From IMG/VR virus record IMGVR_UViG_3300037518_000144, positions 1-57,756 of that record: a stretch of 57,756 bases of DNA, one strand, 5' to 3'. The notes below the pieces were generated by a model. The model was given only the letters and a program-made list of their open reading frames with translations. It was not told where the DNA came from and did not search any database. This DNA comes from a virus (taxonomy: Duplodnaviria > Caudoviricetes). The position numbers and the translations under genes were made by a program. Shown one piece after another: positions 1 to 57,756 of this stretch. How positions within the stretch are numbered: the first letter of the stretch is position 1; each line of letters starts with the position of its first letter.

Positions 1-324
1 TACACCTTGAGCCTGTGCATAGGCGGTCTTGCTCTGCTCAACTTTCTGGGCGCGCATGAACTCGTTTTGTTTCTGCTGACCAGCCTGTACCTGCATGGCG
101 CGCTCAGGATCGGCTTGATACATTGCAGCCAGCGCATTCGTGCCGCCCTGCAAGTACGTGCCCAACTGATTGCGAAACTCAGTATCACGGCTCATCTGCT
201 GCTGGCCTTGTTCTAACTGCATGGCGCGCAGTTGATTGCCCTGCTGGTTCGATTGGATCTGCTGAGCACCCTGATAGCCTGCCAGCATGTTTGCGCCGAC
301 TTGTACCGGTCTTATTTCAGCCAT
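1..324 (-). CDS. N-terminal part of a DNA ejection/internal virion protein (runs off the left edge)
   Basis: ATG at 324 overlaps the TAA of the upstream gene (TAATG). The frame is open to base 1 and reads MAEIRPVQVGANMLAGYQGAQQIQSNQQGNQLRAMQ..., Q/A-rich. Missing from the ORF track. Confidence 0.7.
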   Translation of the reverse strand, partial: MAEIRPVQVGANMLAGYQGAQQIQSNQQGNQLRAMQLEQGQQQMSRDTEFRNQLGTYLQGGTNALAAMYQADPERAMQVQAGQQKQNEFMRAQKVEQSKTAYAQAQGV

Positions 325-1301
325 TACCGACCACCATGAGGAACGGACCCAATTTGCGTCTGTCCTCGCTGTGAATCAAAGTATCCGCCTCTCCACATCC
401 CGTATAGCGATGCCAGATCATTGATCCCGCCGGTGACTGCATTTGTTTGGCCGATGATTCCTGACGCCCTGGCGTTACCCTGCCCGATCAGCAAATTTCC
501 AACGTTCGCACCCGTCGTCATTGCGGCATTACCAGCCTGCGTCGTCGCGGTCTGTCCCATGCCGGCAAGCGTCAGCTGTCGATTGACGAAGTTGCCAAAT
601 TCACCCGCGGCAACACCTGACCCATAGTCGTTGATCGCGCGCAGTGCGTTACCGGAATACAGCCCGCCCTGTGCGGCGGCACTGCCTTGCACTGCATTCA
701 GTCCTTCGCCGAGGCGGAATCGGTAATCAGGGGATTCGTAGAAGGATGAGTAATCAGGGACAGCACGAGTGGTGCCGTCTTCTCCAACTTCGTATGTTCC
801 GGCAGAACTTGGACGGGCTCTCATCTGACCGTCCTCCCATTCCTTCCAAAGCGCATTCACATCAACGCCAGAGTCATTCAGGAACCGTCCCGCACGCCCT
901 CCCGGTCTAAGCGTTCCTATGCGCTGGTCGCCGAAGTAGACGTTGTACCAACCCTTTTCGATGTGCTCGACACGAGTACCAGGCGGCATCTCGGTATCGC
1001 CGATCATCACGGGTTGCGCAGAGCGAAGCTCATTCACGCCGCCCGTGACATCGTATTCCTCATTGGAAAATCCTGGTGCGGGTAGGTAGCCATATATCCC
1101 GCCCAAGGTATTCAGTGCCTGATTACCAATCTGGCGCTGATTCGATGTCAGATTGAGCATCGTATCGAACTGGCGGCGCTGCTCGTCTATGGCTGCACCG
1201 CTTGCGCGACCTTGCGCATCAGACGCTGCCCCAGCGCGGTTTGCGCTGTACGCGCCGCCAACGAGCGCTGCACCTCCAACAATGACGGCAGCCCATGACA
1301 T
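324..1301 (-). CDS. DNA ejection/pilot protein (P22 gp7-like)
   Basis: Hydrophobic Gly/Ala N-terminus (MSWAAVIVGGAALVGG), PDYRFRLGEG..AAAQGGLYSG motif, position downstream of the tail hub. Confidence 0.75.
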   Translation of the reverse strand: MSWAAVIVGGAALVGGAYSANRAGAASDAQGRASGAAIDEQRRQFDTMLNLTSNQRQIGNQALNTLGGIYGYLPAPGFSNEEYDVTGGVNELRSAQPVMIGDTEMPPGTRVEHIEKGWYNVYFGDQRIGTLRPGGRAGRFLNDSGVDVNALWKEWEDGQMRARPSSAGTYEVGEDGTTRAVPDYSSFYESPDYRFRLGEGLNAVQGSAAAQGGLYSGNALRAINDYGSGVAAGEFGNFVNRQLTLAGMGQTATTQAGNAAMTTGANVGNLLIGQGNARASGIIGQTNAVTGGINDLASLYGMWRGGYFDSQRGQTQIGSVPHGGR

Positions 1302-1772
1302 CTACATAACCTCCATCTGCTTTACTTCATCAGCAGCAATGCGCTCGAATTCATCGAAGCTATTACAAATCACCTGATCCTCGATCTTCTCCACGTCAGT
1401 CTCGGTCGTTGCATGCACAGTGATCCAGATAGTCTCTTCATGAGCGTATCCCGCACGCTTTATTCCAGGCGCAGAGGTAATCACGGCCGGCGCCTTCAGC
1501 CTTTGGATGCCGTGCTCCGTCAACACGCTGATATCGCCCTTAACCAGAAAATTCAGGTGCGCGTGTCGATGTGTTTTTCCAACGATGACAGCATCCTTCG
1601 GAATGCAAAGCTCACGCGCGTAGATGCCGGCGGAGAAGTGATGTGTAAGCTTTTCTGGAAGCTGCGGATACTTTCGAAGCATTTCTTCTAGGCGCACAAC
1701 CTTCTCGCGCATAGTTGCGCCATCGACAATGTCAAAAGAGAACGGTACTAGCTCGGCTCTATCATCAGCCAT
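1302..1772 (-). CDS. Phage cupin-fold protein
   Basis: HHFSAGIYARELCIPK..GKTHRHAH cupin-like His motif. Confidence 0.65.
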   Translation of the reverse strand: MADDRAELVPFSFDIVDGATMREKVVRLEEMLRKYPQLPEKLTHHFSAGIYARELCIPKDAVIVGKTHRHAHLNFLVKGDISVLTEHGIQRLKAPAVITSAPGIKRAGYAHEETIWITVHATTETDVEKIEDQVICNSFDEFERIAADEVKQMEVM

Positions 1773-2071
1773 GAGACTTGCCTCGTGTCCGCTGCATTTG
1801 TACTTGTGATGGTGAAACTTGTTCCTGCCGTCCGAGCGCTCACAGTCAACTCACCATGAGTCCCGCTAGAGTCCTGCCCGGAGAGAAATATCCGGCTATT
1901 CGTCTGCACCTTCGTGTTTGCTACCGTCACGGTTCCGGCGACAAGCGTGGCTACGCCCATGTAGCGATTCGTGCCGTCCTCGATCTTCAGGAACTCGAAA
2001 ACGGCATTGCGCAGAAAGCGCGTCCAGTCGCGGATGTCCGTCGGGACCGCAACGAAAACTCGGAAGCCCAT
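1748..2071 (-). CDS. Putative tail/needle-associated virion protein
   Basis: Thr-rich beta-type sequence, translationally coupled to the gp10-like gene. Confidence 0.5.
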   Translation of the reverse strand: MGFRVFVAVPTDIRDWTRFLRNAVFEFLKIEDGTNRYMGVATLVAGTVTVANTKVQTNSRIFLSGQDSSGTHGELTVSARTAGTSFTITSTNAADTRQVSWLMIEPS

Positions 2072-3483
2072 TACGCTGCGCGCCTCGTGAACGGTCGAGC
2101 CCCGCGCGCCTCAAGCTGCGTATCGATCAACGTCACCTTGATCGGATCAGAGATGGCGCCGCGGTAAACCCGATCGAAAGATGATCCCAACTGCGGCCAG
2201 ATAACACGTTGCTGGTGCTCGCCTATCTTGCCTACCTTTCTATTTGGAAGCGCCTGCCACGTTCTACCGCCGTCATCCGACACGTCCATCATCATCTCAG
2301 GATCTGATCCCTGGCCAGTCGTGAGACCTACGCCGGTCTCCATGATGACTTCCAACCTATCGTGGAAAGCTCGATTGCCTTCCGCGTACACCGGCTGATA
2401 CGTCCACTCCATGCGCTGCGTCGTTCCCCAATCGTCATAAGTCGTCGGCGATAGGTAGCCAATGCGATTGCTCGACACATCACCGACCAGTTCGAGTCCG
2501 GCGAACTGCGCGTGACTCCATGCGAGCCAGTAGGCATAGCCGTAGGTCTCGCGCTCGTGCCATTCCTTCGTCGAGGCGTCATAGACGAAGGTGCCCTCAG
2601 GGAAGGTCAGCACATAGAACAAGTGCCCTTCCTGTGAGTACGAGAACGCCTGCCCTGACCCGATCGTGACGGAGCCAAGCGCTTGCTCTATGCCTGTTTG
2701 GCTGATACGAACCGGCGTGATGCCATCCAAGCGCCTGACGGTGTAATCCTGAGCAAGCCAGAATACGGTGTTGTCCTGCTTTGCTGCCGTCTGGCCGTTG
2801 AAGCAACCCTGCTCAACGAATCCATTCGAGGCGCGTGCAAAAGGAAATCCAGCCCCCCCGACGAGTTCCCATATCTCGACGGTCTCTTCTCCCATCAATA
2901 GTACTTGCCGGTGATCGACGATCAGCCCAACAAGATCGTCAGGAGAAGCCTCCGCCGTGGCGAAATTCAGCGAGTTGAAAGAGGTTGCCGATCCGACATC
3001 AGCGCAGAAGAAGCGTCCAGAGTCAGGCTCGACAAACAGCAAGTAGTTGTCGAGGAAATCCGCATCCAATGCGCCGCGAGACGTGAAATCCGCATCCGTG
3101 ATCTGTCCAAACGTAGACGTACTTGTGTCGTAGTAGTACGCGTTCGGCTGATTCACCACGACAATGGTCGTGATGTTGTTGATGATCTTGACGCGATTTG
3201 CTACGCCAACCGTTCCTATCTCTGTGACGGTCTTGTTCGAATCGACTCGATAAAGTTTCGTGCCTGAAACCACCCATAAATAGCCCAGCGCTTTCTTCAG
3301 CGCTACGATTGGGCCGGTACCCACTGTCACCCATTCCCCAATGCCAGGACAGCGAACCAAGGCATACGGTCGCTTCGCCCCTTTCGGAAGCAAGTCAGCA
3401 AAGCAATTAACAAGGCGCGATGGACTGGCTGGACGTGATCTGAGGCGATAGCTGTGGAAAGGCAAATCTAAAGAAGCCATCAC
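2071..3483 (-). CDS. Packaged DNA stabilization / tail hub protein (P22 gp10-like)
   Basis: 470 aa, beta-propeller-like, with FATAEASPDDL and SDDGGRTW..GKIGE motifs. Synteny. Confidence 0.85.
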   Translation of the reverse strand: MMASLDLPFHSYRLRSRPASPSRLVNCFADLLPKGAKRPYALVRCPGIGEWVTVGTGPIVALKKALGYLWVVSGTKLYRVDSNKTVTEIGTVGVANRVKIINNITTIVVVNQPNAYYYDTSTSTFGQITDADFTSRGALDADFLDNYLLFVEPDSGRFFCADVGSATSFNSLNFATAEASPDDLVGLIVDHRQVLLMGEETVEIWELVGGAGFPFARASNGFVEQGCFNGQTAAKQDNTVFWLAQDYTVRRLDGITPVRISQTGIEQALGSVTIGSGQAFSYSQEGHLFYVLTFPEGTFVYDASTKEWHERETYGYAYWLAWSHAQFAGLELVGDVSSNRIGYLSPTTYDDWGTTQRMEWTYQPVYAEGNRAFHDRLEVIMETGVGLTTGQGSDPEMMMDVSDDGGRTWQALPNRKVGKIGEHQQRVIWPQLGSSFDRVYRGAISDPIKVTLIDTQLEARGARPFTRRAA

Positions 3484-3896
3484 TAGCCCGTATTTATATT
3501 GAACGGTGCGGCGCGATCAGCAGATCTCTGGAGGTCCATATCCATAATGACTTCCTTCGCCGTTAGCTTGTCGATCGTCGCCAGTCCCATCATGGCAAGT
3601 GCGGCGATTTCAATCGGAACCGTGGCGCCGAAACTAGGCGCCATGTGAATGGCAAGGTTGTTCACGATGCCAAGGATTGCAGCATCGGGAACGGTAAGAA
3701 CATCGGTCACAGTACCGACCGGGATATACCCGATGTTTCGCCCCTCGCCTTCCCAGAGCGCCATCATCTGATTGAGCCTGCGGATTCCCTGGGCTTGTTG
3801 TGCCGCACTTGGAGTCTCACCATCACGGATGACGTTGATGCTCAAAAGCGCGTCAGCAATAACCTGAGACGCGGCTTGGGCGGTGGGCGTGGCCAC
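3483..3896 (-). CDS. Head-to-tail adaptor (P22 gp4-like)
   Basis: GIRRLNQMMALWE..NLAIHMAPSFG motif. Lies directly upstream of the gp10-like gene. Confidence 0.8.
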   Translation of the reverse strand: MATPTAQAASQVIADALLSINVIRDGETPSAAQQAQGIRRLNQMMALWEGEGRNIGYIPVGTVTDVLTVPDAAILGIVNNLAIHMAPSFGATVPIEIAALAMMGLATIDKLTAKEVIMDMDLQRSADRAAPFNINTG

Positions 3897-4469
3897 CTAT
3901 GCAGCCCTCGCCTGATCATCGTCCCATTTATTACTCTTGGTCAGATTCTCAAGTCTGCGGATTACGCGCAGATTACCCAAGACATGCAACCCGCTAACGG
4001 TGCGACCATGAAGTGGAATTATGTGATCAACATTCCATGACTCTCCGGTTTTCCGTGTCATCGCAGATGCAAGCTCATACAGCTTGGCAATAGCCCTCAA
4101 ATCGGCCCACTTCGGTGTTCTTTTCCCCTTCGATAGATATCGGACGCGAGCCTCGGCGGTAGCCTTGCCTGGATTTCGTTTTTGCCATTTCTTGCGATCC
4201 TTGCGTGCCTGCTCGCGAACCCTGTCGGTGTTTGCTTTTTTCCACGCTACCTTCGCCTCCGCATCCTTATCGGGGTTAGCTTTCGACCACGCTCTGCAAC
4301 TCTCGTTATGCTTCTGCAGGCTCTTCCTTTGCCACATTGCGATGCAACTAGCACACCCCCTTGTGGATACATATCTGTCCGAGATATGCCCGTTTTTGCA
4401 TGGCTTGCCAGTGAAGTACATGGCCTCCCAAGCCAGAACTGCGGCCTTTCGTGTTACTACATTTTTCAC
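3897..4469 (-). CDS. HNH homing endonuclease
   Basis: YFTGKPCKNGH N-terminal motif and C-terminal VDHIIPL..GLHVLGNL..N. Confidence 0.85.
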   Translation of the reverse strand: MKNVVTRKAAVLAWEAMYFTGKPCKNGHISDRYVSTRGCASCIAMWQRKSLQKHNESCRAWSKANPDKDAEAKVAWKKANTDRVREQARKDRKKWQKRNPGKATAEARVRYLSKGKRTPKWADLRAIAKLYELASAMTRKTGESWNVDHIIPLHGRTVSGLHVLGNLRVIRRLENLTKSNKWDDDQARAA

Positions 4470-4472
4470 TGT

Positions 4473-5225
4473 TCAAGCCACTCTGGCTGGATCGTCAGAC
4501 CCACCCGGCTGACGCAAAAGAAATTTATGGAAATTTCCTTCAAACTTTCTATCAGCCAACCAATGGTCTAGCTGTAGATCCGGAACAACCCATATGGGAC
4601 CGCACTTTTCCGTCCATCTACGCGAGAACGAAAAGTCTTCTCCGTACCACAGACGCTCGTGCGCGCCGTGGTTAAACAAGTCGATTGATGGATTGTAATG
4701 CGGCCCATAAATCAGCTCAGGATAGGCCCGCATGAACTTCTCGATGCCTTCTTTAGTGATCTTCAGAAATCCCGCTGGCATCCATCGAGCAGATATACAA
4801 CCATCCTGCCTGACAATCGGATGGCCGGCATCATCTGTCAGAATAGTGCCCATGTACGTCTCTTCGTCCTTCTTGAAGCGATACGTGCCGGCTACTACAT
4901 CCCCCTTTGTTCGTATGAGGTGCAACAGATCTGGCGGATTCCAACTCACATCATGGTCGATGTAGACAACGATATCGGCCTTCGCATCCATTGCCTTGCG
5001 CGTCATCGTGGCGCGGTTGTGTGAGATGTACGGCGCGCCCACCGTGAATACCGCGCCATGGTCAAACCCAGCCTCATCAAGTAACTGGATAGAGTCTTCC
5101 AGGGACTTCAGGTAGGCCGGATGAGGTTTGGTGATTGTTGGCGTACAGATGATGACCTTTTGCCGTCCAGATGCCTCAATTGGCAATGCTCCATCCTCAT
5201 CGGCAACGAGTGTCGTATCGGTCAT
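4473..5225 (-). CDS. Glycosyltransferase (GT-A / family 2-like)
   Basis: ICTPT strand, DxD motif (YIDHD), GEDFSF motif. Confidence 0.8.
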   Translation of the reverse strand: MTDTTLVADEDGALPIEASGRQKVIICTPTITKPHPAYLKSLEDSIQLLDEAGFDHGAVFTVGAPYISHNRATMTRKAMDAKADIVVYIDHDVSWNPPDLLHLIRTKGDVVAGTYRFKKDEETYMGTILTDDAGHPIVRQDGCISARWMPAGFLKITKEGIEKFMRAYPELIYGPHYNPSIDLFNHGAHERLWYGEDFSFSRRWTEKCGPIWVVPDLQLDHWLADRKFEGNFHKFLLRQPGGSDDPARVA

Positions 5226-5746
5226 TTAACGCCTACCCCTAAAAGGTTGTAGTCACCGAGTCTCTGTGTCTTCACCTTCGCAAAGCCCGCCGCCTCCAGG
5301 GCAACCTTAAGTGTTTCCGAAATGAACCCAGTTCGATGAAGCATGTGCGGATTGTCCATCCCGTCGTGGCCATAAAACATATGCAGACCAGTGATCGGCC
5401 CAACGGCTGCTTCGTACAGCACTTCATTTGTCGGGCGCACGCCTTCCAAGTCTGGAACAACAATCATTGCATAACCGCCTGACGCCAGAACGCGCACAAA
5501 CTCACGTAGTGCTGAAATGCCATCAGCTGGTTTGAGATGTTCGAGCGAATGACTGCACCAAATGGCGTCGAATGGTCCGATAGCTCCAATATCGGACATG
5601 CTCGCAACAACATCAGGGGCAGTGCTTGGATCGATATCAAGCCGTGTCTCGGTGCATCCATGCAGAAACTCGGGAAGCGGTGTTTTTCCACAACCCGCAT
5701 GCAGCACACGGCGCGGCCCAGTGTATTGGACATATTGAGCGCTCAA
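5222..5746 (-). CDS. Class I SAM-dependent methyltransferase
   Basis: VLHAGCG motif I, LDID, FDAIWCSHSLEH, RVLASGG. Confidence 0.85.
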   Translation of the reverse strand: MSAQYVQYTGPRRVLHAGCGKTPLPEFLHGCTETRLDIDPSTAPDVVASMSDIGAIGPFDAIWCSHSLEHLKPADGISALREFVRVLASGGYAMIVVPDLEGVRPTNEVLYEAAVGPITGLHMFYGHDGMDNPHMLHRTGFISETLKVALEAAGFAKVKTQRLGDYNLLGVGVK

Positions 5747-6354
5747 GCACGCACCTCCGACAATATACGAGCGCCTTTCCGTAGATTTTCTGTAATCGTG
5801 ACAACGCGAAGGTTGTCTTGGTGATGCAGTCCGCCGCGACTAAGTGGCACGATGTGATCGACGTGATGCCTTATGCCGGTTTCTCGTGTCAATCTCGCGG
5901 ACTCCTCATAAAGCGCCGCGATGGCGTCAAAATTTGCGTCTGGCGGCGTTTGGCCACGAATCCGTAGAGTTCTCATGCGAGTGTGCGCATAAGAACGAAC
6001 CGGATTCTTTTTGTGCCACATCCGAGTGATGTCTAGATTCTTTTCGCGATTCTCATGCTTCCATCGCATGGAGGCAGCGAACATTTTTTGTTTGTTTTTT
6101 TCGTAGTGCTTGCGTTGCGAGGCGCGAATTTTATCTCCGTTCTTCTCTCCCCACTCACGCAAACGACGATTGCTGCGATCCCTGAACTCAGGATCTGTCC
6201 GATATCGCTCACGTTCCTTGGCGGCATTACAGGCCCTGCAAGACTGGCCTGCTCTGCCTCGTTTTGATGGAGAAAACAACTCAACTGGCCTTTCGGCGGA
6301 ACATCCCTTGCAGAATTGAGCTGCTTTCATCGCCCTTATGCCCCGCCTTTCCAA
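5743..6354 (-). CDS. HNH homing endonuclease
   Basis: CxxC..CxxC N-terminus and HVDHIVPLSRGGLHHQDNL..N. Real start probably near 6330. Confidence 0.85.
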   Translation of the reverse strand: MERRGIRAMKAAQFCKGCSAERPVELFSPSKRGRAGQSCRACNAAKERERYRTDPEFRDRSNRRLREWGEKNGDKIRASQRKHYEKNKQKMFAASMRWKHENREKNLDITRMWHKKNPVRSYAHTRMRTLRIRGQTPPDANFDAIAALYEESARLTRETGIRHHVDHIVPLSRGGLHHQDNLRVVTITENLRKGARILSEVRA

Positions 6355-6581
6355 AGGCCAATGGCTGCTAATGTGTTCATGATCTCAATCATCGCTGCCT
6401 TCATGTCAGACGTAACGTCAGTGGATGATGCCGTACCAACAAGCGATGTCGCCTGTGCGGCCCCGGCTCGCTGAGTGATGGGCGTCGTACCGTAGAAGCC
6501 CGCTGTTCCGTTGGTACGATGCTCCAGGACATCGATCTTTTTGTGCGACGTCGAAACGCCGAACGTTTCCTCGGTAGGCAT
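6336..6581 (-). CDS. Small virion (head decoration/fibre) protein, paralog 2
   Basis: Downstream of coat. Highly similar to 6581-6808. Confidence 0.6.
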   Translation of the reverse strand: MPTEETFGVSTSHKKIDVLEHRTNGTAGFYGTTPITQRAGAAQATSLVGTASSTDVTSDMKAAMIEIMNTLAAIGLWKGGA

Positions 6582-6808
6582 TAGGCACCCCCATTCCAGA
6601 GGCCAAGCGCCTCCAGTGTATCCATAATCTCAATCACCGCGGCTTTGAGATCACTTGTCACATCGGCTGACGATGCTGTGCCGACTAGTGACGTTGCCTG
6701 AGCTGCGCCTGCGCGCTGCGCGATCGGTGCGATACCGTAAAACCCGGCCTTGGTGTCCGGCAACTGCACGCCGTCTGGATTGCCGTCCCCAAGTTGATTA
6801 ATAGCCAT
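6581..6808 (-). CDS. Small virion (head decoration/fibre) protein, paralog 1
   Basis: QLGDGNPDG..GFYG..P motif. Good RBS (GAGGAG). Confidence 0.6.
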   Translation of the reverse strand: MAINQLGDGNPDGVQLPDTKAGFYGIAPIAQRAGAAQATSLVGTASSADVTSDLKAAVIEIMDTLEALGLWNGGA

Positions 6809-6829
6809 ATCAAGAATCTCCTCTAAGTT

Positions 6830-7489
6830 TCATTCAACATGCTTCCAACTGCGTCTCTTGCGAATGTCGCAGATGGTTTGCGCCGTAACGCCGTGTTTGA
6901 CGGCGAGTCTGCCGTACGTCTCTGTGCTTGCTCGAATCTCGCGAACGATTTCCGGTGTGATGTTGTCGCTGACGCCGCGCCTCGGACTCACCCGAACGGA
7001 TTTCTTTCGCTCTCCGTTCAGATGCGTCCATGACACGCCATTCTTGATGCTGCCAACAGTAGAGGCAGCAATGCCGTACTCCTCGCCGATGGCAGCATAA
7101 GGTCGCGTGTCCGCCAAAATGGCCGTGGCTTGCTCTTCCGTGAGAATGGCGTGACCTGCCCGCTCTCCAAAAGCCGGCTTCTGCCGGCCGCGAACAATCA
7201 TGTCCTGCGTATTGTCGATCGGCCTGCCTAACGACAGATGATCGATGCGCACGCATGCAGGGTTGTCGCACGAATGCCTTACGTGACTTCCAGGAGGAAT
7301 CAGAATCATGTTTTGCAGCATCCACGCTGCTCTCGGGGCGCGGGTATGACGCTTTCCAAAGAGCCTGCAATTGAAGATTCCATACCCATCCTTGTCTTTC
7401 TTCCCGGTCCACTTCCAGCATCCATCCGACCTTCCCACATTTGCCAGAAATCTCCGCATTGTCTTCTCGATTCTCACAATATTCTCCAC
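6830..7489 (-). CDS. HNH homing endonuclease with C-terminal HTH repeats
   Basis: GCWKWTG..GYG, HSCDNPACVRIDHL..N, plus two HTH-like repeats ending in SWxH. Confidence 0.85.
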   Translation of the reverse strand: MENIVRIEKTMRRFLANVGRSDGCWKWTGKKDKDGYGIFNCRLFGKRHTRAPRAAWMLQNMILIPPGSHVRHSCDNPACVRIDHLSLGRPIDNTQDMIVRGRQKPAFGERAGHAILTEEQATAILADTRPYAAIGEEYGIAASTVGSIKNGVSWTHLNGERKKSVRVSPRRGVSDNITPEIVREIRASTETYGRLAVKHGVTAQTICDIRKRRSWKHVE

Positions 7490-7532
7490 GTACTTTTATG
7501 ACGACGTTAATCATCATATCGTACATGGAGAA
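7482..7532 (-). promoter_or_regulatory. Hairpin sequestering the HNH start codon
   Basis: On the minus strand TTCTCCATGTAC pairs with GTACGTGGAGAA (containing the GTG start at 7489), with an inner ATGATGA/TCGTCAT stem. Confidence 0.6.
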
Positions 7533-7565
7533 CGCTTGCTGCCTTTTGGCCTATTCTCCTATAAT

Positions 7566-8765
7566 TCAGCCGTCAGCGTGCAATCGGCTAGCGAGTTGTG
7601 CGCGCAAGGTAGCCGATCCAAACAGAACGTCTATCCTGCACGGGTGTTGGTCATTGTTGATGTCGTAGGCACGAATGATGCGCATGCTGATCCCGTCGTA
7701 GACCTCCCGAGCTGCGAACGACACTCCTTCAGGGAGGATGAGATCGGCCGTCCCGAAGCAGAACGCGTCCTTGTGATAGCCCATCGAACTAGTGAGCAAC
7801 TCACTTGCGCCAGCACCGATCTTGTTCACGGCACCGGTAGTGGTCGGACTTGCAGCTACATTCTGTGCACCCCCGCTGGTGATGATCGATGGAGAGATTG
7901 CCAGCGTCGTCGCATTTGCACCGGAGTCCGCCGTGATGACGAACTGCTGCAGTTGGCCGGTATCGATCTTCGTTTCAGGGTGTACGCGGTTGCATCCGGC
8001 AAGCGTGATCACGTCGCCCTTGAGGAACGTCGTGGTGCCCGTTCCAACCGTCAGTGACGCGCCGGTCTGGTTGGCGCCGTTGACGTTGTACAGCGTGTCA
8101 CCCTCGACAGCCGTGCCGGTCGTGTGATCCAACACATGTGTGGACTGGAAGAAGTCGAACATGGCCGACTTACCCATACGGCCTTCCTTGTACTGCATGG
8201 ACAGAACATCCTGCGGATTGAACAATCCCTTGATCTGATCCACCAGTCCGACCTGATGCGTGGTAGACAACAGCATGGTGCGCTGCTCGTCTTCTGGCGC
8301 CAGGTTATCGTCCAGCTTCTGCTTCGCCAGCAGCACGCTTCTCAGCGTCGGCGCAACGCCATTCTGGTTGACGAGGTTGTACACATCCTTGTACCTCGCA
8401 GCCCAGACGGTGGACTCCATGTAAGCGGCAATCGTCGCCATCGCCGGTGTGATGATGCGCTCTGAGAACTGATCCAGATCCAGCGTCAGTTCCTGCGACG
8501 TGAAATTGATATCAACACCCGCCTGGCTGCTGATCTGGAAGGTAACGTTGCGTTCGACGTTGTCCTGCACGCTGAGGGTGCGACCGGTGCGAATCGTGTA
8601 CTGATTGGGCAAACGGATGCGCAAGGTGTCGCCGATTTTCGCGCCTTCCTGTGCGAACTGGTTATCGTAGCCGCGGTTGATTGAACCGATGAATCTGAGT
8701 TTCTGGTGGAGGACTCGCAAAGCCTCCCTTGTGATCTGATCGACAGTGAGAGTTGTATTGGACAC
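7566..8765 (-). CDS. Major capsid protein (P22 coat family)
   Basis: 399 aa with KIGDTLRIRLP and RIDVLFG motifs. Follows the scaffold gene. Confidence 0.92.
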   Translation of the reverse strand: MSNTTLTVDQITREALRVLHQKLRFIGSINRGYDNQFAQEGAKIGDTLRIRLPNQYTIRTGRTLSVQDNVERNVTFQISSQAGVDINFTSQELTLDLDQFSERIITPAMATIAAYMESTVWAARYKDVYNLVNQNGVAPTLRSVLLAKQKLDDNLAPEDEQRTMLLSTTHQVGLVDQIKGLFNPQDVLSMQYKEGRMGKSAMFDFFQSTHVLDHTTGTAVEGDTLYNVNGANQTGASLTVGTGTTTFLKGDVITLAGCNRVHPETKIDTGQLQQFVITADSGANATTLAISPSIITSGGAQNVAASPTTTGAVNKIGAGASELLTSSMGYHKDAFCFGTADLILPEGVSFAAREVYDGISMRIIRAYDINNDQHPCRIDVLFGSATLRAQLASRLHADG

Positions 8766-8797
8766 GTGTAGCTCCTAAGAGCTGCGTGGCCCCGCAT

Positions 8798-9658
8798 CTA
8801 CCTAGATTGGCGTTTAGCCAGAATCTGTTTGGTTCGATGTTGCATCCAATCGTTGATGGACAGTTTGGACGGATCAACTTCTCCGCCCGCTCCACCACCG
8901 ATTGGCGTCGGCGGGGCCGGCGCAGCGGTGACTTTCGGGGGAGGAGCTGGACGCGATAGGTCGGCTGCGATGCGGCCGAGACTGGCTAAGCGCTGGGGAA
9001 CAGACTGACTAGCTAGCTTTGCCACCAATGCCGGTGACTTGCTGATGTGATACGCGAGCTGCGGGCCAATCTCGTCGGCCTTGAGGGCCTCAAGAAAGTC
9101 GCCGTTGAAGAAGTTCAGCGCCGGGTTTCTGATCGCGTCGAAGTAGTCCGGAGTTTTCTCCGCGAACTCCTGTTGACGCAAACCGAATCCGTCATTGAGC
9201 GCCCGCAGTCGGGTCTCTTCACTGGCTTTCGCAAGTCGCTTATCGGCCGCAGTGTCCGCGTCCTTCTTCGCCTGTTCGGCGATCTGCTGAATTCGCTTTT
9301 CGGTCTTGCGGTCATGCCAAGCCGTGTATGCCTTGGTGTAAACCTTGGGATCTTCGAACTCATCAGCGTCGGGCTCAGGATCTGGGGTCTCCTGAACAGG
9401 AGCAGCTACTGCCGGCTGTCGGTCTCGTTCCTCGAAGCGCTTGCGCCAATACTCGCCGTACTCTTCTGCGGCCTTTGATCGCGCGTGTAGCTCCTCGATA
9501 CGCTCCTGGGCCCGGTTGGGCCTCACGCCGTCTGGAGCGTCGGCGATTGCCGCTTGCGGTGCGGCACCCGAAGTCACCTGATCGACAGCTGGAGAAGCTG
9601 CCGCGGCTGGTGGAGCCGTACCCTCTTGCGCTTGGGGTGGTGCGAGTTCGTCGGACAT
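8798..9658 (-). CDS. Scaffolding protein
   Basis: Coiled-coil, P/A-rich, basic C-terminal tail. Directly upstream of coat. Confidence 0.8.
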   Translation of the reverse strand: MSDELAPPQAQEGTAPPAAAASPAVDQVTSGAAPQAAIADAPDGVRPNRAQERIEELHARSKAAEEYGEYWRKRFEERDRQPAVAAPVQETPDPEPDADEFEDPKVYTKAYTAWHDRKTEKRIQQIAEQAKKDADTAADKRLAKASEETRLRALNDGFGLRQQEFAEKTPDYFDAIRNPALNFFNGDFLEALKADEIGPQLAYHISKSPALVAKLASQSVPQRLASLGRIAADLSRPAPPPKVTAAPAPPTPIGGGAGGEVDPSKLSINDWMQHRTKQILAKRQSR

Positions 9659-9716
9659 AGATTACTCAAGTGATGCGCTAAACGCTAGCGCGGGCGGAAT
9701 TCAAATCACTAGAAAG

Positions 9717-9744
9717 CAAAAACCCCGCATGAGCGGGGTTTTGT
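9717..9744. terminator. Intrinsic terminator (possibly bidirectional)
   Basis: AAAACCCCGC-ATGA-GCGGGGTTTT. Confidence 0.7.
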
Positions 9745-9768
9745 TTGTTTGGAATCGGAAGCGGGCCG

Positions 9769-10237
9769 CTATGCGCGCTTGATCTGCTTCCACTGGATAA
9801 CGTCGCCGGATACCAGTTCGAAGGCATCAACACCTAGTCCGCACGTATGCGTGTGTAGACTTGCGACCTCAACCGCGCGTCGTGCATCGGCACCCATGGC
9901 AAGGGCGCCTAATGCAACCTCTCGGCCAGATCCCCAAGCGCCATAGGGATCCTCGCAAGCAATCGGTTCAGGCGTGCGCTCGTAAAACACAACGCCGCCG
10001 GGTGCGGCAATGACAAGCAGAGCCCAGTCATCCGTCTTCTGAAATGCCGGGAATTTATCCTTGTCGGCGCCATCGAGATACCAAGCGATGAGCCCTTGGC
10101 CCCTCGCCACGCCCGCCGCACCACGCAAACACCTTATCTTCTACGCGCCGAAGCTTGGTGCAAGTAACGGCAGTATCGCCGCAGCATGCCATCTTGTCGG
10201 CGGCGAGCGTGTGGCCATCCCAGGCTATGACAGTTAT
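9769..10237 (-). pseudogene. Ntn-hydrolase/proteasome-subunit-like phage gene, disrupted
   Basis: TVIAWDGHTLAADK and GAWGSGREVALGALAMGA are in different frames, and the expected start reads ATA. Confidence 0.7.
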
Positions 10238-10428
10238 GGCACTTCTCCAGTCTTCGGCTCCGTCCACATCGGGACATTCCTCAACCCTTCCGCATTCAGT
10301 GCGGCCCGTTCGTCTTCCGTCATGCCGCGCATGAGCGGTGCTTGCGCCAACTGCATCGCCTCAATCTCAGCCTGTGGAACCGCCAGCAAATTCCGGCTCA
10401 TGGCGGCGATGAATTCAGCGTCAGTCAT
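10234..10428 (-). CDS. Hypothetical protein
   Basis: ATGA-coupled within the operon. Confidence 0.5.
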   Translation of the reverse strand: MTDAEFIAAMSRNLLAVPQAEIEAMQLAQAPLMRGMTEDERAALNAEGLRNVPMWTEPKTGEVP

Positions 10429-10817
10429 ACGCGATATTCCTGCATATTGGTATCGTAGTCAGCGCTGCGCATGGGACCGGGCGTGAACTCGTACGTCTGC
10501 CCGGTGACCTTCTCGACATGATCGGCGAGAACCTTCAGTGCAGGCTCTATCTCAGCCTGAGTTGGCACGCGACCGCGTGAGCGAATATCCACGCCAAACT
10601 GCTGTGTGCGCTCCGTAAAGCGGCCATCTGGACCGATGAGAATATCAAACCGGTGCATATAACGGCCCATGTCATAAGCGAACACATGTCGAACTTTCGC
10701 CGATTTTGCTACTAACGATAGCAATTCATCTGCCGCCGCTGCGGATTTTAGTTGCAATCCACTGGCGGTTACCGCACAGAGCGAACTCAGTCCGGCAAGG
10801 AAGTCTCGGCGGTTCAC
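10425..10817 (-). CDS. Protein with twin-arginine (Tat)-like signal
   Basis: MNRRDFLAGLSSLCAVTA matches the RRxFL consensus followed by a hydrophobic stretch. Confidence 0.65.
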   Translation of the reverse strand: MNRRDFLAGLSSLCAVTASGLQLKSAAAADELLSLVAKSAKVRHVFAYDMGRYMHRFDILIGPDGRFTERTQQFGVDIRSRGRVPTQAEIEPALKVLADHVEKVTGQTYEFTPGPMRSADYDTNMQEYRV

Positions 10818-11179
10818 GCCTTCCGGCTCCGCTTCTCGCGCTCCAAGGCCGCGCCGAAGTCCTCACGCATCATCTCGTTGCGCTCTTCCTTCGTCAGTGG
10901 CTCGGCGCTCTCTACGCCCATCTCCTGCAGCTGAATCTCGACGTTGCGGCTGTCGTTGTTTTTGCTCTCGTGCTGGCTGACTGAGGTAATGACGCCAATC
11001 GCATGGACCATGACCTTAGCCCCGACCTTCGGCAGCTTCGACACACTGAGATTGTCGAGCGACCCGTTGTCAAGCCGCAGCGTCAATCCGTACGGATACT
11101 CCGGACTATCCATACCAACAGCCGTCGGGATTGAGTCCTTCTTCTGTTCCTTGGACATTTTCATACTGGCCATCTTCAC
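10814..11179 (-). CDS. Capsid staple protein (epsilon15 gp10-like)
   Basis: YPYGLTLRL..LPKVG..VEIQLQEM pattern, recalled from this family. Confidence 0.65.
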   Translation of the reverse strand: MKMASMKMSKEQKKDSIPTAVGMDSPEYPYGLTLRLDNGSLDNLSVSKLPKVGAKVMVHAIGVITSVSQHESKNNDSRNVEIQLQEMGVESAEPLTKEERNEMMREDFGAALEREKRSRKA

Positions 11180-11284
11180 GATTTACGCCCTCTCTTCTCT
11201 GCCTCTAGCCGTTCGTCGAACTCCTTGCGTCGCTGCTTTCGTTGCTCGGCGGGAGTCATGGGTTTCGGAGCTGGTGGGGGTTGG

Positions 11285-11533
11285 TTAGGTTTCATCGTCG
11301 TTCTCTACTGGCTCAACCTTCGCCTCTAGTACCTCGGCCTTCGGCAAGGTGTTGTCGATGACTTTGATGCGAAACAGGCCCGGAATGCCGCTCTCGTCAG
11401 AAACATCCTCAAGTTTGAGTGCACCCATGCTTAGCATCCCCGATACCAACCTATCGAATATCAGTTCGAAGGATTCATGCACTACGCGCTGACTCATTCG
11501 TCGCGTCTCCGCCCGACTTCTTCCAAGCCCCAC
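11285..11533 (-). CDS. Hypothetical protein
   Basis: Tiled ORF. Start probably at the internal Met (MSQRVV). Confidence 0.45.
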   Translation of the reverse strand: MGLGRSRAETRRMSQRVVHESFELIFDRLVSGMLSMGALKLEDVSDESGIPGLFRIKVIDNTLPKAEVLEAKVEPVENDDET

Positions 11534-11781
11534 CAGACCGCCCGCATCTGTCCTTCGAGCATCGCAACATACAGGCTAATCGCCGCCTTGATGGCACGAT
11601 CGGTACACTCAAAACGCTCCTTATCTCTCCTGAATCGCGAGTCGTCCTCTCGTATTTGTCGCTCGGCGTTGCGAATCCACTCCATGCATTCGGCGCGCTC
11701 GGCGTCGGTCATGGGCTCATTCATCGTGGTATTCCACGGCCCTCGCCAATGAGCCAGATACGCCACCGAGCGCGTACCCAA
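11494..11781 (-). CDS. Hypothetical protein
   Basis: Tiled ORF. Start uncertain. Confidence 0.4.
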   Translation of the reverse strand: MGTRSVAYLAHWRGPWNTTMNEPMTDAERAECMEWIRNAERQIREDDSRFRRDKERFECTDRAIKAAISLYVAMLEGQMRAVWWGLEEVGRRRDE

Positions 11782-11850
11782 GGATCACCGCCGGGATCAG
11801 CCAAGACGCCGCCACGACCCCGAGCACAAGAAGGACAACTTGCCACCGGT

Positions 11851-12219
11851 TCATCGCGAACCCCTGAACGGATGCACCCTCAGTCGAATTGATGCGCCAT
11901 ACTCGCCGCGGTCACTGACCCGCGCGCTCTCCTGGTAGAACACCGAGAAGTCGAGTTTCACTACGTGAATATCGATCTCGTACCCAAGCGAGCCGCGAAC
12001 GTACGGGTTGAACACATCCCGCTCGATGCTGTCGATCTCGCGAATCATGTTCCGCTGCAAGAACGGCTCATTGCCATTCGCTGGCATGACATAAAGCGAT
12101 TCCCCGTAGAACTGCTCCGTGTACGGGCGCCCTCGGTCTTTGATGAAGTCAGCGCTGGTGTCCAGGTACAGACCCGACCAGCTGAAACAGGCAATCAGTG
12201 CGGTGATCGTGCATTCCAT
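11851..12219 (-). CDS. Putative membrane/exported beta-rich moron protein
   Basis: Hydrophobic N-terminus and amphipathic beta strands. Follows the RHH gene. Confidence 0.5.
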   Translation of the reverse strand: MECTITALIACFSWSGLYLDTSADFIKDRGRPYTEQFYGESLYVMPANGNEPFLQRNMIREIDSIERDVFNPYVRGSLGYEIDIHVVKLDFSVFYQESARVSDRGEYGASIRLRVHPFRGSR

Positions 12220-12221
12220 AA

Positions 12222-12356
12222 TCAGGACCCTTGCTTTGCGAGGTACTCAACGGCCGCACGCCGCAATATCTCCGCAACTGGAACTCCAGTCCGTTTCGAC
12301 AGCGCCTTGAGTTGTTTCAGCAGCTTTTCCGGAAAGTGTACGTTCGTGCGTATCAT
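12222..12356 (-). CDS. Ribbon-helix-helix (Arc/CopG-like) regulator, 44 aa
   Basis: MIRTNVHFPEKLLKQLKALSKRTGVPVAEILRRAAVEYL. Below the ORF-track size cutoff. Confidence 0.8.
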   Translation of the reverse strand: MIRTNVHFPEKLLKQLKALSKRTGVPVAEILRRAAVEYLAKQGS

Positions 12357-12364
12357 GCTAGATC

Positions 12365-12393
12365 ATGCTACACACTTATACACACCGCCGCAA
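12365..12393 (-). promoter_or_regulatory. sigma70-like promoter with GTGTGTA direct repeats
   Basis: TTGCGG-17 bp-TAGCAT, with GTGTGTA repeated across the spacer and -10. Confidence 0.55.
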
Positions 12394-12407
12394 TCCCGCA
12401 CCGCAAT

Positions 12408-14501
12408 CTACACCCTAGCTTGAATCCTCTGCATCTCCCTCGGTTGCGACAGTTCATTCCCTTGCATGTACTTCATCAGCTGCAACCTTCCGGTCCTTGG
12501 GTCAACACTAATTTCTCCGGCCAGCTGCATGTTCTGCAACTGCTGAAAGATCGTCTCAGCAATTAGCTTCTGCAGCTCCTGCGGCTTCATCTTGGCATCA
12601 ATGGAAGCTGTCGCAGTATTGACCTGCGTCTGCTGTGCCTGTGCTTGTGCTCGCGCCGCCTCCGCGTTGAGCTTGCTTGCCAGCGCTTCTTGCATTGGAT
12701 CAGGGGGTGGCGGTTCCTGCGGCTGCATCGCCTTCTCTTCGTCTGTCATCTGATCTGGCGGGATAACGCCTTGCTGAATCAGCGGGATTCGCAGGCGTCG
12801 CTCCAACTCATCGGCGCCCTTGAAGTCGAGCGACTTGGCAATGAGGTCGGAAGCCATGTTCTTAACGGCCTCAGAAGTCGAGGCGAACTTGAGCAGATAG
12901 TCAGCGGCCTGCTGACGCTGCGTCGTGTAGGCAGGGCCGACATCCACGGCCACGTCATACCGACCTTGCGACAGATCGTTGATCAGCTTGCCGTCCTGCC
13001 CGCGCTGGTTGATGTTCTCGAACGCCTCTTTGCCGTCGATGCCCAGGATGCGGACAACGCGCTCGCCGTCGTAAACCTTCGGGATCATGTCCACTAGAAT
13101 CTCACCGGTGTACTTGATCGATTCGGCAAGGTTATCGATAAACTCATACGAGCTGACATCGCCCTCGGTATTACGCTGCCTGATTGCGCCCGGCAGTTCA
13201 TTCGCCTGCGGCTCGCCCAAACTAGGCCCAAACTTACCCGTGCTCGCCTTGATGTCATCCGCCGCCTGCTGCGACAACGCAATCAACGCGTTGGGAATAT
13301 CCGGCATCGCCTCGCGCGATGGCTTGCCACCACCGGGAAGATCCTTGACCGCGTTGTAGTAGAGGAACAGCGGGTTTTTAGCGTTCGCCTCCCGCCACGA
13401 ATTCTCGTAGCCCTTGACCTGAGCTGGCGTCACCATGTACGGCGAGCGCGGCACCATCGCGACGGCTTCAATCTCCGCCGTCCGCGCGCCGTTGTAGGCT
13501 TTCTGCGGGTCTTTCGCCTTCCGAACTAGCCCGCGGTACTTGCGTTTGCCCTCGATGTTCGTGACGCGCCCGTAGATCGGTACGATGGGAATGTACTTCC
13601 ATTCGTAATCGATCGGGCCATCAATGATTCCGGCGCCAGATAGCTTCCACCAGCGCACGTACGTCGTGTCTGCCTCACGCTTCTTCAGCACGCGAATCGG
13701 CTTGATGCCAGATCCAGGCGGAGGGTCTCTGAGCTCCTGCTCAATGACCTTGATTGTGTCGTAATCGATTACGCGGCCATCGTCTAGCAGCGCCAGCGTC
13801 TTCTTTCGGCGCATGCGCTTGTAGTACTCGGCGACACGCACCTCCTTGTCATTGATCCAATCGTGGTCGTGCTGCGCCAGATCTAAATCCGAGCCCTGAA
13901 TATCCTTGTATTGTGCATCGTGCAAATCCTTGGAGATGCGCTCGGTAACAAGCGCCCACTCGGCATCTCGCTTCAGGTAGTCCTTGGCTGAAGGATCGAA
14001 GTGAACCGTGAACGGATTCTCTATGCGACCGATACACAGCTCCTGGTCGAAACTGTCATCGACGTACTTTGGATACACGCGCCACGCGCCAAATCCACCC
14101 TTCAGCGCGAAGTCAAAGCCGGTGTTGTATGCAGTCTTCGCCGATGAATTGCGCTCGATCGCTCGAATCAAGCCCTCAAAGATCTCCGCCTTCTTCCTGT
14201 CCGATTTGCTGTCGATCGGCAGAATCTTAATCTGTGGCGAGTTCTGACGCTGATCGCCCTTGACTTGGTCAATTGCAATTGAGGTGCGGTCGAAGGAATA
14301 ACACGGTCGCGAACCGCGCGCCTTGCGCACCTCGCTGTCCCACTGCGCGCCTTCCTCATCTACAAATCGAATATCCTCAAGCGCAAGCTCTCGGTTCGTC
14401 CCGTCAGCTGAAATCGAGCGGCTATAGTTATCCTTGACCTCGGCCAACAACTTAGCCGAAGTCTCTGCGTTCGTGGGGCGCGGCATGCTAGGCGTTAGCA
14501 C
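12408..14501 (-). CDS. Portal protein (P22 gp1-like)
   Basis: 697 aa with GAQW..RP, IPIVPIYG, GLVRKAKDPQKAYN and YDVAVDVGPAYTTQRQ motifs. Confidence 0.93.
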   Translation of the reverse strand: MLTPSMPRPTNAETSAKLLAEVKDNYSRSISADGTNRELALEDIRFVDEEGAQWDSEVRKARGSRPCYSFDRTSIAIDQVKGDQRQNSPQIKILPIDSKSDRKKAEIFEGLIRAIERNSSAKTAYNTGFDFALKGGFGAWRVYPKYVDDSFDQELCIGRIENPFTVHFDPSAKDYLKRDAEWALVTERISKDLHDAQYKDIQGSDLDLAQHDHDWINDKEVRVAEYYKRMRRKKTLALLDDGRVIDYDTIKVIEQELRDPPPGSGIKPIRVLKKREADTTYVRWWKLSGAGIIDGPIDYEWKYIPIVPIYGRVTNIEGKRKYRGLVRKAKDPQKAYNGARTAEIEAVAMVPRSPYMVTPAQVKGYENSWREANAKNPLFLYYNAVKDLPGGGKPSREAMPDIPNALIALSQQAADDIKASTGKFGPSLGEPQANELPGAIRQRNTEGDVSSYEFIDNLAESIKYTGEILVDMIPKVYDGERVVRILGIDGKEAFENINQRGQDGKLINDLSQGRYDVAVDVGPAYTTQRQQAADYLLKFASTSEAVKNMASDLIAKSLDFKGADELERRLRIPLIQQGVIPPDQMTDEEKAMQPQEPPPPDPMQEALASKLNAEAARAQAQAQQTQVNTATASIDAKMKPQELQKLIAETIFQQLQNMQLAGEISVDPRTGRLQLMKYMQGNELSQPREMQRIQARV

Positions 14502-14805
14502 CCATGCGGGATGGAATGCGAATTCTCACCGTATCGCCTACCTTTATTGCATTTGTCATGCGTGCAAACGAACCGTCATACCGACGAGCAACAAGCGCAT
14601 CGAATTGCATATTCTTGTGCAGCACTCTCAATGCCTCACGTGTGATCAATTCTGGCGTGAGCAGTAAATTGCCTCGCGCCCACCCGCCTGCTGGCGGCAG
14701 GAAGAATGCCTTGCTTGGCGTCCACAATTCCTCGACCAACCCAGATGGGATAACGGCTGCCGAAGTGGCAACGCCCAGCAGCGAAAGAAAGCCACGGCGG
14801 TTCAT
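14488..14805 (-). CDS. Tat-signal protein fused to a copy of the coat N-terminus
   Basis: MNRRGFLSLLG signal followed by ITREALRVLH..YD..FA..K.GDT.RIR.P, shared with the coat. Coupled to terL (ATGA) and overlaps the portal start. Confidence 0.75.
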   Translation of the reverse strand: MNRRGFLSLLGVATSAAVIPSGLVEELWTPSKAFFLPPAGGWARGNLLLTPELITREALRVLHKNMQFDALVARRYDGSFARMTNAIKVGDTVRIRIPSRMGANA

Positions 14806-16262
14806 GCGAAGTCGCTCATCGGTGCGTGAGTCTCGACGTATGGCGCGGGCTTGGTCGTGGCGAGGCTGAGGCCGGACATGATGCCGTAACGTAAAGCGTC
14901 ACATAGATGGTCGTTCGACTTCACTATTCGTCCTTTCTCATCGCGCCTATACAACCGGTATTCCGCAAAGAAGCTCTGACATGTCTTGAAGATCTTCAAC
15001 CGTCCGCCTGATAGGCGCTGCCATACCGCGTAGATACCAGACTCGACTGCGTTGTCGGCAGCAGTAAGATTCAATCCAAGATCTTGATACTGCTGCATCA
15101 GTTGCTCGCCATCCATCTGTGATCGACCCCTAGCAGCCGGGTCTATTACACCAACGATCCAATCTCCACGAGCGCGAATCGCCTCGGCATGCACGGAAGG
15201 CTCGGCCTGCCCGCGATAATGTTCGGAGTACGCGTAAACGGTCTGCGACTCGCGATCTATTGCTAACCAGATTGCTGCAGTTCTTTGCCAGCCAACGTCC
15301 AGCGCATACACCCGAGGCCAATGCTCCGGGATATCGAAGTTATCGACCGTGATATCAGACTCTGGCACCGGGAAAATGGCACCGCTCCCAAGTTGGGGAA
15401 TGCCCTTCGACCGCGCGTCACGCTGGTACGGCGGGATCGAATCCCAGAGCAAGTCCTTCTGCTGTTTTGTTAAATGTGGCGCGTCATCCCATGACGCCAT
15501 CACGACGAAGTGCTTGGCCTTCTCAACGTCACCGTCTGGCAGATAATGCAGAACGGTTTCGCTCAACCCCTCAAGGGGCGTAAACGTACACAGCATCAGT
15601 CCATTCGTCGTCATGAGACGAATGAGACATTCCGTGTAGATCCCCAGCGGGGGCTCTTCATCAAGCCAGATGCCGTCCTGCTCCGTGCCCTGGAACGCCT
15701 CGCGCTTCTGGTCGTACGACTTCAGCTGAATGACTGAAGTACCGCCCGACTTGTGCTTGACGTAGATGTGCTCGACCGCATCCGCAATGCCCTGCTTCGG
15801 CGTCGTGCGGATGATGTTCGCGGCAGGTATCAATCCTGTGCCCTGTGATGCCACGTCACCAGGAGGCCCAAGCAATTTCGCCTGGATGATGTCGCGAACG
15901 GTCTTTGCGGTATCGCCTGCTGCCCACCATTTGGTCGGCTTGCTGAATCGATGCCCAACCCACCAGGTCGGGTATTCGCCAGTCATGTGCAACACGACTT
16001 CGTACCCGCCGACGCCCTCGCTCTTGCCGACGCGATTCGCCGCCAGCATGCAGCGTTCTTTCTCAGTAGCGCCAGCAGCGAAGAACTCGCAGTGCTTAAC
16101 GTACAACTCCCGCCTCAGCGGCCCCTCGTCAGGGTAGTAGCTGTACAGCTTCTCGCGCTCAGTGAGTCGTTGGTACGCCAGGGTCAGGTCCAGCAGCTCC
16201 CTCGCTTCGGTCTCCGTCAAGGCGGCTAGATGCTGCGGCGTAAAGGCCGGTAAGGCGTTCAA
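14802..16262 (-). CDS. terL: Terminase large subunit (P22 gp2-like)
   Basis: Walker A AANRVGKS, Walker B IWLDEEP, nuclease LDVGW..DHLCDALRY. Confidence 0.95.
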   Translation of the reverse strand: MNALPAFTPQHLAALTETEARELLDLTLAYQRLTEREKLYSYYPDEGPLRRELYVKHCEFFAAGATEKERCMLAANRVGKSEGVGGYEVVLHMTGEYPTWWVGHRFSKPTKWWAAGDTAKTVRDIIQAKLLGPPGDVASQGTGLIPAANIIRTTPKQGIADAVEHIYVKHKSGGTSVIQLKSYDQKREAFQGTEQDGIWLDEEPPLGIYTECLIRLMTTNGLMLCTFTPLEGLSETVLHYLPDGDVEKAKHFVVMASWDDAPHLTKQQKDLLWDSIPPYQRDARSKGIPQLGSGAIFPVPESDITVDNFDIPEHWPRVYALDVGWQRTAAIWLAIDRESQTVYAYSEHYRGQAEPSVHAEAIRARGDWIVGVIDPAARGRSQMDGEQLMQQYQDLGLNLTAADNAVESGIYAVWQRLSGGRLKIFKTCQSFFAEYRLYRRDEKGRIVKSNDHLCDALRYGIMSGLSLATTKPAPYVETHAPMSDFA

Positions 16263-16692
16263 TCAATGCCTCTCTGCTGACGGTTTCAATCGATCCAGAA
16301 TGCGCAATGTCGAGCTTCTCCCCGTATTTCTTCGGCTTGAGCTTCGATGCAATCCATTTGCGTGTATCCACCCGCAAGCGGGAGCGGGCAATGTGTTCAC
16401 CGTTAGCGCGATAGCCGGGATTGTCGGGATCGTTGCTGGCCATCCAATCATTCGTTCCGTCATCGGATATATCCATCAGATCTTCAGCCAAGAAATCAGC
16501 AGACTCTTCCTTGCTTCGCGCGTATTGCTTAAGAAACTCCGGGTAGAGCCTCATCCATGAAAATACGGTAGTGACGGAAGGCATTGATTCTGCTTTACAA
16601 ACAGACCGTAGTGACTTGCCCTCGGCCAGCTGAGCGCAGATCTCGTCTGCGATCTCCTGTGTGTAGGAACTAGGACGACCAATATCAGCCAT
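16159..16692 (-). CDS. terS: Terminase small subunit (Sf6 gp1-like)
   Basis: GRPSSY..GKSLRSVC..SRLRVDTRKWIASKLKPKKYG. Confidence 0.9.
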   Translation of the reverse strand: MADIGRPSSYTQEIADEICAQLAEGKSLRSVCKAESMPSVTTVFSWMRLYPEFLKQYARSKEESADFLAEDLMDISDDGTNDWMASNDPDNPGYRANGEHIARSRLRVDTRKWIASKLKPKKYGEKLDIAHSGSIETVSREALIERLTGLYAAASSRLDGDRSEGAAGPDPGVPTTH

Positions 16693-16957
16693 TTATCCCA
16701 GCCTTGAATTTCGTATCTAGCCTCCATTGCGCTTTGAATCCGTGCCATCCGTGCCAAAAGATCACCAGCTGGCACCATTGTTCACTGTCGTACTCAATTA
16801 CGTAGTGATAGCCATAGCTCGGCAGCTTGAGAATGAACAGGTATGCCTCATTGCATTGTCTACGCCGCGCCTCTTCATGCCATTCTGGATACTCAATGAC
16901 GCCGAACCACATCCATCTGTCCGGACACGGGTCCATCTTGACGCGCGGAAGCAGCAT
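16685..16957 (-). CDS. Hypothetical protein
   Basis: Tiled ORF upstream of terS. Confidence 0.45.
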   Translation of the reverse strand: MLLPRVKMDPCPDRWMWFGVIEYPEWHEEARRRQCNEAYLFILKLPSYGYHYVIEYDSEQWCQLVIFWHGWHGFKAQWRLDTKFKAGING

Positions 16958-16974
16958 CAGTTAGCCACCTCGGC

Positions 16975-17160
16975 ACGTCTCCCGCTCCCAGTGGTAGACT
17001 GCGGTCGCTGGATGCGATGAGCGTGGCGGCAGTCACCGTCCCATGGCAATGCACGCTCACCGGTCAAGGCGCTGGCAATAGACGAGTTACTGGTGAATTG
17101 CCCCCAGTTGGATTCGACGCCAACTGAGTCAGTGCCGGTCGAAAGACCATCCAGCCTTTT
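16975..17160. ncRNA. Candidate multi-helix structured RNA
   Basis: Nested helices: 17007-13/17149-55, 17018-25/17052-59, 17068-73/17131-36, 17074-79/17097-102, 17105-11/17120-26, and GGTC-GAAA-GACC. Confidence 0.45.
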
Positions 17161-17342
17161 CACTGTGTCCTCGTCCCGCTCTGTGTCGTGACTACTACGC
17201 AGCGCAAGTCAATCAGCTGCTGCTTGCCCGCCAGTTCCCGGATCAGGTCCGCCACATCTATGTCGCTCGCCTGACACATCTCGGTGAGATAGTTGTAGAC
17301 CTCGTTGGCGACTGCTGTGACTTTCAGATCTTTGCCGTTCAT
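17160..17342 (-). CDS. Hypothetical protein
   Basis: TAATG coupling to the upstream gene. Confidence 0.5.
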   Translation of the reverse strand: MNGKDLKVTAVANEVYNYLTEMCQASDIDVADLIRELAGKQQLIDLRCVVVTTQSGTRTQ

Positions 17343-17704
17343 TAGGTTATTCCTTGAAGGTCGGCGATGTCGTAATCGAGAGTCTTACGGATCGGTCCAT
17401 CAGAATCGCTGGCCTCGAATACCAATTGGCGCCGCTCGACGCACAGGTTGTTGCGCATGGCGTTCTGAGCAGCCGTGATGATGACATTGACGGAAGTTGC
17501 TGGTGACAACGTGGTCCAGTCGAGCACGGCGTTGCCTTGATCGATGTCATCAATTCTGTAGCGCATTCCGCTTGGTGTCGCTGCGGCCAGGTCTGCGGTA
17601 AGCGCTCGAATCGTCACCTGGAACGCTTCGCCCTCGTTGATGCGAGGTGTTGGCGCTTGACCGATGGGCGGGCCAAGCAACTGCAAGTCCATGCGGCCAA
17701 GCAT
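17342..17704 (-). CDS. Putative virion protein
   Basis: Beta-rich, coupled within the fibre operon. Confidence 0.5.
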   Translation of the reverse strand: MLGRMDLQLLGPPIGQAPTPRINEGEAFQVTIRALTADLAAATPSGMRYRIDDIDQGNAVLDWTTLSPATSVNVIITAAQNAMRNNLCVERRQLVFEASDSDGPIRKTLDYDIADLQGIT

Positions 17705-17961
17705 CAGCGCAGCAGAACCATGTCGGTGGCCGTGGTGTTGGTTGACATGACACGATCAACACAGAGCGATAGCACCGTGCCGCCCTGAACGCCAATAAAC
17801 GTCAGCACGCTCAAATCCCCGGCCATCCTAACCGCAACGTTGCCGGTCACCCCGACATACAGAGCCCGCCCAGGCGGATCAAAGGTGGTGGTATCGGATG
17901 GAGTGACGGCCACGCCACCAGCGGCCGAACTAATCTCGCGACTTACTTTTACGTTACTCAT
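17704..17961 (-). CDS. Head spike base protein (RcGTA Rcc01079-like)
   Basis: AVTPSD..RALYVG..GNV.V..V.RV..T.TTAT signature. Confidence 0.75.
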   Translation of the reverse strand: MSNVKVSREISSAAGGVAVTPSDTTTFDPPGRALYVGVTGNVAVRMAGDLSVLTFIGVQGGTVLSLCVDRVMSTNTTATDMVLLR

Positions 17962-17967
17962 GATTCC

Positions 17968-18399
17968 TCAAGTTCCTATGCCGAGGCGAGTCGCAAGCCA
18001 GCCAAAGCCACGTGGCTCAGACACGGACGCATCTGGCCCGGTTTGGCTCGTGAACGTGTCGCTGACACCGCCAATCGTCACAATCGTATTGGTTGCAGTC
18101 AGATAACTCGCGCTGCTCGTGTGCCGCGCCTGAACCTCGTCGCCATTGACTACAGTCCCAGCATCAGCCGTGAACGCGGCGCCGTTAATGCTGTACGTGC
18201 CACCGGTGACCGTGATGTCAGCCGCGGCATCGATACCTGTAATCGTTACGGCAGCGCTGGTGATCTCAGCAGAGACATCAACGCCTGACTGATCGGTGAA
18301 GCTGAAGGCGTCTGGAGTAGTGTCAGGTTCGCTTTCCCCGGCCCACGCAGTTCCAGCCCAAGCATTTGTCGCCCAGGCGCTTGTAGCCCACGCTGGCAT
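17968..18399 (-). CDS. Putative head fibre protein (Ig-like)
   Basis: W-x4 repeated N-terminus and a DTTPDAFSF beta module. Confidence 0.55.
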   Translation of the reverse strand: MPAWATSAWATNAWAGTAWAGESEPDTTPDAFSFTDQSGVDVSAEITSAAVTITGIDAAADITVTGGTYSINGAAFTADAGTVVNGDEVQARHTSSASYLTATNTIVTIGGVSDTFTSQTGPDASVSEPRGFGWLATRLGIGT

Positions 18400-19812
18400 T
18401 TAGGCAGTTCCGCCCCAACTCGTGTCCTTCCCACTAGCCGCGACGACCGGATCATCGATGACATGAGTGACATTTGCATCGGCTTTGCCTGCCACGGTGA
18501 ATGTCAGGCTATCGGTCTTGGTCTGGATAGCCGTAGTGTCAGAAGTCGTAATCACGAGATCCGACTTGACGATGACTAGGCTGGACTCCACATCCGAGAT
18601 CATGGCCTCAGCGACCACCTGATCCGAGCGCATGATGACGATGCTGCTTTCTATGTCTGAGACGCCTGGAACCAGAATTGTGGTGTCCGAATACACCTGC
18701 ACGAGATCAGAGGCGATAATGGTTGAGTCGCTGTAGACCTGCAGCAGGTCGCTGGCGACAATGATCAGGTCTGACTGAGCACGGGTGAGTTGAGAGGCTT
18801 GAGCGCCAACCAGGGCAGCAGCGGGCGGGGAGCTTGTCGATGCGCCGGCTGCCATGATAGCAACGCTATCGGTCGTCGCAATCGTAAATCCTGGCGCTGC
18901 CTCAAGGGTTACGGTACGAGTCGAGCCGACATAGTCACTGATAAATGCGACTGCCTTTTGAGTTGCGGTCGAGACATCCGTGAATACTGCGGCCATGCCG
19001 TTGTACACGTCGTCATCGGCAGATCCTGCGGTCAGCGTGAAGCTGGTTTGTGTTGCGAGTGTCGCAATGGTCGTGTCAACCAATACATCCGGGCTGGCAG
19101 CCGCAGAGATATCGCCAATATCCGATATCGCAACTACCAGATCTGACTTCACGATGACCAGTGAACTTTCAATGTCAGAAACAGCCGGCACAAGTATGGT
19201 TGTGTCGCTGTAGACCTGGACCAGGTCAGACCCAACGATAATAAGATCCGACTGCACGCGAGTGAGCTGCGAGGCTTGCGTTGCTGTGAGTGACCCACCC
19301 CCGGCTTCAATCACGGTGGTATCAGAATATATAATGGTCGTGTCTGAGTACACCTGCACCAAGTCAGATGCAATGATCGTGCTGTCGGAATACACCTGCA
19401 GCAAGTCACTGGCAACGATCACGAGCTGAGACTTCACGTCCGACACTGCCGATACTGAGCCGGCGCCCAGGGCACTTGCGGCATAGAACTGGTCATACAC
19501 CGCTTCTTCGATCACCTGAAATCTCGCGAAAATAGGCAGTATCAGCGAATCATCATTGATGACAATGTCAAGCGTGCCGACGGTATTCGTCGCAGTCGTG
19601 TCGAGCGTCAGGTCGTACCAACCATCCGCGCCAGTCACGGCCGCGAACGTCGCGCCAGAGATGTCCAGCGTCGCGGCGCCGGCCGCACGTAAGGCTTCAG
19701 CTTCATCAGCGCCAGAAACAGTCAGGTTCGTAACGGGAGCTATCCCATCTGCGATTGCAACCGCTGGCCCTATGCGGACCACGACGCTAGTGCTTTGTCG
19801 AAGAACTTGCAT
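18400..19812 (-). CDS. Fibre-like protein with Ser-Asp heptad repeats
   Basis: Two blocks of SDLLQVYSDSTIIASDLVQVYSDTTI. S/T/D-rich. Confidence 0.65.
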   Translation of the reverse strand: MQVLRQSTSVVVRIGPAVAIADGIAPVTNLTVSGADEAEALRAAGAATLDISGATFAAVTGADGWYDLTLDTTATNTVGTLDIVINDDSLILPIFARFQVIEEAVYDQFYAASALGAGSVSAVSDVKSQLVIVASDLLQVYSDSTIIASDLVQVYSDTTIIYSDTTVIEAGGGSLTATQASQLTRVQSDLIIVGSDLVQVYSDTTILVPAVSDIESSLVIVKSDLVVAISDIGDISAAASPDVLVDTTIATLATQTSFTLTAGSADDDVYNGMAAVFTDVSTATQKAVAFISDYVGSTRTVTLEAAPGFTIATTDSVAIMAAGASTSSPPAAALVGAQASQLTRAQSDLIIVASDLLQVYSDSTIIASDLVQVYSDTTILVPGVSDIESSIVIMRSDQVVAEAMISDVESSLVIVKSDLVITTSDTTAIQTKTDSLTFTVAGKADANVTHVIDDPVVAASGKDTSWGGTA

Positions 19813-20780
19813 TAGTGGATGCTCTTTAGAACCTGCTCAAACTGTCGTGCTGTCTCTTTCGAGTCGAATCGCTTCACCGCCTGCTGCCGAACTTCATCTC
19901 GTGATGAATCCAGCGCCTGCGCTATTGATGTCCTGAATCCATTCAACTTGCTTGTCACGCGAACCACCGGACAGCCGCAGGCCATCGCCTCGCGTACCGT
20001 ACGCGTATCGATCTCGTTTGCCGTGAGTACAAAATCAGCGGCACGATAGATGTGCTGCAATCCCTGCACCCATCCCTGCAGCTCGCCCATGTTTCCATCG
20101 TCCTGAATGCGCTTGATGATCGCGGCGAAGCCGGGGATCTTTGCGGGCTTGCAGTACAAGTGAAGCTTTGCGCCTCTCATCTCACGCGCCCACAAAGCGA
20201 AGGCGTGCAGCGGAATAAATGGATCAATGTCGTCCCGCCAAGGGTCCGAACAAACCACGTTGATCGCGCCCTTCTTGCCGCGGAAATCGTACTTCGCCTC
20301 TCCAGGTGTCCATGCGTTGAGATCAACCGATGCCTGCACCACGTGCACCGGTTTGCTCGGGAACATGACCTTGAGATACGGCTCATGCTCCGGCCAGAAC
20401 GTGACGACGGCCTTGAAACGCGGGTCTTTGTCCTTCGCGTAGTGGTAACTAAAAATAGGCGTACCACCGCCGGCCTCTGTCAGGAAGCTGCTGCGTGGCC
20501 GTCCGTGTGCAACGTGCACAATCGGCTGCGTCGTCTTTTCCAACTCCTCACCGAGCCCCGAGTGATTCACGATCACATCGGATTGCTTCGCCCATTCAAT
20601 ATCCGCAAAAGGCGCGCCTCGGTCCTCCGTCCCTGTCGGATAGAGTTTGTTGGTATCCCGAGTTGGATCTACTAACCGTGAGTCAATGCCACGCGCTCGT
20701 AATCCTGCAACAAGATCGCGCGTTGTTTCGTAGAGTCCACAGCGCCCAGGAGAAATAACGCAGCTGTGTGCCGCTTTCAC
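19812..20780 (-). CDS. Glycosyltransferase (GT-B / family 4-like)
   Basis: IYRAADFVL..EAMACGCPVV motif. Confidence 0.8.
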   Translation of the reverse strand: MKAAHSCVISPGRCGLYETTRDLVAGLRARGIDSRLVDPTRDTNKLYPTGTEDRGAPFADIEWAKQSDVIVNHSGLGEELEKTTQPIVHVAHGRPRSSFLTEAGGGTPIFSYHYAKDKDPRFKAVVTFWPEHEPYLKVMFPSKPVHVVQASVDLNAWTPGEAKYDFRGKKGAINVVCSDPWRDDIDPFIPLHAFALWAREMRGAKLHLYCKPAKIPGFAAIIKRIQDDGNMGELQGWVQGLQHIYRAADFVLTANEIDTRTVREAMACGCPVVRVTSKLNGFRTSIAQALDSSRDEVRQQAVKRFDSKETARQFEQVLKSIH

Positions 20781-21406
20781 CCGGCCATCATCCTGCGATG
20801 ATGCATCACGATTGGAATCGTAGGTCCGCCGCCGCCAGCGAGATCCTCTACGAGGAAATCGTCGTAGAGATTTGATGCCGAGAAATCCCAGTCTTTGGCG
20901 CCCGCCTGCCCCGCGGAAGTGATGCGATCACCGTCAGTATCGCTGTACGTGCTGCCGACCTGCACGTCGTTGCGATACGCGCGCAGCGTGACAGTAGCGC
21001 CCGTTCCGCTGACTTCAAGCGTGATCTTGTCACCGATCGTGTGCGTGTACGATCCTACGATGAGCAGATCGGTATCTGCGTCACTGACAAGACGCATTAT
21101 TGTCAATGTGCTATTTGGCTCTTGAACCCGCACGGTATAGTACGTGTTGACGCCAGACTGTTTTCTAGCGACTGGCCCACCGTTGAACCCAGCGCCAGTC
21201 CTTGCGACGATCGAGGCTTTGCAATCCGCAACCGCGGCATGTGCACTCGTTGTCGTCTCAAGCGGCGCTAAGTTGAACGACGTCTCGGCATGCTGCAGTT
21301 CGTTACTCGATACATTCCATGTAGATGCATTCCTGTCCCAGTTGCTGTTGCCAGTGTCAACCGGATTATCAGCGCGATTGAAATCATCTGAGAACAGGAC
21401 GGTCAT
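20777..21406 (-). CDS. Beta-sandwich/lectin-like virion protein
   Basis: FSDDFNRAD..YDDF concanavalin-like pattern. Confidence 0.55.
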   Translation of the reverse strand: MTVLFSDDFNRADNPVDTGNSNWDRNASTWNVSSNELQHAETSFNLAPLETTTSAHAAVADCKASIVARTGAGFNGGPVARKQSGVNTYYTVRVQEPNSTLTIMRLVSDADTDLLIVGSYTHTIGDKITLEVSGTGATVTLRAYRNDVQVGSTYSDTDGDRITSAGQAGAKDWDFSASNLYDDFLVEDLAGGGGPTIPIVMHHRRMMAG

Positions 21407-22524
21407 GTCGTCGGGATCTCTATCTGCCTGATTGCCGCAGTGCTATCGGTTTTGATCGCGATGAAAATCGATGTGTTCGCGCCAACATCGATCGTCGTAT
21501 TGACGTAGCGCATGTTCCCGCCATCACCGCTCGCAACAATTGTTCCGCTCGGCGCATCAGTCGCGTTGGCCCAGCCGAGCACGTGAATGTCGCTGAAGGC
21601 ATAGCGAACGCGGTAGGTCTCGCCAGATTGCCCCGCGCTTTTGCTGTATGACCAACCGACTTCGACGCTCGTATCCGCAGGCACATACACGCCGTGCAGC
21701 GCGCGAATCTGTTCAGTGTTCTCTGTGTTCGTTTCTTGGTAGAACCTGAACCCGTCGAGACGGTGCTCTCCCAGGTTTCCGCTGTCGTAGATAAAATCTA
21801 CGTAGAAATTCGTCATCAGGTCGAAGTAGTTGTACGCGCTGTTGTACAGCGCTAACGCAGCCGTCGGATTGTCCGGCTGGTCGAATACGTTCGGCGTCTC
21901 TCCTCGCCTATGATCCGGATGCATATCGACGATGCACCGCTCCCATCGCCCGGTCGTTTCAACTGCAAAAAAGTGATACCAGTGATCAAGCGTGTCGGAG
22001 ACGTACGAGCCGTTTAACTCATCTTCAACACGATGCAAGAACGTGCCGAATTCAACTTGATGATTGCCGACGCCGCGCTCATCGTACGAATAACCCGCAG
22101 GTAGCTTCATCCAAAATTCGAGCCGGTTGACCGTGTTGAGTCCGGGCCAGTCGCCGGGCGTGTCGCCAGCGACGTACGTCATCGTCGGATTGTTCACGAG
22201 ACGCTTCAGGAACGTCTTGCCGTTCGGCCACCCGGCCAACGACTCAATCGACGGATTCATGCGGATTTGAATCGTCCCATCGCCAGCCGTGGCGTTGATC
22301 AGCAAGCTCTGCGCGCCGTCGTGTGCCTCAGCTGTCGAGATCGAGGTGGTTGCTGCGGCTGGCGAGACCACATCGACCTGCCAGATGTAGCGTGATGGAT
22401 ACACATCACTGTCATTCCCAGACGGGTACATGATGCGCTTGCCGGCCTCGAAATCATCGAGGATGAGCTGCACTTCCTCCTCGCCGCCTGCCGGTACAGA
22501 ACTCCGCAGTGTAAATATCGACAC
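21403..22524 (-). CDS. Putative carbohydrate-binding virion protein
   Basis: LDDFE N-terminus, beta-rich. Coupled within the operon. Confidence 0.5.
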   Translation of the reverse strand: MSIFTLRSSVPAGGEEEVQLILDDFEAGKRIMYPSGNDSDVYPSRYIWQVDVVSPAAATTSISTAEAHDGAQSLLINATAGDGTIQIRMNPSIESLAGWPNGKTFLKRLVNNPTMTYVAGDTPGDWPGLNTVNRLEFWMKLPAGYSYDERGVGNHQVEFGTFLHRVEDELNGSYVSDTLDHWYHFFAVETTGRWERCIVDMHPDHRRGETPNVFDQPDNPTAALALYNSAYNYFDLMTNFYVDFIYDSGNLGEHRLDGFRFYQETNTENTEQIRALHGVYVPADTSVEVGWSYSKSAGQSGETYRVRYAFSDIHVLGWANATDAPSGTIVASGDGGNMRYVNTTIDVGANTSIFIAIKTDSTAAIRQIEIPTT

Positions 22525-22611
22525 ATCAGACCCTTATGTCATCCCGCCAGTTGACTTGCGCGCCGCATCTCTGGCATAGATCAGCGCACAACAATTACGG
22601 GAGTACTGACA

Positions 22612-22776
22612 ATGGAAGATTTAATGGGCCGGCGGATTCCGTGGACTGCGATCTTGTCGCACCGAGTGCGCGAAGCCATCGGTGCGACGCTAACGATCAC
22701 GCTGCTAATCCCAGCCATTTTGCTGTGGACGTGGTACGCGCAGTTTTCTCAATGGCTGATATCTCGCCGCGGTTGA
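22612..22776 (+). CDS. Small membrane protein (antisense moron), 54 aa
   Basis: GGGAG RBS, one transmembrane segment (IGATLTITLLIPAILLWTW), and TTGACT upstream. Confidence 0.55.
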   Translation: MEDLMGRRIPWTAILSHRVREAIGATLTITLLIPAILLWTWYAQFSQWLISRRG

Positions 22777-22781
22777 CACAC

Positions 22782-23606
22782 TCACCCACACTGCGCCACG
22801 AGCGCGCCGCGTGCATAGTGCGTGAACGTCACGGCCTCCCTTGGAACACGGTAGTAGCCGGCCTCACGGATGTCTGTGCCTCGACTGCAGGCAGTGCCTA
22901 GCGCAACCTCACCAACTACATGATCCAGCCTGTAATCGCCGCGTATGCGGGCAATGAGGCGGGATAGCCAATTGCTGCCGTCAGGCTCGATGCTCCATGC
23001 AGTTGTTTCCGTGACGGCCAAGCCCGTCGGTGGCGCGGGTTGAGTATCCACAGTGACTGCGACTTGAGCCGAGCCGGTGGGCGTCGTCGGCCCTGGGCAA
23101 GCTTTCGTCACCGTGTTCGACAATGCGGATTGCACGCCAGTTGCCGAACGAGCTTTCACGCCAAAGCACGTCGGGCCAGAAATGTCATCAATCAACGTTC
23201 CCGTTGCCGGCGCAGGAACTGCCTTAGCTAGTGACAATTCTGAGCATTTTTCTCCATAGCTCACGTCGTAGGCCGCGAGATTCGTCAGCGGGCTGCCGTC
23301 CGTGTTTTGCGTCGGCGGTACCCATCTCAGCGTGGCAGAGCATGGCGGCGTGACTACAGTGCCAACACAGTCCAGGCGATAACTCGCATTCGCTCGCAGT
23401 CCAGTGATGGCCTGCGTGCCGCTAGCTGCCTTCGCTCCAGTCCAGCTACCAGAGGCCGTGCACCCCGTCGCACCCGGTGCAGTCCACGTCAGCGCGTGGC
23501 TGTGCGGGCTAATGCCACTCGGAGCGGAACTTGTCAGCGTCACCGCAATCTGGGCGTGAGCCGAAAATGATAAGAGGGCGAGAAAACCAGCCGCGAGCAA
23601 TTTCAT
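22782..23606 (-). CDS. Secreted fibronectin type III-like protein
   Basis: Sec signal ending AHA, and ATLRWVPPTQNTDGSPLTNLAAY..S..SN FN3-like motif. Confidence 0.75.
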   Translation of the reverse strand: MKLLAAGFLALLSFSAHAQIAVTLTSSAPSGISPHSHALTWTAPGATGCTASGSWTGAKAASGTQAITGLRANASYRLDCVGTVVTPPCSATLRWVPPTQNTDGSPLTNLAAYDVSYGEKCSELSLAKAVPAPATGTLIDDISGPTCFGVKARSATGVQSALSNTVTKACPGPTTPTGSAQVAVTVDTQPAPPTGLAVTETTAWSIEPDGSNWLSRLIARIRGDYRLDHVVGEVALGTACSRGTDIREAGYYRVPREAVTFTHYARGALVAQCG

Positions 23607-23812
23607 GGGTAGTCCTGCGCCGCCGTGGCGCTAATAATTTGATGCGCCCGCAGTCAAGCGGAACGCAGCGAGATAGAGGCGATTCGATGAGGTCGCGGAT
23701 GTCGCGATAAGACATAAAAATCTGTACAAACGATCATACTGCGGAGCTATTGACTGCGGACCAATTGAGGCGCACAGTCTCACCCAGCACAACATTCCAC
23801 GGAGACAACAAA

Positions 23813-24007
23813 ATGTGGCAGTCAATACCCAGCGACCAACCGCCCAGCAACACGCGCCAGGTCATGGTTTACGCGCGCAATCGACGGCACAAATTTCTCG
23901 CTCACTACGATCGGCCGCGTGCCGGCTGGGTCTACGATCACGAGAGCGAGATCACGCAAGATCAAATCTCGCACTGGTGGGAAGTACCAGACGATGGCGA
24001 GGTATGA
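23813..24007 (+). CDS. Small phage protein (DUF551-like)
   Basis: MWQSI..PP..ISHWWEVP, with a GGAG RBS. Confidence 0.55.
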   Translation: MWQSIPSDQPPSNTRQVMVYARNRRHKFLAHYDRPRAGWVYDHESEITQDQISHWWEVPDDGEV

Positions 24008-24237
24008 AATCCCAGCGCGCTGACGGTCTCGGACATTGGCCACGCGGCAAGGCGCGATCAACACTCACAGCAGCCGAGCGCGCTGCAGTCATTCGCAAGC
24101 TACGCAAGGCCGTAGAACTGCAATCAATACGATCCGTAGCACGGACGCTGGGCCTATCTGATCGCGCTGTGCGCAACGTCCTGAGCGGCCAGGATCAGCC
24201 GACTGAGCGGATCAAGGCGCTCGCGGCAAGGCTATAA
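24004..24237 (+). CDS. HTH DNA-binding protein
   Basis: SIRSVARTLGLSDRAVRNVLSG, ATGA-coupled. Confidence 0.7.
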   Translation: MKSQRADGLGHWPRGKARSTLTAAERAAVIRKLRKAVELQSIRSVARTLGLSDRAVRNVLSGQDQPTERIKALAARL

Positions 24238-24304
24238 GAAGGTGGGCCAGCGACTCACCGGACTTGGCGGGGAGACCGAGGTGTGTTCCGGGGGCATGGC
24301 CCAT

Positions 24305-24377
24305 AAAAAACGCCCGCTATTTCGTGCGGGCGTAGTCGGTTCGCGCGAATAGAGCACACCTTTTGCGTTGCGTTCAA
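24305..24377 (-). promoter_or_regulatory. Late promoter and terminator (pR'/tR'-like) downstream of Q
   Basis: TTGAAC at 24377-72, then a CGCCCGC/GCGGGCG hairpin followed by T6. Confidence 0.65.
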
Positions 24378-24384
24378 ACAATTT

Positions 24385-24795
24385 CTATAAATAATTCATG
24401 TAGGCAGCCAATCTCCACCGGGCGCGGCGTAGGACGTTCTGGAATTGACGTGGGCGCATACGCATCATCCCTGCGAGCACCTCAATGCTTTGCCATCGGA
24501 TGTAATACAGCTGCACGGCGCGCTTATCGATCACTCCCAGCTTGCATACGGCGGCGTCCACCGCGGCAATTTCATCCGGCATGGCAATGGGTGGCCGTCC
24601 GCTCTGCGCCGCTCCCGTCGCTTGCTGGTCGATCATGCGGGCCAAAATCGTTGAAGCCGGCCATGCTCGCAACTCGGCATCTTTTGCCCAAGCACCCCAT
24701 GCTTCAAGTTTTGAGTGAACGATCTTCGTCTCTGGGTCCATGTGGTTGACGCGCCGCATGTCTCGACTGGGAATTTCTGCTGCTACTGCCGACAT
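24385..24795 (-). CDS. Late antiterminator Q-like protein
   Basis: LEAWGAWA..VDAAVCKL..C-terminal HTH. Last gene before the late promoter. Confidence 0.75.
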   Translation of the reverse strand: MSAVAAEIPSRDMRRVNHMDPETKIVHSKLEAWGAWAKDAELRAWPASTILARMIDQQATGAAQSGRPPIAMPDEIAAVDAAVCKLGVIDKRAVQLYYIRWQSIEVLAGMMRMRPRQFQNVLRRARWRLAAYMNYL

Positions 24796-24881
24796 TTTTC
24801 ATTCTCCCGCTGTAAGAACCAAAATAACAATTGCCAGCCCGACTAGCCCGTAGATAGCCCAGCGCTGCGCGCGGTTGCGGG

Positions 24882-25175
24882 TCACCACAGCTTTTCCCCT
24901 AGTGCCAACAATGCAGCCGCTGGCGTACAAACCACCGGCGTTCCCGTGAGTGCAATGAACTCGTTCTGTTCATCCTGCCGCTTGTCGATTCGCGCCTTGG
25001 GTTTTTTCTTGCCGTAGGCCGTTTTTATTTCGAGTAAGCGGAACACGCCAGCCTTCCAGCACAGCAAATCGACAGGGCGTCCCACCACCCACACCGACCA
25101 CCCCGCAGTCCGTAGCGCCTCCACAATCAGGCTCTGCGTGGTATCGGATCGGCGGGCGTATCGATTCAGGCTCAT
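24882..25175 (-). CDS. PD-(D/E)xK / VRR-NUC-like nuclease
   Basis: ARRSD..PVDLL..LLEIK. Confidence 0.75.
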   Translation of the reverse strand: MSLNRYARRSDTTQSLIVEALRTAGWSVWVVGRPVDLLCWKAGVFRLLEIKTAYGKKKPKARIDKRQDEQNEFIALTGTPVVCTPAAALLALGEKLW

Positions 25176-25381
25176 GCCGATGTTCCACGGTGAACATTCC
25201 AGTGCGCCAAACACTCCTCGAAAACCTTCTCCTTCACGTCACCCTTCGATACTCGCTTCCCAGTCGGCGTGAAGCCTGCATAGAACTCCGTATATTCGTG
25301 ATCCTTGGGCAGCCAGACGACGTAATAGCCGCTTTCCTTGTGGGTGTAGGCGTTGGGGCTGGAGGCGTTCCAGAGGTTCAT
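25172..25381 (-). CDS. Hypothetical protein
   Basis: Starts MNLWNA and is ATGA-coupled to the nuclease gene. Confidence 0.5.
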   Translation of the reverse strand: MNLWNASSPNAYTHKESGYYVVWLPKDHEYTEFYAGFTPTGKRVSKGDVKEKVFEECLAHWNVHRGTSA

Positions 25382-25394
25382 GCCGTCACCTGCT

Positions 25395-26051
25395 CTACTG
25401 AGCACCAGCCTGTTTCTGCTTCTCGCGATCCGCTTCACTGAAGGACGCGCTACCGACCGTGCGAGAACTAGCCGCGTAATTACTGGCCGACCTGAATGCA
25501 TGCTTCGTCCCTACAGCGTTGGATGCGTAAGTCATCGTTGATCCGCGGGCAATACCAAGGCCGGCGCCCGTGCTGATTGCATCTTGATTCGCGCCCAGGA
25601 AAACGAAATCCCATTGATAGGCGCTCTTCTGGTGTGTGATCATCTCGAACACCTTCTCGCGCGTGTACTCCTTGCTGGAGTTTTCGCCGCCATCGGTCAA
25701 GATGACGAAGATGACCTTGCCGGGACGATCCGCTTCCGGGATGACGGACAGACGCTTGCCGGTTTCGTTGATGGTTCGGCCGATAGCGTCGAGCAGCGCT
25801 GTCATGCCACGAGGCACGAAGGTTTCAGTGGTCAGTGCCGGGGCATCCTTCACCGGTTTGGCGGTGTAGACGACTTCGTACTGATCGTCGAACTGCACAA
25901 GCGATGCATTGCATTCACCGGGAACCTTGCGCTGTTCTTCGATAAACGAATTGAAGCCGCCGATCGTGTCGGCACGTACAGAACTCATCGAACCTGATCG
26001 GTCGAGTACGACTGTGATATCTGCAAAATCTTTCTTCACTTGAATCTCCAA
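25395..26051 (-). CDS. von Willebrand factor A domain protein
   Basis: MIDAS motif DRSGS, TALLDAIG, ILTDG. Confidence 0.9.
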   Translation of the reverse strand: MEIQVKKDFADITVVLDRSGSMSSVRADTIGGFNSFIEEQRKVPGECNASLVQFDDQYEVVYTAKPVKDAPALTTETFVPRGMTALLDAIGRTINETGKRLSVIPEADRPGKVIFVILTDGGENSSKEYTREKVFEMITHQKSAYQWDFVFLGANQDAISTGAGLGIARGSTMTYASNAVGTKHAFRSASNYAASSRTVGSASFSEADREKQKQAGAQ

Positions 26052-26079
26052 TTGGTTATTTCCACTCGAACAACTTTGT

Positions 26080-26322
26080 TCATGCCGTCACCGGCCTAGC
26101 CGCCTTCGCTATCGCACGACGGCCGCGTTTGTCGCGAACATGATCGGCGGCGCAGCTCATGGCCAATCCCATCGTTCCAGCCTTCGATGCTAGCTTGTAA
26201 ACATCGCTGGCAAGCAATGGGAACCCGTCGTCCCTCATCGTGACAGATAGCTCTGTGAGTCTGCGGTTCGCCGCTCGCAGGCTGTTCGCATACTTGCGCA
26301 TCTTGTACGTTTGACTCGTCAT
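26080..26322 (-). CDS. Hypothetical protein
   Basis: Tiled ORF ending RAIAKAARPVTA. Confidence 0.55.
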   Translation of the reverse strand: MTSQTYKMRKYANSLRAANRRLTELSVTMRDDGFPLLASDVYKLASKAGTMGLAMSCAADHVRDKRGRRAIAKAARPVTA

Positions 26323-26477
26323 GCCGTCACCGGCTTCGCAGCCTTGGCGATAGCTCTATGCAGCGCTTGGCAGGACTTGCACCAGTGCTGCTTGCCATCA
26401 CGCGTCATCCAATTTGCGGCGAATTCACTGCGCGGGACCATGTGGTGGCGGTAAGGGCAGAATTTGAGGGGAGTCAT
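26319..26477 (-). CDS. Small Cys/His zinc-finger-like protein, 52 aa
   Basis: KFCPYRHH..WCKSC, ends RAIAKAAKPVTA, ATGA-coupled on both sides. Confidence 0.55.
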   Translation of the reverse strand: MTPLKFCPYRHHMVPRSEFAANWMTRDGKQHWCKSCQALHRAIAKAAKPVTA

Positions 26478-26980
26478 GCTGCCTCGCGCTCAAAAGTGGA
26501 CATGGCCACGTCCAGCCATTCCGCTACGTTCCCGTCGATATCGCCGCTTGCGCGAAACTGATCAACGATGCGGTTTTTGGCTGCGATGAGCTTTGGTAGC
26601 TTGGCCGGTTCAATCCCGCCGTTTTTCAGCAAGTACCCGAACAGCCAGCGTTGGCCGAGCAGGTGGTAGTCGTCGAAGCGCACCACGTCCTGCGGTTGCT
26701 GCACTGGCTGCGCGCGTGCCTTCAGCTGCCGACTGAGTTCCCAAACTCGGTTCACCGTCGGCAGTTTTTTGCCCTCCTCGCTCTGGTCCTGCAGCGCCAT
26801 GTCCACGCACCGGATGAACACAGACAGCGGCATTTTCTGCAACCCGCGCCAGTAAGCTTCCTTCCGCGGCGCCGTCATGAACGTCGGATAGCCGCCGAAT
26901 AAAACTTCCAGCTGCTTGTCAAAATCTTCCCGCTCAGTGCTGAGCATCCCAATCCCCTCGTGCACGTTCTTCGGCTTCAA
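26474..26980 (-). CDS. Replication accessory protein (helicase loader-like position)
   Basis: Follows the initiator. Start probably at MLSTERE. Confidence 0.5.
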   Translation of the reverse strand: MKPKNVHEGIGMLSTEREDFDKQLEVLFGGYPTFMTAPRKEAYWRGLQKMPLSVFIRCVDMALQDQSEEGKKLPTVNRVWELSRQLKARAQPVQQPQDVVRFDDYHLLGQRWLFGYLLKNGGIEPAKLPKLIAAKNRIVDQFRASGDIDGNVAEWLDVAMSTFEREAA

Positions 26981-27812
26981 TCTCGTCGGCTGTGCGGTAC
27001 TTCACTGGCGGGGCACGCTGGTGTTGGCCGTTGGCTTTTGGCGCGAATAGCCCCTGGTAGCCGTTCGCCATGGAATGCTTCACGACAGCGGCTTGCAGTT
27101 CACCGAAGGCTGCTAGCTCTTCCGCTGCGGCTCGCATGGACGCGGGTTTAATCGCTGGCTTGCGCTCTGCGCGATACGTCAGCCACTGCCGCCAGCTTTC
27201 GGCATGCAGGTTCGGCACGGTCGACGGATCGAAGTCCGGCGGTTTTTGTTTTCGTGGTTGGACAACAGGCGGCGCAGCCGCTTTCTGCTCTTGTTCTTCT
27301 TCTTTTTCTTGTTTAGGTCTAGATCTAAGTCTAGGTCTTACAGGCGTAACGGCGTCACTGTTACGCGTAACAGTATCGTTTCCTGTATTCTGCTGCCGCT
27401 CTCGGTAACGCTTCATGCGTAATGCAGAGAGACTTTTCTTCCGCTCGTAGGAGCCGTTATGTGCTTGATACCCAGGAAGCTTTACGCAGCTGTCACGGTC
27501 GATGATCTCAAGCCACTTAGGGGGCATGATGTCGCAGAAATCATCGATCCCGACGAGCTTGTCTACGTCTATGACCCCCATAGCAAGGAGGTCTTCTTGG
27601 TCGAGATGCGTGTCTGCGTAGACCCAAAGATGCACCAGCGCGCCTATAATCATTAGGCGTGCAACGTCTAGGTCACGCTGCGTCACTTCGACATGCGTAA
27701 CGTCAGCGTCACTGTTACGCGTAACTAATCCGCGCTCACATATGATGCGTGCCATCCTACGAACCTCGGGGCCCTGCAGACGGTCCTTTTCTAATTTGAT
27801 CCAGCCGCTCAT
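26934..27812 (-). CDS. Replication initiator protein
   Basis: MSGWIKL N-terminus, RMKRYRER, W..W..YR and SMANGYQGLF C-terminal domain, internal iterons. Confidence 0.8.
   Translation of the reverse strand: MSGWIKLEKDRLQGPEVRRMARIICERGLVTRNSDADVTHVEVTQRDLDVARLMIIGALVHLWVYADTHLDQEDLLAMGVIDVDKLVGIDDFCDIMPPKWLEIIDRDSCVKLPGYQAHNGSYERKKSLSALRMKRYRERQQNTGNDTVTRNSDAVTPVRPRLRSRPKQEKEEEQEQKAAAPPVVQPRKQKPPDFDPSTVPNLHAESWRQWLTYRAERKPAIKPASMRAAAEELAAFGELQAAVVKHSMANGYQGLFAPKANGQHQRAPPVKYRTADEIEAEERARGDWDAQH
27352..27725. repeat. Putative origin iterons
   Basis: GCGTCACTGTTACGCGTAAC at 27352-71 and 27706-25, containing the palindrome GTTACGCGTAAC. Confidence 0.6.
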
Positions 27813-28138
27813 GCGACCAACCGCCTGTATTCTTCTTCTGTTCTAGCGCATCTAGATTTATTGCAGTGCTCGCACGACAGGACCAAATTAGAGAGTTGGT
27901 CCGCGCCTCCCCGCGCGCGCGGCAACAAGTGGTCTATGTGATGACCGAAAATAGGCCAGTGATGGGGCTTCCCCGAGGCCAGCAAATACCAAATTACATC
28001 CGCTAATTTTCCACACCAATGGCAGCTTACTTGCGTGGTAGATCCGGGCTTGCACTCATACCTGAGCGCCAATGCACGTCGCGTCTCGTTCGGTAGATTC
28101 TTTCGGCGAAGGCGTGCCATGTCAGCCCCCCTGTCCAT
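27809..28138 (-). CDS. HNH endonuclease
   Basis: CHWCG..HIDHLLPRARGG..NLVLSCEHCN. Confidence 0.85.
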   Translation of the reverse strand: MDRGADMARLRRKNLPNETRRALALRYECKPGSTTQVSCHWCGKLADVIWYLLASGKPHHWPIFGHHIDHLLPRARGGADQLSNLVLSCEHCNKSRCARTEEEYRRLVA

Positions 28139-28270
28139 GCTCAGCGCGAGCCGGCCGGAAGTAGCAGGACATGCACACCCATAATTTCAGCGCATACGAA
28201 TAGCAAACTTCCAAGGGTTTGCCGTTGCCACCGATGGTGCGCTTACATTGCTCGCATGCGCGGTCGTAGC

Positions 28271-28813
28271 TCATTCTGGTTGCCACTCCATTGCGGCTTT
28301 TGCTTTCGCCTTGGCGATGTGCAGCCGGTCGTGGCAGTCATGGCAAAGAGCTACCAACTCAAACAGAAATTCGGCTTTCCAGTTCTCATAGGTAAGATGG
28401 TGAACTTCCGTGGCCGGCGCCTCGCCGCATCCTTCACAGATACCCTTCGCACGCTTCAGCACAAGCTCGCGCCGATGCTTCCATGCCGGTGTGCGCAGGT
28501 AGGCGTCATGCTCCTTGAAGAACTCCGCACGGTCCTCTTGCTTCGCCTGAACGTGGGCCGCATGTCTCTTGCGGTCCCATGCCTTTGCAATAGAGTCGTC
28601 CCACTTCGGAAGGCGCAGATAGTTCGGAACGGACGACTTCGGTAATGGGTTCGTTGCTGATCGTCCACACTGCAGGCACTGGTAAACAACCTGCGATGTG
28701 CCGTTCGCGATGACACGGTGACGAAGCTCCGTCTTCTCAAAGTCGCACATCTTGCATGGCGACGTTCCGGCCATCACATTCATGTAATTACCTGGGTTCA
28801 TCGTGCCAATCAT
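28271..28813 (-). CDS. HNH endonuclease-like protein
   Basis: CEGCG..VHHLTY..LCHDCH. Confidence 0.8.
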   Translation of the reverse strand: MIGTMNPGNYMNVMAGTSPCKMCDFEKTELRHRVIANGTSQVVYQCLQCGRSATNPLPKSSVPNYLRLPKWDDSIAKAWDRKRHAAHVQAKQEDRAEFFKEHDAYLRTPAWKHRRELVLKRAKGICEGCGEAPATEVHHLTYENWKAEFLFELVALCHDCHDRLHIAKAKAKAAMEWQPE

Positions 28814-28883
28814 TTGCGGTTTCCATTTACGTCGCCGGCCAGCACGAAGTCTTCGGCATCGGATTCAGCTACGGCGCCAGGGT

Positions 28884-29132
28884 TCATCCCTGCTCCATCT
28901 CTGGCTTCTCGACTGTCAGAAGTTGCGGCTGCAGCGGCTGGTTGAACGTCAGGATCTGGTGCCACAGACGACCGGTTAGCAGCACCCGAACGCGCTCTCG
29001 CCATGACAGTGACCAGCAGCAAGCGATACGTCCCTCTGCGTCGCCAAAGCGATAAGCGGGCAGCTGCCGGTACTGCGGCTGATCCTTGGCGTACACGGTC
29101 GTCTGTTCAGGGAATGGAACGATGTCCATCAC
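28884..29132 (-). CDS. Conserved phage hypothetical protein
   Basis: YAKDQPQY..LPA..CW motif. Confidence 0.6.
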   Translation of the reverse strand: MMDIVPFPEQTTVYAKDQPQYRQLPAYRFGDAEGRIACCWSLSWRERVRVLLTGRLWHQILTFNQPLQPQLLTVEKPEMEQG

Positions 29133-29344
29133 GCCGCCGCCATCTGCCGCACCCGGCGCTCACATTCCCGCTTGCCGATGTGAGGCTGGTACTTGCTGCG
29201 ATCTTCCCAGTAGACGCGACGAACGAACGATGCGCCTTGTGATTCCAACTGCTTGCGCCTGCGGTCCATCTTTCCTGCTTGAACTTCTTCAGTGCTGAAG
29301 AACTCGCGGGAAAGCTCGCCGGTGGATAACTTCATTTCTTGCAT
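29129..29344 (-). CDS. Hypothetical protein
   Basis: GGAG RBS. RSKYQPH.G.RE motif. Confidence 0.55.
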   Translation of the reverse strand: MQEMKLSTGELSREFFSTEEVQAGKMDRRRKQLESQGASFVRRVYWEDRSKYQPHIGKRECERRVRQMAAA

Positions 29345-29352
29345 GACATCTC

Positions 29353-29625
29353 CTAGCCGTTGCCGGCGCGTTCGTGTTCAGGTGCGGTGTGCGGCCCGCC
29401 CCAAGTCGGCCGAGTTCCTGTGCTCTCTTCGATGATGTCCGAGACGATGTCTCGCATCATGTGCATGAATGCCGTCTTGCGCTCTGGATTGCCAACAACG
29501 GCGCCCATGCGAATTGAGCCTAGAAAAATAGGCTCTTTCATCGAATCAGGCAGAGCGTAGTAAGCGTTCCACAATTCGCCCTCGTGACGCATCGCCAGCC
29601 GGCCAACTTGAGCTAATGGTTCCAT
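29353..29625 (-). CDS. Hypothetical protein
   Basis: Tiled ORF with RBS. Confidence 0.6.
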   Translation of the reverse strand: MEPLAQVGRLAMRHEGELWNAYYALPDSMKEPIFLGSIRMGAVVGNPERKTAFMHMMRDIVSDIIEESTGTRPTWGGPHTAPEHERAGNG

Positions 29626-30129
29626 CTATGCATCTCCGAAAAGCGCATCAGTAGCGGCTCTAGTGGTGCGCTGATCACTTACGGACCCATGGCCTGATAA
29701 GGGGCGATTGCCATGCTCATCAGCGAAGCCGCTTACATCGTGGATCGAAGGCGCAGAGCCGCTACTGGTACGCTCGGTTGTATAGAGATCGTGAAATTCA
29801 ATATCTTCCTTGAGCGGCTTCGCGCGCTTGAAAACAAGCTGATTGCGCGATTCGGCCATGACGTGATCGACTTCCATGGAAACGAGCCGATAACCTAGAA
29901 TGAGAAGCCGGCAGTACTCAGTCGGCGTGAACCACTTACGGACTTGTTCGATTGAGTTGCCGCCGGCTCCATAGTGCATGTCTTCGTTCATGCGCTTGTG
30001 CAGCCCTGGAAACTCCTCCATCCATGTGCGAGGCGGCGGCAGGCCGAAGCTGTCGCACCAGACGTGACTGAATCCGGGCTTGTAAGGGCCACGACCATCA
30101 GCGTCTTGAATGCGGTAGATGCGCTTCAT
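29626..30129 (-). CDS. Hypothetical protein
   Basis: IYRIQDADGRGPY motif. Tiled. Confidence 0.55.
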   Translation of the reverse strand: MKRIYRIQDADGRGPYKPGFSHVWCDSFGLPPPRTWMEEFPGLHKRMNEDMHYGAGGNSIEQVRKWFTPTEYCRLLILGYRLVSMEVDHVMAESRNQLVFKRAKPLKEDIEFHDLYTTERTSSGSAPSIHDVSGFADEHGNRPLSGHGSVSDQRTTRAATDALFGDA

Positions 30130-30338
30130 CCAAGCTCCCTGCGCTGCACTCGCTCAAACGTTCCCGGCGAAATCTCAACCCATGCCCAGTTCTTCCGTTG
30201 CTTTCCGTCGGGGCAGAACTCGCGACAGCATGAGCTGCAGAAATGCATAGGCGATCCAGGCGGACTGCGCCACGAACCGCCTTTGTAGAAAATCGGCTTG
30301 CTGCCACAGCAACGGCCTTTGCTATCGAGCGCGCTCAT
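30126..30338 (-). CDS. Small Cys-rich protein
   Basis: CCG..CSSC, ATGA-coupled. Confidence 0.5.
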   Translation of the reverse strand: MSALDSKGRCCGSKPIFYKGGSWRSPPGSPMHFCSSCCREFCPDGKQRKNWAWVEISPGTFERVQRRELG

Positions 30339-30423
30339 CCCAGCTCCGGAACAAACAATTTCGCCGCGAATTCCCCTTCCGGCATGATTCCGCCTGTGGA
30401 TTGAGCGGGGCGAAAAAGAGGGG

Positions 30424-30870
30424 TCATCGCATGTTCTCCTTCACGAACCGCGCGATAACTTCTTTGTCGTGACGCTCTTGCGCCAGCTGTGTTTCAAGCT
30501 CTGCGATGCGTCGATCCTTGTCGTCGCGCAGCCGTGGCAAGTTGCGGATATCGATGCCGTCCTGATGCGCCAGCCACAGCAACGGCGCATTGTTTCCCGT
30601 GGTCTGGCGCAGCTTGTAGATGTCATCGGCGGGAAAACTCATGCCGCCGTTATCGATGCGCGACCAGATGGCTTTGTCCATCTCCAAAGGCTCGTAGACC
30701 TGTTTCGGCTCAAGATCCGCGAGAGAAATCGAATATCGAACCGCGCGGCGAAAGTTGGGTAGAGCCTTCAGGTACTCAACGTCTGGCACTGCGGATTCCT
30801 TTCGCGAAGGCAGCAACGTGAGCTGCCGATCATCGGCAGTAGAAATTGATGACTGACGTTGACTGACCAT
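30424..30870 (-). CDS. CII-like HTH regulator
   Basis: HTH-like region plus TGNNAPLLWLA and a coiled coil. Downstream of cro. Confidence 0.6.
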   Translation of the reverse strand: MVSQRQSSISTADDRQLTLLPSRKESAVPDVEYLKALPNFRRAVRYSISLADLEPKQVYEPLEMDKAIWSRIDNGGMSFPADDIYKLRQTTGNNAPLLWLAHQDGIDIRNLPRLRDDKDRRIAELETQLAQERHDKEVIARFVKENMR

Positions 30871-31130
30871 TAGCTAGGCAAAAAAAGGCACAGGTGTGAT
30901 TCTGCTGACACGCGAACCGCGCGAATCACTGAGAAAAACGAAGCATGGCAACGGCAAATCCCTCGATCCCTGTGAGGGAAAATTCAATTCCGCACGGCCC
31001 CTACGCAGATGTACGCAGTTGTCTTGAAACACTGGTGTCATGGGAATACCCTCCTAGACCCACCAGCAAAACCAGTACGCGCGCGTGTTTGCGTCTGCGA
31101 TGCTGGCCGAAGGGATACGCTCATGAGTGC

Positions 31131-31418
31131 TCAGGCTCGCGCCGCAGTGCGCTTACGACTTGTGGCTGTCGATGGCGTGAAGCTCTCCAAGGGATACAGA
31201 TCAGGCCGCAAGCGATGGCGAGAAACGCCCGTAGCGGCCTCTACCGCGAGCACTCGCTCAGCCGGAACGACACCGCGAGAGATCCAGCTCGATACCGTGC
31301 TCTGTGCCCCAAGTTCGAGAAGGCGAGCCAAGGCGGTTTGCCCACCTACTGCGGCGCAAGCGTCGAGTAGTGCGGCCAGTGGTTCGTCATCGGATTCGCA
31401 AACGGCTTCTTTGCTCAT
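31131..31418 (-). CDS. cro: Cro/YdaS-like repressor
   Basis: GGQTALARLL..VSSW..VPAERV..SRHRLRPDLY. Divergent from cI. Confidence 0.85.
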   Translation of the reverse strand: MSKEAVCESDDEPLAALLDACAAVGGQTALARLLELGAQSTVSSWISRGVVPAERVLAVEAATGVSRHRLRPDLYPLESFTPSTATSRKRTAARA

Positions 31419-31491
31419 GAACTCGATTAACGCACAAACGGTTGATTGCGTCAACGCCAATTCCGGTACTCCACGGCCGGACAATGGCTGC

Positions 31492-31890
31492 ATGAGCAAG
31501 ACCGCCATATTTGCCCCGTCTGCTTTTTGGAAACGCTTGGCTGAGGCGCTAGGCGAGAAATGGCACCCATTGAATTCCAACAGCCTGGCGACTCGGCTGG
31601 GCATGAGCCAAGGGTCAGTGCACCGCTGGTATCGAGGGAGCGGGTTGCCGGAATTGCAAACGGCGCTCTATCTATCCAAGGAAGGCGGGGTATGTGTTGA
31701 CTGGCTTTTGAACGCGGTTAAGCCAAAACACCCTATTTCAAAAGACCCCGTACTCAGAGAGTTGCTAGAGATATGCGAGGATCTTGGCGAAGAAGGCCGC
31801 TGGGCTGTCCTGCGCGCTGCCAAGGGTGAGTTGCTCCAGAAACAGGCCACCGATGAGGCTGACTCGCACTCACGCCCCAAACGCGCCTAA
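31492..31890 (+). CDS. CI-like XRE repressor without a peptidase domain
   Basis: LATRLGMSQGSVHRWYRG..P..VCVDWLL. Confidence 0.8.
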   Translation: MSKTAIFAPSAFWKRLAEALGEKWHPLNSNSLATRLGMSQGSVHRWYRGSGLPELQTALYLSKEGGVCVDWLLNAVKPKHPISKDPVLRELLEICEDLGEEGRWAVLRAAKGELLQKQATDEADSHSRPKRA

Positions 31891-31914
31891 ATCATCCCCT
31901 AAGTGAAACCAAAG

Positions 31915-31937
31915 ACCGGCCCAGTGCCGGTTTTTTT
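31915..31937 (+). terminator. Intrinsic terminator after cI
   Basis: ACCGGC-CCAGT-GCCGGT followed by a T run. Confidence 0.75.
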
Positions 31938-32550
31938 GTGCCCCAAAATAATTAACGCACAAACCGTTGACAGTTACCGCACGAACCGTTAATGTCCACT
32001 CCACGGTAGCGAAACGGGAGCGGGACATGAAAGACGCAATGACGGAAATGACCAAGCACTTCGGCACGACCTCGATTGAGGTTGGCTTTTGCGGTCACTC
32101 GATCATAGGTGGATTCATTGTCGAGACGGTCCGCGTCGGCGGCGAGTACTTCGACGTTTGGTTCAGCGCCGATTACAGCATCGACCATGTCAACCGCGAC
32201 GGAGGCTGAGCAGATCCATGCTCGCCTCAACGAACTGGAGCAGCAGCGGAATGCGAACTACTGGCGGTGCCACATGCAAGGGTCAATGGCCGGGTACGCG
32301 CCGCTGCCTCGTTCCTTCTACGAAGAAAGGGCGAGCCTTGAACAGCGACTTCGTGAACTAACACGGGAGCGGGACAAGTGGACAAGCAAACATTCGAGAT
32401 GAACGGCAGGGCATACCAGACCGACGCGGCGACTCTCGAAATGATTCGCGGCCTTGTTCGTGACGCGCGGATGAGCGGTGATACGTCGGCTGTTGAATTC
32501 GCGGTGACGCTCGGCCAGATGGGCGGCGGCATAGTCCTTCTGGGTGCGGC

Positions 32551-32736
32551 ATGAGCGCAGAGAAACTCAAGAAGTACGAAACGGCTCTGCGAATCATAGC
32601 GGGTGAGCTTCAGTGCGATTCGCTCATGAGCAATCAAGACGTGGCGCGGGAAGCGCTGAAGTCGCTGCCGACCGAAAACACCGAATGCAATCCCGCGCGC
32701 CGCATCGACGGCAGCATTGATCCGTACCTCGCATAG
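32551..32736 (+). CDS. Hypothetical protein
   Basis: Early operon, ATGA-coupled. Confidence 0.5.
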   Translation: MSAEKLKKYETALRIIAGELQCDSLMSNQDVAREALKSLPTENTECNPARRIDGSIDPYLA

Positions 32737-32744
32737 ATCGAGCG

Positions 32745-33167
32745 ATGAGCATGAACACAAAAAGCGTTGCGACATTTCGCCCTGCATACGCAGACGCGGT
32801 AAAGATTATGCGTGGACCGATCATCAGCCAGCGCGTTGAGCTGCAGGTTCCAGGGTGGCAGATAACAACACCAACGGGCGAAGTTTTGCCGCCCATGCAA
32901 AAACACGAAGCGCGCGCTTATGCCCGCAAGCACGGTTGGAAGGTGAGAGTTCCACTACTGCTCTATGTCTATGAATTCGCGGACGGCGACAGTCCCAGTG
33001 GCAGAGTGAGGCAGTTTTTTACATCCGCGCGCGACGCGGAGGCGGCAAGGGATCGTCTTGAGGTTGATCCGCCCAATGGGTACGCGTTTCGCAAAATCGC
33101 GAAAGTAGAAGTGCCAACCGCACCGGCTGCGCTGGCGCGCTTTCTTACAGCTGAATGGAGCTACTGA
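32745..33167 (+). CDS. Hypothetical protein
   Basis: Early operon ORF. Confidence 0.5.
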   Translation: MSMNTKSVATFRPAYADAVKIMRGPIISQRVELQVPGWQITTPTGEVLPPMQKHEARAYARKHGWKVRVPLLLYVYEFADGDSPSGRVRQFFTSARDAEAARDRLEVDPPNGYAFRKIAKVEVPTAPAALARFLTAEWSY

Positions 33168-33184
33168 CCCGGAGCGAGAGCGAT

Positions 33185-33649
33185 ATGCGTGGATTCTCTG
33201 CAATTGGATTGGTCAACCCGAAGAACGGGATGAACGTCGGGAGCGCCCTGCGCGCTGCCGGATGCTATGACGCCTCGCTTGTCGTTATCGCTGGCGACAG
33301 GCCAGAGCGCTACATGGGTCGCATTCCGACTGACACGCAGAAGGCATATCGCAGCATCCCAACTTTGCGAGTGTCAGACGTGTTCGACGCATGCCCCTAC
33401 GACTGCGTGCCGGTCGCTGTGGATTTGGTGCCGAACGCACGCAACCTCGTGGACTTCACGCATCCGGAGCGAGCCTTCTACATCTTCGGACCAGAGGACG
33501 GAACGCTAGGCCGAGCAATCACCGATCGCTGCAAGCACTCGGTCATGGTGCCTACGTCCTTCTGCATGAATCTGGCCGCGACGGTCAACGTCGTCCTTTA
33601 TGACCGACTGGCGAAACAGCTGCGCAGCCGCGTTGCTGTGGCCGCGTAG
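33185..33649 (+). CDS. SpoU/TrmH-family (SPOUT) RNA 2'-O-methyltransferase
   Basis: PKNGMNVGSALRAA, YIFGPEDG and CMNLAATVNVVLYDR SPOUT motifs. Confidence 0.88.
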   Translation: MRGFSAIGLVNPKNGMNVGSALRAAGCYDASLVVIAGDRPERYMGRIPTDTQKAYRSIPTLRVSDVFDACPYDCVPVAVDLVPNARNLVDFTHPERAFYIFGPEDGTLGRAITDRCKHSVMVPTSFCMNLAATVNVVLYDRLAKQLRSRVAVAA

Positions 33650-34046
33650 CACTCACACGAACAACTTGGAGCATTAGAGAACGACATGAATGAAGCAAAC
33701 AAGACGAAGCGCGGCACTCCCCTCGTTTTAACTGGACGAGTCAAGACGGTCGGCAATGACGTTTACCGCGAGGCGCAGATGCTGCCAGTTCATCCGCAGC
33801 GCTTGGAATGGGTGAACGAGAAGAATCTCCGCAAAGACTGAGCCGCTCTGGAGTAATACGAGTGACGCACTACCAAAACGATTCCGCCTCTGGCGACTGG
33901 CTACGCGAGTACGCCGCCATCCGCGACGAAGACACCCGCCCCTATCTGCAATGGGCTGGCGGCAGGAACGTGACGGTGTGCGTCGGTACAGTCCCAGTTG
34001 TGACAACGACCTATCAACGCGCACGTGAACTGATTGAGGTGCAAGC

Positions 34047-34304
34047 ATGAGTGATAAATTCAAGGTCGAGGTTCATTCGTTTGATCGGCTCACGACAGCC
34101 GAGGCTGAAGCCGCTTCTGACAACGGTTGCGGCAAGGAGTACGCGACCTACATCCGCGTGACACACAACGGCGAAACGCTTTTCCTTGAGTCGGATGCGT
34201 GCGAACCAGAAGACAAGACTTTCGGGCGGGATCTTAATTGGATCGTCTCTGCACTTCTCCTCGCTTACAAACTTGGCCGGCGCGACGCGGGCGCGAAAGT
34301 ATGA
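34047..34304 (+). CDS. Hypothetical protein
   Basis: GAGG RBS. EPEDKTFGRDL motif. Confidence 0.55.
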   Translation: MSDKFKVEVHSFDRLTTAEAEAASDNGCGKEYATYIRVTHNGETLFLESDACEPEDKTFGRDLNWIVSALLLAYKLGRRDAGAKV

Positions 34305-34597
34305 GCGCAGCAGAAAAAGTGCTCGAACAGATGCGCGCGGAGAAGGCCGCGAACGTCGCCACGATTCGCAACTACGCTTTCGGCTGGAAAGACGGCATGC
34401 CAGCGCACGAGAAGGATTTGCGCGTGCATTACCACCTGGATAGGGGGCGTGCTTATGCATATCTAATCGAGTGTGACAACGGCAGGAGCAAGCCGTGCTT
34501 TGAGAAAGTGGTACTGCCAGAGTGCGTGATTGAAGACGTTGAGCGCGAAGTCAATCAGGAAATCCGTGACCGCAATTCAGTGGGAGATGAGGAATGA
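34301..34597 (+). CDS. Hypothetical protein
   Basis: ATGA-coupled. Confidence 0.5.
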   Translation: MSAAEKVLEQMRAEKAANVATIRNYAFGWKDGMPAHEKDLRVHYHLDRGRAYAYLIECDNGRSKPCFEKVVLPECVIEDVEREVNQEIRDRNSVGDEE

Positions 34598-34878
34598 ACC
34601 GCGACTATCTTTACACCCGCGACATGATCGACTCAGGCCGCACAGCAGAGCTTACTGCCGGTGAGCGTATGAGGGAGGCGGCGGACTTGGCGAGGACGGA
34701 GGCGAAGGAGAGCGCCAGCGACGTGCTGGTAGGAATCAGCAAACATCTCGGCCACACGATCGCAATTCGTCAAGTGATCACCGAAATAAAAAAGCTTGCC
34801 GACCAGCCGGGGCGCACGGACGAACACCGACTGCTGCTCAGCGTGCTGCTGGAGCGGATAAAGGGGCTGCAGCCGTGA
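34594..34878 (+). CDS. Hypothetical protein
   Basis: ATGA-coupled. Confidence 0.5.
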   Translation: MNRDYLYTRDMIDSGRTAELTAGERMREAADLARTEAKESASDVLVGISKHLGHTIAIRQVITEIKKLADQPGRTDEHRLLLSVLLERIKGLQP

Positions 34879-35050
34879 GCGTGTTCAGGAAAAAGGCGGA
34901 TATGTTCGTAGCGTACCCAAAGCGCGTGCTGGCTTTCTACACTGATTTGACGATGCCGAAAATTGACGTGCGCAAGTACGACGAGCCGACGTGTATGCGT
35001 CGCGCGAATGTGGCAAAGATTCGAATTGAAAGAGCAAAGAGGCAAAGAGC

Positions 35051-35806
35051 ATGAACGCAGTTGTGGAAAGAGTTAACGAGCCGCAGACGACTGCCGTAGT
35101 CGCCGCTATGACACCGATGCAGATGCTGCAGATGGCCATCCAGCAGAACGTCGATATGGCGCGGCTGGAAAAGCTGATGGACCTTGAGGAACGTTGGCGC
35201 AAGGCCGAAGCAAAGCGTGCATATGTTGCTGCATTCACCAAGTTCAAAAAGAACATGCCGGATGTCGTAAAGGATCTGCTCAACAAGCAATACGGGTCCG
35301 ACTATTCGTCACTGGCAAATCTGGTGAACACGACGAATCGCGCACTTGGCGAATATGACCTGAATGCCAACTGGCGACCGGACCAGTCTGCCGATGGTAT
35401 CCGGGTCACTTGCGTCATGACCCACGTAGACGGGCACAGCGAGGAAGTAACACTGATCGGCCCGCCAGATACTTCTGGCACTAAAAACCCGCTGCAGGGG
35501 ATCAAGTCAACGCTGACTTACCTAGAAGGCGCGACGTTCCAAGCGATCACTGGTGTCGTGGCCCGTTCCAAAGTGTTGAACCCGGATGACGACGGCAATG
35601 GCGCGGGCAAGAAGACTGTCGAGATGCCCGAGGGGTACGAGAAATGGAATGCGGACATGACAGCTCTTGCTGAGGAAGGAACAGATAAATTGCAGGCAGC
35701 GTGGAGCAAGTCATCAGATGAGTTCCGCCGCTATGTCGTAAAACACGACGAGCTTTGGTGGAGCGCCACGAAGCGGAAGGCAGCTAAGGTCAAGGTGCAG
35801 GAATGA
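35051..35806 (+). CDS. erf: ERF-family single-strand annealing protein
   Basis: LEKLMDL, HVDGHSE, Q.IKSTLTY, DDDG. Confidence 0.85.
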   Translation: MNAVVERVNEPQTTAVVAAMTPMQMLQMAIQQNVDMARLEKLMDLEERWRKAEAKRAYVAAFTKFKKNMPDVVKDLLNKQYGSDYSSLANLVNTTNRALGEYDLNANWRPDQSADGIRVTCVMTHVDGHSEEVTLIGPPDTSGTKNPLQGIKSTLTYLEGATFQAITGVVARSKVLNPDDDGNGAGKKTVEMPEGYEKWNADMTALAEEGTDKLQAAWSKSSDEFRRYVVKHDELWWSATKRKAAKVKVQE

Positions 35807-36450
35807 GCCGATTCACCGTCATTGAATGCGAGCAGCGCTCCGAGCTTTGGTATCAGTCCAGGGCTGGCCGACTTACCGGATCAGCTGCTGCCGACATGGT
35901 GCGCACCATCAAGTCAGGCGCACCATCGGCATCGCGCAAGCACCTGCTAATGCGCTTAGCGCTGGAGCGTATCACTGGGCGTCCACAAGAGCGCGCGTTC
36001 ACGACCGCCGCCGTACAGAACGGCATGGATAAAGAGCCGGACGCGCTCGCCAGGTACGAAGCTGAGACAGGATCAATTCTTGAGCCGGTAGGCTTTCTGT
36101 CGATGGGCGCGGTGATGGCTGGCTGTTCACTCGATTCATTCGTCAGTGGACGCATGGGCATCGTTGAAAGCAAATGCCCAGAGTCTGCCACACACTATGA
36201 GTACCTGAAGACGAAGCAAATTCCAACCGACTACCGCTGGCAATGCATTCATAACCTTTGGGTCAGCGGCGCTCAGTACTGCGACTTCATCAGCTTCGAC
36301 GGGCGCTTCCCGGAGGATCTGCAGTATCTGTGTGTGAGATTGGAACGTAGTGAGATAGAAATCAGCAATTACGAGTCTGCGGCCATGCGCTTCCTCGCTG
36401 AAGTCGCCGTAGAAGTCACCGAAATCAACAAGATGAGAGTAGCCGCATGA
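35803..36450 (+). CDS. YqaJ/lambda-exonuclease family protein
   Basis: QRSELWYQSRAGRLTGS, GCSLD, ESKCP, YRWQC, CDFISF. Confidence 0.9.
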   Translation: MSRFTVIECEQRSELWYQSRAGRLTGSAAADMVRTIKSGAPSASRKHLLMRLALERITGRPQERAFTTAAVQNGMDKEPDALARYEAETGSILEPVGFLSMGAVMAGCSLDSFVSGRMGIVESKCPESATHYEYLKTKQIPTDYRWQCIHNLWVSGAQYCDFISFDGRFPEDLQYLCVRLERSEIEISNYESAAMRFLAEVAVEVTEINKMRVAA

Positions 36451-37313
36451 GCACTGCAATCGTTGAGGTTCAAACAGCCGTTGCCGAATTCGACAAGGTC
36501 GCCGCTGGTATTGCCGTACTGAAAGAAAAATATGGCAGCGTCGTCTATGACGTAGGAATCAGCAAGGGTATGGAGGCGGCAAAGGAAGCTCGCGCCGCGA
36601 TCCGTGAGCCTCGCTATGAAATCGAGCGCGTCCGAAAGGATGCCAAGGCACCCATCCTGAAGCTCGGCAAAGAACTGGACGGCCGCGCGAAGCAGATCAC
36701 CGATGAGTTGCTTGCAATCGAATCGCCCATAGACGAGCAAATCAAGAGTGAGGAAGCCAGAAAGGAGCGGGAGAAGCAGGCGAAAATCGAAGCCGAACTG
36801 AAGCGCGTTGCTGACCTGCAAGAGCGAGTTGCCGAGTTACGCGGTAACAAAATGCTGTCCTCGCTTTCCCCACCGGAACTGATTGCCGAGCACATCAGCG
36901 ACCTGGAGCGCCTTGAGGTAGATGGCTCATTCCAGGAATACGAACAGCAGGCAATAGAGGCTAAGGCATCGGGTCTTAGCCGCCTGCGGGATATGCATGC
37001 CGCCGCCGTGGCCCGCGTTGCAGAGCAGGAGCGCATCAAGGCCGAACGCGCTGAACTTGAGAAGCTTCGCGCGGAGCAGAAGAAACGCGATGCCGAGGAC
37101 GCACGCCTAGCTAACGAACGCGCCGAGCTTGAGCGCCGTCAAGCAGCGTTGGCGGAAGCCAGCAAGCCGAAGCCGAGGAAGTCAAAGGCTACGCGGCCAA
37201 CAGATCAGGAAATCATCGCAGTGCTGGCGCTGCACTACCGAGTTCACGAAAGCAAAGTCGTTGAATGGCTTTTGTCTGTTGATCTCAACAACCCGGAGCT
37301 ATCAGCTGCATGA
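36447..37313 (+). CDS. Coiled-coil phage protein
   Basis: Long heptad E/K/R-rich sequence in the recombination module. Confidence 0.6.
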   Translation: MSTAIVEVQTAVAEFDKVAAGIAVLKEKYGSVVYDVGISKGMEAAKEARAAIREPRYEIERVRKDAKAPILKLGKELDGRAKQITDELLAIESPIDEQIKSEEARKEREKQAKIEAELKRVADLQERVAELRGNKMLSSLSPPELIAEHISDLERLEVDGSFQEYEQQAIEAKASGLSRLRDMHAAAVARVAEQERIKAERAELEKLRAEQKKRDAEDARLANERAELERRQAALAEASKPKPRKSKATRPTDQEIIAVLALHYRVHESKVVEWLLSVDLNNPELSAA

Positions 37314-37564
37314 GCACTACCAAGAAATTTGATGTCGTCTATGCGCAGCCGACGAAAGATCCGCAGAAGCCAAAGTGGATTAACTGCGGCGTGATTCTCG
37401 ACACCGATAAAGGCTTTCGCCTGAAGCTCGACACCATACCTATCGGCTGCAATGGATGGTTTGCGCTGTTCGATCCGAAGCCGAAAGAGCAGGCGCCGCC
37501 CCCTCCTCCGCCTAAGCCCGCGCCGGTGGATAACGGCGGCTTTGATGACGACATCCCTTTTTGA
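37310..37564 (+). CDS. Small SSB-like protein
   Basis: C-terminal acidic DDDIPF tail. Confidence 0.6.
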   Translation: MSTTKKFDVVYAQPTKDPQKPKWINCGVILDTDKGFRLKLDTIPIGCNGWFALFDPKPKEQAPPPPPPKPAPVDNGGFDDDIPF

Positions 37565-37566
37565 CC

Positions 37567-37893
37567 ATGAAAGGCGCAATCACTCAGGAGCGGATGGAGG
37601 AAGCCATTGCGTTCCTATCTGACACAGACGAGCCGTGCGCCGGCCTGCGCGCAGATATGGAGCGTGCCGAGTGGAAGGCGAAGCGGACAAAGCAGGCGAT
37701 ATTCATGATCGCAGACGGATCAGTAGCAGAGCGAAACGCGATTGCAGATACGTCAGCGGATACCGAGGCGGCATACGAGGCGTACTTCACGAAGATGCGC
37801 GAGTTCGATGCGATGAAGAACAAACGAGGCACCGAGGCAATCGTGTTTGAGGCATGGCGAAGTCTGAACAGCAACCGGAGGCAGGCCCGGTGA
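37567..37893 (+). CDS. Hypothetical protein
   Basis: GSVAER..EAWRSLNSN motif. Confidence 0.55.
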   Translation: MKGAITQERMEEAIAFLSDTDEPCAGLRADMERAEWKAKRTKQAIFMIADGSVAERNAIADTSADTEAAYEAYFTKMREFDAMKNKRGTEAIVFEAWRSLNSNRRQAR

Positions 37894-38222
37894 GCTTCCG
37901 TGTTGCAGACCTGGAAAGGTTCGCACAGCTGCATACGCTGGGCTGCATTGTCTGCCTTCGTCGCCACACCCCTCGATATTGTGACGTGCATCACTTGGTC
38001 GAAGGGAGTCGCCGGCTAGGCCATCAGTTCACGATCGGTCTTTGTGAGTGGCATCACAGAGGAGTACCGATACACGACGGCGGCGCCAAGGCAACAGAAG
38101 AGATATTCGGCCCTAGCCTTGCCCGTAGTAAGCGGGAGTTTGTCCGAGCATTTGGCAGCGAACGGCGCCTGCTCAGGTTCACAAATCTATTACTGAGGAT
38201 CTCGCGCTATGTCCGCATCTGA
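37890..38222 (+). CDS. Ref-like recombination-enhancement nuclease
   Basis: LGCIVC..HH..GH..TIGLCEWHH..FGSE. Confidence 0.75.
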   Translation: MSFRVADLERFAQLHTLGCIVCLRRHTPRYCDVHHLVEGSRRLGHQFTIGLCEWHHRGVPIHDGGAKATEEIFGPSLARSKREFVRAFGSERRLLRFTNLLLRISRYVRI

Positions 38223-40110
38223 CTCGCTACTGGCCGAGCAGCTATTCAACGTGTCCCCATCGCTCTACACGGAAGACGTGGCGTGCTGGATTATCAGAGA
38301 AGGCCGAATGGTTGCGATCTCGACACCACACGAAGGTGGCGGGGCCGCTATTTTCCTGAACGTTCCAGATGCGCGTGTTATTCGCGACTGGCTCAACAAG
38401 GCGCTGCCATGAATGCTCCGAGTTCTTCTGATTCGTGGCTCACTACGGCGCGCGGGCTGTGCTCTATGGATGGGCAGAACACGTTAACCAACCGCGAACT
38501 GCTGGCCCTTGTCGAGTGCGCGGAAGCATTGAAGTCTGCAAGGTGCCCAAATAGCAACTGCGACAACAAAGGCACAATCATGCAGCGGGTGCACGACTGG
38601 TTCGAGCCGGCGCCGTGTCAATGGTGTGACGAACGGGATGCGGCCCTCGCCAAGCTGGAGGCTCTATGAATGCTCCTAGTTCCAAAGATACGCGGGCGCT
38701 AACCCTTCGCATGGCTCTCGCCGTTGGCGCCATGGACCCGCGCTTCCGTGCGGCATGCGAGGGCGTGCTAAAGCTGGTTGAAGAGATAACCGCCGAACGT
38801 GACCAGTACAAGCAAAAGTTGACCGAGGCGCAGCAGTTAGCGGTACGTCAGGCGCACGAACTGAGGAAGCAGCGAGCATGACGATGTCGTTTGAATATTT
38901 TGTTGACAGCCTGAAGGACGCTGGCTGGGTCGATATCCATGATGCTCAATGGGAGGGCGCGCGTAAACTCTACGACGAATTGTTCGCGCACGAATCAGTA
39001 GCACCAGGATCATCGAAGGAGCTGCGCAGCGTCTTGCGTCCAGAAGCTGATATCTGGGTAGATGGTCATAGGCGCTGCGTGAGGGTCGTGCACGAAAAGC
39101 ACTACGATGCCGCGCTTACCGAGATCGAGCGTTTGCTTCGGATAGCTGAGTCGAAGGCAATACTACCGTCCGAACCGCCCGCCACATCATCGAAGGAGCT
39201 GGTAACGCCAGAGCGTCTCGGCATCCTGAAGCAGTCCCCGCGATCGGCAGACGTAACAGATGTGGAAGATTTGTGTGAAGAGGTGGAGCGCCTACGCGAT
39301 TACGGCTGGTGGACGCAAGTGGCGCGGCGCGCGTTAGGTTTCGCCACCGATCGTGAATTGGCCTCTCTGCGAACCACTCACGAACCGGGAGCGTGGCAGC
39401 CGATTGAGACGGCACCTAAAGACCGAGAGGTTCTGTTTTGGGTCGAGCCGTTAAGCACGGAAGAAACGTACCGCGATACATCCGGTAACCCAATCACATC
39501 TGGCACAGAGCCGCGCATGATGCTTTGTCGCTTCGGTCGTTGGTCGAGCCTCAGCAAAGCGACTCGTTGGGCTGATGTGCCTGACAGTCCCGCGTTAACG
39601 AAGGGGGCGAGTCATGAGTAAGCCCGTGTGGGAAATCGAGCCGCACTACTGCAGCGACTTCGACATATTGGACGTGGGTAGCACCGATGCCTGGGATGAG
39701 TTGATTCAGGTTGTCGAATATGTCTACGACAACATGGAGCCGGGCGACGAACGAACGATCACGATTCGCTACAACGGACCTGCTAAGGGAGAGTCGGACT
39801 CAACGAAGGAAGCAGGTCAATGAGTGACGTGGAATGCCCCTACTGCGGAGCTGATCAAGAGATCAATCACGATGATGGCTACGGGTACGCCGAGGATGCC
39901 AAGCATCAGCAGGAGTGCGGAGATTGCGGCCAGACGTTCATGTACACGACGTACATTCACATGACGTACACGCCGCACAAAGCCGACTGCCTGAACGGTG
40001 CGCCGCATGACTATCAACTGACGAAAACGATCCCGCCAGAATTTGCGTGCATGGAATGCACCGTGTGCGAAGACCGGAAGCCTAGACCTGCTGCGGGAGA
40101 GGGAGCGTGA
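38209..40110 (+). other. Run of small coupled early genes (38209, 38409, 38666, 38878, 39614, 39820)
   Basis: Overlapping start/stop coupling. Several have Zn-finger or WQPIETAP motifs. Confidence 0.6.
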
Positions 40111-41027
40111 CGGTTAAGTTCGCCGATATGAAGCTCTCTCGGATCATCCCGCAGCACGTGCATGCCGTTAAGTTTCGGTGGCTGCATCGAGACTTTATGA
40201 CGATGTCAGATCGATATCGCGAGATCCGTGCCCGTACTAGTCACCCGATGGACGCCTGCAAATGGTGCGGCTACGCATTCGCCAACGGCGATGTGATGGC
40301 TCTCGCTCAGCCAGAGAAGGGAGTGAATTGGGTGCTCTGCCAGACGTGCGCGCAGATGCTAGAAAAAAGCTCAGAGTTGGAAACGAACCTGACTCGTTTA
40401 CCAGAGGTCATTGAGGAAACATGCGCGTGGTGCAGCGGCGTCGGCCGAACCGGCTGCCCTGGAGTCGTCTGCAATTTCTGCAGCGGCGAAGGCGTCCAGC
40501 GACGCAATAGACAAGGTTGAACCGGAGAGCGCTTATGGAAACGCCAATCCTATACGACGACTACGACTATGACGACGAGTACCACGAGCGTGATGACGAG
40601 GAGGAATTCTGCTACCACTGCCAGGACCGTGGCTACATCCCGGCGATGGACTTCGAGTCAATCCAGGGCATCGAAGGATGGGCATGTGACCACTGCGATC
40701 GCGGCATAAACAGCAACTTTCCCTTCCGTCCCACTTCGAGAACCGGAGCAGACCATGGCTAAAGAAGGCGCGGGAAACCCGATCGACTGGATCAAGCGCT
40801 GTCCCGTATGCGCAGAGGCGGCTAAACAAGTGGAGCGCGAAGCTATGCAACAGAAACAGTCGGCATGGACCAAGCAGCTACTGCACTACGTGAAAACGGA
40901 AGTGCTGTATCCGGGTTCATTCAAGAACAACAGCAGCTACGCCGCCGAAGTCATCAAGGCTTTCGAGTTCGGGCACAAAGCCGGCGTGCGGTCCGCTCGT
41001 GCCAAATACTCAGCGCAGCGTCGATGA
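40107..41027 (+). other. Three small Cys-rich early genes (40107, 40517, 40755)
   Basis: CxxC motifs and coupling. Confidence 0.55.
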
Positions 41028-41036
41028 GGTGTTCTC

Positions 41037-41693
41037 ATGCGTGAATTCACAGAAGAACTGTTCCTGAAAAACGTCTCGAAGCACGTCATGACAATCCTGC
41101 GCGACGACGGAGTGCATAGGCATGTGCGGTTCAAGCAGCCAGACAGCAGCAACATGTACTTTGACATAGTCACCTATCCGCACTTCCTGGTGTACTCGGG
41201 CGACATGGGCTGCTACGTCTTCAGCCGCATCAATGACATGTTCGAGTTCTTCCGCGGCAAGAGTGAGGGGCCGCTGCGGATCAACGAGAGCTACTGGGCA
41301 GAGAAGCTTGAAGCGACCGATCGCCAGAGCGGACAAAAGGAGTACAGCGCCGACCGGTTCCGCAAATACGTGGCGGATAGATTGGAGCAGATAAAGGAAG
41401 CCCAGACGATTGACGCAGATAGCGAGGACGAAGGTCAGTCAGTCGCCGCTGCGTTCGACGAGTTCGAGCTGGCCGTCAAGGACAACGTCCTGGCCTACGC
41501 TGACGACGGTGACTTACGAGCGCACCAGGCCCTCGATGAATTCGAGCACGAGGGCAATCGCTGGTTTAGCGACAGTTGGGAAGCCAACTTCGACGAGTAC
41601 ACGTTCCGCTTCGTCTGGTGCTGCTACGCGCTTGCGTGGGCTATTCGTCAGTACGACAAATCTAAACAGACAGCTCTTAGCGGAGGAGTGTGA
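41037..41693 (+). CDS. Conserved phage hypothetical protein
   Basis: RDDGVHRHVRF..GDMG..YWAEK motif. GAGG RBS. Confidence 0.7.
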   Translation: MREFTEELFLKNVSKHVMTILRDDGVHRHVRFKQPDSSNMYFDIVTYPHFLVYSGDMGCYVFSRINDMFEFFRGKSEGPLRINESYWAEKLEATDRQSGQKEYSADRFRKYVADRLEQIKEAQTIDADSEDEGQSVAAAFDEFELAVKDNVLAYADDGDLRAHQALDEFEHEGNRWFSDSWEANFDEYTFRFVWCCYALAWAIRQYDKSKQTALSGGV

Positions 41694-41694
41694 C

Positions 41695-42846
41695 GTGCAG
41701 AAACTGACATTCAACGACTTGCTCCAGAGAACGATGACCGGGGAGGAATCGTTCTACCTCGCATCAGACGTGGGCGAAGAACTGCGCCGTGCCGCCGATG
41801 ACCGCGCGCGAAGCGACGCGCGCATTGCCGATCTTGAAAGCGCCATCCGTGTGTATGCCCGCCATCGCTCTAACTGCATGGTGCATTTCGATCAATCGTG
41901 CTCGTGCGGGTGGGAGCAAAAGAGCCGAGAACTAATGGAGAGTGAGCAGAAATGAACGAACACTACCACTACATTCTCGATGGCCATGATCCCGTAGCGG
42001 TTGACTTGATGACGTGGGAAAGATGGCGTGAGGCCAATCAAGAAAAGAAACGAGTCGCGCTGGATCAGATCAACGACACGAGAGTCTCGACCATCTTCTT
42101 TGGTTTAGATCTAAGTTTAGGCGACGGACCGCCGCTGATCTTCGAGACAATGACCTTCGGCGGTGCGCTCAGCGACGGATGCGAGCACTACTCAACATGG
42201 GCGGAAGCTGTAGCTGGGCATGCCGCCATGTGCGAACGCGTGCGTAGCGCTCAGGGCAAGGAGGATAGTCATGGCTAGATTTCATTGGCCGACGAAGAAA
42301 CAGGAGACCGCATTGAAACATCTTGCCGGTAACGCCGACGCTGGCCTGGCGCTAACGATCCCAGAAACGATTAGCGCTCTGCGCGGACAATGCCGGTGCA
42401 TAGCTCCATTCAGGGGCTGTGTAATGTGCATCGCGGCGACAATCATCGAGCGCTTTGATGCCAATGCAAAACCGCTGTCGCTTAGCCAAGCAGACCAGCT
42501 TTGTGCCGTACTCACCGACCAATTGCGAAAGATCGTTTACGAGCACGCTGGAAAATCCGAGGTAACTGAGTAAATGAGCGTCAACGAACAGGTTTTGTCT
42601 CAGATCAAGATCCTCGCCGCTCAGCGCGAGAACACAGGCAATGCGATCGAGCAACTTACCAAGCAGCTTGTGTGTGAGTGCTGTGGCGGTAACGACGATG
42701 TTGGCATCCGCCCTCTGATGTGCTGCGCACCGATCTGCCAGCACTGCTTTTACATCTGGTACGACCACGGAGAAACGGACCCGGAATGCGTACGCGATAA
42801 ATCGATTGAGAGGCAAGGTAAGGGCAAGGGAGCGAGTAATGAGTGA
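41695..42846 (+). other. Four small early genes (about 41695, 41952, 42271, 42574)
   Basis: RBS and coupling. Confidence 0.55.
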
Positions 42847-43061
42847 TCTGGTCACTGTGGCAGTTCCCCTTGAGGGATACGACGCGGAATGTCGCGCAAT
42901 CAACGCAGTGATATTCCCGGAAGTATGTACCTAACGAAACACGGTATGTAGATCCATTTTTGCTTATTTTCTGCTGATCCGAGCCAAATCCGCTGTTATG
43001 TGAAATTAGTGCCAAGTGGGAAAAACTTGCACGTCAGGTTTACTCATGTATAATGTTTCCC

Positions 43062-44036
43062 ATGACGAAGCAGACCAAAATTCAGAACCGCTCAACCAAG
43101 GGCGACAAGATCATTCAGGCTCTGCCAATTGCTTGTGCCGATGAAGCAGCAGCCGTGCTCTTCATGGAAGAACAGCGTTGGGGCTCGGATGTCTGCTGCC
43201 CCCGCTGCGGTTCGCTCGATGTCTACCAGATGCGGGACAGCAAGACCGGCCAGCGTCAGAAGAACTTCCGTTGGCTCTGCCGTGACTGCAAGAAGGCTGG
43301 CGAGAAGAGCCAGTACACCGTACGAACGGCCACCGTGTTCGAAGATTCAAAGATTGAGCTTCGTCACTGGTGCTTTGCCTTCTGGCGCGCCTCTACTTCC
43401 AAGAAGGGCGTTAGCGCCCTTGAGATACACCGCCAGACCGGCCTTGCTTACAAGTCCTGCCTGTTCATGCTCCACCGTATCCGCTTCGCGATGGCACCAG
43501 TGGACGGCAATCCATTGACCGGCATTGTCGAAGTAGACGAGACGTATGTTGGCGGCAAGCCCCGCCGTAAGTTCGATGGTTCAGTCGGCGAGCGCACTGC
43601 AAAGTCTGCTGTGCTCGGCATCGTGGAACGTGGTGGCCGCATCCGTCCAATGGTCATTGCCGACGTAACGGCTGAAACCCTCCATGCCGAAATCCTGAAG
43701 AACGTAGACCGTCGCGCCCGCATCATGACGGACGAGCACGTGAGCTACACCGGCATCGGCAAGCACTTCGAAGGCGGTCACGAGACGGTCAAGCACAGCG
43801 CCTACGAGTACGCACGCGGCGATGTCACCACGAACACCATCGAAGGCTTCTTCTCAATCCTGAAGCGCGGCCTTAACGGCATCTACCACAGCGTCAGCAA
43901 GAAACACTTGCACAGGTACCTTGCGGAATATGAGTTCAGGTACAACCACAGGGAGCTTGATGACGGCGCAAGAACCTCAGCCGCTATCAAAGCATCAGAA
44001 GGCAAGCGCCTGATGTATAAAGGACCGGCTGGTTAA
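43062..44036 (+). CDS. tnp: IS1595-family (ISXO2-like) DDE transposase
   Basis: Zn ribbon CPRCG..CRDC, VEVDETYVGG, IMTDE, NTIEGFFS, HLHRYLAEYEFRYN. TTGCAC-16-TATAAT promoter at 43027-54. Confidence 0.95.
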   Translation: MTKQTKIQNRSTKGDKIIQALPIACADEAAAVLFMEEQRWGSDVCCPRCGSLDVYQMRDSKTGQRQKNFRWLCRDCKKAGEKSQYTVRTATVFEDSKIELRHWCFAFWRASTSKKGVSALEIHRQTGLAYKSCLFMLHRIRFAMAPVDGNPLTGIVEVDETYVGGKPRRKFDGSVGERTAKSAVLGIVERGGRIRPMVIADVTAETLHAEILKNVDRRARIMTDEHVSYTGIGKHFEGGHETVKHSAYEYARGDVTTNTIEGFFSILKRGLNGIYHSVSKKHLHRYLAEYEFRYNHRELDDGARTSAAIKASEGKRLMYKGPAG

Positions 44037-44063
44037 TGAACAGCGTTTGTGCCACGATAGGTA

Positions 44064-44178
44064 TACGGGTGGCGGGATACGAACCCGCATGGGGTTGCTT
44101 GGGGGAGGCGCGAACCGTCCCTAGCAAGAGCCCGGCAGCGTCCAAAGCTGCTGTGTCTACCAGTTTCACCACACCCGC
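44064..44178 (-). tRNA. Atypical tRNA: Leu-like body, UGG (Pro) anticodon, ~46-nt variable arm
   Basis: Acceptor GCGGGTG/CACCCGT-A; D arm GTG-AAACTGGTAGA-CAC; anticodon arm GCAGC-TTTGGAC-GCTGC; T arm GCGGG-TTCGTAT-CCCGC. No encoded CCA. Confidence 0.75.
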
Positions 44179-44205
44179 ACAGAGAGTGCTCAAACGCTCT
44201 CGGGT

Positions 44206-44257
44206 CAGGGTGTGGAGGGGTCATGGCCGCGAAACCTTACCCTCCACACCCTGCTTT
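44206..44257. other. 14-bp perfect hairpin next to the tRNA 5' end
   Basis: CAGGGTGTGGAGGG / CCCTCCACACCCTG followed by CTTTT. Confidence 0.6.
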
Positions 44258-44298
44258 TACGGCCGCCGGGTCGGCCTATCTACTTATCATCATAATCC

Positions 44299-44781
44299 TC
44301 ACTCCTTTGCTCGCTGGGCGGCCAATCGTTTCTCGATTGCACTAATTGCATCCGGCAGATGTCTCTTCATTTTCCAGAACCTGCCCTGTCCTGTTCTTTT
44401 GTTGTCGTAGACTTGGCTTGGATTGAGACCACAGTCCACGATAAGCCGATTAATTATGGCGCTACGTCCACCAAGTGCTTTCGGCATAGTGATGCCCAAA
44501 GCTGCCATCATCGTTCCCGACCCAGCCCCCTGCGGTCCGGCGTCTCGAATTGCTTTCAAAAAAGCGATTGCAGCAATTGGAGTCCAGTCCGGGAAGCTGC
44601 CTTCTGGCTCATCCTCGGTACGCGGTTGTTTGTTTGCGTGGATGATCGGCGCTCGCGCTGCCGATGGAGGCGGCACAGTGCTGGCGTTCCGAAGCTGTCG
44701 ATACAACTCGGCGGCTTCTGCAGCTGTGGCTGCTTCGAATTCCATTCCATCAAAATTGAGTTTGATACCCATGCTTGCCAT
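44299..44781 (-). CDS. Hypothetical passenger protein (possible winged-helix C-terminus)
   Basis: 160-aa ORF with protein-like composition. Confidence 0.6.
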   Translation of the reverse strand: MASMGIKLNFDGMEFEAATAAEAAELYRQLRNASTVPPPSAARAPIIHANKQPRTEDEPEGSFPDWTPIAAIAFLKAIRDAGPQGAGSGTMMAALGITMPKALGGRSAIINRLIVDCGLNPSQVYDNKRTGQGRFWKMKRHLPDAISAIEKRLAAQRAKE

Positions 44782-44833
44782 GCTATCAGGAACTTCTGGT
44801 ACAGAGCAAGCTCAAGACATGACATGAGAGTAC

Positions 44834-44998
44834 ATGATGCCGCCAGAGCCACAGAAGCGATCAAGAACAAAGAAGCGCGGGCCACCGCCTGATCGGGTAA
44901 AGATCAAAGGCGACTGGACGGAAGCAATGAAGAAAGCTCTAGAGAAAAAGCGCCCTACTGGCGGCTGGCCGGAGCCTGAGAAGAAGCCGAGTAAGTAA
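44834..44998 (+). CDS. Small basic passenger protein, 54 aa
   Basis: GPPPDRVKIKGDWTEAMKKALEKKRPTGGWP. Below the ORF-track cutoff. Confidence 0.55.
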   Translation: MMPPEPQKRSRTKKRGPPPDRVKIKGDWTEAMKKALEKKRPTGGWPEPEKKPSK

Positions 44999-45157
44999 GC
45001 TCTTCGCGCAACACCTTAACTTCATCAGGTGCGGAAATACCGATTCGAACGCTCACCAGTCCGCTGCCCGCATGCTCGATGATGCGAGTTACGGTTAGGG
45101 TGATGTCTTTGCCGATCTGAATGGATTCGCCGGGAACGGCCGGGAAAGGATGAGCAT
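44955..45157 (-). pseudogene. csrA: csrA/rsmA homolog, frameshifted
   Basis: GGAGG RBS and MLILSR, then GESIQIGKDITLTV..VRIGISAPDEVKVLREEL in another frame. Confidence 0.8.
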
Positions 45158-45302
45158 AGAACCTCCGTGTTCGAGTGAAACCGATTCATAAATCGCGGGT
45201 GACTATGCTACAGTGCGCCGCGTTACGCCTCCCGCTTCTTCCCTCCGGTCGGGCGCGGGTGAGCGTAACGAGAGATTTGCAGCTTGTAAAGCTCCAGACA
45301 AC

Positions 45303-45328
45303 AAAAAACCCGCCGAAGCGGGTTCTTT
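45303..45328. terminator. Terminator-like hairpin immediately 5' of the tRNA
   Basis: AAAAAACCCGC-CGAA-GCGGGTTCTTT. Confidence 0.6.
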
Positions 45329-45330
45329 GC

Positions 45331-45420
45331 GGTCAGGTGGCAGAGTGGTCGAATGCAACTTCCTCGCACGGAATTTCGCTTTTGGCGACGCCGCAGGTTC
45401 GAATCCTGTCCTGACCTCCA
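45331..45420 (+). tRNA. Atypical tRNA: Ser-like class II body, CGC (Ala) anticodon, U73
   Basis: Acceptor GGTCAGG/CCTGACC-T-CCA; D arm GCA-GAGTGGTCGAA-TGC; loop CT-CGC-AC on a weak stem; variable arm TCGC-TTTTG-GCGA; T arm GCAGG-TTCGAAT-CCTGT. Confidence 0.78.
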
Positions 45421-45426
45421 CATCCT

Positions 45427-45457
45427 ACCGCCCCGAACTTCTTAGGGGCGGTCTTTT
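45427..45457 (+). terminator. Intrinsic terminator after the tRNA
   Basis: ACCGCCCC/GGGGCGGT followed by CTTTT. Confidence 0.7.
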
Positions 45458-45620
45458 AATCTACCAGCGTTTTCGTCTCTTGCCACGTTACGTTTTACGT
45501 ACCGTGCGATTCGTCACACCACTTCTCAACAGCAACAGTATATTCAACACGAGCCAGAGAGCAATAGTTTAATTGCCGTTAATCTTGCTTATTCTCTCTT
45601 AACGTCTAATATTGCCAGCT

Positions 45621-45839
45621 ATGGCCAAGGTTCAGCGGTTTTTCGATGATCGCGACGTTACCCTGAAGGTCAACGACACGATCTACGAGTATCTGGAAGA
45701 CCTTGGAAAGACGGGCCTATACGGCAATACTCACGGCCAAGCCGCCGAAATCGTTCTCCGGATAGGACTCAAGCAACTGATTGACTCGGGGCAACTGAAA
45801 CCCAAGGAGCATCAGCTGGCAAGGGAAGCTGGGAGCTAG
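45621..45839 (+). CDS. Small putative RHH-like regulator
   Basis: Beta-alpha-alpha pattern (VTLKV..YLEDL..GLYG..AAE). Upstream of the TA pair. Confidence 0.55.
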   Translation: MAKVQRFFDDRDVTLKVNDTIYEYLEDLGKTGLYGNTHGQAAEIVLRIGLKQLIDSGQLKPKEHQLAREAGS

Positions 45840-45856
45840 CTAACGGTGGAGCGCCT

Positions 45857-46405
45857 ATGATTTTCACCGCAAGTAAAGTAGCCCAAATGGCCGCCGTATT
45901 CGCCCGCAAGGAAGGTGGCGCGATCAATGTCCTGAAACTCGCGAAGCTCCTCTATCTCGCAGATCGCGAATCGATGAATCGATATTCTGCGCCGATTTCA
46001 TTCGACAAGTTTGTCGCTTTGAAGGATGGGCCTATGTTGTCAAAGGCCCGCGATCTTGTTCAGGGAAAGATCGTGTCGGAGGCGTGGTCTTATTGGATGT
46101 CGCCACGCAAGGGACTAAATGTCGCGCTCGCACACGAGTTTACCCGTGACGATCTGGACCAACTGAGTGATGCAGATTTAGAAATTCTGGACTCAGTTTG
46201 GGACGAACTTGGAGCGATGGATCGCTTCGAGTTGCGGGACTACGTTCACGAGCATTGCCCCGAGTGGAAGAATCCTGGCGATACATCAAAGCCGATAAAC
46301 GAGGCAGAAATATTTAGAGCGCTCGGCCTGCCCGCAGCGGAAGCGAAAAACATGGCGGAGTCAGTTCGAATTGAGCGCAGACTCGATAGGATTTTCGGAC
46401 GCTAG
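45857..46405 (+). CDS. Panacea-domain (SocA/DUF4065) antitoxin
   Basis: KLAKLLYLADR..GP..LS..D.EIL..H..PEW. Confidence 0.85.
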   Translation: MIFTASKVAQMAAVFARKEGGAINVLKLAKLLYLADRESMNRYSAPISFDKFVALKDGPMLSKARDLVQGKIVSEAWSYWMSPRKGLNVALAHEFTRDDLDQLSDADLEILDSVWDELGAMDRFELRDYVHEHCPEWKNPGDTSKPINEAEIFRALGLPAAEAKNMAESVRIERRLDRIFGR

Positions 46406-46414
46406 TCGGACCCC

Positions 46415-46801
46415 ATGTTCGTTGCTAGGAAACGGGGAACATTGTTGTATCCCGCCGGACCTTCGACTAATCCACATGAGATGCACTTGTTTGTGATCGT
46501 GACGGAGCCTTACGGGCCAGCCCGACAACTCATCATGCTGCCGATATGCAGTATCGAAGACGGTAAGTTTCACGACCCGGCCTGCATCATCCACGTTGGG
46601 GACCACAAATTCATTAAGTGGCCGAGTTACGTTGCTTACTCCAAAGTCAGGGAGGAATTTGCGGATGGGCTTGCAAAGGGCGTTGCGAATGGTGGCGTCT
46701 CAGATCGCGGACTGATCGACGAGGTAGTCTTCGATCGCATCTTGTCAGGGGCGAAAGTAACAAAGCACATCAAGCCATTCGCCAAGAAGAAGCTTGCTTG
46801 A
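46415..46801 (+). CDS. Putative PemK/MazF-like toxin
   Basis: HLFVIVT..PICS..DPACII..GDH.FI..SYV.Y, SH3-barrel-like. Directly downstream of Panacea. Confidence 0.55.
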   Translation: MFVARKRGTLLYPAGPSTNPHEMHLFVIVTEPYGPARQLIMLPICSIEDGKFHDPACIIHVGDHKFIKWPSYVAYSKVREEFADGLAKGVANGGVSDRGLIDEVVFDRILSGAKVTKHIKPFAKKKLA

Positions 46802-47174
46802 ACCAGCAAACGCCACCCGGTGCTGGAAAACGGGCAATGTGGGGAAAGCCGGGCCACCCCAGAACCGCAGAAAATTCGTCCCGCCGCTCCACAGCTCGCG
46901 CTAGTAGCCACCGGGCCGCGAGCCCACCCACCATCCAGTGCTCATACAGTGCTTGGCGAAGTGGGAAATCCCTCCCGCATCCCACCTTTCCGGCAGGCAT
47001 CTTTGTAGATGCCTAAATGTACCTTAACCCGTTGATTCTATATGGGGTTTCGTTAGGTACATACTTCCGCGAAGTTGATCTACCGCCGGCTCTTCAGTAT
47101 TGGACCGAGCGCATGGAAGAAATCCGGGATTGGCAAGCGCGTAGAGCGGCAAATCAACCCAAACCGGAGCAGTC

Positions 47175-48166
47175 ATGAGCCAGTGGGGCGTGCTCTACGA
47201 AGATACCGGCGAGTGCCATGTTGCGCCGGTGTTGCCGGATGGCCGGCTAGCGCTGCACCATGCATTGCACGAGTTCTGCCCATGCGGGCCGAAGCCACAG
47301 TTGCACGACGATAAGCAGATATGGGTGCATCAAGATGCCGAGCGCGGCGGGTTCGATTCGTAGCGAGTTCTGGGAGAACGATGTGTTTGATGAAGTCCCG
47401 CATACCGGGTACGACTGCTGGAAATTCTCGATTGAGTACCGAGGCGCGTTGCTATGCTTGTGCTGTGGGCGCTTGTATCAGCCATGACAGCGCACAACAG
47501 CGAAGGTAAGCAATGAGCAAAAAACGATCAAATCCAGATCCGCCGCCGCGCCACATGAAGCCCCCTCCCCCGCCCGCCCCTCCGAGTCTTGCATTCATCC
47601 CTGACTACGGCAACGCAGAGCGCATAGAGCGCGTTCTGGAGTTCACCGAGGCACTTGCTCAAGACCCGCGCGGGGCTCAATTCATAGGTCAGCAGGTCGC
47701 GGAGATTCTGGCTTCTGGTAAGAGCGTGTACGTTAAGGTTGTGCGGCCTTCTGACAACACAAACGATGCGCAGCCGTAGATTCACAACCACATGGCGCCA
47801 CGACGTCACAGAGACGATTCGCATAGAATCCGATCATCAGCGCAAGCACCCGTTGGTGTACGGCTGGCTATCGCACCGATTCTACCGACCACGGGCGAGA
47901 GGTGTGCGGATGTTGCGCTATGAGTGGCGGCAGTTTACTGGGATGCCATAACACCGAAACGAATCACAGGAGAAATTGAAATGAACACACAACAGGCAAT
48001 CGACGCACTCTCAGCAATCACGGACGGCGATTGGGAGTCGGCCCGCGCAGCTACCATACTGCACGAGTTTTTGCGCAGCTACGACGCGGAGACTGCCAGG
48101 GTTGCGCAGGCGTACGAGGAAGCCAAGGAGCGTGCAGGGGCTATTGCTTGTCCGTCTCGCTCTTGA
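47175..48166 (+). other. Small genes at the end of the early operon (47175, 47513, about 47981)
   Basis: Short ORFs converging on the lysis genes. Confidence 0.45.
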
Positions 48167-48335
48167 CGCCAGCGGCAAATGACTCTGTTTTCGTCACGGC
48201 CACAAGCCTGTCAGTCAGCGAGTTTGTGGCCTTGTGGATCACCTCGGTTTTTCGAAATAGCACGACGAACCCGCCGATCGCCGTAACCAGCGTGGCGATA
48301 TTGCCGATGATCAGGGCAATCTCGGTGCCGGTCAT
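48141..48335 (-). CDS. Small membrane protein (holin-like)
   Basis: One N-terminal transmembrane segment. Lysis region. Confidence 0.5.
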   Translation of the reverse strand: MTGTEIALIIGNIATLVTAIGGFVVLFRKTEVIHKATNSLTDRLVAVTKTESFAAGVKSETDKQ

Positions 48336-48340
48336 AGCCG

Positions 48341-48574
48341 CTACATCCGGTCCTGAATCGACTGCCGGGTAGCCGCGATTGACTCAAAGCTGGGCTCGCC
48401 GTTCGCTTCCCAGTCCTCAGCATATTTTCGCATCAGGTCATCGACGTTCCGACCTTCCCGGAGTGCGCTCAGTGCATCGTTGAGCAATTCCGCCTGTTGG
48501 TTCTTTCCGCCCGCCGCCAGTACGCCGACAAGCGAACGCCCGAGTACCGTAATCCATAATGCAATGTCCATCAC
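48341..48574 (-). CDS. Lysis-region protein
   Basis: Coupled to the lipoprotein gene. Confidence 0.5.
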   Translation of the reverse strand: MMDIALWITVLGRSLVGVLAAGGKNQQAELLNDALSALREGRNVDDLMRKYAEDWEANGEPSFESIAATRQSIQDRM

Positions 48575-48987
48575 TTCACCCCGCTAACGAGATCGATCAG
48601 TTTGACGAGTTCACTTACCAGCGCGTCAACAGCGGCCTGCAGCTCAGTTTCAGTCGTAGCGCTGCGTAGCTTCTCAAGAGCCATTCCAGCCGCTTCAGTG
48701 CGCTGAGCTGGCCCAGCCTTGCATGCGCCGGTCACAACTGCCTGCGCACGCTCATCGGCGCTACAGACGGTCAGGCGATAGCCCTCTAGCAGCTTGGCCT
48801 TTGTCGAATCAGACACGGCCGGATCTTCACGCAGGTCGGCAATCTGTTCGCCGATAGCATTATGATGGAGGAGCACACTTTTCGCGTACTGCGGTGGCGT
48901 GCTGGCGAGTTCGTAAACCTGTTTTGTGCCGCCACATCCTGCGATCAGGATCAGCAGGAGCGGGAGTAACGATAGCTTCAATTTCAC
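48571..48987 (-). CDS. Lipoprotein (spanin-like)
   Basis: Signal peptide with an LIAGC lipobox, downstream of the endolysin and holin. Confidence 0.65.
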   Translation of the reverse strand: MKLKLSLLPLLLILIAGCGGTKQVYELASTPPQYAKSVLLHHNAIGEQIADLREDPAVSDSTKAKLLEGYRLTVCSADERAQAVVTGACKAGPAQRTEAAGMALEKLRSATTETELQAAVDALVSELVKLIDLVSGVK

Positions 48988-49250
48988 GGTGAGGACTCCT
49001 TCGGTATTTCAGATTTAATCGCAGTTTCCATAGATTTTGCCACCTTTTCAGCTGTCGAATTGCTGAACCCCACGCCCACCGTTGCCGAGCCTACCAACAT
49101 GCCGGCAATGCCCAGCCACCTGATGATGCTGGGATCCAGTAGGCCCTCGAATGCACCGCTGGCAATGAGCGTCATCAGCGTCGTCAGCATCGTTGTGACA
49201 GTGCCAAGTATCTTGGTCCAGTTGTTCGAGACGAGTTGCCAGAAAGTCAT
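48984..49250 (-). CDS. Putative holin
   Basis: Two transmembrane segments and a charged C-terminus. Adjacent to the endolysin. Confidence 0.65.
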   Translation of the reverse strand: MTFWQLVSNNWTKILGTVTTMLTTLMTLIASGAFEGLLDPSIIRWLGIAGMLVGSATVGVGFSNSTAEKVAKSMETAIKSEIPKESSP

Positions 49251-49765
49251 AGTCCTAAGATTCTCCGTATGCGAAGCCAGTGAGAAATGCGATCGTCCAG
49301 GCCGTTATATCCGCCGTTAATAGCGCGAGTCAGTGCCCCGAACCGATCTGCATCGGCGTGCTCGTTGAGCTTCTTCCACTGCCAGAACCACCCCGCAGAG
49401 CGGCAGGCGTTCTCGGGCGTCTCTAGCAGTTCAGGGGACGACAACAGGTCGAGCCCTAGCGCCAGTCCGCAGGCTGTGTAATTCGCCTTGCCGGTTACCT
49501 GAATCAGTCCACGGCCACGGTACTTCACCCCGTCACCGGGAGACGTGTTGCCCAGATCCTTGCGCCCCTCGTATGCACTGCCGTCCGCAATCTCTTTGAC
49601 ATACCTGAGCGAGCCGGACTCGTGTGCTAGCTGGGCGAGAAAGGCGGCCTGTCGCCGTGGCGTGTCAATCTCAAACTCTGCCATCGCATCGGTAAGCGGA
49701 ACCGCAAAGTTCGTCGCTCTGTTCGAGCCGAACGGCATCATTGAAGCGAGTTCAGCGGGCGTCAT
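49247..49765 (-). CDS. Endolysin, glycoside hydrolase family 19
   Basis: AAFLAQLAHESG, YRGRGLIQVTGKANY, TRAINGG. Confidence 0.92.
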   Translation of the reverse strand: MTPAELASMMPFGSNRATNFAVPLTDAMAEFEIDTPRRQAAFLAQLAHESGSLRYVKEIADGSAYEGRKDLGNTSPGDGVKYRGRGLIQVTGKANYTACGLALGLDLLSSPELLETPENACRSAGWFWQWKKLNEHADADRFGALTRAINGGYNGLDDRISHWLRIRRILGL

Positions 49766-49906
49766 CGTCGTCCAGCTCTTTCGGATCGAATCCACGCAGC
49801 CCGTTCGGGCGGAAACCGCCGTGCCACACGTAATAGAGCAGCGCGCCGATAACGATCAACCCCGAGATTGAGATCAACGCCCATACAAGATCACTCATTT
49901 ACCGCC

Positions 49907-50092
49907 TTAGTCCTCTTCGCAGTACGCCTTATTCTGCATCCGCGTGAGATAGCGGAAGTCGTTGTCACACGGCTCCGTATGCGCGCAAATCTGATCGATC
50001 TTCGCTAGCTGATGTGTGGTGAATTCTGCGCGTACTTCGGGCTCTTCGAGAGTTGCCTTCAGTGCGTTGAAGATAATCGTTCTATGGCTCAC
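49907..50092 (-). CDS. Hypothetical protein
   Basis: GGAG RBS. Confidence 0.5.
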   Translation of the reverse strand: MSHRTIIFNALKATLEEPEVRAEFTTHQLAKIDQICAHTEPCDNDFRYLTRMQNKAYCEED

Positions 50093-50107
50093 AATTACTC
50101 TCCTAGT

Positions 50108-50488
50108 TCAATGACCGTCTAACGGTGGAATGTTGATACCCTTTTCCGCAAGCTTGGTGCGGAAGTCCTCAACCTTGTCTAAGGCAACCCGTGCGTGCTC
50201 ACGCCCGGTGTTCGCAATAGCCCTTGCTTCAGCGGCTTGCTGAGCCATGTCTGCTCTTGCCTGCGCAGTACCTGCGGCAACCTCTGAATCGATAATCTTT
50301 GGCATCAGTAGCGCCATCAGAATCAAGCCGATGATCGCACCACCGGAAAGAAACCACGAGAATGCAACCCACGGCAGCGCTTTGTTGACGCTCTGGTCAA
50401 TATTCCCAGTAAGCGGACTGCGCTCACCGCCGATAATCCGCGCCACTGGCAGGCCGAACTCATTACGCTCGTCAGCTTCAGCATTCAT
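50108..50488 (-). CDS. Membrane protein
   Basis: One transmembrane segment plus a coiled coil. Confidence 0.6.
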   Translation of the reverse strand: MNAEADERNEFGLPVARIIGGERSPLTGNIDQSVNKALPWVAFSWFLSGGAIIGLILMALLMPKIIDSEVAAGTAQARADMAQQAAEARAIANTGREHARVALDKVEDFRTKLAEKGINIPPLDGH

Positions 50489-50811
50489 GGCGTCATCCTG
50501 TCGATGAACCACATGATTACGCCGATCATCACAACCACCGCCGCAACAACACCCGCCCCCTTGCTGATCCCACTGCTGTTGACGTTGATGCGCTGCGTGA
50601 CGTTTCCGAATCGCTCATCGTCCTGCTTGACGTGATGTTCAAAGCTTTCCTTGATTGCCTGCTGACCTACCTTCAGTTCAGCCAGGGCAACCAGTACACA
50701 CTCACGGAATTCGCGCTCGTTGTCCGCGACTTTCAGCAACGCCGCAGTTTCTTGCGCGATTCGACGGGCTTCGTCGCGGCCTATCTCACCGGGCCTGGTG
50801 TCGGCGCTCAT
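50485..50811 (-). CDS. Membrane protein with a C-terminal anchor
   Basis: Coiled coil plus a C-terminal transmembrane segment. Confidence 0.6.
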   Translation of the reverse strand: MSADTRPGEIGRDEARRIAQETAALLKVADNEREFRECVLVALAELKVGQQAIKESFEHHVKQDDERFGNVTQRINVNSSGISKGAGVVAAVVVMIGVIMWFIDRMTP

Positions 50812-50907
50812 TCGTTCACATCTTGCATTACGTCAACTCGCTGGATTTGCTGCGGCGTTTTTGTCTACGATTGCGATCGAATTCAAACAAAAAAGGGGAT
50901 TTGACTT

Positions 50908-51024
50908 ATGGACTTCTTAAAAGCTATCTTTTGGCTGATAGTCCATCTTATATACACGTTGTACGAAATCACCTTTCTTGAGCTATTTTGGAGACTCAAA
51001 AATATCCGAAAGCGCTCTCGGTAG
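50908..51024 (+). CDS. Small hydrophobic antisense peptide, 38 aa
   Basis: MDFLKAIFWLIVHLIYTLYEITFLELFWRLKNIRKRSR. AAGGGG RBS, AT-rich. Confidence 0.5.
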   Translation: MDFLKAIFWLIVHLIYTLYEITFLELFWRLKNIRKRSR

Positions 51025-51246
51025 ATAATCGCAATAACAACAGCGCCAGGAGGCGACCGTGCGCATCAACTTACTTTGGTGGGCGCCATGGGGGCGGTAC
51101 CGTGTCCGCGCCCCTCTAGGAGCCATTGATTCATGGGTATTTTCACTGTTCTCTCGCGACAGAACCTGCGGCGTCCGGCTACTTGGATTTGACTTACAGC
51201 TTTCTGCCGACGCCACCAGTAGCGGATTGTCCCTGGCAATCATGCT

Positions 51247-53217
51247 TTAGGGCAGCAGCTCCACCGTCAGCATCTTAAGTGTCACCGTGTCCGCTCCTGC
51301 TGGCGTTGCGCGTACGCCGACATCCAAGGCGGTTGCCGTGTCTTCTGCAGCCGTACCGATGAACGGCAGGGCAGTCGCGCCGTTGAACCCAACGCCCTGC
51401 ACTCGCTGCGATGTTTCAGACACATTCAATACTTCTGCTTCAAAGTACCAACTGTTGGTATCGTTGGCGTCCGCATTGAATGTGAAATCGGTTGACCCGA
51501 AACGGAATGCAATGGTCTTGTTTCCAGCGCTACCCGTCTTGGTCCCGCTTCCTTTCACGCGAATGCCGCGCGTGCGGTCCATCCTGGCCGCGGGCAAAGT
51601 AAGTGATAATGACCCCGCGCCTGGGCCTGTAGCGACCTGATCCGAGGCAGTGCGCAGTATAAGTGCCGAATAGTCAGCCGTTGGGGTTGAGGCACCTGCT
51701 AACTGCTCAGGCGTGGTTACGCTGCGATAGGAATTTGTTCGCACAATTGGGGATGCACCAACGATCTGTAGCCCTGTTGACCAATTCTCGAAGTGGTTCC
51801 CTATAACCGTGACATTCGCGACGGTGGCCGGAGCGGCAATAGCTGTGCCTACGCTGATATCGTGACCGTAGAACGCGTTGTTCTTAATGAGTAGATTGGT
51901 TGAGTTCGTCGAACTGTCGTTTAGTTTTATCGCCTGCTCGCTGGCACTTGGCGCATTCACCTTTACGAACGTATTCCCTTGTATGGTTAAGAACGATGCG
52001 TCCTCAATGACGCAAATGTCCTGATCGATAGTCTGAATGAAGTAGTTGCTTTCAGCGGTACAGAAATTTGCAGTCGTCGAGAGCTTGATTATCTCCGCAG
52101 ATCCAGTGACCGACCCATAGCCAAGGTTCCCGCGGAATACGACGTGAGAGCTGGCGGCAACATAGAAGCACGCTCCATGCCCAGCTACGCAGTCCTTGAC
52201 GAAGTTGTCGGAGGCAATACAACGTGTAGACGTTGAGAACGCAATTCCCTTTCCGCCAGAGTTATTGATGATGTTCCCGTGGAAAAGGATCTGCTCGGCC
52301 GTAAGGCTGTTGCCCTGGCATCGAAGGCTGGTCGTAAATACGCCGGTGCTGCCGCCTGAGTCAACACCGCATTCGTCCATAAAATTGTAGGCTGCAACTG
52401 CGTGCTTCATGTCTTCGAAGTACACGCCTGGACCGCGCATTTTCGTATACTTACCAGATAGCACTTGCACGTCTGTTGTGCCCTTAACCCGCAGTCCTTT
52501 TGCTACCTCGTTGCCATGGAGATTGATGCCGCGAAACCGAGATCCGGCAACTGCAGCATTATCTGCGTCGATCATCCAGCTGGCATCATCGACAGATGCC
52601 GGATTCGGAAATGATGCAAGCGCTTTGATTTGCGCGCCTGCCGCCATCTCGATATTTATCTTCCCGTCGATCGTCAGAGTACTGCTGATACCGTAGGTGC
52701 CAGCAACGATCAGTAGCTTTTCGCCAGATACAGTCGCTGCATCGAAAGCGGCCTGTAGTTCTGCTGTGTCATCAGCTACACCGTCGCCTGTCGTACCAAA
52801 GCGGCGCACATCACCAGGTGCATCTGGGTTGCGGGAAAAGTTCACCGGCGTCACGACCGTGGCGATCTCGGCGGCGGTGCGCGGATACAGATATCCACCG
52901 ATGATTGCCTGCGATAGTACCCGGTCGTTCACTGGGTCTACGGCTGGATATATCTCTACATCAGCGCTATCTGTGAATGTCACCCGATACAGAATGTCGG
53001 GGTTCAGATAGATCGGCGGAAAGCGTCCTGCAGCATCGGCAATGACAGGGTTTGTGTGCGGTGTCGTGAGCGCAGAATCTTGGTAGGTGTCTGTCGGCGT
53101 GGAAGTGCCGGTCAGAAAGAAACTAACCTTTGCGCCAGCGACGAGCGTTAAGTTGTCGCTGATTGCCGTTGCTTTTGGCAGGCGGAAGATTTGGTGGGCC
53201 ATTAGGTTATATCCCAA
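51247..53217 (-). CDS. Tailspike with a pectate-lyase-like beta helix
   Basis: DVRRFG..GDGVADDTAELQAA motif, N-rich beta-helix repeats, N-terminal NPVIADAAG head-binding-like domain. Confidence 0.85.
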   Translation of the reverse strand: MGYNLMAHQIFRLPKATAISDNLTLVAGAKVSFFLTGTSTPTDTYQDSALTTPHTNPVIADAAGRFPPIYLNPDILYRVTFTDSADVEIYPAVDPVNDRVLSQAIIGGYLYPRTAAEIATVVTPVNFSRNPDAPGDVRRFGTTGDGVADDTAELQAAFDAATVSGEKLLIVAGTYGISSTLTIDGKINIEMAAGAQIKALASFPNPASVDDASWMIDADNAAVAGSRFRGINLHGNEVAKGLRVKGTTDVQVLSGKYTKMRGPGVYFEDMKHAVAAYNFMDECGVDSGGSTGVFTTSLRCQGNSLTAEQILFHGNIINNSGGKGIAFSTSTRCIASDNFVKDCVAGHGACFYVAASSHVVFRGNLGYGSVTGSAEIIKLSTTANFCTAESNYFIQTIDQDICVIEDASFLTIQGNTFVKVNAPSASEQAIKLNDSSTNSTNLLIKNNAFYGHDISVGTAIAAPATVANVTVIGNHFENWSTGLQIVGASPIVRTNSYRSVTTPEQLAGASTPTADYSALILRTASDQVATGPGAGSLSLTLPAARMDRTRGIRVKGSGTKTGSAGNKTIAFRFGSTDFTFNADANDTNSWYFEAEVLNVSETSQRVQGVGFNGATALPFIGTAAEDTATALDVGVRATPAGADTVTLKMLTVELLP

Positions 53218-54454
53218 CCGGATAGGTTATGGTCCAACCGGACGAAAGTCCTTTTGTACCAGATGCAGTAAATCCAGCCGCATCTCCATTGACTCCTAGT
53301 CCGAAAGTTACAACACCATTAGTCCCCACGGTGGCCCAGCCACCAACAACCGCCCCGTTATCGATCAGATTTGTACAATGGACCGTTATTTGATTTGCCG
53401 GCCTGATGGCCGTAGGTACTGCACTAAGCGTCATGCCCGTACTGTCAGATGTTGTTGATTGTATATTTGCGTTGATCTGCAAGGTAATTAAGTGACCTAG
53501 GCGCCTATAGAAAACATCTCCAGTTGGATTGGAAGAAAACCCAAATAGTGTTCCCGTGTAGCCGTCGTTCAGCGTGCTTACACTTGTGAGTGTTGACTGA
53601 ATCCACTCGTTAGTTGCCGTCTTCGTGATGAAGCACGACATAGCCGGCTCGATAGTTATTTGCCCATCGATAAGCGATCCTGCCCCAAATCCATACAGCG
53701 TTACACCAACCGACCGGGTTACGCCAAGATTGGCATTGCTTCTGTTGATTACCTGAATGCTGGTCCCAACGTCGAATTCCACGCTTGAGTTGAGCGGAAT
53801 CGTCCACGTATACGATGACGAATCTGAGTGCAAAACAATGTTGTTAGCATCTGCCAATACAAATGTGTAATTGGCATTCTGAATGTTAACAGTTGGTAGT
53901 CCGCTAACTTTTTGGGAATTGACGAGAAGAAAACCTGTGCCGAAGTCGATCGTAGGTGATGACGTTCCGCTACGACTCAATGTGGCTATCGCAGTCGCAA
54001 CACTCTCCGCATCGTTCAGCAAATCAATCGTCATCTGCTGAGCATTAACCCGCAACCTCCATTTCTGGTTGTTAGCAGCGGCGTCCGTCTCCTCAAAGAT
54101 CAATTCAGGAGCTGCAGACTTCAGCCTAAACGTCTGCGCCTGATTTTGATTAGACGGCACATCATCGATTGGGTAGCCGGGCTGCGTCACATCGTCCGAG
54201 TCGGTCAGCAGGACGCGGTAGCTGGGGAGCGCCGGATCAAGGTAAATTGGGCCGAAAGCACCAGCGCCGTCAGCAATCACAGGATTGCTGTGCGGGACGG
54301 TTAGATCTTCATCGGTGTATACATTCTGTAAGGTGGACGTACCAGAGATGGAAAACGTAAGCTTCGCCCCTGGCAGCAGCTGATTCGTCGATGACAGAGC
54401 TACGATGCGAGGTAATGTGAATAAAGCGGGCACTACGACCTTCCATAAGCGCAA
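53207..54454 (-). CDS. Tail fibre/second receptor-binding protein
   Basis: N-terminus paralogous to the tailspike. Start probably GTG near 54433. Confidence 0.75.
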   Translation of the reverse strand: MRLWKVVVPALFTLPRIVALSSTNQLLPGAKLTFSISGTSTLQNVYTDEDLTVPHSNPVIADGAGAFGPIYLDPALPSYRVLLTDSDDVTQPGYPIDDVPSNQNQAQTFRLKSAAPELIFEETDAAANNQKWRLRVNAQQMTIDLLNDAESVATAIATLSRSGTSSPTIDFGTGFLLVNSQKVSGLPTVNIQNANYTFVLADANNIVLHSDSSSYTWTIPLNSSVEFDVGTSIQVINRSNANLGVTRSVGVTLYGFGAGSLIDGQITIEPAMSCFITKTATNEWIQSTLTSVSTLNDGYTGTLFGFSSNPTGDVFYRRLGHLITLQINANIQSTTSDSTGMTLSAVPTAIRPANQITVHCTNLIDNGAVVGGWATVGTNGVVTFGLGVNGDAAGFTASGTKGLSSGWTITYPVGI

Positions 54455-54472
54455 AAACCGCCTCTCGGGCGG
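54453..54472 (-). terminator. Intrinsic terminator
   Basis: CCGCC-CGAGA-GGCGG followed by T5 on the minus strand. Confidence 0.55.
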
Positions 54473-54476
54473 CTTA

Positions 54477-54653
54477 ATGTGGCATTCATATAAAAACTAC
54501 TTCCTAACAGCCGAACTGATCGTCGGCACCTCGTTTGCAATTAAAACGATTGAGCACGGATGGCTCATGCTTCCGCTGTCCTACCTGTGTGCGCTACCTA
54601 TTGCAGCGATGGTATTTTTTCTGGGGCGATATCTGCTACCGCCTGACCGCTGA
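54477..54653 (+). CDS. Small two-TM antisense membrane protein
   Basis: 58 aa, hydrophobic. Converges on the ejection gene. Confidence 0.45.
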   Translation: MWHSYKNYFLTAELIVGTSFAIKTIEHGWLMLPLSYLCALPIAAMVFFLGRYLLPPDR

Positions 54654-56880
54654 GAATACTGCTGAGCAGGATTGCCTGCTTTGTAGATGGCTGCATACGA
54701 GCTACCTGACGCAACTGACCGCGCTTTGCTGGATCAAGCAGCGCCTCCGTGATGGCCCCTATGCTTTGCAGCTTGGCGCGCTCCTCGGCGGCATCTTGGA
54801 TGGACTTGCGCGGACTAGTTAACCACCGAAAGACAATGGCGCCCTGGCCCTTCAAGGCTTCGTTCAATTCTTGGTCTCGGAAAGTATTCGAGCCGGCGAT
54901 GCGAGAAGCGCCTAGTGGCGTGCGAGAGAGTTTCTCCATGGCCACCATCAAATCATCGAACGCGGACGACGCGCCGGATGGCAACATGGCACGCATTCGA
55001 TCACGATCACCTGGTGACCCATAAACAGCCTGGCGGAACTTCCCGGCCGGGTTGACGACATCCCCGCCTTGCGTAGTTTTCAGCGCCTGATTCCAGCGAT
55101 GTGCAAGATACTGGCGAACCAATCCCGCATACGCTTCGGGACTCTGTTTTTCCAGAGCCGTTTTCGCAAGATTGATTGCTTGCGGTGTAACGTTGGGATC
55201 ACTGAAGATCTTGACGGCGGCACGCGACACTGTAGGGTCTTTGATGCCAGCAAGGACGCCTACGATTCCTTGCTCCAGCGGCTCTACGTTGGCCCTAATC
55301 AACTCCTGGTAGCGTTGCCGGGCCTGTTTCCATTGGTCATTACTCAGTTCGTCAAGCTTCGAGACCATTTCGTTCTTGCGCTTGAGCAGCGCCGCGGCTT
55401 CCTGGCGCTTGCCCTTAGAACGCAAAGACTCGATCTGGTCATCAAGCCCGCGCTTCAGGTAATCAAGATCGCGAAGACTTGGCGCATCACTAGCTACTGC
55501 TTGCGATGTCGGGGTCGCTCCTGGTGTTGATCGAAGTTCCTTTGAACGACGCATGTACGCGGACTCCAGCGCCTGCATACTCTTTGTCGGATCGTCGTTA
55601 AACAATTTCAACGCCTTGGCGACCGAATCAAGATCGGCCTGAGAAGACGCTGTAGCAATCTGCTGCTCGGGGGCTATCTTCGATCCAACCCTGGCTGTAG
55701 ACGCACCTTCAAGAACGGCGAGTCGTCTTGCACTGCGCATTGCCGTGTCGAAATGCGGCAGTTCAAGCATTTTTATAATTTCCGGGTCAGTGACCTCCGG
55801 AACTGCCGCATAAGCTGCGTCATAAAGTGGCTTGACTTCCTGGTATGTCTTCTCGCGCGCGGCACGAATTACGATTTGCGCCGCATTAACGCCTTCCTTT
55901 CCGGCAATCTCTGACGGCGTGGATTTTGCGATCGTATCTAGCAATCGATTCGTCGCGTTATCCAGTTGACCAGCAGCCGCCTCATCAGCAGCTTGGATCA
56001 GTTCTGCGGTGCGTCCAGGGTAACGAGCTGCGTAATCTCTCAGCGCCAGCAATTTCCGATCTCCAGACGCCTGCGCCAGATCCAGATCGATGCCCGTCGT
56101 CTGTTTGACGTACTGACGCACTTGTTCGGCGGTGCGAACATTCTGCGGCGAGAAATCGACGATTCGACCTCGACCAGCGAAACTTGCGACACCTTTTCCT
56201 ATCAGTCCAGCAGCAAGATTTACAGCGCCTTCTCCCGCCATTTCCTTAGCTACGCTGACCGGCGATGCTGGTTCGTCAAACACCAATTCACTTACAGCAC
56301 GTTTTGCCGCCCTGCCGCCAGCCCCGCCAACGGATGCTCCGCTAACTGGATTGCCTGTCGCGAATGATCCGACAACAGCACCCACCGCCTCTGGAACGTT
56401 TGCAGTGATCTCAGCAAGACCGCTTACGATGCCAGGAGAGACGCGCTTAAGCTGGCCCTGTTCGTCTACATAGACGGGCGTTCCGTCCATGAATCCGATG
56501 CGCTGAGCGCCGTTAGGATCATCCGGAAACAGTGATTTCGCGATCTCCCGGCGCTGAGTATCAGGATCGGCAATGATGCCAGCTTTAACTGATGCGCCGA
56601 AGTTTGCACTATCCGCTGGCAAGGCAGGTCCGCGCTGAGATGCATAGGGATCTACCTGCGATTCGCCCATCGCTACAATGTTTCCGTATAAATCCGGATT
56701 GGCTTTTCCGATCTGTTGCGACATCTCCAAGCGACTAGCTGTGTCAACTAATTGGCGATCACCGGTAGTGCGATTGTGCTGCTCCATGGCTTTCTGAAGC
56801 GCTTGAGCTTGCGTAGAGCCTTCCGGCCCGGACAGCACATAGGATTTACCGTCCGGCGCAGTGACGGTGAACTCAGGCAC
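54598..56880 (-). CDS. Large DNA ejection/internal virion protein
   Basis: MPEFTVTAPDGKSY N-terminus, Gly/Ala hydrophobic segment, helical. Confidence 0.75.
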   Translation of the reverse strand: MPEFTVTAPDGKSYVLSGPEGSTQAQALQKAMEQHNRTTGDRQLVDTASRLEMSQQIGKANPDLYGNIVAMGESQVDPYASQRGPALPADSANFGASVKAGIIADPDTQRREIAKSLFPDDPNGAQRIGFMDGTPVYVDEQGQLKRVSPGIVSGLAEITANVPEAVGAVVGSFATGNPVSGASVGGAGGRAAKRAVSELVFDEPASPVSVAKEMAGEGAVNLAAGLIGKGVASFAGRGRIVDFSPQNVRTAEQVRQYVKQTTGIDLDLAQASGDRKLLALRDYAARYPGRTAELIQAADEAAAGQLDNATNRLLDTIAKSTPSEIAGKEGVNAAQIVIRAAREKTYQEVKPLYDAAYAAVPEVTDPEIIKMLELPHFDTAMRSARRLAVLEGASTARVGSKIAPEQQIATASSQADLDSVAKALKLFNDDPTKSMQALESAYMRRSKELRSTPGATPTSQAVASDAPSLRDLDYLKRGLDDQIESLRSKGKRQEAAALLKRKNEMVSKLDELSNDQWKQARQRYQELIRANVEPLEQGIVGVLAGIKDPTVSRAAVKIFSDPNVTPQAINLAKTALEKQSPEAYAGLVRQYLAHRWNQALKTTQGGDVVNPAGKFRQAVYGSPGDRDRMRAMLPSGASSAFDDLMVAMEKLSRTPLGASRIAGSNTFRDQELNEALKGQGAIVFRWLTSPRKSIQDAAEERAKLQSIGAITEALLDPAKRGQLRQVARMQPSTKQAILLSSILSGQAVADIAPEKIPSLQ

Positions 56881-57756
56881 TATTTCTTCTCCGTGATGAT
56901 CCAGCCATCAGGCGTAGTCACCGGCGTACCGCGCGCACCGAACAGAGGATTGGCAGCGCTGAAATCTGCCAGATCGTCATAAAAGCCCTCATCCAGCGAG
57001 CCGTTCTTCTTTCGGTACTCGCGCGCTAGCTTTGCGACTTCCTGTTCGCGTTTCGCCAGATTCCTGGCCGTCTGTATGATCAGCTTGTTACCTTCCTGTG
57101 TCTTGGAAAGACCGGGCGTCATCGACACAAGAAATTCACGATCTTTATCTGATAGCGCACCTGGCATACCAGCGCCGCCAGCTGGATTTCTCAGCCCTAA
57201 CGCGATCTCATTTGACAATGCCTCAAGAGCTTGTTTCGGTCCCAGCTTTGAATCTATCTCAAAGCCTAGAGACTGAGCGATAGATGCAACCTGCGTAATG
57301 GCTGGCGTCAGCTTCCCAGTATTGACTCCCTCCAAGAGTTGCTCCATGCGGTCGAGCTTGCCTAGCTTCGTAGGGGCTGCTGCTCCGGCTTTCTGCAGAT
57401 CAACATACATCTCGCCCATGCCTTCGCCGACTTTCTTAGCCTCGGCCTTTTCCTCGCCGATATTCACCGCGACAGCAGCAGCCTGCGGCCTCGGGCTCAC
57501 ACCGGGGAGTACACGGGTGCGACCCGATGTCTTATCGGCCTGGAAGAACACGTCCTGACCGTCCTGCTGGCCTGCTGTTGGTGCCGTGTATTCCGGCAGG
57601 ATGCCTGCTTGCGATCCGGCGATCGTCGCTACCTGATTGGCGATCCTTAGCGCTTCGTCGTCCGTCAGCTCATCAACGCTCTTACCGAGCTGCTTCGCGA
57701 ACATCTCGGCCTTGTCCGGCATGAGTACGCGGAAGTAATCGGCCGGCGCCTCCGAG
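56880..57756 (-). CDS. C-terminal part of an ejection protein (open at the right edge)
   Basis: Frame open to the window edge. GALSDKDREFL..PGLS motif. Confidence 0.7.
   Translation of the reverse strand, partial: SEAPADYFRVLMPDKAEMFAKQLGKSVDELTDDEALRIANQVATIAGSQAGILPEYTAPTAGQQDGQDVFFQADKTSGRTRVLPGVSPRPQAAAVAVNIGEEKAEAKKVGEGMGEMYVDLQKAGAAAPTKLGKLDRMEQLLEGVNTGKLTPAITQVASIAQSLGFEIDSKLGPKQALEALSNEIALGLRNPAGGAGMPGALSDKDREFLVSMTPGLSKTQEGNKLIIQTARNLAKREQEVAKLAREYRKKNGSLDEGFYDDLADFSAANPLFGARGTPVTTPDGWIITEKK

What the first reader, a model, noticed from the sequence alone, without database searches (positions are those of the whole stretch)
14488..14805. Twin-arginine signal fused to a copy of the phage's own coat N-terminus
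Seen: after the RRGFL signal, NLLLTPELITREALRVLHKNMQF..R.YD..FA..KVGDTVRIRIP aligns to coat residues ~3-54 (NTTLTVDQITREALRVLHQKLRF..R.YD..FA..KIGDTLRIRLP), about half identical by hand count. The gene is tightly coupled between terL and portal. Inference: a capsid-fragment mimic that could be a decoy for capsid-sensing defences, an assembly modulator or membrane tether, or a Tat-translocon blocker. I know of no characterised example.
Basis: partly seen in the sequence, partly recalled or inferred. Interest (0 to 1): 0.78.

Follow-up and report, generated by a model that had tools for sequence, protein, structure and literature searches.

The report
Export-tagged copy of coat N-arm
This uncultured P22-like phage carries a small optional gene that joins a bacterial export-type (twin-arginine) leader to an old copy of the first helix of its own shell protein, a design shared by many metagenomic phages, described in no paper found here, and of untested purpose.

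Summary
ORF 14488..14805 (-) encodes 105 aa: a twin-arginine leader (TIGR01409 17.1 bits, cut-off 16.7), a conserved linker (ELWxPxKxFFLPPAGGW), and a tail matching the phage's own coat residues 3-55 (27/55 identical, E 8e-15). It is not unique. A full HMMER search gave 422 cluster representatives at E<=1e-3, and 126 of the 150 listed carry the leader. Relatives join the same leader to other coat pieces, to cut-down "mini-coats", or to the N-arm of four other major-head-protein families. Seven pairs of relatives give dN/dS 0.07-0.32. The gene is optional: 0 of 80 loci around related portals and 0 of 5 whole records of close relatives have it, and it sits exactly between the terL stop and the portal ATG. 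A core assembly role is therefore unlikely. Best reading (about 0.35): an export-routed mimic of the scaffold-docking coat helix used in phage-host or phage-phage conflict. Export, binding partner and function are untested. Five literature searches found no description. This scan has noted the same family on other genomes (e1-3266402 and others), where a later check priced the decoy-export reading at 34/100.

The parts
14488..14805 (-). Small gene, 105 aa (P0001): leader + linker + coat-like tail
   Evidence: ORF list and translation. Full-length relatives of 88-123 aa at 37-65% identity. 126 of the 150 listed representatives carry the leader.
14734..14805 (-). Twin-arginine (Tat-type) leader, residues 1-24 (MNRRGFL + 20 uncharged residues)
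   Evidence: TIGR01409 17.1 bits against a cut-off of 16.7. R3, R4 and F6 are invariant in 64 sequences. The uncharged stretch after RR has a family median of 16 residues.
14674..14733 (-). Conserved linker, residues 25-44 (EELWTPSKAFFLPPAGGWAR)
   Evidence: P30, F35, L36 and W42 are at least 90% conserved and P37 is invariant in 24 sequences. L36, P37 and P38 are at least 90% conserved in 64 sequences. A sister subfamily has LDPERLLWVPGxKTIFLP instead.
14506..14670 (-). Tail, residues 46-100: copy of coat N-arm, following loop and first strand
   Evidence: BLASTP to own coat 3-55, 49% identity, E 8e-15. phrog_283 major head protein positions 3-55, E 1.7e-6. AF2 gives one confident helix, residues 51-65.
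7566..8765 (-). Major coat protein (P0002), P22 type; the copied part is residues 3-55 (about 8601..8759)
   Evidence: PF11651 at 1.4e-28; the genome search on the window's own record.
8798..9658 (-). Scaffolding protein (P0003), the likely natural partner of the coat N-arm
   Evidence: phrog_8865 head scaffolding protein, E 1.2e-33. The partner role is inferred from P22 (PMC9965877 passages).
14802..16262 (-). Large terminase; its stop overlaps the small gene's ATG
   Evidence: Terminase_6N and Terminase_6C; coordinates.
12408..14486 (-). Portal protein; its likely start is the ATG at 14486, one base after the small gene's stop
   Evidence: PF16510 at 2.6e-166. DNA homology with relative L157 begins at 14486.
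10425..10817 (-). Second leader-bearing small ORF (P0171, 130 aa); possible copy of the coat C-terminal strands (weak)
   Evidence: TIGR01409 15.7 bits, below the cut-off. Four homologues. hhalign places residues 41-64 against coat 360-385 with probability 41.7% and E 2.7e-4. My coat HMM gives E 0.014. BLASTP finds nothing.

Best explanation
Shown: this is a real, protein-coding, optional phage gene. It belongs to a large family, undescribed in the papers I searched, that is built from three modules. The first is a twin-arginine (Tat-type) leader. The second is a conserved linker. The third is a tail copied long ago from a piece of the phage's own major head protein. Here the tail is the coat N-arm helix plus the following loop and first strand. 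Inferred: the tail still presents the surface that, in P22-type coats, docks the scaffolding protein's C-terminal helix-turn-helix in the procapsid and later reaches into the neighbouring subunit. The leader routes the protein to the Tat translocase at the inner membrane. The protein would then either leave the cytoplasm, possibly carrying a bound partner (Tat exports folded complexes; recalled knowledge), or stay tethered at the membrane. The gene is dispensable for building this capsid type, and in other phages it sits among early replication genes. I therefore read it as a conflict gene. It would titrate, tether or carry away something that recognises the coat N-arm: a host capsid sensor, or the scaffold or coat of a co-infecting relative. 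The stated confidence is for this functional reading. The architectural description alone I hold at about 0.9.
For: Copy of the coat: 27/55 identical, E 8e-15. Leader: TIGR01409 17.1 against 16.7, with RR and F invariant in 64 sequences. Family size: 422 representatives at E<=1e-3, and 126 of the 150 listed carry the leader. The tail tracks the head-protein family of the same contig in five PHROG families. These are phrog_283 (window, L003, L026, G015); phrog_9953 (L008, 62% over 42 aa, E 4e-16); phrog_264 (L007/G004, 60% over 25 aa, E 4e-10); phrog_14242 (G006-G009, E 1e-8 to 1e-16); and a phrog_133-like protease-head fusion (L098, 59% over 29 aa). Other members carry coat 237-307, coat 352-395, or both ends as mini-coats. 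Selection: dN/dS 0.07-0.32 in 7 pairs of relatives. Optional: none of the 80 portal-relative loci has a leader ORF. In 5 of 5 whole records of relatives only the coat gene matches. The insertion lies exactly between terL and portal. Three queries found no separate small gene in 50,697 deposited phage records. In G006-G009 and G011 the gene lies among replication-type genes; I named those neighbours by eye from the ORF list, not with a family search. P22 N-arm residues D14, E15 and E18 bind scaffold R293 and K296 (PMC9965877 and PMC12005531, passages only). Glu57 in the tail helix is at least 90% conserved in 64 sequences.
Against: Export is not shown, and the TIGR01409 pass is marginal. Pfam PF10518 gave no hit. 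One natural variant places Asp in the leader's hydrophobic stretch (G11D, same as P0004). No partner has been identified. Within the P22-type family the tail is no closer to its own coat than to other coats: own coat ranks 8, 24 and 23 of 37, and cis and trans scores are alike. So there is no fine co-evolution with the coat. Only 8 of 24 leader-bearing ORFs in 21 whole or near-whole records have a detectably head-protein-derived tail. Capsid mimicry is therefore not the whole family's rule. A fragment that binds a capsid sensor might trigger it rather than block it. In this window the gene is co-transcribed with late head genes, which would also suit an assembly role. An earlier check in this scan priced the decoy-export reading at 34/100; that is an AI note, not evidence. 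The host is unknown, so a periplasm is assumed rather than shown.
Confidence: 0.35

Rival explanations
1. Non-essential assembly helper for the phage's own capsid. The N-arm copy would bind scaffold or coat and the leader would tether it to the membrane or the Tat receptor. That would nucleate, localise or tune procapsid assembly near the portal.
For: In this window the gene is translationally coupled between terL and portal; in L003 and L026 it lies in the head-gene cluster, upstream of the portal or the terminase. The tail keeps the coat N-arm consensus LLT..ITREALRxL..NL.F....NR.YD. T4 proheads start on the membrane (recalled, from no call).
Against: The gene is absent from 5 of 5 whole records of close relatives, from all 80 portal-relative loci, and from all deposited phages searched. 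In G006-G009 and G011 it lies among replication-type genes and far from the head protein, on the opposite strand in G006-G009. A leader with a positive N-terminus should place the tail outside the cytoplasm, away from capsids (inference).
Confidence: 0.2
2. Periplasmic superinfection-exclusion or anti-rival factor. After export and leader cleavage, the mature peptide (linker plus coat piece) would act in the envelope against incoming related phages.
For: The uncharged stretch after RR has a median of 16 residues, which fits a cleavable signal rather than a membrane anchor. Of 215 members, 197 have a loosely defined small-x-small site just before the first charged residue. The linker at the mature N-terminus is conserved. 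The gene is optional and moves between genome positions, as exclusion genes do. The phage has a repressor-like gene and a replication-initiator (lambda O-like) gene.
Against: The coat N-arm lies inside the virion and is not known to enter the periplasm, so no target is evident (inference). G006 and G010 have direct terminal repeats, and G006-G009 carry a large polymerase-like ORF that I named by eye; whether these phages are lytic is not known, and a lytic phage would gain less from exclusion. The cleavage-site criterion is loose in Ala/Gly-rich sequence.
Confidence: 0.15
3. The leader is not an export signal. It and the linker would form a conserved interaction peptide, for example for portal, terminase or the inner capsid surface. 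The coat piece would plug the protein into the capsid lattice as an accessory virion or procapsid component.
For: M-N-R-R-G-F is invariant in the 24 word-search hits. The linker is as conserved as the leader. Mini-coat relatives keep the coat's N-terminal stretch (positions 3 to about 115) and C-terminal strands (about 340-388) but lack the middle third; in P22 domain terms that is N-arm, E-loop and P-domain without the A- and I-domains (my mapping). That is the shape expected for something sitting beside a portal (inference). The gene lies next to the portal gene here.
Against: The RRxFL motif, the uncharged stretch and the later basic residues match the Tat pattern, and three of five relatives tested also pass or nearly pass TIGR01409. 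Leader variants keep RR while other residues vary, for example TRRQFL, KRRGFL and SRRKLL. The gene's position is not tied to the portal in other phages. The gene is optional.
Confidence: 0.1
4. Tat-translocon blocker. The leader would engage the Tat receptor while the tail, bound to bulky capsid material, cannot pass, so host Tat export is jammed.
For: Only the architecture supports this: a Tat-type leader joined to a capsid-binding piece.
Against: A blocker would not need capsid pieces that match the phage's own head-protein family. No benefit is evident, and nothing here tests the idea.
Confidence: 0.05
5. Decaying relic of a coat-gene duplication or recombination, with no function.
For: The tail is only 49% identical to the coat. 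The gene is missing from close relatives. The one natural variant seen in the ORF is non-synonymous.
Against: The reading frame is intact and there are full-length relatives at 37-65% identity. Hundreds of cluster representatives share conserved motifs. dN/dS is 0.07-0.32 in relatives. The same design recurs with five head-protein families.
Confidence: 0.03

Closest known systems
Bacterial twin-arginine (Tat) signal peptides (TIGR01409 / PF10518) and hitchhiker co-export of signal-less partners
   Same: N-terminal RRxFL motif, uncharged stretch and basic residues after it. The TIGR01409 score is over the cut-off. Tat is the route that carries folded proteins and complexes (recalled).
   Different: Known Tat substrates are mostly host cofactor enzymes. 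Here the passenger is a roughly 60-residue piece of a phage shell protein that does not fold alone (AF2 pTM 0.31). Export is untested, and Pfam PF10518 did not match.
N-arm of P22 coat protein gp5 (residues 2-30) docking the scaffolding protein gp8 helix-turn-helix
   Same: The tail copies the equivalent stretch of this phage's PF11651 coat, and its one confidently modelled helix corresponds to it. In P22 this helix binds scaffold R293 and K296 through D14, E15 and E18 (PMC9965877 and PMC12005531, passages only).
   Different: It is detached from the rest of the coat fold and carries an export-type leader. Binding to this phage's scaffold is not shown.
SaPI1 CpmB, a satellite protein that competes with the helper phage scaffold for its site on the capsid protein
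   Same: A small protein that works by imitating one partner of the coat-scaffold contact (PMC5744158 passages).
   Different: CpmB imitates the scaffold side, is encoded by a satellite, has no leader and redirects capsid size. Here the phage copies its own coat side and adds an export-type leader.
T4 Gol peptide of the major head protein gp23, which triggers the Lit protease (recalled, from no call)
   Same: A short stretch from the N-terminal part of a major head protein that acts on its own as a ligand in phage-host conflict.
   Different: Gol is part of the full head protein, not a separate gene, and it activates a defence. There is no leader and no sequence relation was tested.
Second whole-fold capsid paralogues such as T4 vertex protein gp24 (recalled, from no call)
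   Same: A diverged copy of the major head protein kept in the same genome.
   Different: Those are complete HK97 folds built into the shell and have no leader. Here there is only a fragment, or in relatives a coat lacking its middle third.

Membership tests
Twin-arginine (Tat) signal peptides | Twin-arginine motif close to the N-terminus (consensus S/T-R-R-x-F-L-K, recalled) | tested here: met
   N-R-R-G-F-L-S at residues 2-8. R3, R4 and F6 are invariant in 64 relatives.
Twin-arginine (Tat) signal peptides | Score over the curated cut-off of NCBIfam TIGR01409 | tested here: met
   17.1 bits against 16.7, a marginal pass. Relatives score P0155 18.2, L008 17.2, P0171 15.7 and L007 13.3; P0046 has no hit.
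Twin-arginine (Tat) signal peptides | Match to Pfam PF10518 TAT_signal | tested here: not met
   The Pfam scan at E<=0.1 lists only PF25471 (Rieske PetC membrane anchor) at E 0.061.
Twin-arginine (Tat) signal peptides | Moderately hydrophobic uncharged stretch after RR, of signal-peptide length | tested here: met
   There are 20 uncharged residues between RR and Glu25. The family median is 16 and the range 7-29 over 215 proteins.
Twin-arginine (Tat) signal peptides | Signal-peptidase site (small residues at -3 and -1) | tested here: inconclusive
   197 of 215 have a candidate within 4 residues of the first charged residue, but the criterion is loose in Ala/Gly-rich sequence. No SignalP or TatP was available.
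Twin-arginine (Tat) signal peptides | Export that depends on the Tat machinery | not testable with these tools
   This needs fractionation in wild-type and tat-mutant cells. The host is unknown.
P22-type coat protein (PF11651) | Match to the whole coat profile (about 400 aa, HK97 fold) over 24 bits | tested here: not met
   P0001 has no PF11651 hit. Only residues 46-100 align, with coat 3-55. It is a fragment of the family, not a member.
P22-type coat protein (PF11651) | N-arm sequence signature of the family | tested here: met
   Tail LLLTPELITREALRVLHKNMQF against the coat consensus NTLLTPxxITREALRVLHxKLxF. phrog_283 positions 3-55, E 1.7e-6.
Scaffold-contact mimics (CpmB type) | Competes for the coat-scaffold binding site | not testable with these tools
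   This needs a binding assay.

The most novel reading that the evidence does not exclude
Phages use the Tat pathway as a disposal or tethering route for immune recognition. A leader-tagged copy of the piece of head protein that a host sensor recognises would bind the folded sensor in the cytoplasm. It would then drag the sensor to, or through, the Tat translocase by the hitchhiker route. Each phage would carry the decoy that fits its own head-protein family, and tandem arrays would carry several decoys.
Probability: 0.2. Interest if true: 0.95.

Novelty: categorically new. Interest (0 to 1): 0.8.

Why it matters
If the reading holds, many uncultured phages deliberately route pieces of their own shell protein to the host export machinery. 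That behaviour has no described counterpart. It would add a new class of small accessory phage genes. It would link capsid mimicry with protein export. It could also expose what in the cell recognises the coat N-arm, whether immune sensors, scaffolds of rival phages or something unknown. Even without a function, the family is a useful annotation: hundreds of hypothetical small phage proteins fall into one modular scheme of leader, linker and a copied head-protein piece. The parts themselves (Tat leader, HK97 N-arm) are well known; the combination is what is new. The same family has been met repeatedly in this scan on other genomes.

Tried and rejected
The complex prediction of coat (A4) with the tail (A1 residues 44-105) returned no verdict; the score was 0.00 in both runs and the controls were not run. 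I draw nothing from it.

No RNA holder was listed for window 12400-16300, so nothing can be said about expression.

Laying contigs of four DNA runs on 14300-15000 showed one difference inside the ORF, 14774 C>T, which gives G11D. That is too little for dN/dS in the window's own lineage.

A Foldseek search of the mini-coat model (P0155, pLDDT 69.2, pTM 0.56) against PDB gave no hit at E<=0.001. The top rows are phage capsid proteins: Douge gp8 at E 0.014, and Sf6 coat over 45 columns at rmsd 1.9. This is weak support only; the mini-coat claim rests on HMM matches.

The longer-forms word search found nothing. Longer forms did appear in the exhaustive search.

Both genome-contig scans found no relative, so the host remains unknown.

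The ESM Atlas gave only unnamed viral clusters below 0.9.

The FLPPAGGW DNA pattern search added little: 15 stretches.

The idea that the tail is kept similar to the phage's own coat by gene conversion is rejected. Own coat ranks 8, 24 and 23 of 37.

The idea that tails also copy portal or terminase was not borne out. Among 24 leader ORFs in 21 records, the cis hits were to head proteins, plus one weak hit of unknown kind in G017.

A resemblance of PPAGGW to colicin TolB boxes, and of KTIFLP to TonB boxes, occurred to me from memory. It was not tested and I make no claim from it.

P0171 as a second coat copy is only suggestive.

Supplements of papers were not opened.
Full report
**What is there.** The window is a whole IMG/VR virus record of 57,756 bases. 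It is a P22-like podovirus by gene content. It has an Sf6-type small terminase, a large terminase, a P22-type portal, a scaffold (phrog_8865), a PF11651 coat, a head-closure protein, a DNA-ejection protein and tailspike-like genes. It also has a repressor-like gene and a replication-initiator gene.

ORF 14488..14805 on the minus strand encodes 105 residues. Its ATG overlaps the terL stop as ATGA. DNA homology to the closest relative resumes at 14486, a portal ATG one base after the ORF's stop.

**Check of the observation.** BLASTP aligns residues 46-100 with residues 3-55 of the phage's own coat: 27/55 identical, E 8e-15. In an all-against-all comparison of window ORFs, this is one of only four paralogous pairs at E<=1e-4. 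PHROGs places the same stretch on positions 3-55 of the major-head-protein family phrog_283.

The N-terminus (MNRRGFL followed by 20 uncharged residues) scores 17.1 bits on TIGR01409, just over the 16.7 cut-off. Pfam's PF10518 did not match.

**It is a family, not a one-off.** A word-indexed search returned 23 small proteins of 88-123 aa. The closer ones match over the whole length at 60-65% identity.

An exhaustive HMMER search of 1.84 billion representatives gave 422 hits at E<=1e-3 and 25 at E<=1e-10. Of the 150 listed:
- 126 carry an RRxhh motif in their first 60 residues (median length 110 aa);
- 23 are coat N-termini;
- one is an N-terminally truncated relative.

R3, R4 and F6 are invariant in a 64-sequence alignment, and the linker residues L36, P37 and P38 and the tail residue E57 are at least 90% conserved. 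A sister subfamily has the linker LDPERLLWVPGxKTIFLP.

None of 50,697 deposited phage genomes has such a separate small gene. Three queries hit only coat genes or nothing.

**The tail is modular.** I built a P22-type coat HMM and scanned 215 unique leader-bearing proteins with it. This set is biased by my query.

| Tail content | Number of proteins |
|---|---|
| Coat N-terminal piece only | 129 |
| Both coat ends (mini-coats, see below) | 10 |
| Middle piece (coat 237-307) | 6 |
| C-terminal strands (coat 352-395) | 2 |
| No match | 67 |
| Unclassified | 1 |

The ten mini-coats are 106-283 aa. Nine of them (205-283 aa) match coat positions from about 3 up to 45-121 and again about 337-389, so they lack the middle third.

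An AF2 model of one mini-coat gave pLDDT 69.2 and pTM 0.56. It shows an N-terminal helix, a long strand pair, a long helix and a C-terminal sheet. Foldseek found nothing at E<=0.001, and its top rows were phage capsid proteins.

**The tail follows the head-protein family of its own phage.** Small proteins with the same leader carry the N-terminal arm of a different major head protein encoded on the same contig:

| Head-protein family | Contig or record | Match to own head protein |
|---|---|---|
| phrog_9953 | L008 | 62% over 42 aa, E 4e-16 |
| phrog_264 | L007/G004 | 60% over 25 aa, E 4e-10, at residues 103-127 of the head-protein ORF |
| phrog_14242 | G006-G009 | 40-51% over 35-56 aa, E 1e-8 to 1e-16 |
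| phrog_133-like protease-head fusion | L098 | 59% over 29 aa |

With the P22 type, this makes five families.

In L013 the tail matches an internal stretch of a 538-aa ORF of no known family.

The rule is not universal. Of 24 leader-bearing ORFs in 21 whole or near-whole records, 9 have a cis match at E<=0.01, and 8 of those are to the head protein. Several records carry two leader ORFs; in G011 and G017 they lie head to tail. L025 and L021 also carry a second copy of the leader next to the first.

**An old paralogue under selection.** In a tree of 135 N-arm segments, the best split separates 124 tips correctly into small proteins and coats (support 0.45). The own coat ranks only 8th, 24th and 23rd of 37 coats for three cis pairs. 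The copy is therefore old and is not being homogenised with the coat.

Seven pairs of relatives from other subfamilies give Nei-Gojobori dN/dS of 0.07-0.32. For the window's own lineage I had no diverged DNA. Contigs from four other runs show a single difference in the ORF, G11D in the leader.

**The gene is optional.** The 80 best IMG/VR loci around related portals contain no leader ORF, and they match P0001 only through their coat genes. Twelve of these portals are 64-89% identical to the window's.

Of ten of these twelve whose junction I listed, the terL stop abuts the portal start in eight; L167 has a 47-aa ORF at the junction, and in L162 the upstream ORF ends at the portal start but I did not confirm it is terL. 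Five whole records of such relatives, three of them at least 90% complete, match the family profile only at the coat N-terminus.

The 318-base gene is thus a clean insertion between terL and portal. Elsewhere in the family the gene sits among replication-type genes (named by eye), far from the head protein and, in G006-G009, on the opposite strand (G006-G009 and G011).

**How it most likely works.**

*Shown:* the architecture, the conservation, the dispensability, and the match at the level of head-protein family.

*From the literature (passages only):* in P22 the N-arm (residues 2-30) is the helix that docks the scaffold's C-terminal helix-turn-helix through D14, E15 and E18. On maturation it unfolds and reaches into the neighbouring subunit (PMC9965877 and PMC12005531).

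*From modelling:* the AF2 model of P0001 has one confident element, helix 51-65, which corresponds to that helix. The rest does not fold alone (pTM 0.31).

*Inferred:* the tail offers the N-arm surface to whatever binds it, and the leader routes it to the Tat translocase. Because the gene is dispensable and mobile within genomes, I favour a conflict role over a core assembly role. It would be a mimic that titrates, tethers or exports a binder of the N-arm, either a host capsid sensor or a rival phage's scaffold or coat. I hold this at about 0.35.

The rivals are a non-essential assembly helper (0.2), a periplasmic exclusion factor (0.15), a non-export interaction peptide (0.1), a Tat blocker (0.05) and a relic (0.03).

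**Comparison with what is known.** The leader meets most Tat-signal criteria, but export is untested. The protein is a fragment of PF11651, not a member of it. The nearest published logic is SaPI1 CpmB, which competes with the helper scaffold for its site on the capsid protein (PMC5744158 passages). CpmB, however, imitates the other partner, belongs to a satellite and has no leader.

Five full-text searches found no paper on leader-tagged capsid fragments. One hit, on a periplasmic anti-entry effector, mentions Tat signals only as an experimental tag (PMC13128918 passages).

**Earlier notes of this scan.** The same design has been reported on at least 18 other genomes. Those notes include mini-capsids, and tails said to derive from portal, tail-tube and DNA-binding proteins. 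I did not see those last kinds in my own data. A later check of one such report (e1-3266402) kept the observation at 85/100 and priced the decoy-export reading at 34/100. My analysis reached the family, the modular tails and the selection independently. The new points here are the precise insertion between terL and portal, the absence from close relatives, and a possible second leader ORF in the same head module (P0171).

**Verdict.** The architecture is unprecedented in print as far as I could search. The function is open. Interest 0.8.

Noticed in passing
window 10425..10817 (-): A second small ORF (P0171, 130 aa) between portal and scaffold starts (V)NRRDFLAGLSSLCAV, a Tat-like leader at 15.7 bits, just under the cut-off. 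Its residues 41-64 weakly resemble the coat C-terminal strands 360-385 (hhalign probability 41.7%, E 2.7e-4; BLASTP finds nothing). It has four homologues and none in the 80 portal-relative loci.
   Followed up: partly
window 14774: One other sediment run carries C>T here, giving Gly11Asp inside the leader's hydrophobic stretch. This is the same change as protein P0004.
   Followed up: partly
window 6336..6581 and 6581..6808 (-): Two adjacent small ORFs are 82% identical over 55 aa, a tandem duplication just downstream of the coat region.
   Followed up: no
window 51247..53217 and 53207..54454 (-): Two neighbouring tail genes share their first 86 residues or so (49% identity). The larger matches tailspike families. 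This looks like two alternative receptor-binding proteins with a common attachment domain.
   Followed up: no
window 3897..4469 and 5743..6354 (-): A paralogous pair, 38% identical over 133 aa, in the region after the head genes.
   Followed up: no
window 6830..7489 (-): An HNH endonuclease (phrog_59, E 4e-30) lies directly downstream of the coat gene.
   Followed up: no
window 9769..10128 (-) and 12222..12356 (-): The stretch between portal and scaffold holds extra genes that P22 lacks at this position (the P22 gene order is recalled, not from a call). They include an HslV-family peptidase-like ORF (phrog_1040, E 1.4e-13) just before the scaffold and a 44-aa Arc-like repressor (phrog_3180) next to a 122-aa unknown.
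   Followed up: no
L159:2003-4001: In one close relative, terL is split into two ORFs by an inserted 180-aa ORF (2750-3292). This may be a homing-type insertion.
   Followed up: no
G023 (L241, L242): In another relative, the coat N-terminal match falls in two separate frames about 900 bases apart. The coat gene may be interrupted there.
   Followed up: no
G011:C1:49919-50035 and 51361-52038: This 56-kb record has two tandem leader ORFs. About 1.3 kb upstream lies a 107-aa frame that matches only the last 40 positions of the P22 coat profile (E 8.6e-7).
   Followed up: partly
L025:2567-3210, L021:5982-6505, G017:10058-10843, G009:3310-4206: Leader-bearing ORFs occur as head-to-tail pairs with unrelated tails, like a small cassette array.
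   Followed up: partly
window 45331..45420 (+): A single tRNA-Ala (CGC) gene.
   Followed up: no

Follow-up and report, generated by a model that had tools for sequence, protein, structure and literature searches.

An IS1595-family transporter insertion sequence in a phage genome carries a leucine-shaped tRNA gene with a proline anticodon

Introduction

Natural, chromosomally encoded tRNAs in which anticodon and identity disagree include the mistranslating tRNA-Pro variants of Streptomyces, which are paired with a dedicated synthetase, and the nev-tRNAs of nematodes. Allo-tRNAs, or "polycistrons of irregular tRNAs", come from Acidobacteria and soil metagenomes, and the main text of their description presents them as class-II tRNAs whose anticodon does not fit the body, found in soil bacteria near toxin-antitoxin (TA) genes and a transposon-related ORF, and with an uncertain function that may be missense suppression or a non-coding one (Mukai et al., 2017, PMC5389517). 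Transporter insertion sequences (tIS) of the IS1595 family encode a DDE transposase with an N-terminal zinc ribbon, have short terminal inverted repeats with passenger genes within, and make 8-bp target duplications (Siguier, Gagnevin and Chandler, 2009, as cited in PMC8496243). In PanA-PanT pairs the gene for a small toxin is immediately preceded by that for a DUF4065/Panacea antitoxin; the combination of PanA with a MazF-like toxin, antitoxin upstream, is published and tested, the PanT partners described include PemK-domain proteins and validated ones predicted to be EndoA/PemK/MazF-like, and three-gene loci are allowed (Kurata et al., 2022, PMC8832971).

Here we describe an element in the Caudoviricetes record IMGVR_UViG_3300037518_000144, of which the whole stretch of 57,756 nucleotides analysed is referred to as the window. 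The element agrees with tIS in its transposase, its terminal repeats and its passenger genes, and its relatives show the 8-bp duplications. It differs in that a tRNA gene recurs in its group as a near-core component, together with a conserved small basic protein, neither of which was found for a tIS in the literature searched, the 2009 tIS paper being outside that search. Its tRNAs share the mismatch of anticodon and identity with the Streptomyces tRNA-Pro variants and the nev-tRNAs, although the window element contains no synthetase gene, in contrast to the Streptomyces systems. The allo-tRNAs, which they resemble in class-II shape, ill-fitting anticodon, TA and transposon surroundings and uncertain function, were the only precedent found in the literature searches (PMC5389517), and no description of an element group with a leucine-shaped, proline-anticodon tRNA as a fixed part was found in the literature searched.

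Results

Boundaries and gene content

The element, 4,152 bp long, is a tIS of the IS1595 family inserted into a phage genome. It contains the following features.

42918–42940, + strand: left terminal repeat (IRL), 23 bp, CGGAAGTATGTACCTAACGAAAC, perfect reverse complement of 47047–47069
43053–44036, + strand: IS1595-family transposase, 327 aa, N-terminal zinc ribbon and DDE domain (PF12762, PF12760)
44064–44178, − strand: tRNA 1, class II with a leucine-type body, UGG (Pro) anticodon and a variable arm about 43 nt long (Rfam, model R1)
44206–44253, no strand: two perfect 14-bp inverted-repeat arms around a 20-nt loop, separating tRNA 1 from the ORF that follows (repeat search)
44299–44781, − strand: 160-aa ORF, no known family (tblastn)
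44834–44998, + strand: small basic protein, 54 aa, motif GP.P.RVK..GDW..A..KAL.K.RP..GWP (tblastn)
44955–45157, − strand: csrA homologue, frameshifted near codon 9 (Pfam CsrA)
45331–45420, + strand: tRNA 2, class-II tRNA-like gene with a CGC anticodon, for the Ala codon GCG (ARAGORN, Rfam)
45612–45839, + strand: 75-aa ORF, first of a three-gene operon (family searches)
45857–46405, + strand: PanA antitoxin, SocA/Panacea domain, 182 aa (PF13274, phrog_1281)
46415–46801, + strand: MazF/PemK-fold ORF, 128 aa (AlphaFold and Foldseek)
47047–47069, − strand: right terminal repeat (IRR), 23 bp, reverse complement of CGGAAGTATGTACCTAACGAAAC

A perfect 23-bp inverted repeat has a chance expectation of about 1e-7 in 6 kb (own arithmetic), and the repeats extend imperfectly to 34 nt (88%). 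Homologous repeats, sharing the IRL core GGAAGTATGTAC, bound 55 complete relatives. A perfect 8-bp target duplication is present in 48 of these 55, in contrast to the window copy, which has none (GATATTCC versus CGAAGTTG). The right end is seen in a second context, as a contig of run X4 matches 46971–47069 and directly beyond 47069 passes into unrelated DNA. The transposase ORF is intact, its domains being matched over their full length (PF12762, E 2e-40, profile positions 2–153 of 153; zinc ribbon PF12760, E 3e-9). The perfect 23-bp repeats around 4.15 kb, the transposase inside them and the two class-II tRNA genes with non-cognate anticodons that a first-pass annotation had proposed are all borne out, the last as long-arm tRNA-like genes with anticodons UGG and CGC. 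The 14-bp inverted repeat is followed on the + strand by CTTTTAC.

Conserved core and exchangeable cargo

Relatives were compared as 127 loci (tblastn), 103 tabulated transposase loci, 86 loci with a transposase identity of at least 55%, and 55 complete repeat-bounded elements; from metagenomes the best 80 of 508 matches were taken, near-duplicates included. Transposase identity is 82% for locus L043 and 55–68% for about 80 metagenome loci (best 80 of 508 matches). L043, the closest relative among the matches listed, has the same core order and carries HicA/HicB at the cargo site. The TA genes, csrA and tRNA 2 are cargo seen only in the window element among the loci listed, with a PanA homologue at 1 of 127. 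On this comparison the conserved core is the transposase, the leucine-type tRNA with a proline anticodon and the small basic protein, to which the closest relatives add the 160-aa ORF, and the right arm is, as judged from the same loci, exchangeable cargo.

The gene of the small basic protein belongs to the core of the element group. It has tblastn matches at 70 of 127 loci, whether the tRNA is there or not (among the matches listed), and four residues, G16, P17, W28 and P41, do not vary among 42 aligned copies; no family was found in three libraries (Pfam, NCBIfam, PHROGs), and its AlphaFold model (pLDDT 76, pTM 0.29) has a single helix at 28–37. The 160-aa ORF has no Pfam or NCBIfam match, and its homologues occur, in the same position, only in L043 (53%), L088 and L091 (tblastn, 127 loci among the matches listed). 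Its C-terminal half is possibly a winged helix, a lead only from Atlas structure matches (TM about 0.4).

A tRNA with a leucine-type body

tRNA 1 scores 47.2 bits against the Rfam tRNA model, with the anticodon loop UU-UGG-AC, and its minimum-energy fold is the cloverleaf; ARAGORN makes no call for it. Model R1, built only from tRNAs of related elements, gives it 78.5 bits. The same model scores host tRNA-Leu genes at 75–84 bits, nearly as high as its own training set, and ten of its 12 best loci in five genomes are tRNA-Leu by ARAGORN. The element tRNA resembles bacterial tRNA-Leu in its class-II shape, in having A73 and in a D arm of the type GTGGYGRAA..GGTAGAC; it differs in its anticodon, UGG or AGG and not leucine, and in a variable arm of up to about 50 nt. 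The window copy has A73, G1-U72 and A37 and no encoded CCA, and thereby lacks C1-G72 and G37, the usual identity marks of E. coli tRNA-Pro.

With A73, G1-U72, A37 and a D arm of the leucine type, the body would suit leucyl-tRNA synthetase as the charging enzyme. On the premise that this enzyme ignores the anticodon, the tRNA could carry leucine and cause Pro-to-Leu mistranslation at CCA and CCU across the proteome, or privately recode proteins of the element; mistranslation was one of the roles put forward in the first-pass annotation. The R1 scores of host tRNA-Leu, the missing proline marks and an A73 that is invariant in 21 aligned copies all favour this, and there is a precedent in class-II allo-tRNAs with non-cognate anticodons that put Ser or Ala into E. 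coli proteins (PMC5389517). We consider leucine charging unlikely, though still a serious alternative, in view of the codon evidence given below and of the near-fixed NGG anticodon (58 of 61 copies), which would need a separate explanation if the synthetase ignores it. The conserved G35-G36-A73, with matching codons at proline positions, would instead suit charging with proline.

The tRNA recurs across related elements

Where transposase identity is at least 55%, 57 of 86 loci have a leucine-type class-II tRNA within the element, and R1 matches, the anticodon loops of which were then read, occur at 60 of the 103 tabulated loci (the metagenome loci in both sets being the best 80 of 508 matches). 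Among the matches listed, 39 of 55 complete repeat-bounded relatives hold such a tRNA, and wherever repeats were found every R1 match is inside them. The smallest elements, L106 (1,630 bp) and L119, have the transposase, an R1-type tRNA and a small-basic-protein match with little further room. The UGG tRNA is thus not, by these counts, loose cargo, and it travels with the transposase whichever cargo is present. The remaining 16 of 55 complete relatives are without the tRNA and yet have fresh target duplications, which indicates that transposition does not require it.

Anticodons in 61 copies were UGG (51), AGG (7), GUC (2) and UGC (1), i.e., a proline anticodon in 58. In 21 divergent copies pairing is kept through changes on both sides for 20 of 23 predicted pairs, and position 33 is U in at least 90% of the copies aligned. 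The recurrence of mismatched tRNAs in related elements, which had been suggested as a check, was found, and what the relatives carry are intact, conserved tRNAs and not decaying fragments; the TA genes of the window did not recur with them (PanA 1 of 127 loci, MazF-fold ORF 0 of 127).

Compared with the allo-tRNAs of the main text, the family has the standard 7/5 acceptor/T stems instead of 8/4 or 9/3, a leucine-type D arm and A73 instead of a tRNA-Sec-like D arm and Ser/Ala identity, almost fixed NGG anticodons instead of anticodons for 35 codons, and a place inside a defined insertion sequence (PMC5389517).

In 39 of 60 loci the tRNA and the transposase are on opposite strands, mostly with the tRNA 12–70 nt past the transposase stop, and variable-arm lengths are between 11 and about 50 nt. 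Both are compatible with tRNA-like genes that do not decode and serve as signals for transcript regulation or processing, or as decoys or spares to counter defence nucleases and toxins that cut tRNA, the adjoining MazF-fold toxin among them; such roles have been proposed for irregular tRNAs near TA genes, some of which are translation-inactive (Mukai et al., PMC5389517). We hold this to be improbable. In 14 loci the tRNA is about 1.1 kb upstream and in seven upstream on the same strand, and this variable placement argues against a role in cis. A decoy would not need the conserved anticodon, U33 and A73 or a codon that varies with the anticodon, and in nearly all relatives the tRNA is unaccompanied by the toxin genes of the window; no specific support was found for a decoy or a defence role.

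A transposase proline codon that varies with the anticodon

Codon 25 of the transposase (alignment column 197) is Pro, CCA. In raw counts that ignore kinship, among the matches listed, column 197 is CCA in 39 and CCT in 7 elements with a UGG tRNA, CCT in all six with an AGG tRNA (about three lineages), and CCA in 19, CCG in 6 and CCT in 3 loci without such a tRNA. CCG or CCC is never found at the invariant Pro25 when an NGG tRNA is present (among the matches listed), CCA or CCU being used instead, whereas CCG is the commonest proline codon elsewhere in these genes (45% in UGG and 72% in AGG elements). When the sequences are clustered at 90% identity, column 197 is CCG in 0 of 39 clusters that have an NGG tRNA versus 5 of 18 that do not. 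L090 (AGG, CCT) stands alone in the tree amid UGG/CCA neighbours. The link between anticodon and codon is imperfect: many loci without the tRNA also have CCA, and a UGG tRNA accompanies CCT in 7 of 46 loci (3 to 6 of 37 clusters).

Proline stands at column 197 in 82 of 84 genes, those without the tRNA included, which is against leucine charging. In tRNA-bearing transposase genes the 216 tRNA-cognate codons align with leucine in homologues in 0.8% of cases versus 0.9% for 310 other proline codons, the values for L/I/M/V/F are 8.3% and 8.4%, and no column pairs a tRNA-cognate codon with more than 30% leucine. As the codons read by the tRNA do not coincide with leucine positions in relatives, private Pro-to-Leu recoding finds no support.

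The cargo of the window element

The csrA frame 44955–45131 matches Pfam CsrA (E 2.6e-11), from profile position 9 only. The ATG at 45157 is in another frame, and read from there the gene runs into stops; the gene is therefore frameshifted, with identical letters in contigs of four runs, and is probably a pseudogene or recoded. No homologue was found at 127 loci (tblastn, among the matches listed). tRNA 2 is called tRNA-Ala(cgc) by ARAGORN, 90 nt with encoded CCA, and has U3-A70 and U73. It scores 45.0 bits against Rfam with two non-standard pairs in the anticodon stem; its minimum-energy fold keeps the acceptor and T arms but has a stem of only 4 bp with a loop of 6 nt. With 33 bits against R1 it is not a member of the element tRNA family, no homologue was found in the transposase loci searched, and it is an orphan with a defective anticodon arm, probably impaired.

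The defective tRNA 2, the broken csrA and the lack of a target duplication would fit chance-acquired, decaying tRNA passengers in an element that is a dead relic in the phage. This is very improbable with the transposase intact, the 23-bp repeats perfect and the tRNA present in 39 of the 55 complete relatives, whose target duplications are mostly perfect; for tRNA 1 decay is already contradicted by the compensatory changes and the recurrence.

The 75-aa ORF has no meaningful match in Pfam, NCBIfam or PHROGs, its one weak match being to dihydropyrimidinase (17.9 bits, far under the cut-off of 393), and its only relatives are inside the elements of L083 and L087 (32% over 60 aa; 127 loci, among the matches listed). 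PanA matches PF13274 (E 1.7e-20) and phrog_1281 (E 6.9e-26), with homologues at 1 of 127 loci (among the matches listed). The third ORF has no Pfam match, and 0 of 56 aligned members of its family (707 representatives at E <= 0.001) match Pfam PemK. Its AlphaFold model (pLDDT 97.3, pTM 0.89) has MazF/PemK-family chains only as best listed Foldseek PDB matches (E from 5.7e-4, TM 0.50–0.67), and no homologues were found at 127 loci (among the matches listed). It is a probable toxin that PanA would neutralise. The arrangement is that of PanA-PanT pairs (PMC8832971); it differs in a partner that matches by fold without a Pfam PemK hit and in a first gene without known family.

Of the earlier assignments, the Panacea antitoxin was confirmed, "RHH-like" for the 75-aa ORF found no backing in three libraries, "PemK-like" agrees with the modelled fold and not with Pfam, and the csrA homologue is real in its CsrA match and not intact as a gene. 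The idea of a single integrated module of tRNAs, csrA and TA genes finds no support, as the UGG tRNA accompanies the transposase with any cargo, L043 has HicA/HicB in place of the TA genes, the cargo is not recurrent, csrA is broken and the CGC tRNA has a poor anticodon arm and no relatives.

Discussion

The explanation that we favour, with moderate confidence, is a core/cargo transporter element of the IS1595 family in which the UGG tRNA is under selection and takes part in translation, particularly of the element's own messages. The oversized variable arm, G1-U72, the lack of CCA and the missing ARAGORN call for tRNA 1 speak against it, and so do the complete relatives that have fresh target duplications without the tRNA and the imperfect link of anticodon and codon. 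The UGG tRNA, with its cloverleaf fold, conservation, fixed link to the element and codon pattern, would be expressed, charged and used on the ribosome. It is probably kept by selection as a working tRNA pairing with CCA and CCU, and a translational role is most likely given the selection on the tRNA and the CCA/CCU-type codon kept at Pro25 of the transposase. The cargo operon of PanA and the MazF-fold protein would most likely stabilise the element or its carrier, or serve phage-host conflict. The window element belongs to a widespread group that has a leucine-shaped, proline-anticodon tRNA as a fixed part, and this tRNA most likely acts in translation, particularly of the messages of the element itself.

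Anatomy and boundaries of the element

The element lies at positions 42918 to 47069 of a viral record of 57,756 bases that is complete by the CheckV estimate. Its features are as follows:

42918-42940 and 47047-47069: perfect 23-bp terminal inverted repeats, enclosing 4,152 bp
Transposase gene: 327 aa, intact
44064-44178, minus strand: tRNA 1, 115 nt, on the strand opposite to the transposase and 27 nt past its stop; anticodon loop UU-UGG-AC, variable arm of about 43 nt
Between tRNA 1 and the 160-aa ORF: perfect 14-bp hairpin
Minus strand: 160-aa ORF of no family
44834-44998, plus strand: small basic ORF of 54 aa and no family
44955-45157, minus strand: csrA homologue, frameshifted
45331-45420, plus strand: tRNA 2, class-II tRNA-like, 90 nt; anticodon CGC, U73, encoded CCA
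Operon of a 75-aa ORF, the panA gene (45857-46405, plus strand) and a 128-aa ORF (46415-46801, plus strand)

The transposase matches the IS1595 DDE domain (PF12762, E 2e-40) and carries an N-terminal zinc ribbon (PF12760, E 3e-9). As in other members of the family, an ISXO2/IS1595-type DDE transposase with a zinc ribbon is combined with inverted repeats at both termini, and these are homologous in 55 relatives. It belongs to the transporter ISs of the IS1595 family, a family cited together with its passenger genes in PMC8496243. The first-pass annotation of an IS1595 element with perfect 23-bp repeats is confirmed.

Transposase relatives comprised 39 genome loci, the best 80 of 508 metagenome loci and 8 viral-contig loci; near-duplicate loci were kept in all counts except in the clustering at 90% identity. 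By record titles the group occurs in Acidobacteriota, Planctomycetota and Gemmatimonadota, and also in phage records. In 55 relatives (best 80 of 508 metagenome loci included) a repeat core with the pattern GGAAGTATGTACTT was found at each end, giving element lengths of 1,630-4,565 bp. In one planctomycete relative (L013, Planctomycetaceae) the right repeat occurs twice, as an inner and an outer copy (8513-8534, 8722-8743), and the perfect duplication TTTCAAAA is obtained with the outer copy only.

The target-site duplication of IS1595 elements is 8 bp long, a length also observed here, as 48 of the 55 complete relatives have a perfect 8-bp duplication (best 80 of 508 metagenome loci included). 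Unlike these, the window element has none, its flanks GATATTCC and CGAAGTTG differing by 6 mismatches. The missing duplication is probably due to later rearrangement or recombination, e.g., an adjacent deletion or recombination between copies, and membership of a different family is disfavoured. The flanks (42910-42917 and 47070-47077) share a reading frame on either side of the element (...VIFP / REVDLPP...), which may split a phage ORF. A search for the empty site in viral contigs by means of the flanking 90-aa phage ORF gave no relative, and none of the contigs of four DNA runs joined 42917 to 47070. The left junction is covered by a contig from sequencing run X4 and the right junction by one from run X2, with no differences. 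One X4 contig holds the final 99 bases of the element followed by other DNA exactly past 47069, a junction that is consistent with mobility and that defines the boundary. The exact 23-bp repeat had 0 matches in viral contigs, and no RNA runs were listed among the sequencing runs with this sequence.

The 75-aa, 160-aa and 54-aa ORFs gave nothing meaningful against Pfam, NCBIfam and PHROGs, and the RHH-like label earlier attached to the 75-aa ORF is unsupported by these databases. In the Atlas structures the 54-aa ORF matched unnamed clusters only, and the 160-aa ORF gave a weak lead towards winged-helix families. A promoter and terminator scan listed fewer sites than in shuffled sequence.

Toxin-antitoxin genes and other cargo

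The PanA protein contains the SocA_Panacea/DUF4065 domain (PF13274, E 1.7e-20), and its annotation as a Panacea antitoxin holds. Its gene is followed after 9 nt by the 128-aa ORF, and as in Panacea systems the antitoxin thus adjoins a small putative toxin gene with a gap of less than 100 nt. Pairs of PanA with MazF-like partners, the antitoxin upstream, have been published and tested (PMC8832971), and by analogy the window genes would be a toxin-antitoxin pair of a known kind. The PanA N-terminus (45857-45886), MIFTASKVAQ, resembles the MIFSEQKVAQ restored for PanA of P. moraviensis, the partner toxin of which is MazF-like (Kurata et al., PMC8832971). No Pfam family, MazF/PemK (PF02452) included, was matched by the 128-aa ORF or by its 55-56 aligned relatives, collected in an exhaustive search that replaced a first one yielding 2 proteins only. 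The AlphaFold model (pLDDT 97.3) had MazF-family proteins only among its best listed PDB matches (TM 0.50-0.67, E from 5.7e-4). The protein is therefore like MazF/PemK in having a MazF/CcdB-type fold and unlike them in Pfam membership, and the earlier term PemK-like is valid at the level of the fold.

Homologues of this cargo are scarce in the 127 loci (best 80 of 508 metagenome loci included), with 1 for PanA, 0 for the 128-aa ORF, 0 for csrA and 3 for the 160-aa ORF. The nearest relative, L043, which has the closest transposase among the listed loci (82% identity), agrees with the window in gene order from the transposase through the tRNA and the 160-aa ORF to the small ORF, past which it carries HicA/HicB. 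In locus L006 the cargo includes a PemK toxin gene preceded by that of a partner, and a ClpP-like gene and a DNA methyltransferase were read from the translations of L007 and L013, respectively. The small basic ORF has homologues in 70 of the 127 loci (best 80 of 508 metagenome loci included), where the tRNA may be present or absent, and the smallest elements (L106, L119) contain the transposase, the leucine-type tRNA and a match to this ORF. The cargo is not shared, and the first-pass picture of a single module centred on translation control therefore breaks up, on comparison of the loci, into a conserved core with exchangeable cargo. A functional unit of tRNAs and toxin-antitoxin genes was rejected on the same ground, the cargo not being common to the relatives.

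The csrA homologue matches the CsrA domain (E 2.6e-11) from profile position 9 only, and its ATG is in a different frame. The homology noted at first is thus real, but the gene is frameshifted and, unlike CsrA proper, the domain is not in a single intact frame. The frameshift is present in contigs of four runs; no slippery heptamer for programmed frameshifting was seen by eye, and the gene is most simply read as a pseudogene.

The acceptor and T arms of tRNA 2 are perfect. Its anticodon arm is poor: the Rfam alignment gives a stem of 5 bp that includes one C-A mismatch and one G-U pair, and minimum-energy folding gives a 4-bp stem with a 6-nt loop. G3-U70 is absent. Searches of all loci with nhmmer and blastn gave T-arm matches only and no relative. 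The tRNA nearest to it in type is a CAA tRNA of locus L122, the two having U73 and a GAGTGG D arm in common. GC-rich hairpins with T-runs, seen by eye, flank tRNA 2 (45303-45328 and 45430-45455), and neither was listed by the terminator scan. tRNA 2 is regarded as a doubtful orphan of uncertain function.

A tRNA gene conserved in the element family

ARAGORN made no call for tRNA 1, which scores 47.2 bits with Rfam and has a clean cloverleaf with 7/5 acceptor and T stems as its minimum-energy fold. Next to many related transposases, ARAGORN did find UGG tRNAs of 82-97 nt. A covariance model, R1, built from 21 element-borne tRNAs shows compensatory changes in 20 of 23 pairs, a consensus acceptor of 7 bp, a T stem of 5 bp and an invariant A73 across the aligned tRNAs. 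tRNA 1 is a member by this model (78.5 bits) and tRNA 2 is not (33 bits). Of the two class-II tRNAs with non-cognate anticodons originally proposed, the first stands and the second, with its poor anticodon arm, is in doubt.

With the best 80 of 508 metagenome loci included, R1 matches, oversized-arm tRNAs among them, occur in 60 of the 103 loci of the table; the figures are 57 of 86 where transposase identity is at least 55%, and 39 of 55 for complete elements. The remaining loci (L023-L042, L127-L130), outside the table for transposase matches that are partial or at most 43% identical, gave no match in an R1 search. The matched tRNA was inside the repeats in every case where repeats were found. 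The 61 tRNA copies have the anticodons UGG (51), AGG (7), GUC (2) and UGC (1), i.e., NGG (UGG or AGG) in 58. The recurrence in related elements that had been suggested as a check is therefore seen for the mismatched tRNA, and the window's toxin-antitoxin genes recur in 0-1 of 127 loci. The tRNA is downstream of the transposase in 39 loci and about 1.1 kb upstream of it in 14, in both cases on the opposite strand; in a further 7 it is just upstream on the same strand. This varied placement argues for a role in trans. Judged by its distribution, the UGG tRNA is a conserved part of the element family and not loose cargo.

Variable arms of 40-50 nt that form a long hairpin are found in one clade (tRNA 1, L004, L048, L057, L064, L076, L080, L082, L113). 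They have in common an inner motif, CTCTTRRC...GGGAC, seen by eye, which might be a putative binding site. A34, which is rare in bacterial tRNAs outside tRNA-Arg(ACG), is present in the AGG tRNAs of L046, L049, L054, L065, L044, L045 and L090 and in the AGU tRNAs of L103 and L104.

Leucine-type body and proline anticodon

R1, with element tRNAs as its only input, scores host tRNA-Leu genes at 75-84 bits, and 10 of its best 12 loci in five genomes are tRNA-Leu (UAG, UAA, CAA, GAG). The element tRNA resembles tRNA-Leu in its class-II shape, leucine-type D arm and A73, and differs from it in having no NAG/NAA anticodon, the window having UGG and 58 of the 61 copies UGG or AGG. What it shares with bacterial tRNA-Pro is the NGG anticodon with G35 and G36. 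However, bacterial tRNA-Pro has a class-I shape with a short variable loop, C1-G72 and G37, and tRNA 1 has the variable arm of about 43 nt, G1-U72 and A37; C1-G72 and G37 are absent from it, a minority of relatives having C1-G72 (L083, L087) or G37. According to E. coli identity rules A73 and the D arm fit LeuRS, and G35, G36 and A73 fit ProRS.

Allo-tRNAs also combine a long variable arm with an anticodon at odds with the body. They are Sec-like, have a 12-bp acceptor branch of 8/4 or 9/3, serine or alanine identity and many anticodons, and they and irregular tRNA polycistrons are found near toxin-antitoxin and transposon genes (PMC5389517). The element family, in contrast, is leucine-type, 7/5 and almost fixed on NGG. 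Among the sources covered, allo-tRNAs and irregular tRNA polycistrons are the nearest precedent. No description of a tRNA within an IS1595 element was found in the literature searched, and Supplementary Figures S5-S7 of PMC5389517 may include irregular tRNAs of a related kind.

A transposase codon that tends to follow the tRNA

Codons were aligned for 84 transposase genes out of 92 loci with at least 50% identity, the window included; L016, L051, L061, L062, L064, L065, L112 and L125 were excluded since a stop was met in frame. Alignment column 197, which holds window codon 25 (Pro25, CCA), is proline in 82 of the 84. At this column, elements with a UGG tRNA have CCA (39) or CCT (7), those with an AGG tRNA have CCT (6 of 6), and loci without such a tRNA have CCA (19), CCG (6) or CCT (3), the best 80 of 508 metagenome loci being included. 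The commonest proline codon elsewhere in the same genes is CCG. After clustering at 90% identity, none of the 39 clusters that have an NGG tRNA showed CCG at Pro25, as against 5 of the 18 that lack one (Fisher test about 0.002, uncorrected for ancestry). In the transposase tree L090 (AGG, CCT) stands alone amid UGG/CCA neighbours, and UGG with CCT also occurs. A weaker lean in the same direction is seen at the Pro154 and Pro325 columns and at the first conserved proline of the small basic ORF.

A private recoding of proline codons to leucine in the transposase would be expected to leave leucine in homologues at matching codons. Leucine was found at 0.8% for tRNA-read codons (n=216) and 0.9% for other proline codons (n=310), and no column paired tRNA-read codons with more than 30% leucine, so that such recoding is unsupported by the comparative data. 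The codon data fit either insertion of proline or a leucine insertion that would be harmful. Extended anticodon-loop pairing around codon 25 was also rejected, the base 3' of the codon varying by eye.

It is conceivable, albeit rather unlikely on our own estimate, that insertion sequences of this group operate a private pair of codon and tRNA, with the codon kept at the invariant Pro25 of the transposase. The element would then bring along the means to read a codon seldom used in its GC-rich hosts, and the amount or quality of transposase would be governed by the tRNA that the element itself encodes. With leucine on this tRNA, a higher copy number would give more P25L protein, and this could act as a copy-number brake by mistranslation.

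Other tRNAs are found in sister elements. Two class-I tRNA-Thr (UGU, CGU) are located inside the repeats of L116 and L120 (5501-5577 and 5599-5675), a tRNA-Arg(UCG) and a short-armed tRNA-Pro(UGG) in L094 (5741-5817, 5831-5907), and a tRNA-Thr(AGU) and a leucine-type tRNA with anticodon GUC in L103 (5517-5590, 5619-5705). The sole CGA codon of the L094 transposase is at the invariant Arg144, and the invariant Thr94 codon is ACT in L103 and L104, with tRNA-Thr(AGU), and ACA in L116 and L120, with tRNA-Thr(UGU). The Thr and Arg matches are weak, post hoc hints only, ACT or ACA being found at the Thr94 column in 14 of 84 genes, and the principle of a private pair might at most extend to these tRNAs. 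The CAA tRNA of L122 (class II, U73; 5687-5774) lies 5 nt before the UGG tRNA, and the sole TTG codon of the L122 transposase falls at a position where 79 of the 84 genes encode Phe or Tyr.

Significance

The observation made from the window is confirmed and its first interpretation partly supported; of most interest are the tRNA that the element family conserves and the link between this tRNA and a transposase codon. ARAGORN misses the element tRNA genes or calls them tRNA-Pro or tRNA-Ala, and annotation of such genomes is affected accordingly. The usual picture of an insertion sequence is that of two repeats flanking a transposase gene, in some cases along with passenger genes. The present group is widespread and keeps its own tRNA gene, with an anticodon at odds with the body, and would be a mobile means of changing how codons are read. 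A tRNA charged with leucine would mean that Pro-to-Leu misreading is spread by mobile DNA between phyla and also to phages. A tRNA charged with proline would be a class-II tRNA-Pro, which is not known from textbook tRNA sets. With either amino acid, the codon retained at Pro25 would connect the tRNA of a transposon with production of the transposon's enzyme in a way open to direct test.

Follow-up and report, generated by a model that had tools for sequence, protein, structure and literature searches.

Class II tRNAs whose anticodon does not match the body that carries it are already known, as the allo-tRNAs of bacteria, the nev-tRNAs of nematodes and a number of engineered variants. The nematode nev-tRNAs place a non-cognate anticodon on a class II body of the leucine or serine type. 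Also known are insertion sequences that encode a structured RNA partner, namely IS110 with its bridge RNA and IS200/IS605 with its omega RNA; to our knowledge, no RNA partner has been reported for a DDE transposase of the IS1595 type. Allo-tRNAs occur in Acidobacteria and other bacteria, lie near toxin-antitoxin and transposon genes, and through their mismatched anticodons insert serine at leucine codons in Escherichia coli (PMC5389517, partial text). Engineered and human anticodon variants of tRNA-Leu and tRNA-Ser likewise mistranslate, the synthetase ignoring the anticodon (PMC11028032, partial text).

The locus analyzed here lies in a window of 57,756 nt, the whole stretch of DNA under study, which is an entire 57.8-kb virus record with phage genes. 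These include structural genes for a portal, large terminase, major head, head closure, tailspike and ejection protein, together with an Erf-like annealing protein, an exonuclease, a replication-initiation protein, a repressor-like protein and an endolysin. Within it is a tRNA gene that belongs to a family of its own. Members of this family resemble allo-tRNAs in being class II molecules with a long variable arm and an anticodon mismatched to the body, in being rare and patchily distributed in soil and sediment bacteria and phages, in lying near toxin-antitoxin and transposon genes, and in the proposal that they act as missense or nonsense suppressors or as regulatory RNAs (PMC5389517, partial text). 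However, allo-tRNAs are built with 8/4 or 9/3 acceptor/T stems and have serine identity, whereas the window tRNA has a 7/5 layout and a tRNA-Leu body (PMC5389517, partial text). What sets the family apart is this 7/5 leucine body combined with a proline-type (NGG) anticodon, variable arms of up to 46 nt, and a specific linkage to an IS1595-type transposase. The nev-tRNAs and the engineered or human variants share with the family a non-cognate anticodon on a class II body, but they are eukaryotic or engineered, lie off mobile elements and lack an extended variable arm (for the engineered and human variants, PMC11028032, partial text). The features of the window tRNA gene are as follows.

44064 to 44178, minus strand: class II tRNA-Leu-like gene with anticodon UGG, A37 and A73 (Rfam, family model R1, folding)
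44142 to 44144, minus strand: anticodon UGG (CCA on the plus strand) in the loop UUUGGAC (sequence and Rfam alignment)
44089 to 44134, minus strand: variable region of 46 nt, an extended irregular hairpin (RNAfold, -18.2 kcal/mol, z -2.5 against shuffles)
44079, minus strand: U58 in the T loop UUCGUAU (alignment of relatives; contigs of other runs)

This is a genuine, structurally sound class II tRNA gene, and the original prediction had both its coordinates and its anatomy right. The gene spans 115 nt on the minus strand, with its 5' end at 44178 and A73 at 44064. Rfam model RF00005 (gathering score 29) aligns to 44178-44064 across model positions 1-71 of 71 at 47.2 bits (E 5.4e-07), with 44 inserted bases falling within the variable region; ARAGORN, run on the window, made no call for this tRNA. 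The family model R1, built from relatives, scores it at 80.3 bits, as against 32 bits for the next match in the window, another tRNA, so that the window tRNA is more than a chance match. Although RNAfold on its own recovers the acceptor, anticodon, T and variable-arm helices, the folding energy of the whole molecule is ordinary (z -1.13; 30 of 200 shuffles are as good), and folding energy alone is therefore no evidence; the case is carried by the covariance models and the relatives. All stems are paired, as had been predicted: the acceptor GCGGGUG/CACCCGU forms 7 pairs, including the G1.U72 wobble, and the D stem has three Watson-Crick pairs plus A13.A22, as in class II leucine tRNAs. The anticodon stem GCAGC/GCUGC closes a 7-nt loop that reads UU-UGG-AC in the sequence and the Rfam alignment, matching the loop reported at the outset, and the T arm is GCGGG-UUCGUAU-CCCGC, with no encoded CCA after the discriminator. 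The acceptor and T stems thus have the canonical 7 bp and 5 bp, and not the 8/4 or 9/3 arrangement. The variable arm, earlier described as an extended hairpin of about 46 nt, refolded with the three helices then named (GGG/CCC, UUGCU/AGCAA and GGGA/UCCC) and with an additional apical helix of 3 bp.

Judged by its sequence, the window tRNA appears to have descended from a tRNA-Leu and now carries the anticodon UGG. With bacterial tRNA-Leu it shares the D arm, A73, C2-G71 and a long variable arm; it differs in having UGG in place of NAG or NAA, in U58, and in a variable region of 46 nt as compared with 13-19 nt, by hand count, in ten host tRNA-Leu genes. The Leu-like character of its 5' end and discriminator, noted in the original prediction, is borne out by blastn against phages, in which five of the seven records matching the 5' part of the gene are annotated tRNA-Leu, and the D arm of the family is near-identical to that of tRNA-Leu (GUGGYGRAAYUGGUAGAC). 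An isotype comparison, which that prediction had proposed, was made by scoring two carrier genomes, both bacterial, with the family model. The members scored 80-86.5 bits, apart from a degenerate copy with a long arm, at 57.6; the host tRNA-Leu genes, ten in all with five anticodons per genome, scored 67.8-78.6 bits, host tRNA-Ser 47-52 bits, and class I tRNAs, including the canonical tRNA-Pro(UGG), about 44 bits and below. The top rank of the family under its own model is circular, but the order among host tRNAs is not, and that order places tRNA-Leu above both tRNA-Ser and tRNA-Pro(UGG). In E. coli, leucine identity consists of A73 and the tertiary core including U54:A58, without the anticodon or the variable arm (PMC9976931, partial text), in agreement with the premise of the original prediction that LeuRS largely disregards the anticodon. 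Among these leucine features, the window tRNA has A73 and, by similarity to annotated phage and host tRNA-Leu, the D arm and core, comprising a 3-bp D stem, A14, the G18G19 placement and A20a, and it lacks the U54:A58 T-loop pair as well as an NAG or NAA anticodon.

The resemblance to tRNA-Pro(UGG) is confined to the anticodon and A73. Both carrier genomes hold a canonical tRNA-Pro(UGG), a class I molecule of 74 nt with C1-G72 and G37, which confirms in these hosts the C1-G72, G37 and short arm that had been given as the norm for tRNA-Pro; the window tRNA shares none of these. Because the canonical gene is present in both genomes, the family member is an extra tRNA beside the host set. In one of them, the Leu-like UGG gene is followed, 8 nt on, by a Leu-like gene with the anticodon UUA.

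Relatives were collected with a search pattern combining the Leu-type D loop, the loop segment UUGGA and the T loop. This returned 22 loci from viral contigs, of which 4 were tRNA-like, 31 loci from contigs of one genome per species, and 107 loci from metagenomes. After parsing, 100 of 115 distinct Leu-body/UGG tRNAs were kept as well formed and 15 were dropped, the filter being at least 6 of 7 acceptor pairs and at least 4 of 5 anticodon-stem pairs; the pairing figures for these two helices are thereby inflated. Carrier MAGs are labelled Acidobacteriota/Terriglobia, Bryobacteraceae, Planctomycetota, Alpha- and Gammaproteobacteria, Gemmatimonadaceae and others. The family is thus widespread in phages, MAGs of several phyla and metagenomes, and it is apparently undescribed: the literature within reach, that is, outside supplements and subscription journals, described neither a tRNA-Leu(UGG) occurring naturally in bacteria or phages nor any link between IS1595 elements and tRNAs. 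It is also rare and patchy, with a tRNA-like match in 2 of 401 genomes of one carrier's phylum when the matched sequences were read by eye. Blastn of the window tRNA against E. coli genomes gave no match.

The family is under selection at the RNA level. Across the 85 members that were aligned, pairing holds in 97.2% of cells, compared with 68.2% in shuffles and 41-48% with slid partners, and 21 of 24 pairs show changes on both sides, which amounts to strong covariation throughout the cloverleaf. Covariation among homologs had been named at the outset as a check on the gene, and the suggestion made then that intact pairing speaks against simple decay holds at the level of the family. U8 is invariant, A58 is present in 83 of the 85 and all loops have 7 nt; in the set of 100, A73 is found in 96 and an encoded CCA in 31. 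Retention of A73, CCA, U8, A58 and the 7-nt loops means that features needed only by a chargeable tRNA have been kept. The variable region, on the other hand, is hypervariable in both length and sequence, with a bimodal length distribution (16-21 nt in 57 members, 25-46 nt in 43) of which the window tRNA is the upper extreme. Structure predominates among the 43 extended arms (mean z -1.6; 18 below -2), which recurrently show a basal stem, an inner hairpin and 3-6 unpaired nt on the 3' side. Whatever its role, the family offers tRNA engineering a set of natural class II scaffolds with the 7/5 layout in which variable arms of 25-46 nt are accommodated. A standard caller sees the family incompletely, as ARAGORN called 67 of the 100 members but missed all those whose variable region reaches 29 nt.

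The reading we favor, with a probability of about 0.4, is that the window feature is a mobile missense suppressor charged by LeuRS and reading CCA and CCG. On the sequence evidence this is the most likely role, next to a substantial chance that the RNA serves the transposase. The original prediction, which had raised leucine insertion at CCA and CCG codons or else a non-translating mimic, is thereby supported in part. Host tRNA-processing enzymes would trim the transcript and the CCA-adding enzyme would supply the CCA; LeuRS would then recognize A73 and the Leu-type D arm and core, not the anticodon or the variable arm; and U34 would read CCA and CCG, so that leucine would enter at some proline codons in competition with the host tRNA-Pro, resulting in low-level substitution. 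By the same logic, a UUA anticodon, as in sister genes, would decode UAA stop codons. The oversized arm, which points away from LeuRS, could simply be tolerated as an extension, could shield the tRNA from other synthetases or could offer a handle for protein binding; being long, it would leave the class I LeuRS undisturbed and could hinder class II enzymes. The tRNA would travel as the cargo of a small mobile unit found in the company of toxin-antitoxin and regulator genes, much as allo-tRNAs may do. If the family is indeed charged with leucine, mobile elements and phages would be spreading ready-made Pro-to-Leu decoders, and in the sister genes stop-to-Leu decoders, across phyla, adding a natural source of deliberate mistranslation to those represented by the allo-tRNAs and by the ProX system of Streptomyces. 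Several features sit less easily with the proposal. A37 in place of m1G37 beside G36 is unusual for a reader of CCN codons. In 36 long ORFs of the phage, CCA and CCG make up 353 of 511 proline codons (69%), with no sign of their avoidance, and with such heavy use efficient Pro-to-Leu decoding would harm the phage's own proteins. The leucine-suppressor reading is further weakened by G1.U72 and by U58, which breaks the U54:A58 pair listed as important for E. coli leucine identity (PMC9976931, partial text), and a search upstream of the gene gave no sigma-70-like promoter. No RNA run was found to contain the stretch 42900-45500.

The most serious competing account is that the RNA, or the gene as DNA, is a working part of a transposase unit and not an adaptor in translation, whether as a structured RNA cofactor or regulator, as an antisense partner of the transposase 3' UTR, or as a DNA end or target mark near tRNA genes. 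It derives from the gene next to the tRNA:

43053 to 44036, plus strand: IS1595-family DDE transposase with an N-terminal zinc ribbon (Pfam PF12762, 2e-40, and PF12760)

This protein scores 186 bits against NCBIfam NF033547 (cut-off 75), and its second ATG, at 43062, lies just after a TATAAT sequence (43049-43054). Its stop codon is 28 nt from the 3' end of the tRNA, the two genes being convergent. Across 38 aligned tRNA-linked transposases, D162, D227, N261, E264 and the four zinc-ribbon cysteines are invariant. Clustering of the ORFs around the 100 family tRNAs found a transposase in 58 loci, and a transposase HMM found a match within 4 kb in 61; only 6 of the 39 loci lacking one have at least 2 kb of upstream and 1.3 kb of downstream sequence. 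In two carrier genomes, all 4 family loci but none of the 10 canonical tRNA-Leu loci have a transposase next to them. Blocks of nucleotide homology between loci begin 0-45 nt before the tRNA and end just past the transposase, with unrelated flanks, as in the pairs L305/L317 (89% identity over -5 to +1296) and L296/L311 (0 to +1166). In a quick maximum-likelihood tree of 112 transposases, the clade that includes the window protein comprises 28 linked and 2 unlinked rows (SH-aLRT 99), and linkage changes label 11 times, versus 37 in shuffles. Linkage even outlasts rearrangement within the window subclade, where the tRNA is convergent in the window and L295 and lies upstream on the same strand in L365. 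The linkage of tRNA and transposase is thus specific and heritable, and the shared blocks indicate that the tRNA family probably moves between phages and bacteria together with its transposase gene. A pure cargo model leaves so tight a linkage unexplained. Two other observations point the same way, namely the hypervariability of the variable arm and the position of 16 of 98 units within 90 nt downstream of another tRNA 3' end, whether of a complete gene or a fragment, compared with 2 of 84 for a control window.

The partnership is nevertheless imperfect. Viral contigs hold at least 557 relatives of the transposase, and among the best 80 of these, 12 lie beside a strong class II tRNA of the Leu-like type; the tRNA is missing from about half of the closest viral relatives, and at least 6 tRNAs have no transposase, so that neither strictly needs the other. 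In one complete phage record (L010), a fragment of 105 aa is all that is left of the transposase, yet the tRNA has stayed intact and retains A58 and CCA. Layout varies as well, with the transposase downstream on the opposite strand, as in the window, at 37 loci, downstream on the same strand at 9 and upstream at 15, and with the gap between the transposase stop and the tRNA 3' end ranging from 5 to 197 nt in 32 convergent loci. Like the units of IS110 and IS200/IS605, those of the family combine a compact transposase gene with a conserved structured RNA gene at the unit edge, but the RNAs of those elements are not tRNAs and act through guide-target complementarity, of which none was found for the family variable arms. 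Comparison of the inner variable arm with 300 nt upstream and 1500 nt downstream at 42 loci gave complementarity at the level of shuffles, the mean longest match being 7.8 nt versus 7.45 nt, and the only long match, of 26 nt (L263, on a contig of 1 kb), seems to reflect an inverted duplication; the idea of a guide RNA was rejected on these grounds. Nor were terminal inverted repeats involving the tRNA or its flank detected, as searches around the unit and with the 5' part of the tRNA returned chance-level matches only (z about 0), and no repeats above chance marked a target-site duplication bounding the unit. When the window's left end was aligned by hand with the 5' end of the tRNA, the resulting match failed to generalize. 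Finally, the conserved A73, anticodon loops of 7 nt that carry sense or stop anticodons, and a CCA encoded in 31 of 100 members fit a charged decoder better than a transposase component. We regard a role within the transposase unit as a minority possibility, though one to be taken seriously; if borne out, it would represent the first tRNA-shaped partner of a DDE transposase. A connection of another kind, in which the tRNA recodes its own transposase, was discarded, as the conserved proline columns are also proline in 62 tRNA-less relatives and no column shows a P/L swap.

A second alternative concerns the window copy and not the family, and holds that this copy is a crippled passenger, useless to the phage and already beginning to decay, whatever its relatives may do. 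It arises from the places where the window tRNA departs from its family. Position 58 is U where 83 of 85 aligned relatives have A, and the first acceptor pair is G1.U72, which is G1-C72 in its nearest relatives. In two further sediment runs, contigs carry an identical tRNA, with 0 differences and including U58 and U72, and these bases are thus not an assembly slip; they suggest that the window copy may be a weakened member of the family. It also lacks an encoded CCA, has the longest variable arm of the 100, shares an accessory region with an insertion-sequence gene, and has upstream of it no sigma-70-like promoter that a search could find. Yet every helix is paired, the score of 80.3 bits lies within the range of intact members, and CCA is likewise missing from the close relatives L286, L306 and L294. 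The adjoining transposase is full length and retains its catalytic residues, so the insertion looks young. The same sequence is also present in three other sediment DNA runs, though these may sample one phage population. We consider decay of this copy rather unlikely on balance, and it would be compatible with any function at the level of the family. Comparisons at the locus itself gave no DNA match to 41000-47000 and no empty site in five kin phage records, and neither a joint across the tRNA-transposase unit nor an empty site in contigs of four DNA runs.

An unlikely third account has the tRNA charged with proline, alone or alongside leucine, and hence acting as an extra tRNA-Pro(UGG), harmless or useful to a phage rich in CCA and CCG. 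It would explain why the phage tolerates the gene, given that these codons form more than two-thirds of its proline codons. ProRS, a class II enzyme, approaches tRNA from the side of the variable loop, where an arm of 46 nt should be an obstacle. The identity elements of E. coli tRNA-Pro are G72, G35, G36, A73, G37 and G15-C48, with C1-G72 a strong determinant (PMC9976931, partial text); the window tRNA has three of those listed, G35, G36 and A73, but carries U72, lacks G37 and the short class I variable loop of all known tRNA-Pro, and has a D arm and core of the leucine type. The missing features do occur sporadically in the family, C1-G72 in 7 of 85 aligned relatives and G37 in one of the 12 tRNAs found from their transposases. 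Of those 12 tRNAs, which were identified by way of the transposase and not of the loop, 8 have UGG, including the one with G37, 2 have AGG, although the stem of one of these pairs poorly, and one each has GGA and UUA. As apparent NGG loops make up 10 of the 12, the proline-type anticodon is a trait of the family and not only a product of the search pattern; however, sister tRNAs with UUA or GGA would not be proline acceptors by their anticodon.

More improbable still, and a long shot by our estimate, is a stronger version of the transposase account, in which an IS1595-type clade recruited a tRNA-Leu-derived RNA as an obligate partner that controls or directs transposition, making the unit a tRNA-dependent DNA transposon. 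With an NGG loop and an arm that can grow, the RNA would act as a ligand of the transposase, and perhaps of a small basic protein with a GDW...GWP motif (below) as well, and might steer insertion, for example, to sites just downstream of tRNA genes. Such an element would constitute a new class of RNA-assisted mobile element. An attP remnant was rejected because the gene is a complete, covarying tRNA, and no integrase was recovered from 37 distinct ORFs by PHROGs or Pfam.

The leucine-charged suppressor, as the preferred reading, would sit within a small mobile unit whose further neighbors are as follows.

44206 to 44253: perfect inverted repeat of 14 bp, lying between the upstream ORF and the 5' end of the tRNA (repeat search and sequence)
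44299 to 44781, minus strand: ORF of 160 aa directly upstream of the tRNA, on the same strand (translation)
44834 to 44998, plus strand: basic ORF of 54 aa with the motif ...KGDWxxAMKKALEKKRPxGGWP (six-frame motif scans)

The inverted repeat is followed on the plus strand by CTTTTA and, as far as its sequence indicates, may terminate transposase transcripts running antisense through the tRNA. No match to the 160-aa ORF was found in Pfam, PHROG, PADLOC or NCBIfam, and family searches with the 54-aa ORF also gave none. Relatives of the latter, with the motif GPKPxxLKIxGDWxxAVKKSLxKKKPxxGWP, are nevertheless present at 14 other family loci of the 100, the window being the 15th; in viral loci they occur at 1 of 12 that are tRNA-linked and at 0 of 68 transposase loci without a tRNA. 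Upstream of or near some family loci are genes for XRE-HTH/Peptidase_M78 (9), SecB-like (3) and XRE (3) proteins and for an IS1-like transposase (4), and the window itself has a Panacea/SocA-domain gene with a partner ORF at 45857-46801. Such surroundings resemble those described for allo-tRNAs (PMC5389517, partial text).

Among the points absent from the original prediction, beside U58 and the IS1595-linked family, is a second class II tRNA with a mismatched anticodon, 1.2 kb from the window's UGG tRNA. This gene, at 45331-45420, has a Ser-like D arm, the anticodon CGC and an encoded CCA, and a pattern scan of viral contigs found no relatives of it. The anticodon-mismatched tRNA bodies seen are thus of the Leu-like and Ser-like types only, whose synthetases ignore the anticodon.

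The window carries, besides the UGG tRNA, a second class II tRNA that was recovered with both ARAGORN and Rfam, and the two odd tRNAs share one common accessory region with a pair of genes, the first of which encodes an antitoxin-like protein.

45331-45420, + strand, second class II tRNA (ARAGORN, Rfam)
45857-46405, + strand, antitoxin-like gene with a Panacea/SocA domain (Pfam, 1.7e-20)
46415-46801, + strand, 128-aa ORF of PHROG 19071, following the Panacea/SocA gene

The second tRNA, with a Ser-like D arm (GCAGAGUGGUCGAAUGC) and a CGC anticodon (Ala codon GCG), is labeled tRNA-Ala by ARAGORN and scores 45 bits with Rfam. It has U73 and an encoded CCA, its anticodon stem contains a single C.A mismatch, and terminator-like hairpins flank the gene; a pattern scan of viral contigs returned no relatives of this Ser-like CGC tRNA. 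The Panacea/SocA gene and the PHROG 19071 ORF (together 45857-46801) probably constitute a toxin-antitoxin pair.

Upstream of the IS1595-family transposase gene lies a promoter-like element:

43027-43064, TTGCAC, 16-nt spacer and TATAAT, extending to the second ATG (43062)

Because the TATAAT motif overlaps the first ATG of the transposase gene at 43053 and a second ATG is located at 43062, the transposase mRNA may be leaderless, starting from this second ATG. In relatives, a palindrome, ACTTGA..TCAAGT, is retained across the corresponding promoter region.

At several loci, Leu-like or class II tRNAs with a UUA anticodon, which would read the UAA stop codon in the case described first, accompany the UGG tRNA or the transposase. 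In an alphaproteobacterial MAG (L445/L447; G011:C2:2235499-2235676), a Leu-like tRNA(UGG) is followed 8 nt on by a Leu-like tRNA(UUA), and the tandem adjoins an IS1595-type transposase. Locus L260 has a UGG tRNA with a class II UUA tRNA alongside; at L392, a viral locus, a Leu-like UUA tRNA lies next to a transposase relative.

Among viral contigs, tRNA-Leu-type D arms were also found with GUU (five loci), GCC or UUC anticodons, as assigned by an automated parse (L040, L051, L069, L097, L135, L054 and L141), some with variable regions of 28-42 nt; foreign anticodons on Leu-like bodies may be a wider phenomenon among phages. A Leu-like tRNA at L013:774-882 carries ~27 additional bases within the anticodon loop region, the loop being intron-like or degenerate. 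Two kin phages with 88-89% portal identity, L223 and L224, encode a distinct, 123-nt Leu-like tRNA look-alike (L223:1501-1623 and L224:1501-1623) that has no counterpart in the window at the corresponding place. This look-alike combines the acceptor CGAACCG with a non-canonical anticodon arm (CCCU-CAAAUAGC-AGGG) and a variable region of ~53 nt; its encoded CCA overlaps the ATG of the next ORF, and the portal gene lies ~2.2 kb downstream.

Follow-up and report, generated by a model that had tools for sequence, protein, structure and literature searches.

The 57,756-nucleotide stretch of phage DNA analysed here (the window) carries at 45331-45420 (+ strand) an odd serine-type tRNA gene with an alanine anticodon, which was confirmed to be genuine, and this CGC tRNA is the cargo of an IS1595-family transposon and not, as an earlier note on this DNA had taken it to be, a tRNA of the phage. 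We tentatively favour the view that it is a hitch-hiking derivative of tRNA-Ser that may be inert or nearly inert in translation, with a decoding end that looks too damaged for efficient recoding.

ARAGORN called one gene only in the window, at 45331-45420 (+), and typed it as tRNA-Ala with the anticodon cgc at position 35; the Rfam model RF00005 matched 45331-45417 (+) with 45.0 bits, over a gathering score of 29 and with E = 2.1e-6 when the whole window is searched. Both the ARAGORN call and the Rfam alignment place the anticodon, which would read GCG, at 45365-45367 (+), although CGC is the formal anticodon, the 7-nt loop that presents it being energetically disfavoured according to the folding energies given below. 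The features described from the letters in the earlier note were all seen directly: the acceptor stem has seven Watson-Crick pairs out of seven (G1-C72, G2-C71, U3-A70, C4-G69, A5-U68, G6-C67 and G7-C66), the discriminator is U73 (45417), CCA is encoded at 45418-45420, the T loop is the consensus UUCGAAU on a stem of five pairs (one of them G.U), and the variable region is long (18 nt, with a stem of 5 bp). The variable stem is flanked by one unpaired base on its 5' side and by four on its 3' side, before the T stem, these four being a feature that the earlier note did not mention. The D-arm of 17 nt, with a 3-bp stem, an 11-nt loop and a 20a/20b insertion, is of the serine type. The described 7/5 fold also held, with seven acceptor and five T pairs and with U8 facing a U65 with which it cannot pair, and the anticodon stem is indeed weak (A-U, C.A, U-A, U.G, C-G), the C.A pair being non-standard according to cmscan; the loop is CUCGCAC, in the 7-nt register of which U33 and A37 flank CGC. 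With U-A at position 3:70 the gene has no G3:U70, and G.U pairs are missing from the whole acceptor stem, in line with the claim that the alanine identity is lacking, the AlaRS determinant being the G3:U70 wobble pair (passages of PMC5389517). The gene was identical, without a single other letter, in contigs of two further runs that cover it (X2, record 5, spanning 45210-45467, and X3, record 13, spanning 44491-45889) and is therefore not an assembly slip; X2 and X3 sampled sediment in the year from which the possible source run also dates, and may stem from one campaign.

Sequence comparison supports a serine-type body that would derive from a bacterial tRNA-Ser. The 17-nt D-arm occurred exactly in 234 tRNAs, 231 of which have Ser anticodons, in agreement with the earlier description of the body as Ser-like, and the nearest relatives were tRNA-Ser(CGA), the best four of which showed 68-69% identity and all had the loop CUCGAAA. 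With canonical bacterial tRNA-Ser(CGA) the CGC tRNA shares the identical D-arm, G1-C72, G2-C71, an 18-nt variable region, a consensus T arm and the anticodon-loop positions 32-35 and 37, whereas it differs in C36, C38 and the weak anticodon stem, in having U3-A70 and not A3-U70, U73 and not G73, and four unpaired bases and not one after the variable stem.

The decoding and serine-identity elements of the CGC tRNA are all off consensus, namely C36 and C38, the anticodon arm, the variable-arm base and U73, and a serine anticodon (NGA or GCU) is absent. Among 165 unique canonical tRNA-Ser sequences, C36 occurred in none, C38 in one and the U3-A70 pair in two, while so few Watson-Crick pairs in the anticodon stem (three) were seen in four and so few G-C pairs (one) in three. 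G73 is the discriminator of 227 of the 234 tRNAs with the same D-arm, and U73 that of four. The variable stem of the controls has one unpaired base on each side in all 121 unique sequences, a spacing that sets the orientation of the arm; the CGC tRNA, with its four bases on the 3' side, has no match among them. The nearest-neighbour folding energy of the cloverleaf, which takes no account of base modifications or the ribosome, was -20.5 kcal/mol with a 7-nt anticodon loop and -27.2 kcal/mol with a 6-nt loop, so that the 6-nt register is favoured by about 6.7 kcal/mol for the whole cloverleaf. For the arm alone, the canonical register lies 3.6 kcal/mol above the minimum (the largest gap among 160 control arms was 3.0 kcal/mol), the preferred fold being a UUCC/GGAA helix with a 6-nt loop.

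The transposase domains, the inverted repeats, the ends shared with related elements and the absence from five related phages together identify the CGC tRNA as cargo of a mobile element. The transposon, of the IS1595 family and with passenger genes, is about 4.15 kb long and occupies about 42918-47069 of the phage. Its left (42914-42947, + strand) and right (47040-47073, - strand) terminal inverted repeats form 34-nt arms that are 88% complementary and 4092 nt apart, and the end motif CGGAAGTATGTACYTAACGAAAC is common to the ends of the related elements L362, L358, L387, L341, L369 and L364. The transposase (43053-44036, + strand; 327 aa) is a DDE enzyme of the IS1595/ISXO2 type with an N-terminal zinc ribbon, matching PF12762 (2e-40, 138.7 bits) and PF12760 (3e-9, 37.1 bits), both over the cut-off; it had 7994 relatives, the best of them with 82-89% identity and in many cases encoded on contigs of 3.4-4.4 kb. 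An ORF of 160 aa (44299-44781, - strand), upstream of and on the same strand as a second tRNA gene described below, had tblastn relatives in L341 (53%), L407, L410, L390, L397, L350 and L379 and no match in Pfam, PHROG or NCBIfam, and upstream of it lies a conserved non-coding stretch (44868-44986, - strand), found by blastn in L341, L346, L390, L344, L368 and L406. The whole 42918-47069 stretch was absent from five related phage records, and this absence, together with the position inside the transposon, rules out an ordinary phage tRNA that supplements codon usage. As to the idea of an attP remnant, the tRNA at 45331-45420 is whole and not a 3' part alone. Members of the IS1595 family make target-site duplications of 8 bp; the flanks here were unrepeated at either candidate end. 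The search for an empty insertion site with the DNA of 40000-50000 matched relatives at the endolysin only, the ORFs flanking the transposon had no relatives in the five related phages, and the contigs mapped to the region showed no joint across the transposon. A plasmid search with the whole element found none, and viral contigs searched with two neighbouring proteins together gave no related loci. We found no literature that links IS1595 elements to tRNA cargo; similar tRNAs with a 7/5 fold may be among the irregular tRNA structures of Figures S5-S7 in Mukai et al. 2017, and the family name IS1595 does not occur in the passages of that paper (PMC5389517) that were available.

Downstream of the CGC tRNA the transposon carries three genes on the + strand: an ORF of 72 aa (45621-45839) with no match in Pfam and family searches and a weak tblastn relative in L382, a gene for a protein with a Panacea (SocA-like) domain, a putative antitoxin (45857-46405; PF13274, 1.7e-20, 74.5 bits; 110 relatives, all with PF13274), and a gene for a 128-aa protein of the MazF/PemK fold, a putative toxin (46415-46801). 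The AlphaFold2 model of the latter has a pLDDT of 97.1, and the Foldseek PDB matches listed for it are all MazF/PemK-type toxins (best E 7.7e-4, TM 0.51-0.69). Among 401 Pseudomonadota genomes, 12 of the 13 chromosomal loci have the MazF-fold gene directly after the Panacea gene, a conserved adjacency consistent with a putative toxin-antitoxin pair. ARAGORN found no tRNA within about 1.5 kb of these 12 pairs, the only tRNA near the 13 loci being a tRNA-Met at the one without Panacea; with the 12 chromosomal pairs standing without a tRNA, a CGC tRNA that is part of the toxin-antitoxin module is unsupported. Related transposons also carry a toxin-antitoxin set without a second tRNA, L418 having the same pair and L341 a HicA/HicB-like set.

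The CGC tRNA gene is enclosed by two hairpins that were read from the letters. The upstream one (45303-45329), also not mentioned in the earlier note, follows an A-run and precedes a T-rich run and has the look of a bidirectional terminator; it ends 2 nt short of the first base of the tRNA, so that there is no space for a promoter directly upstream, and it also occurs in L405 and L390, there without a tRNA after it. A 52-nt match to a Pseudomonas phage covers this hairpin and reaches 11 bases into the tRNA, and a phage search with 43900-45700 gave nothing beyond this match. On the 3' side, a terminator-like hairpin with a T-run lies at 45428-45459 (+ strand), its hairpin (45428-45451) having seven G+C-rich pairs and a 10-nt loop and being followed by TCTTTTAA. 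The earlier note had given the tRNA its own downstream terminator: the hairpin and T-run bear this out, but the terminator scan, which accepts loops of 3-8 nt only, did not list it. A promoter scan of the + strand over 43000-47200 found no promoter-like site.

A sister tRNA rides the same transposon (44064-44178, - strand; Rfam 47.2 bits), a leucine-type class II tRNA with the proline anticodon UGG in the loop UUUGGAC, A73 and a variable region of ~43 nt; it resembles the CGC tRNA in its class II build and in an anticodon that mismatches its body. Of 80 metagenome loci, 50 have this kind of tRNA next to the transposase, and it is a hallmark of this transposase family. In a set of 45 unique sequences, all 45 had seven acceptor pairs although 29 different acceptor strands were represented, 44 had A73, and the anticodon covaried with fixed codons of the transposase gene; the fixed CCA codons are those of residues 25 and 154. 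Judged from these sequences the sister tRNA appears clearly functional, and its covariation with the codons of the transposase indicates that this transposon family uses odd tRNAs; no paper was found on such a leucine-type tRNA of this IS1595 subfamily. Against this conserved, codon-covarying sister, the CGC tRNA is a singleton without a codon partner. Serine-like tRNAs whose anticodon arms are mismatched or odd also ride other elements of the family, namely L377 (CGA, U73-CCA), L381 (UAA) and L415 (UAU). The earlier note had proposed comparing anticodons among homologs, a Ser anticodon in these marking the present copy as a pseudogene, and this comparison turned up no close homolog; the CGA tRNA of L377, considered as one, is an analogue, with a global alignment score of 13 to the CGC tRNA (30 for canonical tRNA-Ser), so that it does not mark the present copy as a pseudogene. 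Neither the 80 metagenome loci nor the 14 viral ones of this transposase family contained a copy of the CGC tRNA, its 5' half had no match in viral contigs and its two ends none in metagenome contigs, an absence that is weak evidence, covering 80 of 349 metagenome relatives and resting on pattern scans that require an exact match. A tRNA with the anticodon CUA beside a transposase with TAG (L452) was considered as a suppressor and rejected, given that neither the tblastn alignment of residues 30-324 nor the N-terminus, read directly, has an in-frame stop; the TAG is probably the transposase gene's own stop.

According to the explanation that we favour, the CGC tRNA was brought into the phage as a passenger of the transposon and did not evolve there; it may be a relic or by-product of the habit of this transposon family of carrying tRNA genes, and would neither serve the phage as a tool nor decode privately for the genes of the element. 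Folding into the L-shape and cutting by RNase P are probable, given that the four body helices and the bases of tertiary contacts are intact, while the departures from the consensus suggest that charging and decoding would both be poor. If the tRNA were made and charged, SerRS would be the likeliest enzyme, and GCG would be the only readable codon. Several observations run against inertness. Passages of Mukai et al. 2017 (PMC5389517) treat a long variable arm with G73 or U73 as serine-type and U73 with such an arm as compatible with serylation. The acceptor, D, variable and T helices are free of mismatches, the T loop keeps to the consensus, and CCA and the terminator are retained. Were some six changes spread at random over 87 nt, the chance of sparing the 40 paired bases would be ~0.03, a crude figure with the changes defined post hoc; the non-random placement of the departures hints at selection for the L-shape. 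The odd serine-like tRNAs of L377, L381 and L415 look like a class and not like decay, and the sister tRNA on the same element is a functional one.

If these changes are dampers and not damage, the CGC tRNA could be an attenuated missense tRNA, a reading that we consider rather doubtful: SerRS would charge it less efficiently and serine would now and then replace alanine at GCG codons, at a rate kept tolerable by the weak anticodon stem together with U73 and the altered base of the variable arm. Ala-to-Ser is a mild substitution. The serine-type body with its intact helices and tertiary bases and the presence of U33 and A37 around CGC in the 7-nt register fit this reading, as does the codon-anticodon covariation of the Pro-anticodon tRNA, which points to tRNAs of this family that decode. 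In passages of the respective papers, mistranslation in yeast is reduced, though not lost, on second-site changes in tRNA-Ser such as the G73C discriminator or a weakened stem (PMC6827378), and allo-tRNAs with non-serine anticodons insert serine in Escherichia coli (PMC5389517). An efficient form of the Ala-to-Ser missense tRNA suggested in the earlier note, however, found no support: the 6-nt register is better by about 6.7 kcal/mol, the variable-arm base is not serine-like, being unlike that of all 121 controls, and the + strand showed no promoter. The codons argue against it as well. GCG is the commonest Ala codon of the phage (486 of 1601 Ala codons, 34 per 1000 codons) and fills conserved Ala sites of the Panacea gene. 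It occurs twice in the transposase gene, 10 times in the Panacea gene, three times in the MazF-fold gene and twice in the 160-aa ORF. The two GCG codons of the transposase are residues 146, a column with Ala in 77 of 81 sequences, and 291, a variable column (Ser 28, Ala 27, Trp 13) in which the Ala codons are evenly spread, and all GCG codons of the transposase, Panacea and MazF-fold genes stand at Ala-conserved or variable columns, none at a Ser-conserved one, which rules out a private recoding of GCG in these genes. The core genes of the element have GCG at four of their 55 Ala codons, where the phage has it at 486 of 1601 (Fisher p = 7e-5), and the transposase has it at two of 28 (z = -2.6 against GC3); measured against other G-ending four-fold codons, the depletion in the transposase shrank to z = -1.25 (rank 8 of 81), and the avoidance of GCG was dismissed, its signal falling under this control.

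A role outside translation appears unlikely. The CGC tRNA would then be a tRNA-like RNA at the service of the mobile element: the MazF-fold ribonuclease might meet it as a decoy, as a substrate or as a rescue copy, or the toxin-antitoxin operon might use it as a signal for processing or regulation. Some MazF toxins cut tRNAs, the gene lies 200 nt upstream of the operon of the 72-aa ORF, Panacea and MazF-fold genes, and its body is retained while the decoding end is altered. The lack of an ARAGORN tRNA within about 1.5 kb at 12 of the 13 chromosomal loci, the lack of a second tRNA beside the L418 pair and the HicA/HicB-like set of L341, and the terminator-like hairpin between the tRNA and the operon all argue against such a role. 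Very improbable is charging by an enzyme other than SerRS (AlaRS in some unusual way, CysRS or GlyRS on account of U73, LeuRS or TyrRS on account of the class II shape), with GCG then read as Ala or another residue: U73 is the discriminator of bacterial tRNA-Gly, and so many unpaired bases behind the variable stem do not resemble serine, the leucine-type tRNAs of this family mostly having two, but the acceptor stem lacks G3:U70 and any G.U pair, the anticodon matches neither GCA nor NCC, A73 is required for Leu and Tyr identity, and the D-arm is exactly serine-type. U73 is also the discriminator of bacterial tRNA-Cys (passages of PMC5389517).

Irregular tRNAs near toxin-antitoxin and transposon genes have been published (Mukai et al., Nucleic Acids Res 2017, PMC5389517), and irregular and allo-tRNAs have been reviewed (PMC7609411). 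The earlier note saw a conceptual likeness to allo-tRNAs, and the likeness goes further, the CGC tRNA lying in a transposon beside a toxin-antitoxin pair, as in the setting described in passages of Mukai et al. According to the same passages, allo-tRNAs share with it a long variable arm with G73 or U73, an anticodon that mismatches a serine-type body, and an environmental (soil or sediment) origin, and some irregular tRNAs are inactive in translation. In contrast to the CGC tRNA, with its 7/5 geometry and canonical tRNA-Ser D-arm, the allo-tRNAs of these passages are defined by an acceptor/T geometry of 8/4 or 9/3 and by a D-arm like that of tRNA-Sec, with a long stem and a tetraloop; the '7/5 irregular tRNAs' of the same paper may be more directly alike. 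Mistranslating anticodon variants of tRNA-Ser, both engineered and natural (PMC6827378; human tRNA-Ser-AGA G35A, PMC12993449), likewise combine, in the available parts of these papers, a serine body with a non-serine anticodon, and second-site changes in the stem and discriminator dampen their activity (PMC6827378). These variants are resident eukaryotic genes altered by point mutation, and their misincorporation is proven, whereas the CGC tRNA travels as mobile cargo of bacteria or phages, combines several changes and is known from sequence.

With its anticodon-codon covariation, the sister Pro-anticodon tRNA is a stronger lead than the CGC tRNA. It is conceivable, if improbable, that the transposon spreads both a damped, GCG-reading serine-type tRNA, which would cause a low level of Ala-to-Ser mistranslation wherever the element lands, and a leucine-type tRNA that would privately decode fixed proline codons of its own transposase; if so, this would be mobile DNA with a small kit of code-altering tRNAs, which the phage would deliver to every infected cell. 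An active CGC tRNA would mean that sense-codon mistranslation has a natural source that moves horizontally, spread by a transposon and then by a phage, and would bear on the origin and spread of deviations from the genetic code. Even an inert one shows that an 'odd phage tRNA' can be transposon cargo, which alters how phage tRNA sets are to be interpreted, and adds a case with 7/5 geometry and a canonical D-arm to the little-understood class of mismatched tRNAs found in the company of toxin-antitoxin genes and IS1595-type transposases.

At 57,756 bases, the window spans an entire IMG/VR virus record; genes for head, portal, terminase and tail-spike proteins are present, and no portal of a named phage is more than 37% identical to the P22-like portal encoded here. 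ARAGORN called a single tRNA over the window (45331–45420, plus strand, anticodon CGC), which scored 45.0 bits against the Rfam tRNA model; a second tRNA (44064–44178, minus strand, 47.2 bits) was detected with Rfam only. The CGC tRNA has seven Watson-Crick acceptor pairs with U3-A70 at position 3:70, U73 and an encoded CCA. Its T loop reads UUCGAAU, its variable region is 18 nt long, and its anticodon stem, which closes the loop CUCGCAC, contains one C·A mismatch and one U·G pair; 3′ of the gene, a hairpin followed by a T-run can be read from the sequence. The structural description given in the earlier note was correct on all these points, and the presence of an odd CGC tRNA gene is confirmed. 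The same gene was found, letter for letter, in contigs of two other sequencing runs, which come from the same habitat and year as the likely source and therefore lend weak independent support.

Searching viral and genome collections for sequences that combine the 17-nt D-arm with the T-loop motif yielded at least 234 tRNAs. Serine anticodons were present in 231 of the 234 listed tRNAs with the exact D-arm (UGA 163, CGA 37, GCU 25, GGA 5, AGA 1), and the discriminator was G in 227, U in 4, A in 2 and C in 1. The three exceptions, all on viral contigs (L168, L175 and L127), combine this tRNA-Ser D-arm with the anticodons UUA (ochre), GAA (Phe) and GUU (Asn), respectively. Among the matches listed, the best four relatives were all tRNA-Ser(CGA), 68–69% identical to the CGC tRNA, and a tRNA-Ser(CGA) with A36 changed to C would be its simplest origin. 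As controls we used 165 unique tRNA-Ser from the listed matches, with 121 unique variable arms and 160 anticodon arms. C36 occurred in none of the 165, C38 in one and U3-A70 in two; anticodon stems with only three Watson-Crick pairs, as in the CGC tRNA, were seen in four, and stems with a single G-C pair, likewise its state, in three. Four unpaired bases follow its variable stem, versus exactly one in all 121 control arms. Nearest-neighbour energies indicated that the anticodon arm favours a 6-nt loop closed by a UUCC/GGAA helix. With this loop the full cloverleaf reaches −27.2 kcal/mol, versus −20.5 kcal/mol with the canonical one; in the arm alone, the canonical register lay 3.6 kcal/mol above the minimum (maximum among the 160 control arms, 3.0). 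None of the other helices (acceptor, D, variable and T) has a flaw, so the departures cluster at elements of decoding and identity; this pattern may reflect damping or re-purposing by selection, or else a handful of chance hits. The comparison of anticodons among homologs suggested in the earlier note found no copy to compare: the 5′ half had no match in viral contigs, both ends had none in metagenome contigs, and 94 scanned transposase-family loci contained none, while a CGA tRNA at the metagenome locus L377 proved by alignment to be an analogue only. On a phage contig (L008, 306–382, minus strand), a 77-nt class I tRNA shares the acceptor stem and T arm of the window's CGC tRNA and likewise has the anticodon CGC without G3:U70; it differs in having A73 and the loop GUCGCUC, and its neighbour is a putative DNA methyltransferase-like ORF, read from the translation, and not a transposase.

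The CGC tRNA lies downstream of an IS1595/ISXO2-type transposase gene (43053–44036, Pfam), inside an element bracketed by a 34-nt inverted repeat (42914–47073, repeat search) whose core motif is also present at the termini of related metagenome elements. Within the repeats follow the transposase, the second tRNA, which has a proline anticodon, on the opposite strand, a 160-aa ORF, the CGC tRNA flanked by two hairpins, a 72-aa ORF, a Panacea protein and a 128-aa protein. The boundaries are set by the repeats alone, because no target-site duplication was seen at the flanks and a search for an empty insertion site found none. Five related phage records (portal 64–89% identical) contained nothing resembling the transposon stretch. 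The two closest of them (G001 and G002) carry an identical 123-nt tRNA-like gene (loci L091 and L092, 1501–1623 in each; Rfam 37.9 bits) with a leucine-like D-arm, an encoded CCA and a long insert; it received no ARAGORN call and has no transposon protein nearby. The conserved 160-aa ORF (44299–44781, minus strand, no family match), upstream of the Pro-anticodon tRNA, forms with a conserved stretch (44868–44986) and this tRNA one unit on the same strand, and relatives occur in seven other elements.

The Panacea-domain protein (Pfam) and the 128-aa protein are encoded at 45857–46801 on the plus strand. Every PDB match listed for the AlphaFold2 model of the latter (pLDDT 97.1) was a MazF/PemK toxin (best E 7.7e-4, TM 0.51–0.69), suggesting a MazF-type fold. 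This MazF-fold family, paired with a putative Panacea antitoxin, has 707 relatives at E ≤ 0.001; the residues invariant in 65 aligned members (H24, H64 and S71) are not those known as catalytic in MazF. The MazF-fold gene was present in 13 of 401 sampled Pseudomonadota genomes, with the Panacea gene directly 5′ of it in 12 of the 13 chromosomal loci. In the closest related element (L341, transposase 82% identical), the place of the CGC tRNA and the Panacea pair is taken at 7004–7632, minus strand, by genes for a HicA toxin (Pfam 41.8 bits) and a HicB-like protein (21.3 bits, under the Pfam cut-off).

Our leading interpretation, held tentatively, is that the CGC tRNA is a tRNA-Ser(CGA)-derived passenger of the IS1595-type transposon, inert or nearly inert in decoding. 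A promoter scan listed no promoter-like site on the plus strand, and an A-run/hairpin/T-run directly adjoins the 5′ end of the gene. GCG is the phage's commonest Ala codon (486 of 1601, 34 per 1000 codons) and occupies conserved Ala columns of the element's Panacea gene, and none of the GCG codons checked in the transposase, Panacea and MazF-fold genes stood where homologs have Ser. An apparent shortage of GCG in the transposase did not hold up against a better control. The Ala-to-Ser missense tRNA proposed in the earlier note is possible and unsupported; a damped mistranslator of this kind, with which the concentrated changes would be compatible, is a less probable reading. Somewhat less likely again is a non-translational role tied to the transposon or its putative toxin; ARAGORN called no tRNA beside the 12 chromosomal Panacea/MazF-fold pairs. 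Charging of this serine-type body by a synthetase other than SerRS is highly improbable. With its 7/5 geometry and canonical D-arm, the CGC tRNA falls outside the definition of an allo-tRNA; it belongs among the irregular tRNAs of mismatched type that Mukai et al. 2017 (PMC5389517) found close to the genes of toxin-antitoxin systems and transposons.

We examined 80 of 349 metagenome loci with transposase relatives (56–82% identity). A long tRNA (82–115 nt) was found in 50 of the 80 (Rfam and ARAGORN), usually no more than 80 nt from the transposase stop codon and on the opposite strand, with a leucine-like D-arm and the proline anticodon UGG or AGG. A73 was present in 44 of 45 unique family tRNAs and seven acceptor pairs in all 45, across 29 different acceptor strands; variable region lengths, with the window's Pro-anticodon tRNA included, are very different. 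A few related elements bear a further odd tRNA whose body and anticodon are mismatched: L377 (2172–2275, minus; serine-like, loop CUCGAAA, U73-CCA, weak anticodon stem), L381 (6142–6237, plus; serine-like, G73, UAA), L415 (6489–6574, minus; UAU), L406 (4517–4705, plus; leucine-like with GUC, beside a 71-nt tRNA with AGU), L408 (the same two types as L406) and L382 (887–959, minus; class I, U73, AGC, no G3:U70). Of the three anticodons that predominate among allo-tRNAs in Mukai et al. 2017 (PMC5389517), two are UAU and GUC. In a Pseudomonadota genome, an 82-nt leucine-like tRNA of the family type with the amber anticodon CUA (L452, 289–370, plus) is separated by about 1.1 kb from an IS1595 transposase of more distant relationship, in which no in-frame TAG was found. 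Two RNAs that adjoin related transposons (Rfam; L351, 5–116; L352, 4054–4165; L386, 6945–7037), the Xanthomonadaceae sRNA sX13 and Burkholderia anti-hemB RNA, hint at the family's hosts. At columns 25 and 154 of the transposase, fixed codons (CCA or CCT) covary with the Pro anticodon; the residues found instead of Pro at column 154 are Lys, Met and Leu. The invariant Pro of column 25 is encoded by CCT in all five elements with anticodon AGG, which represent about two lineages and include some duplicate loci, and by CCA in 39 of 46 elements with UGG; the ordinary Pro columns 50 and 170 are mostly CCG. This tracking of fixed transposase codons by the anticodon argues that the hallmark Pro-anticodon tRNA of the transposon family, as judged from sequence, would decode.
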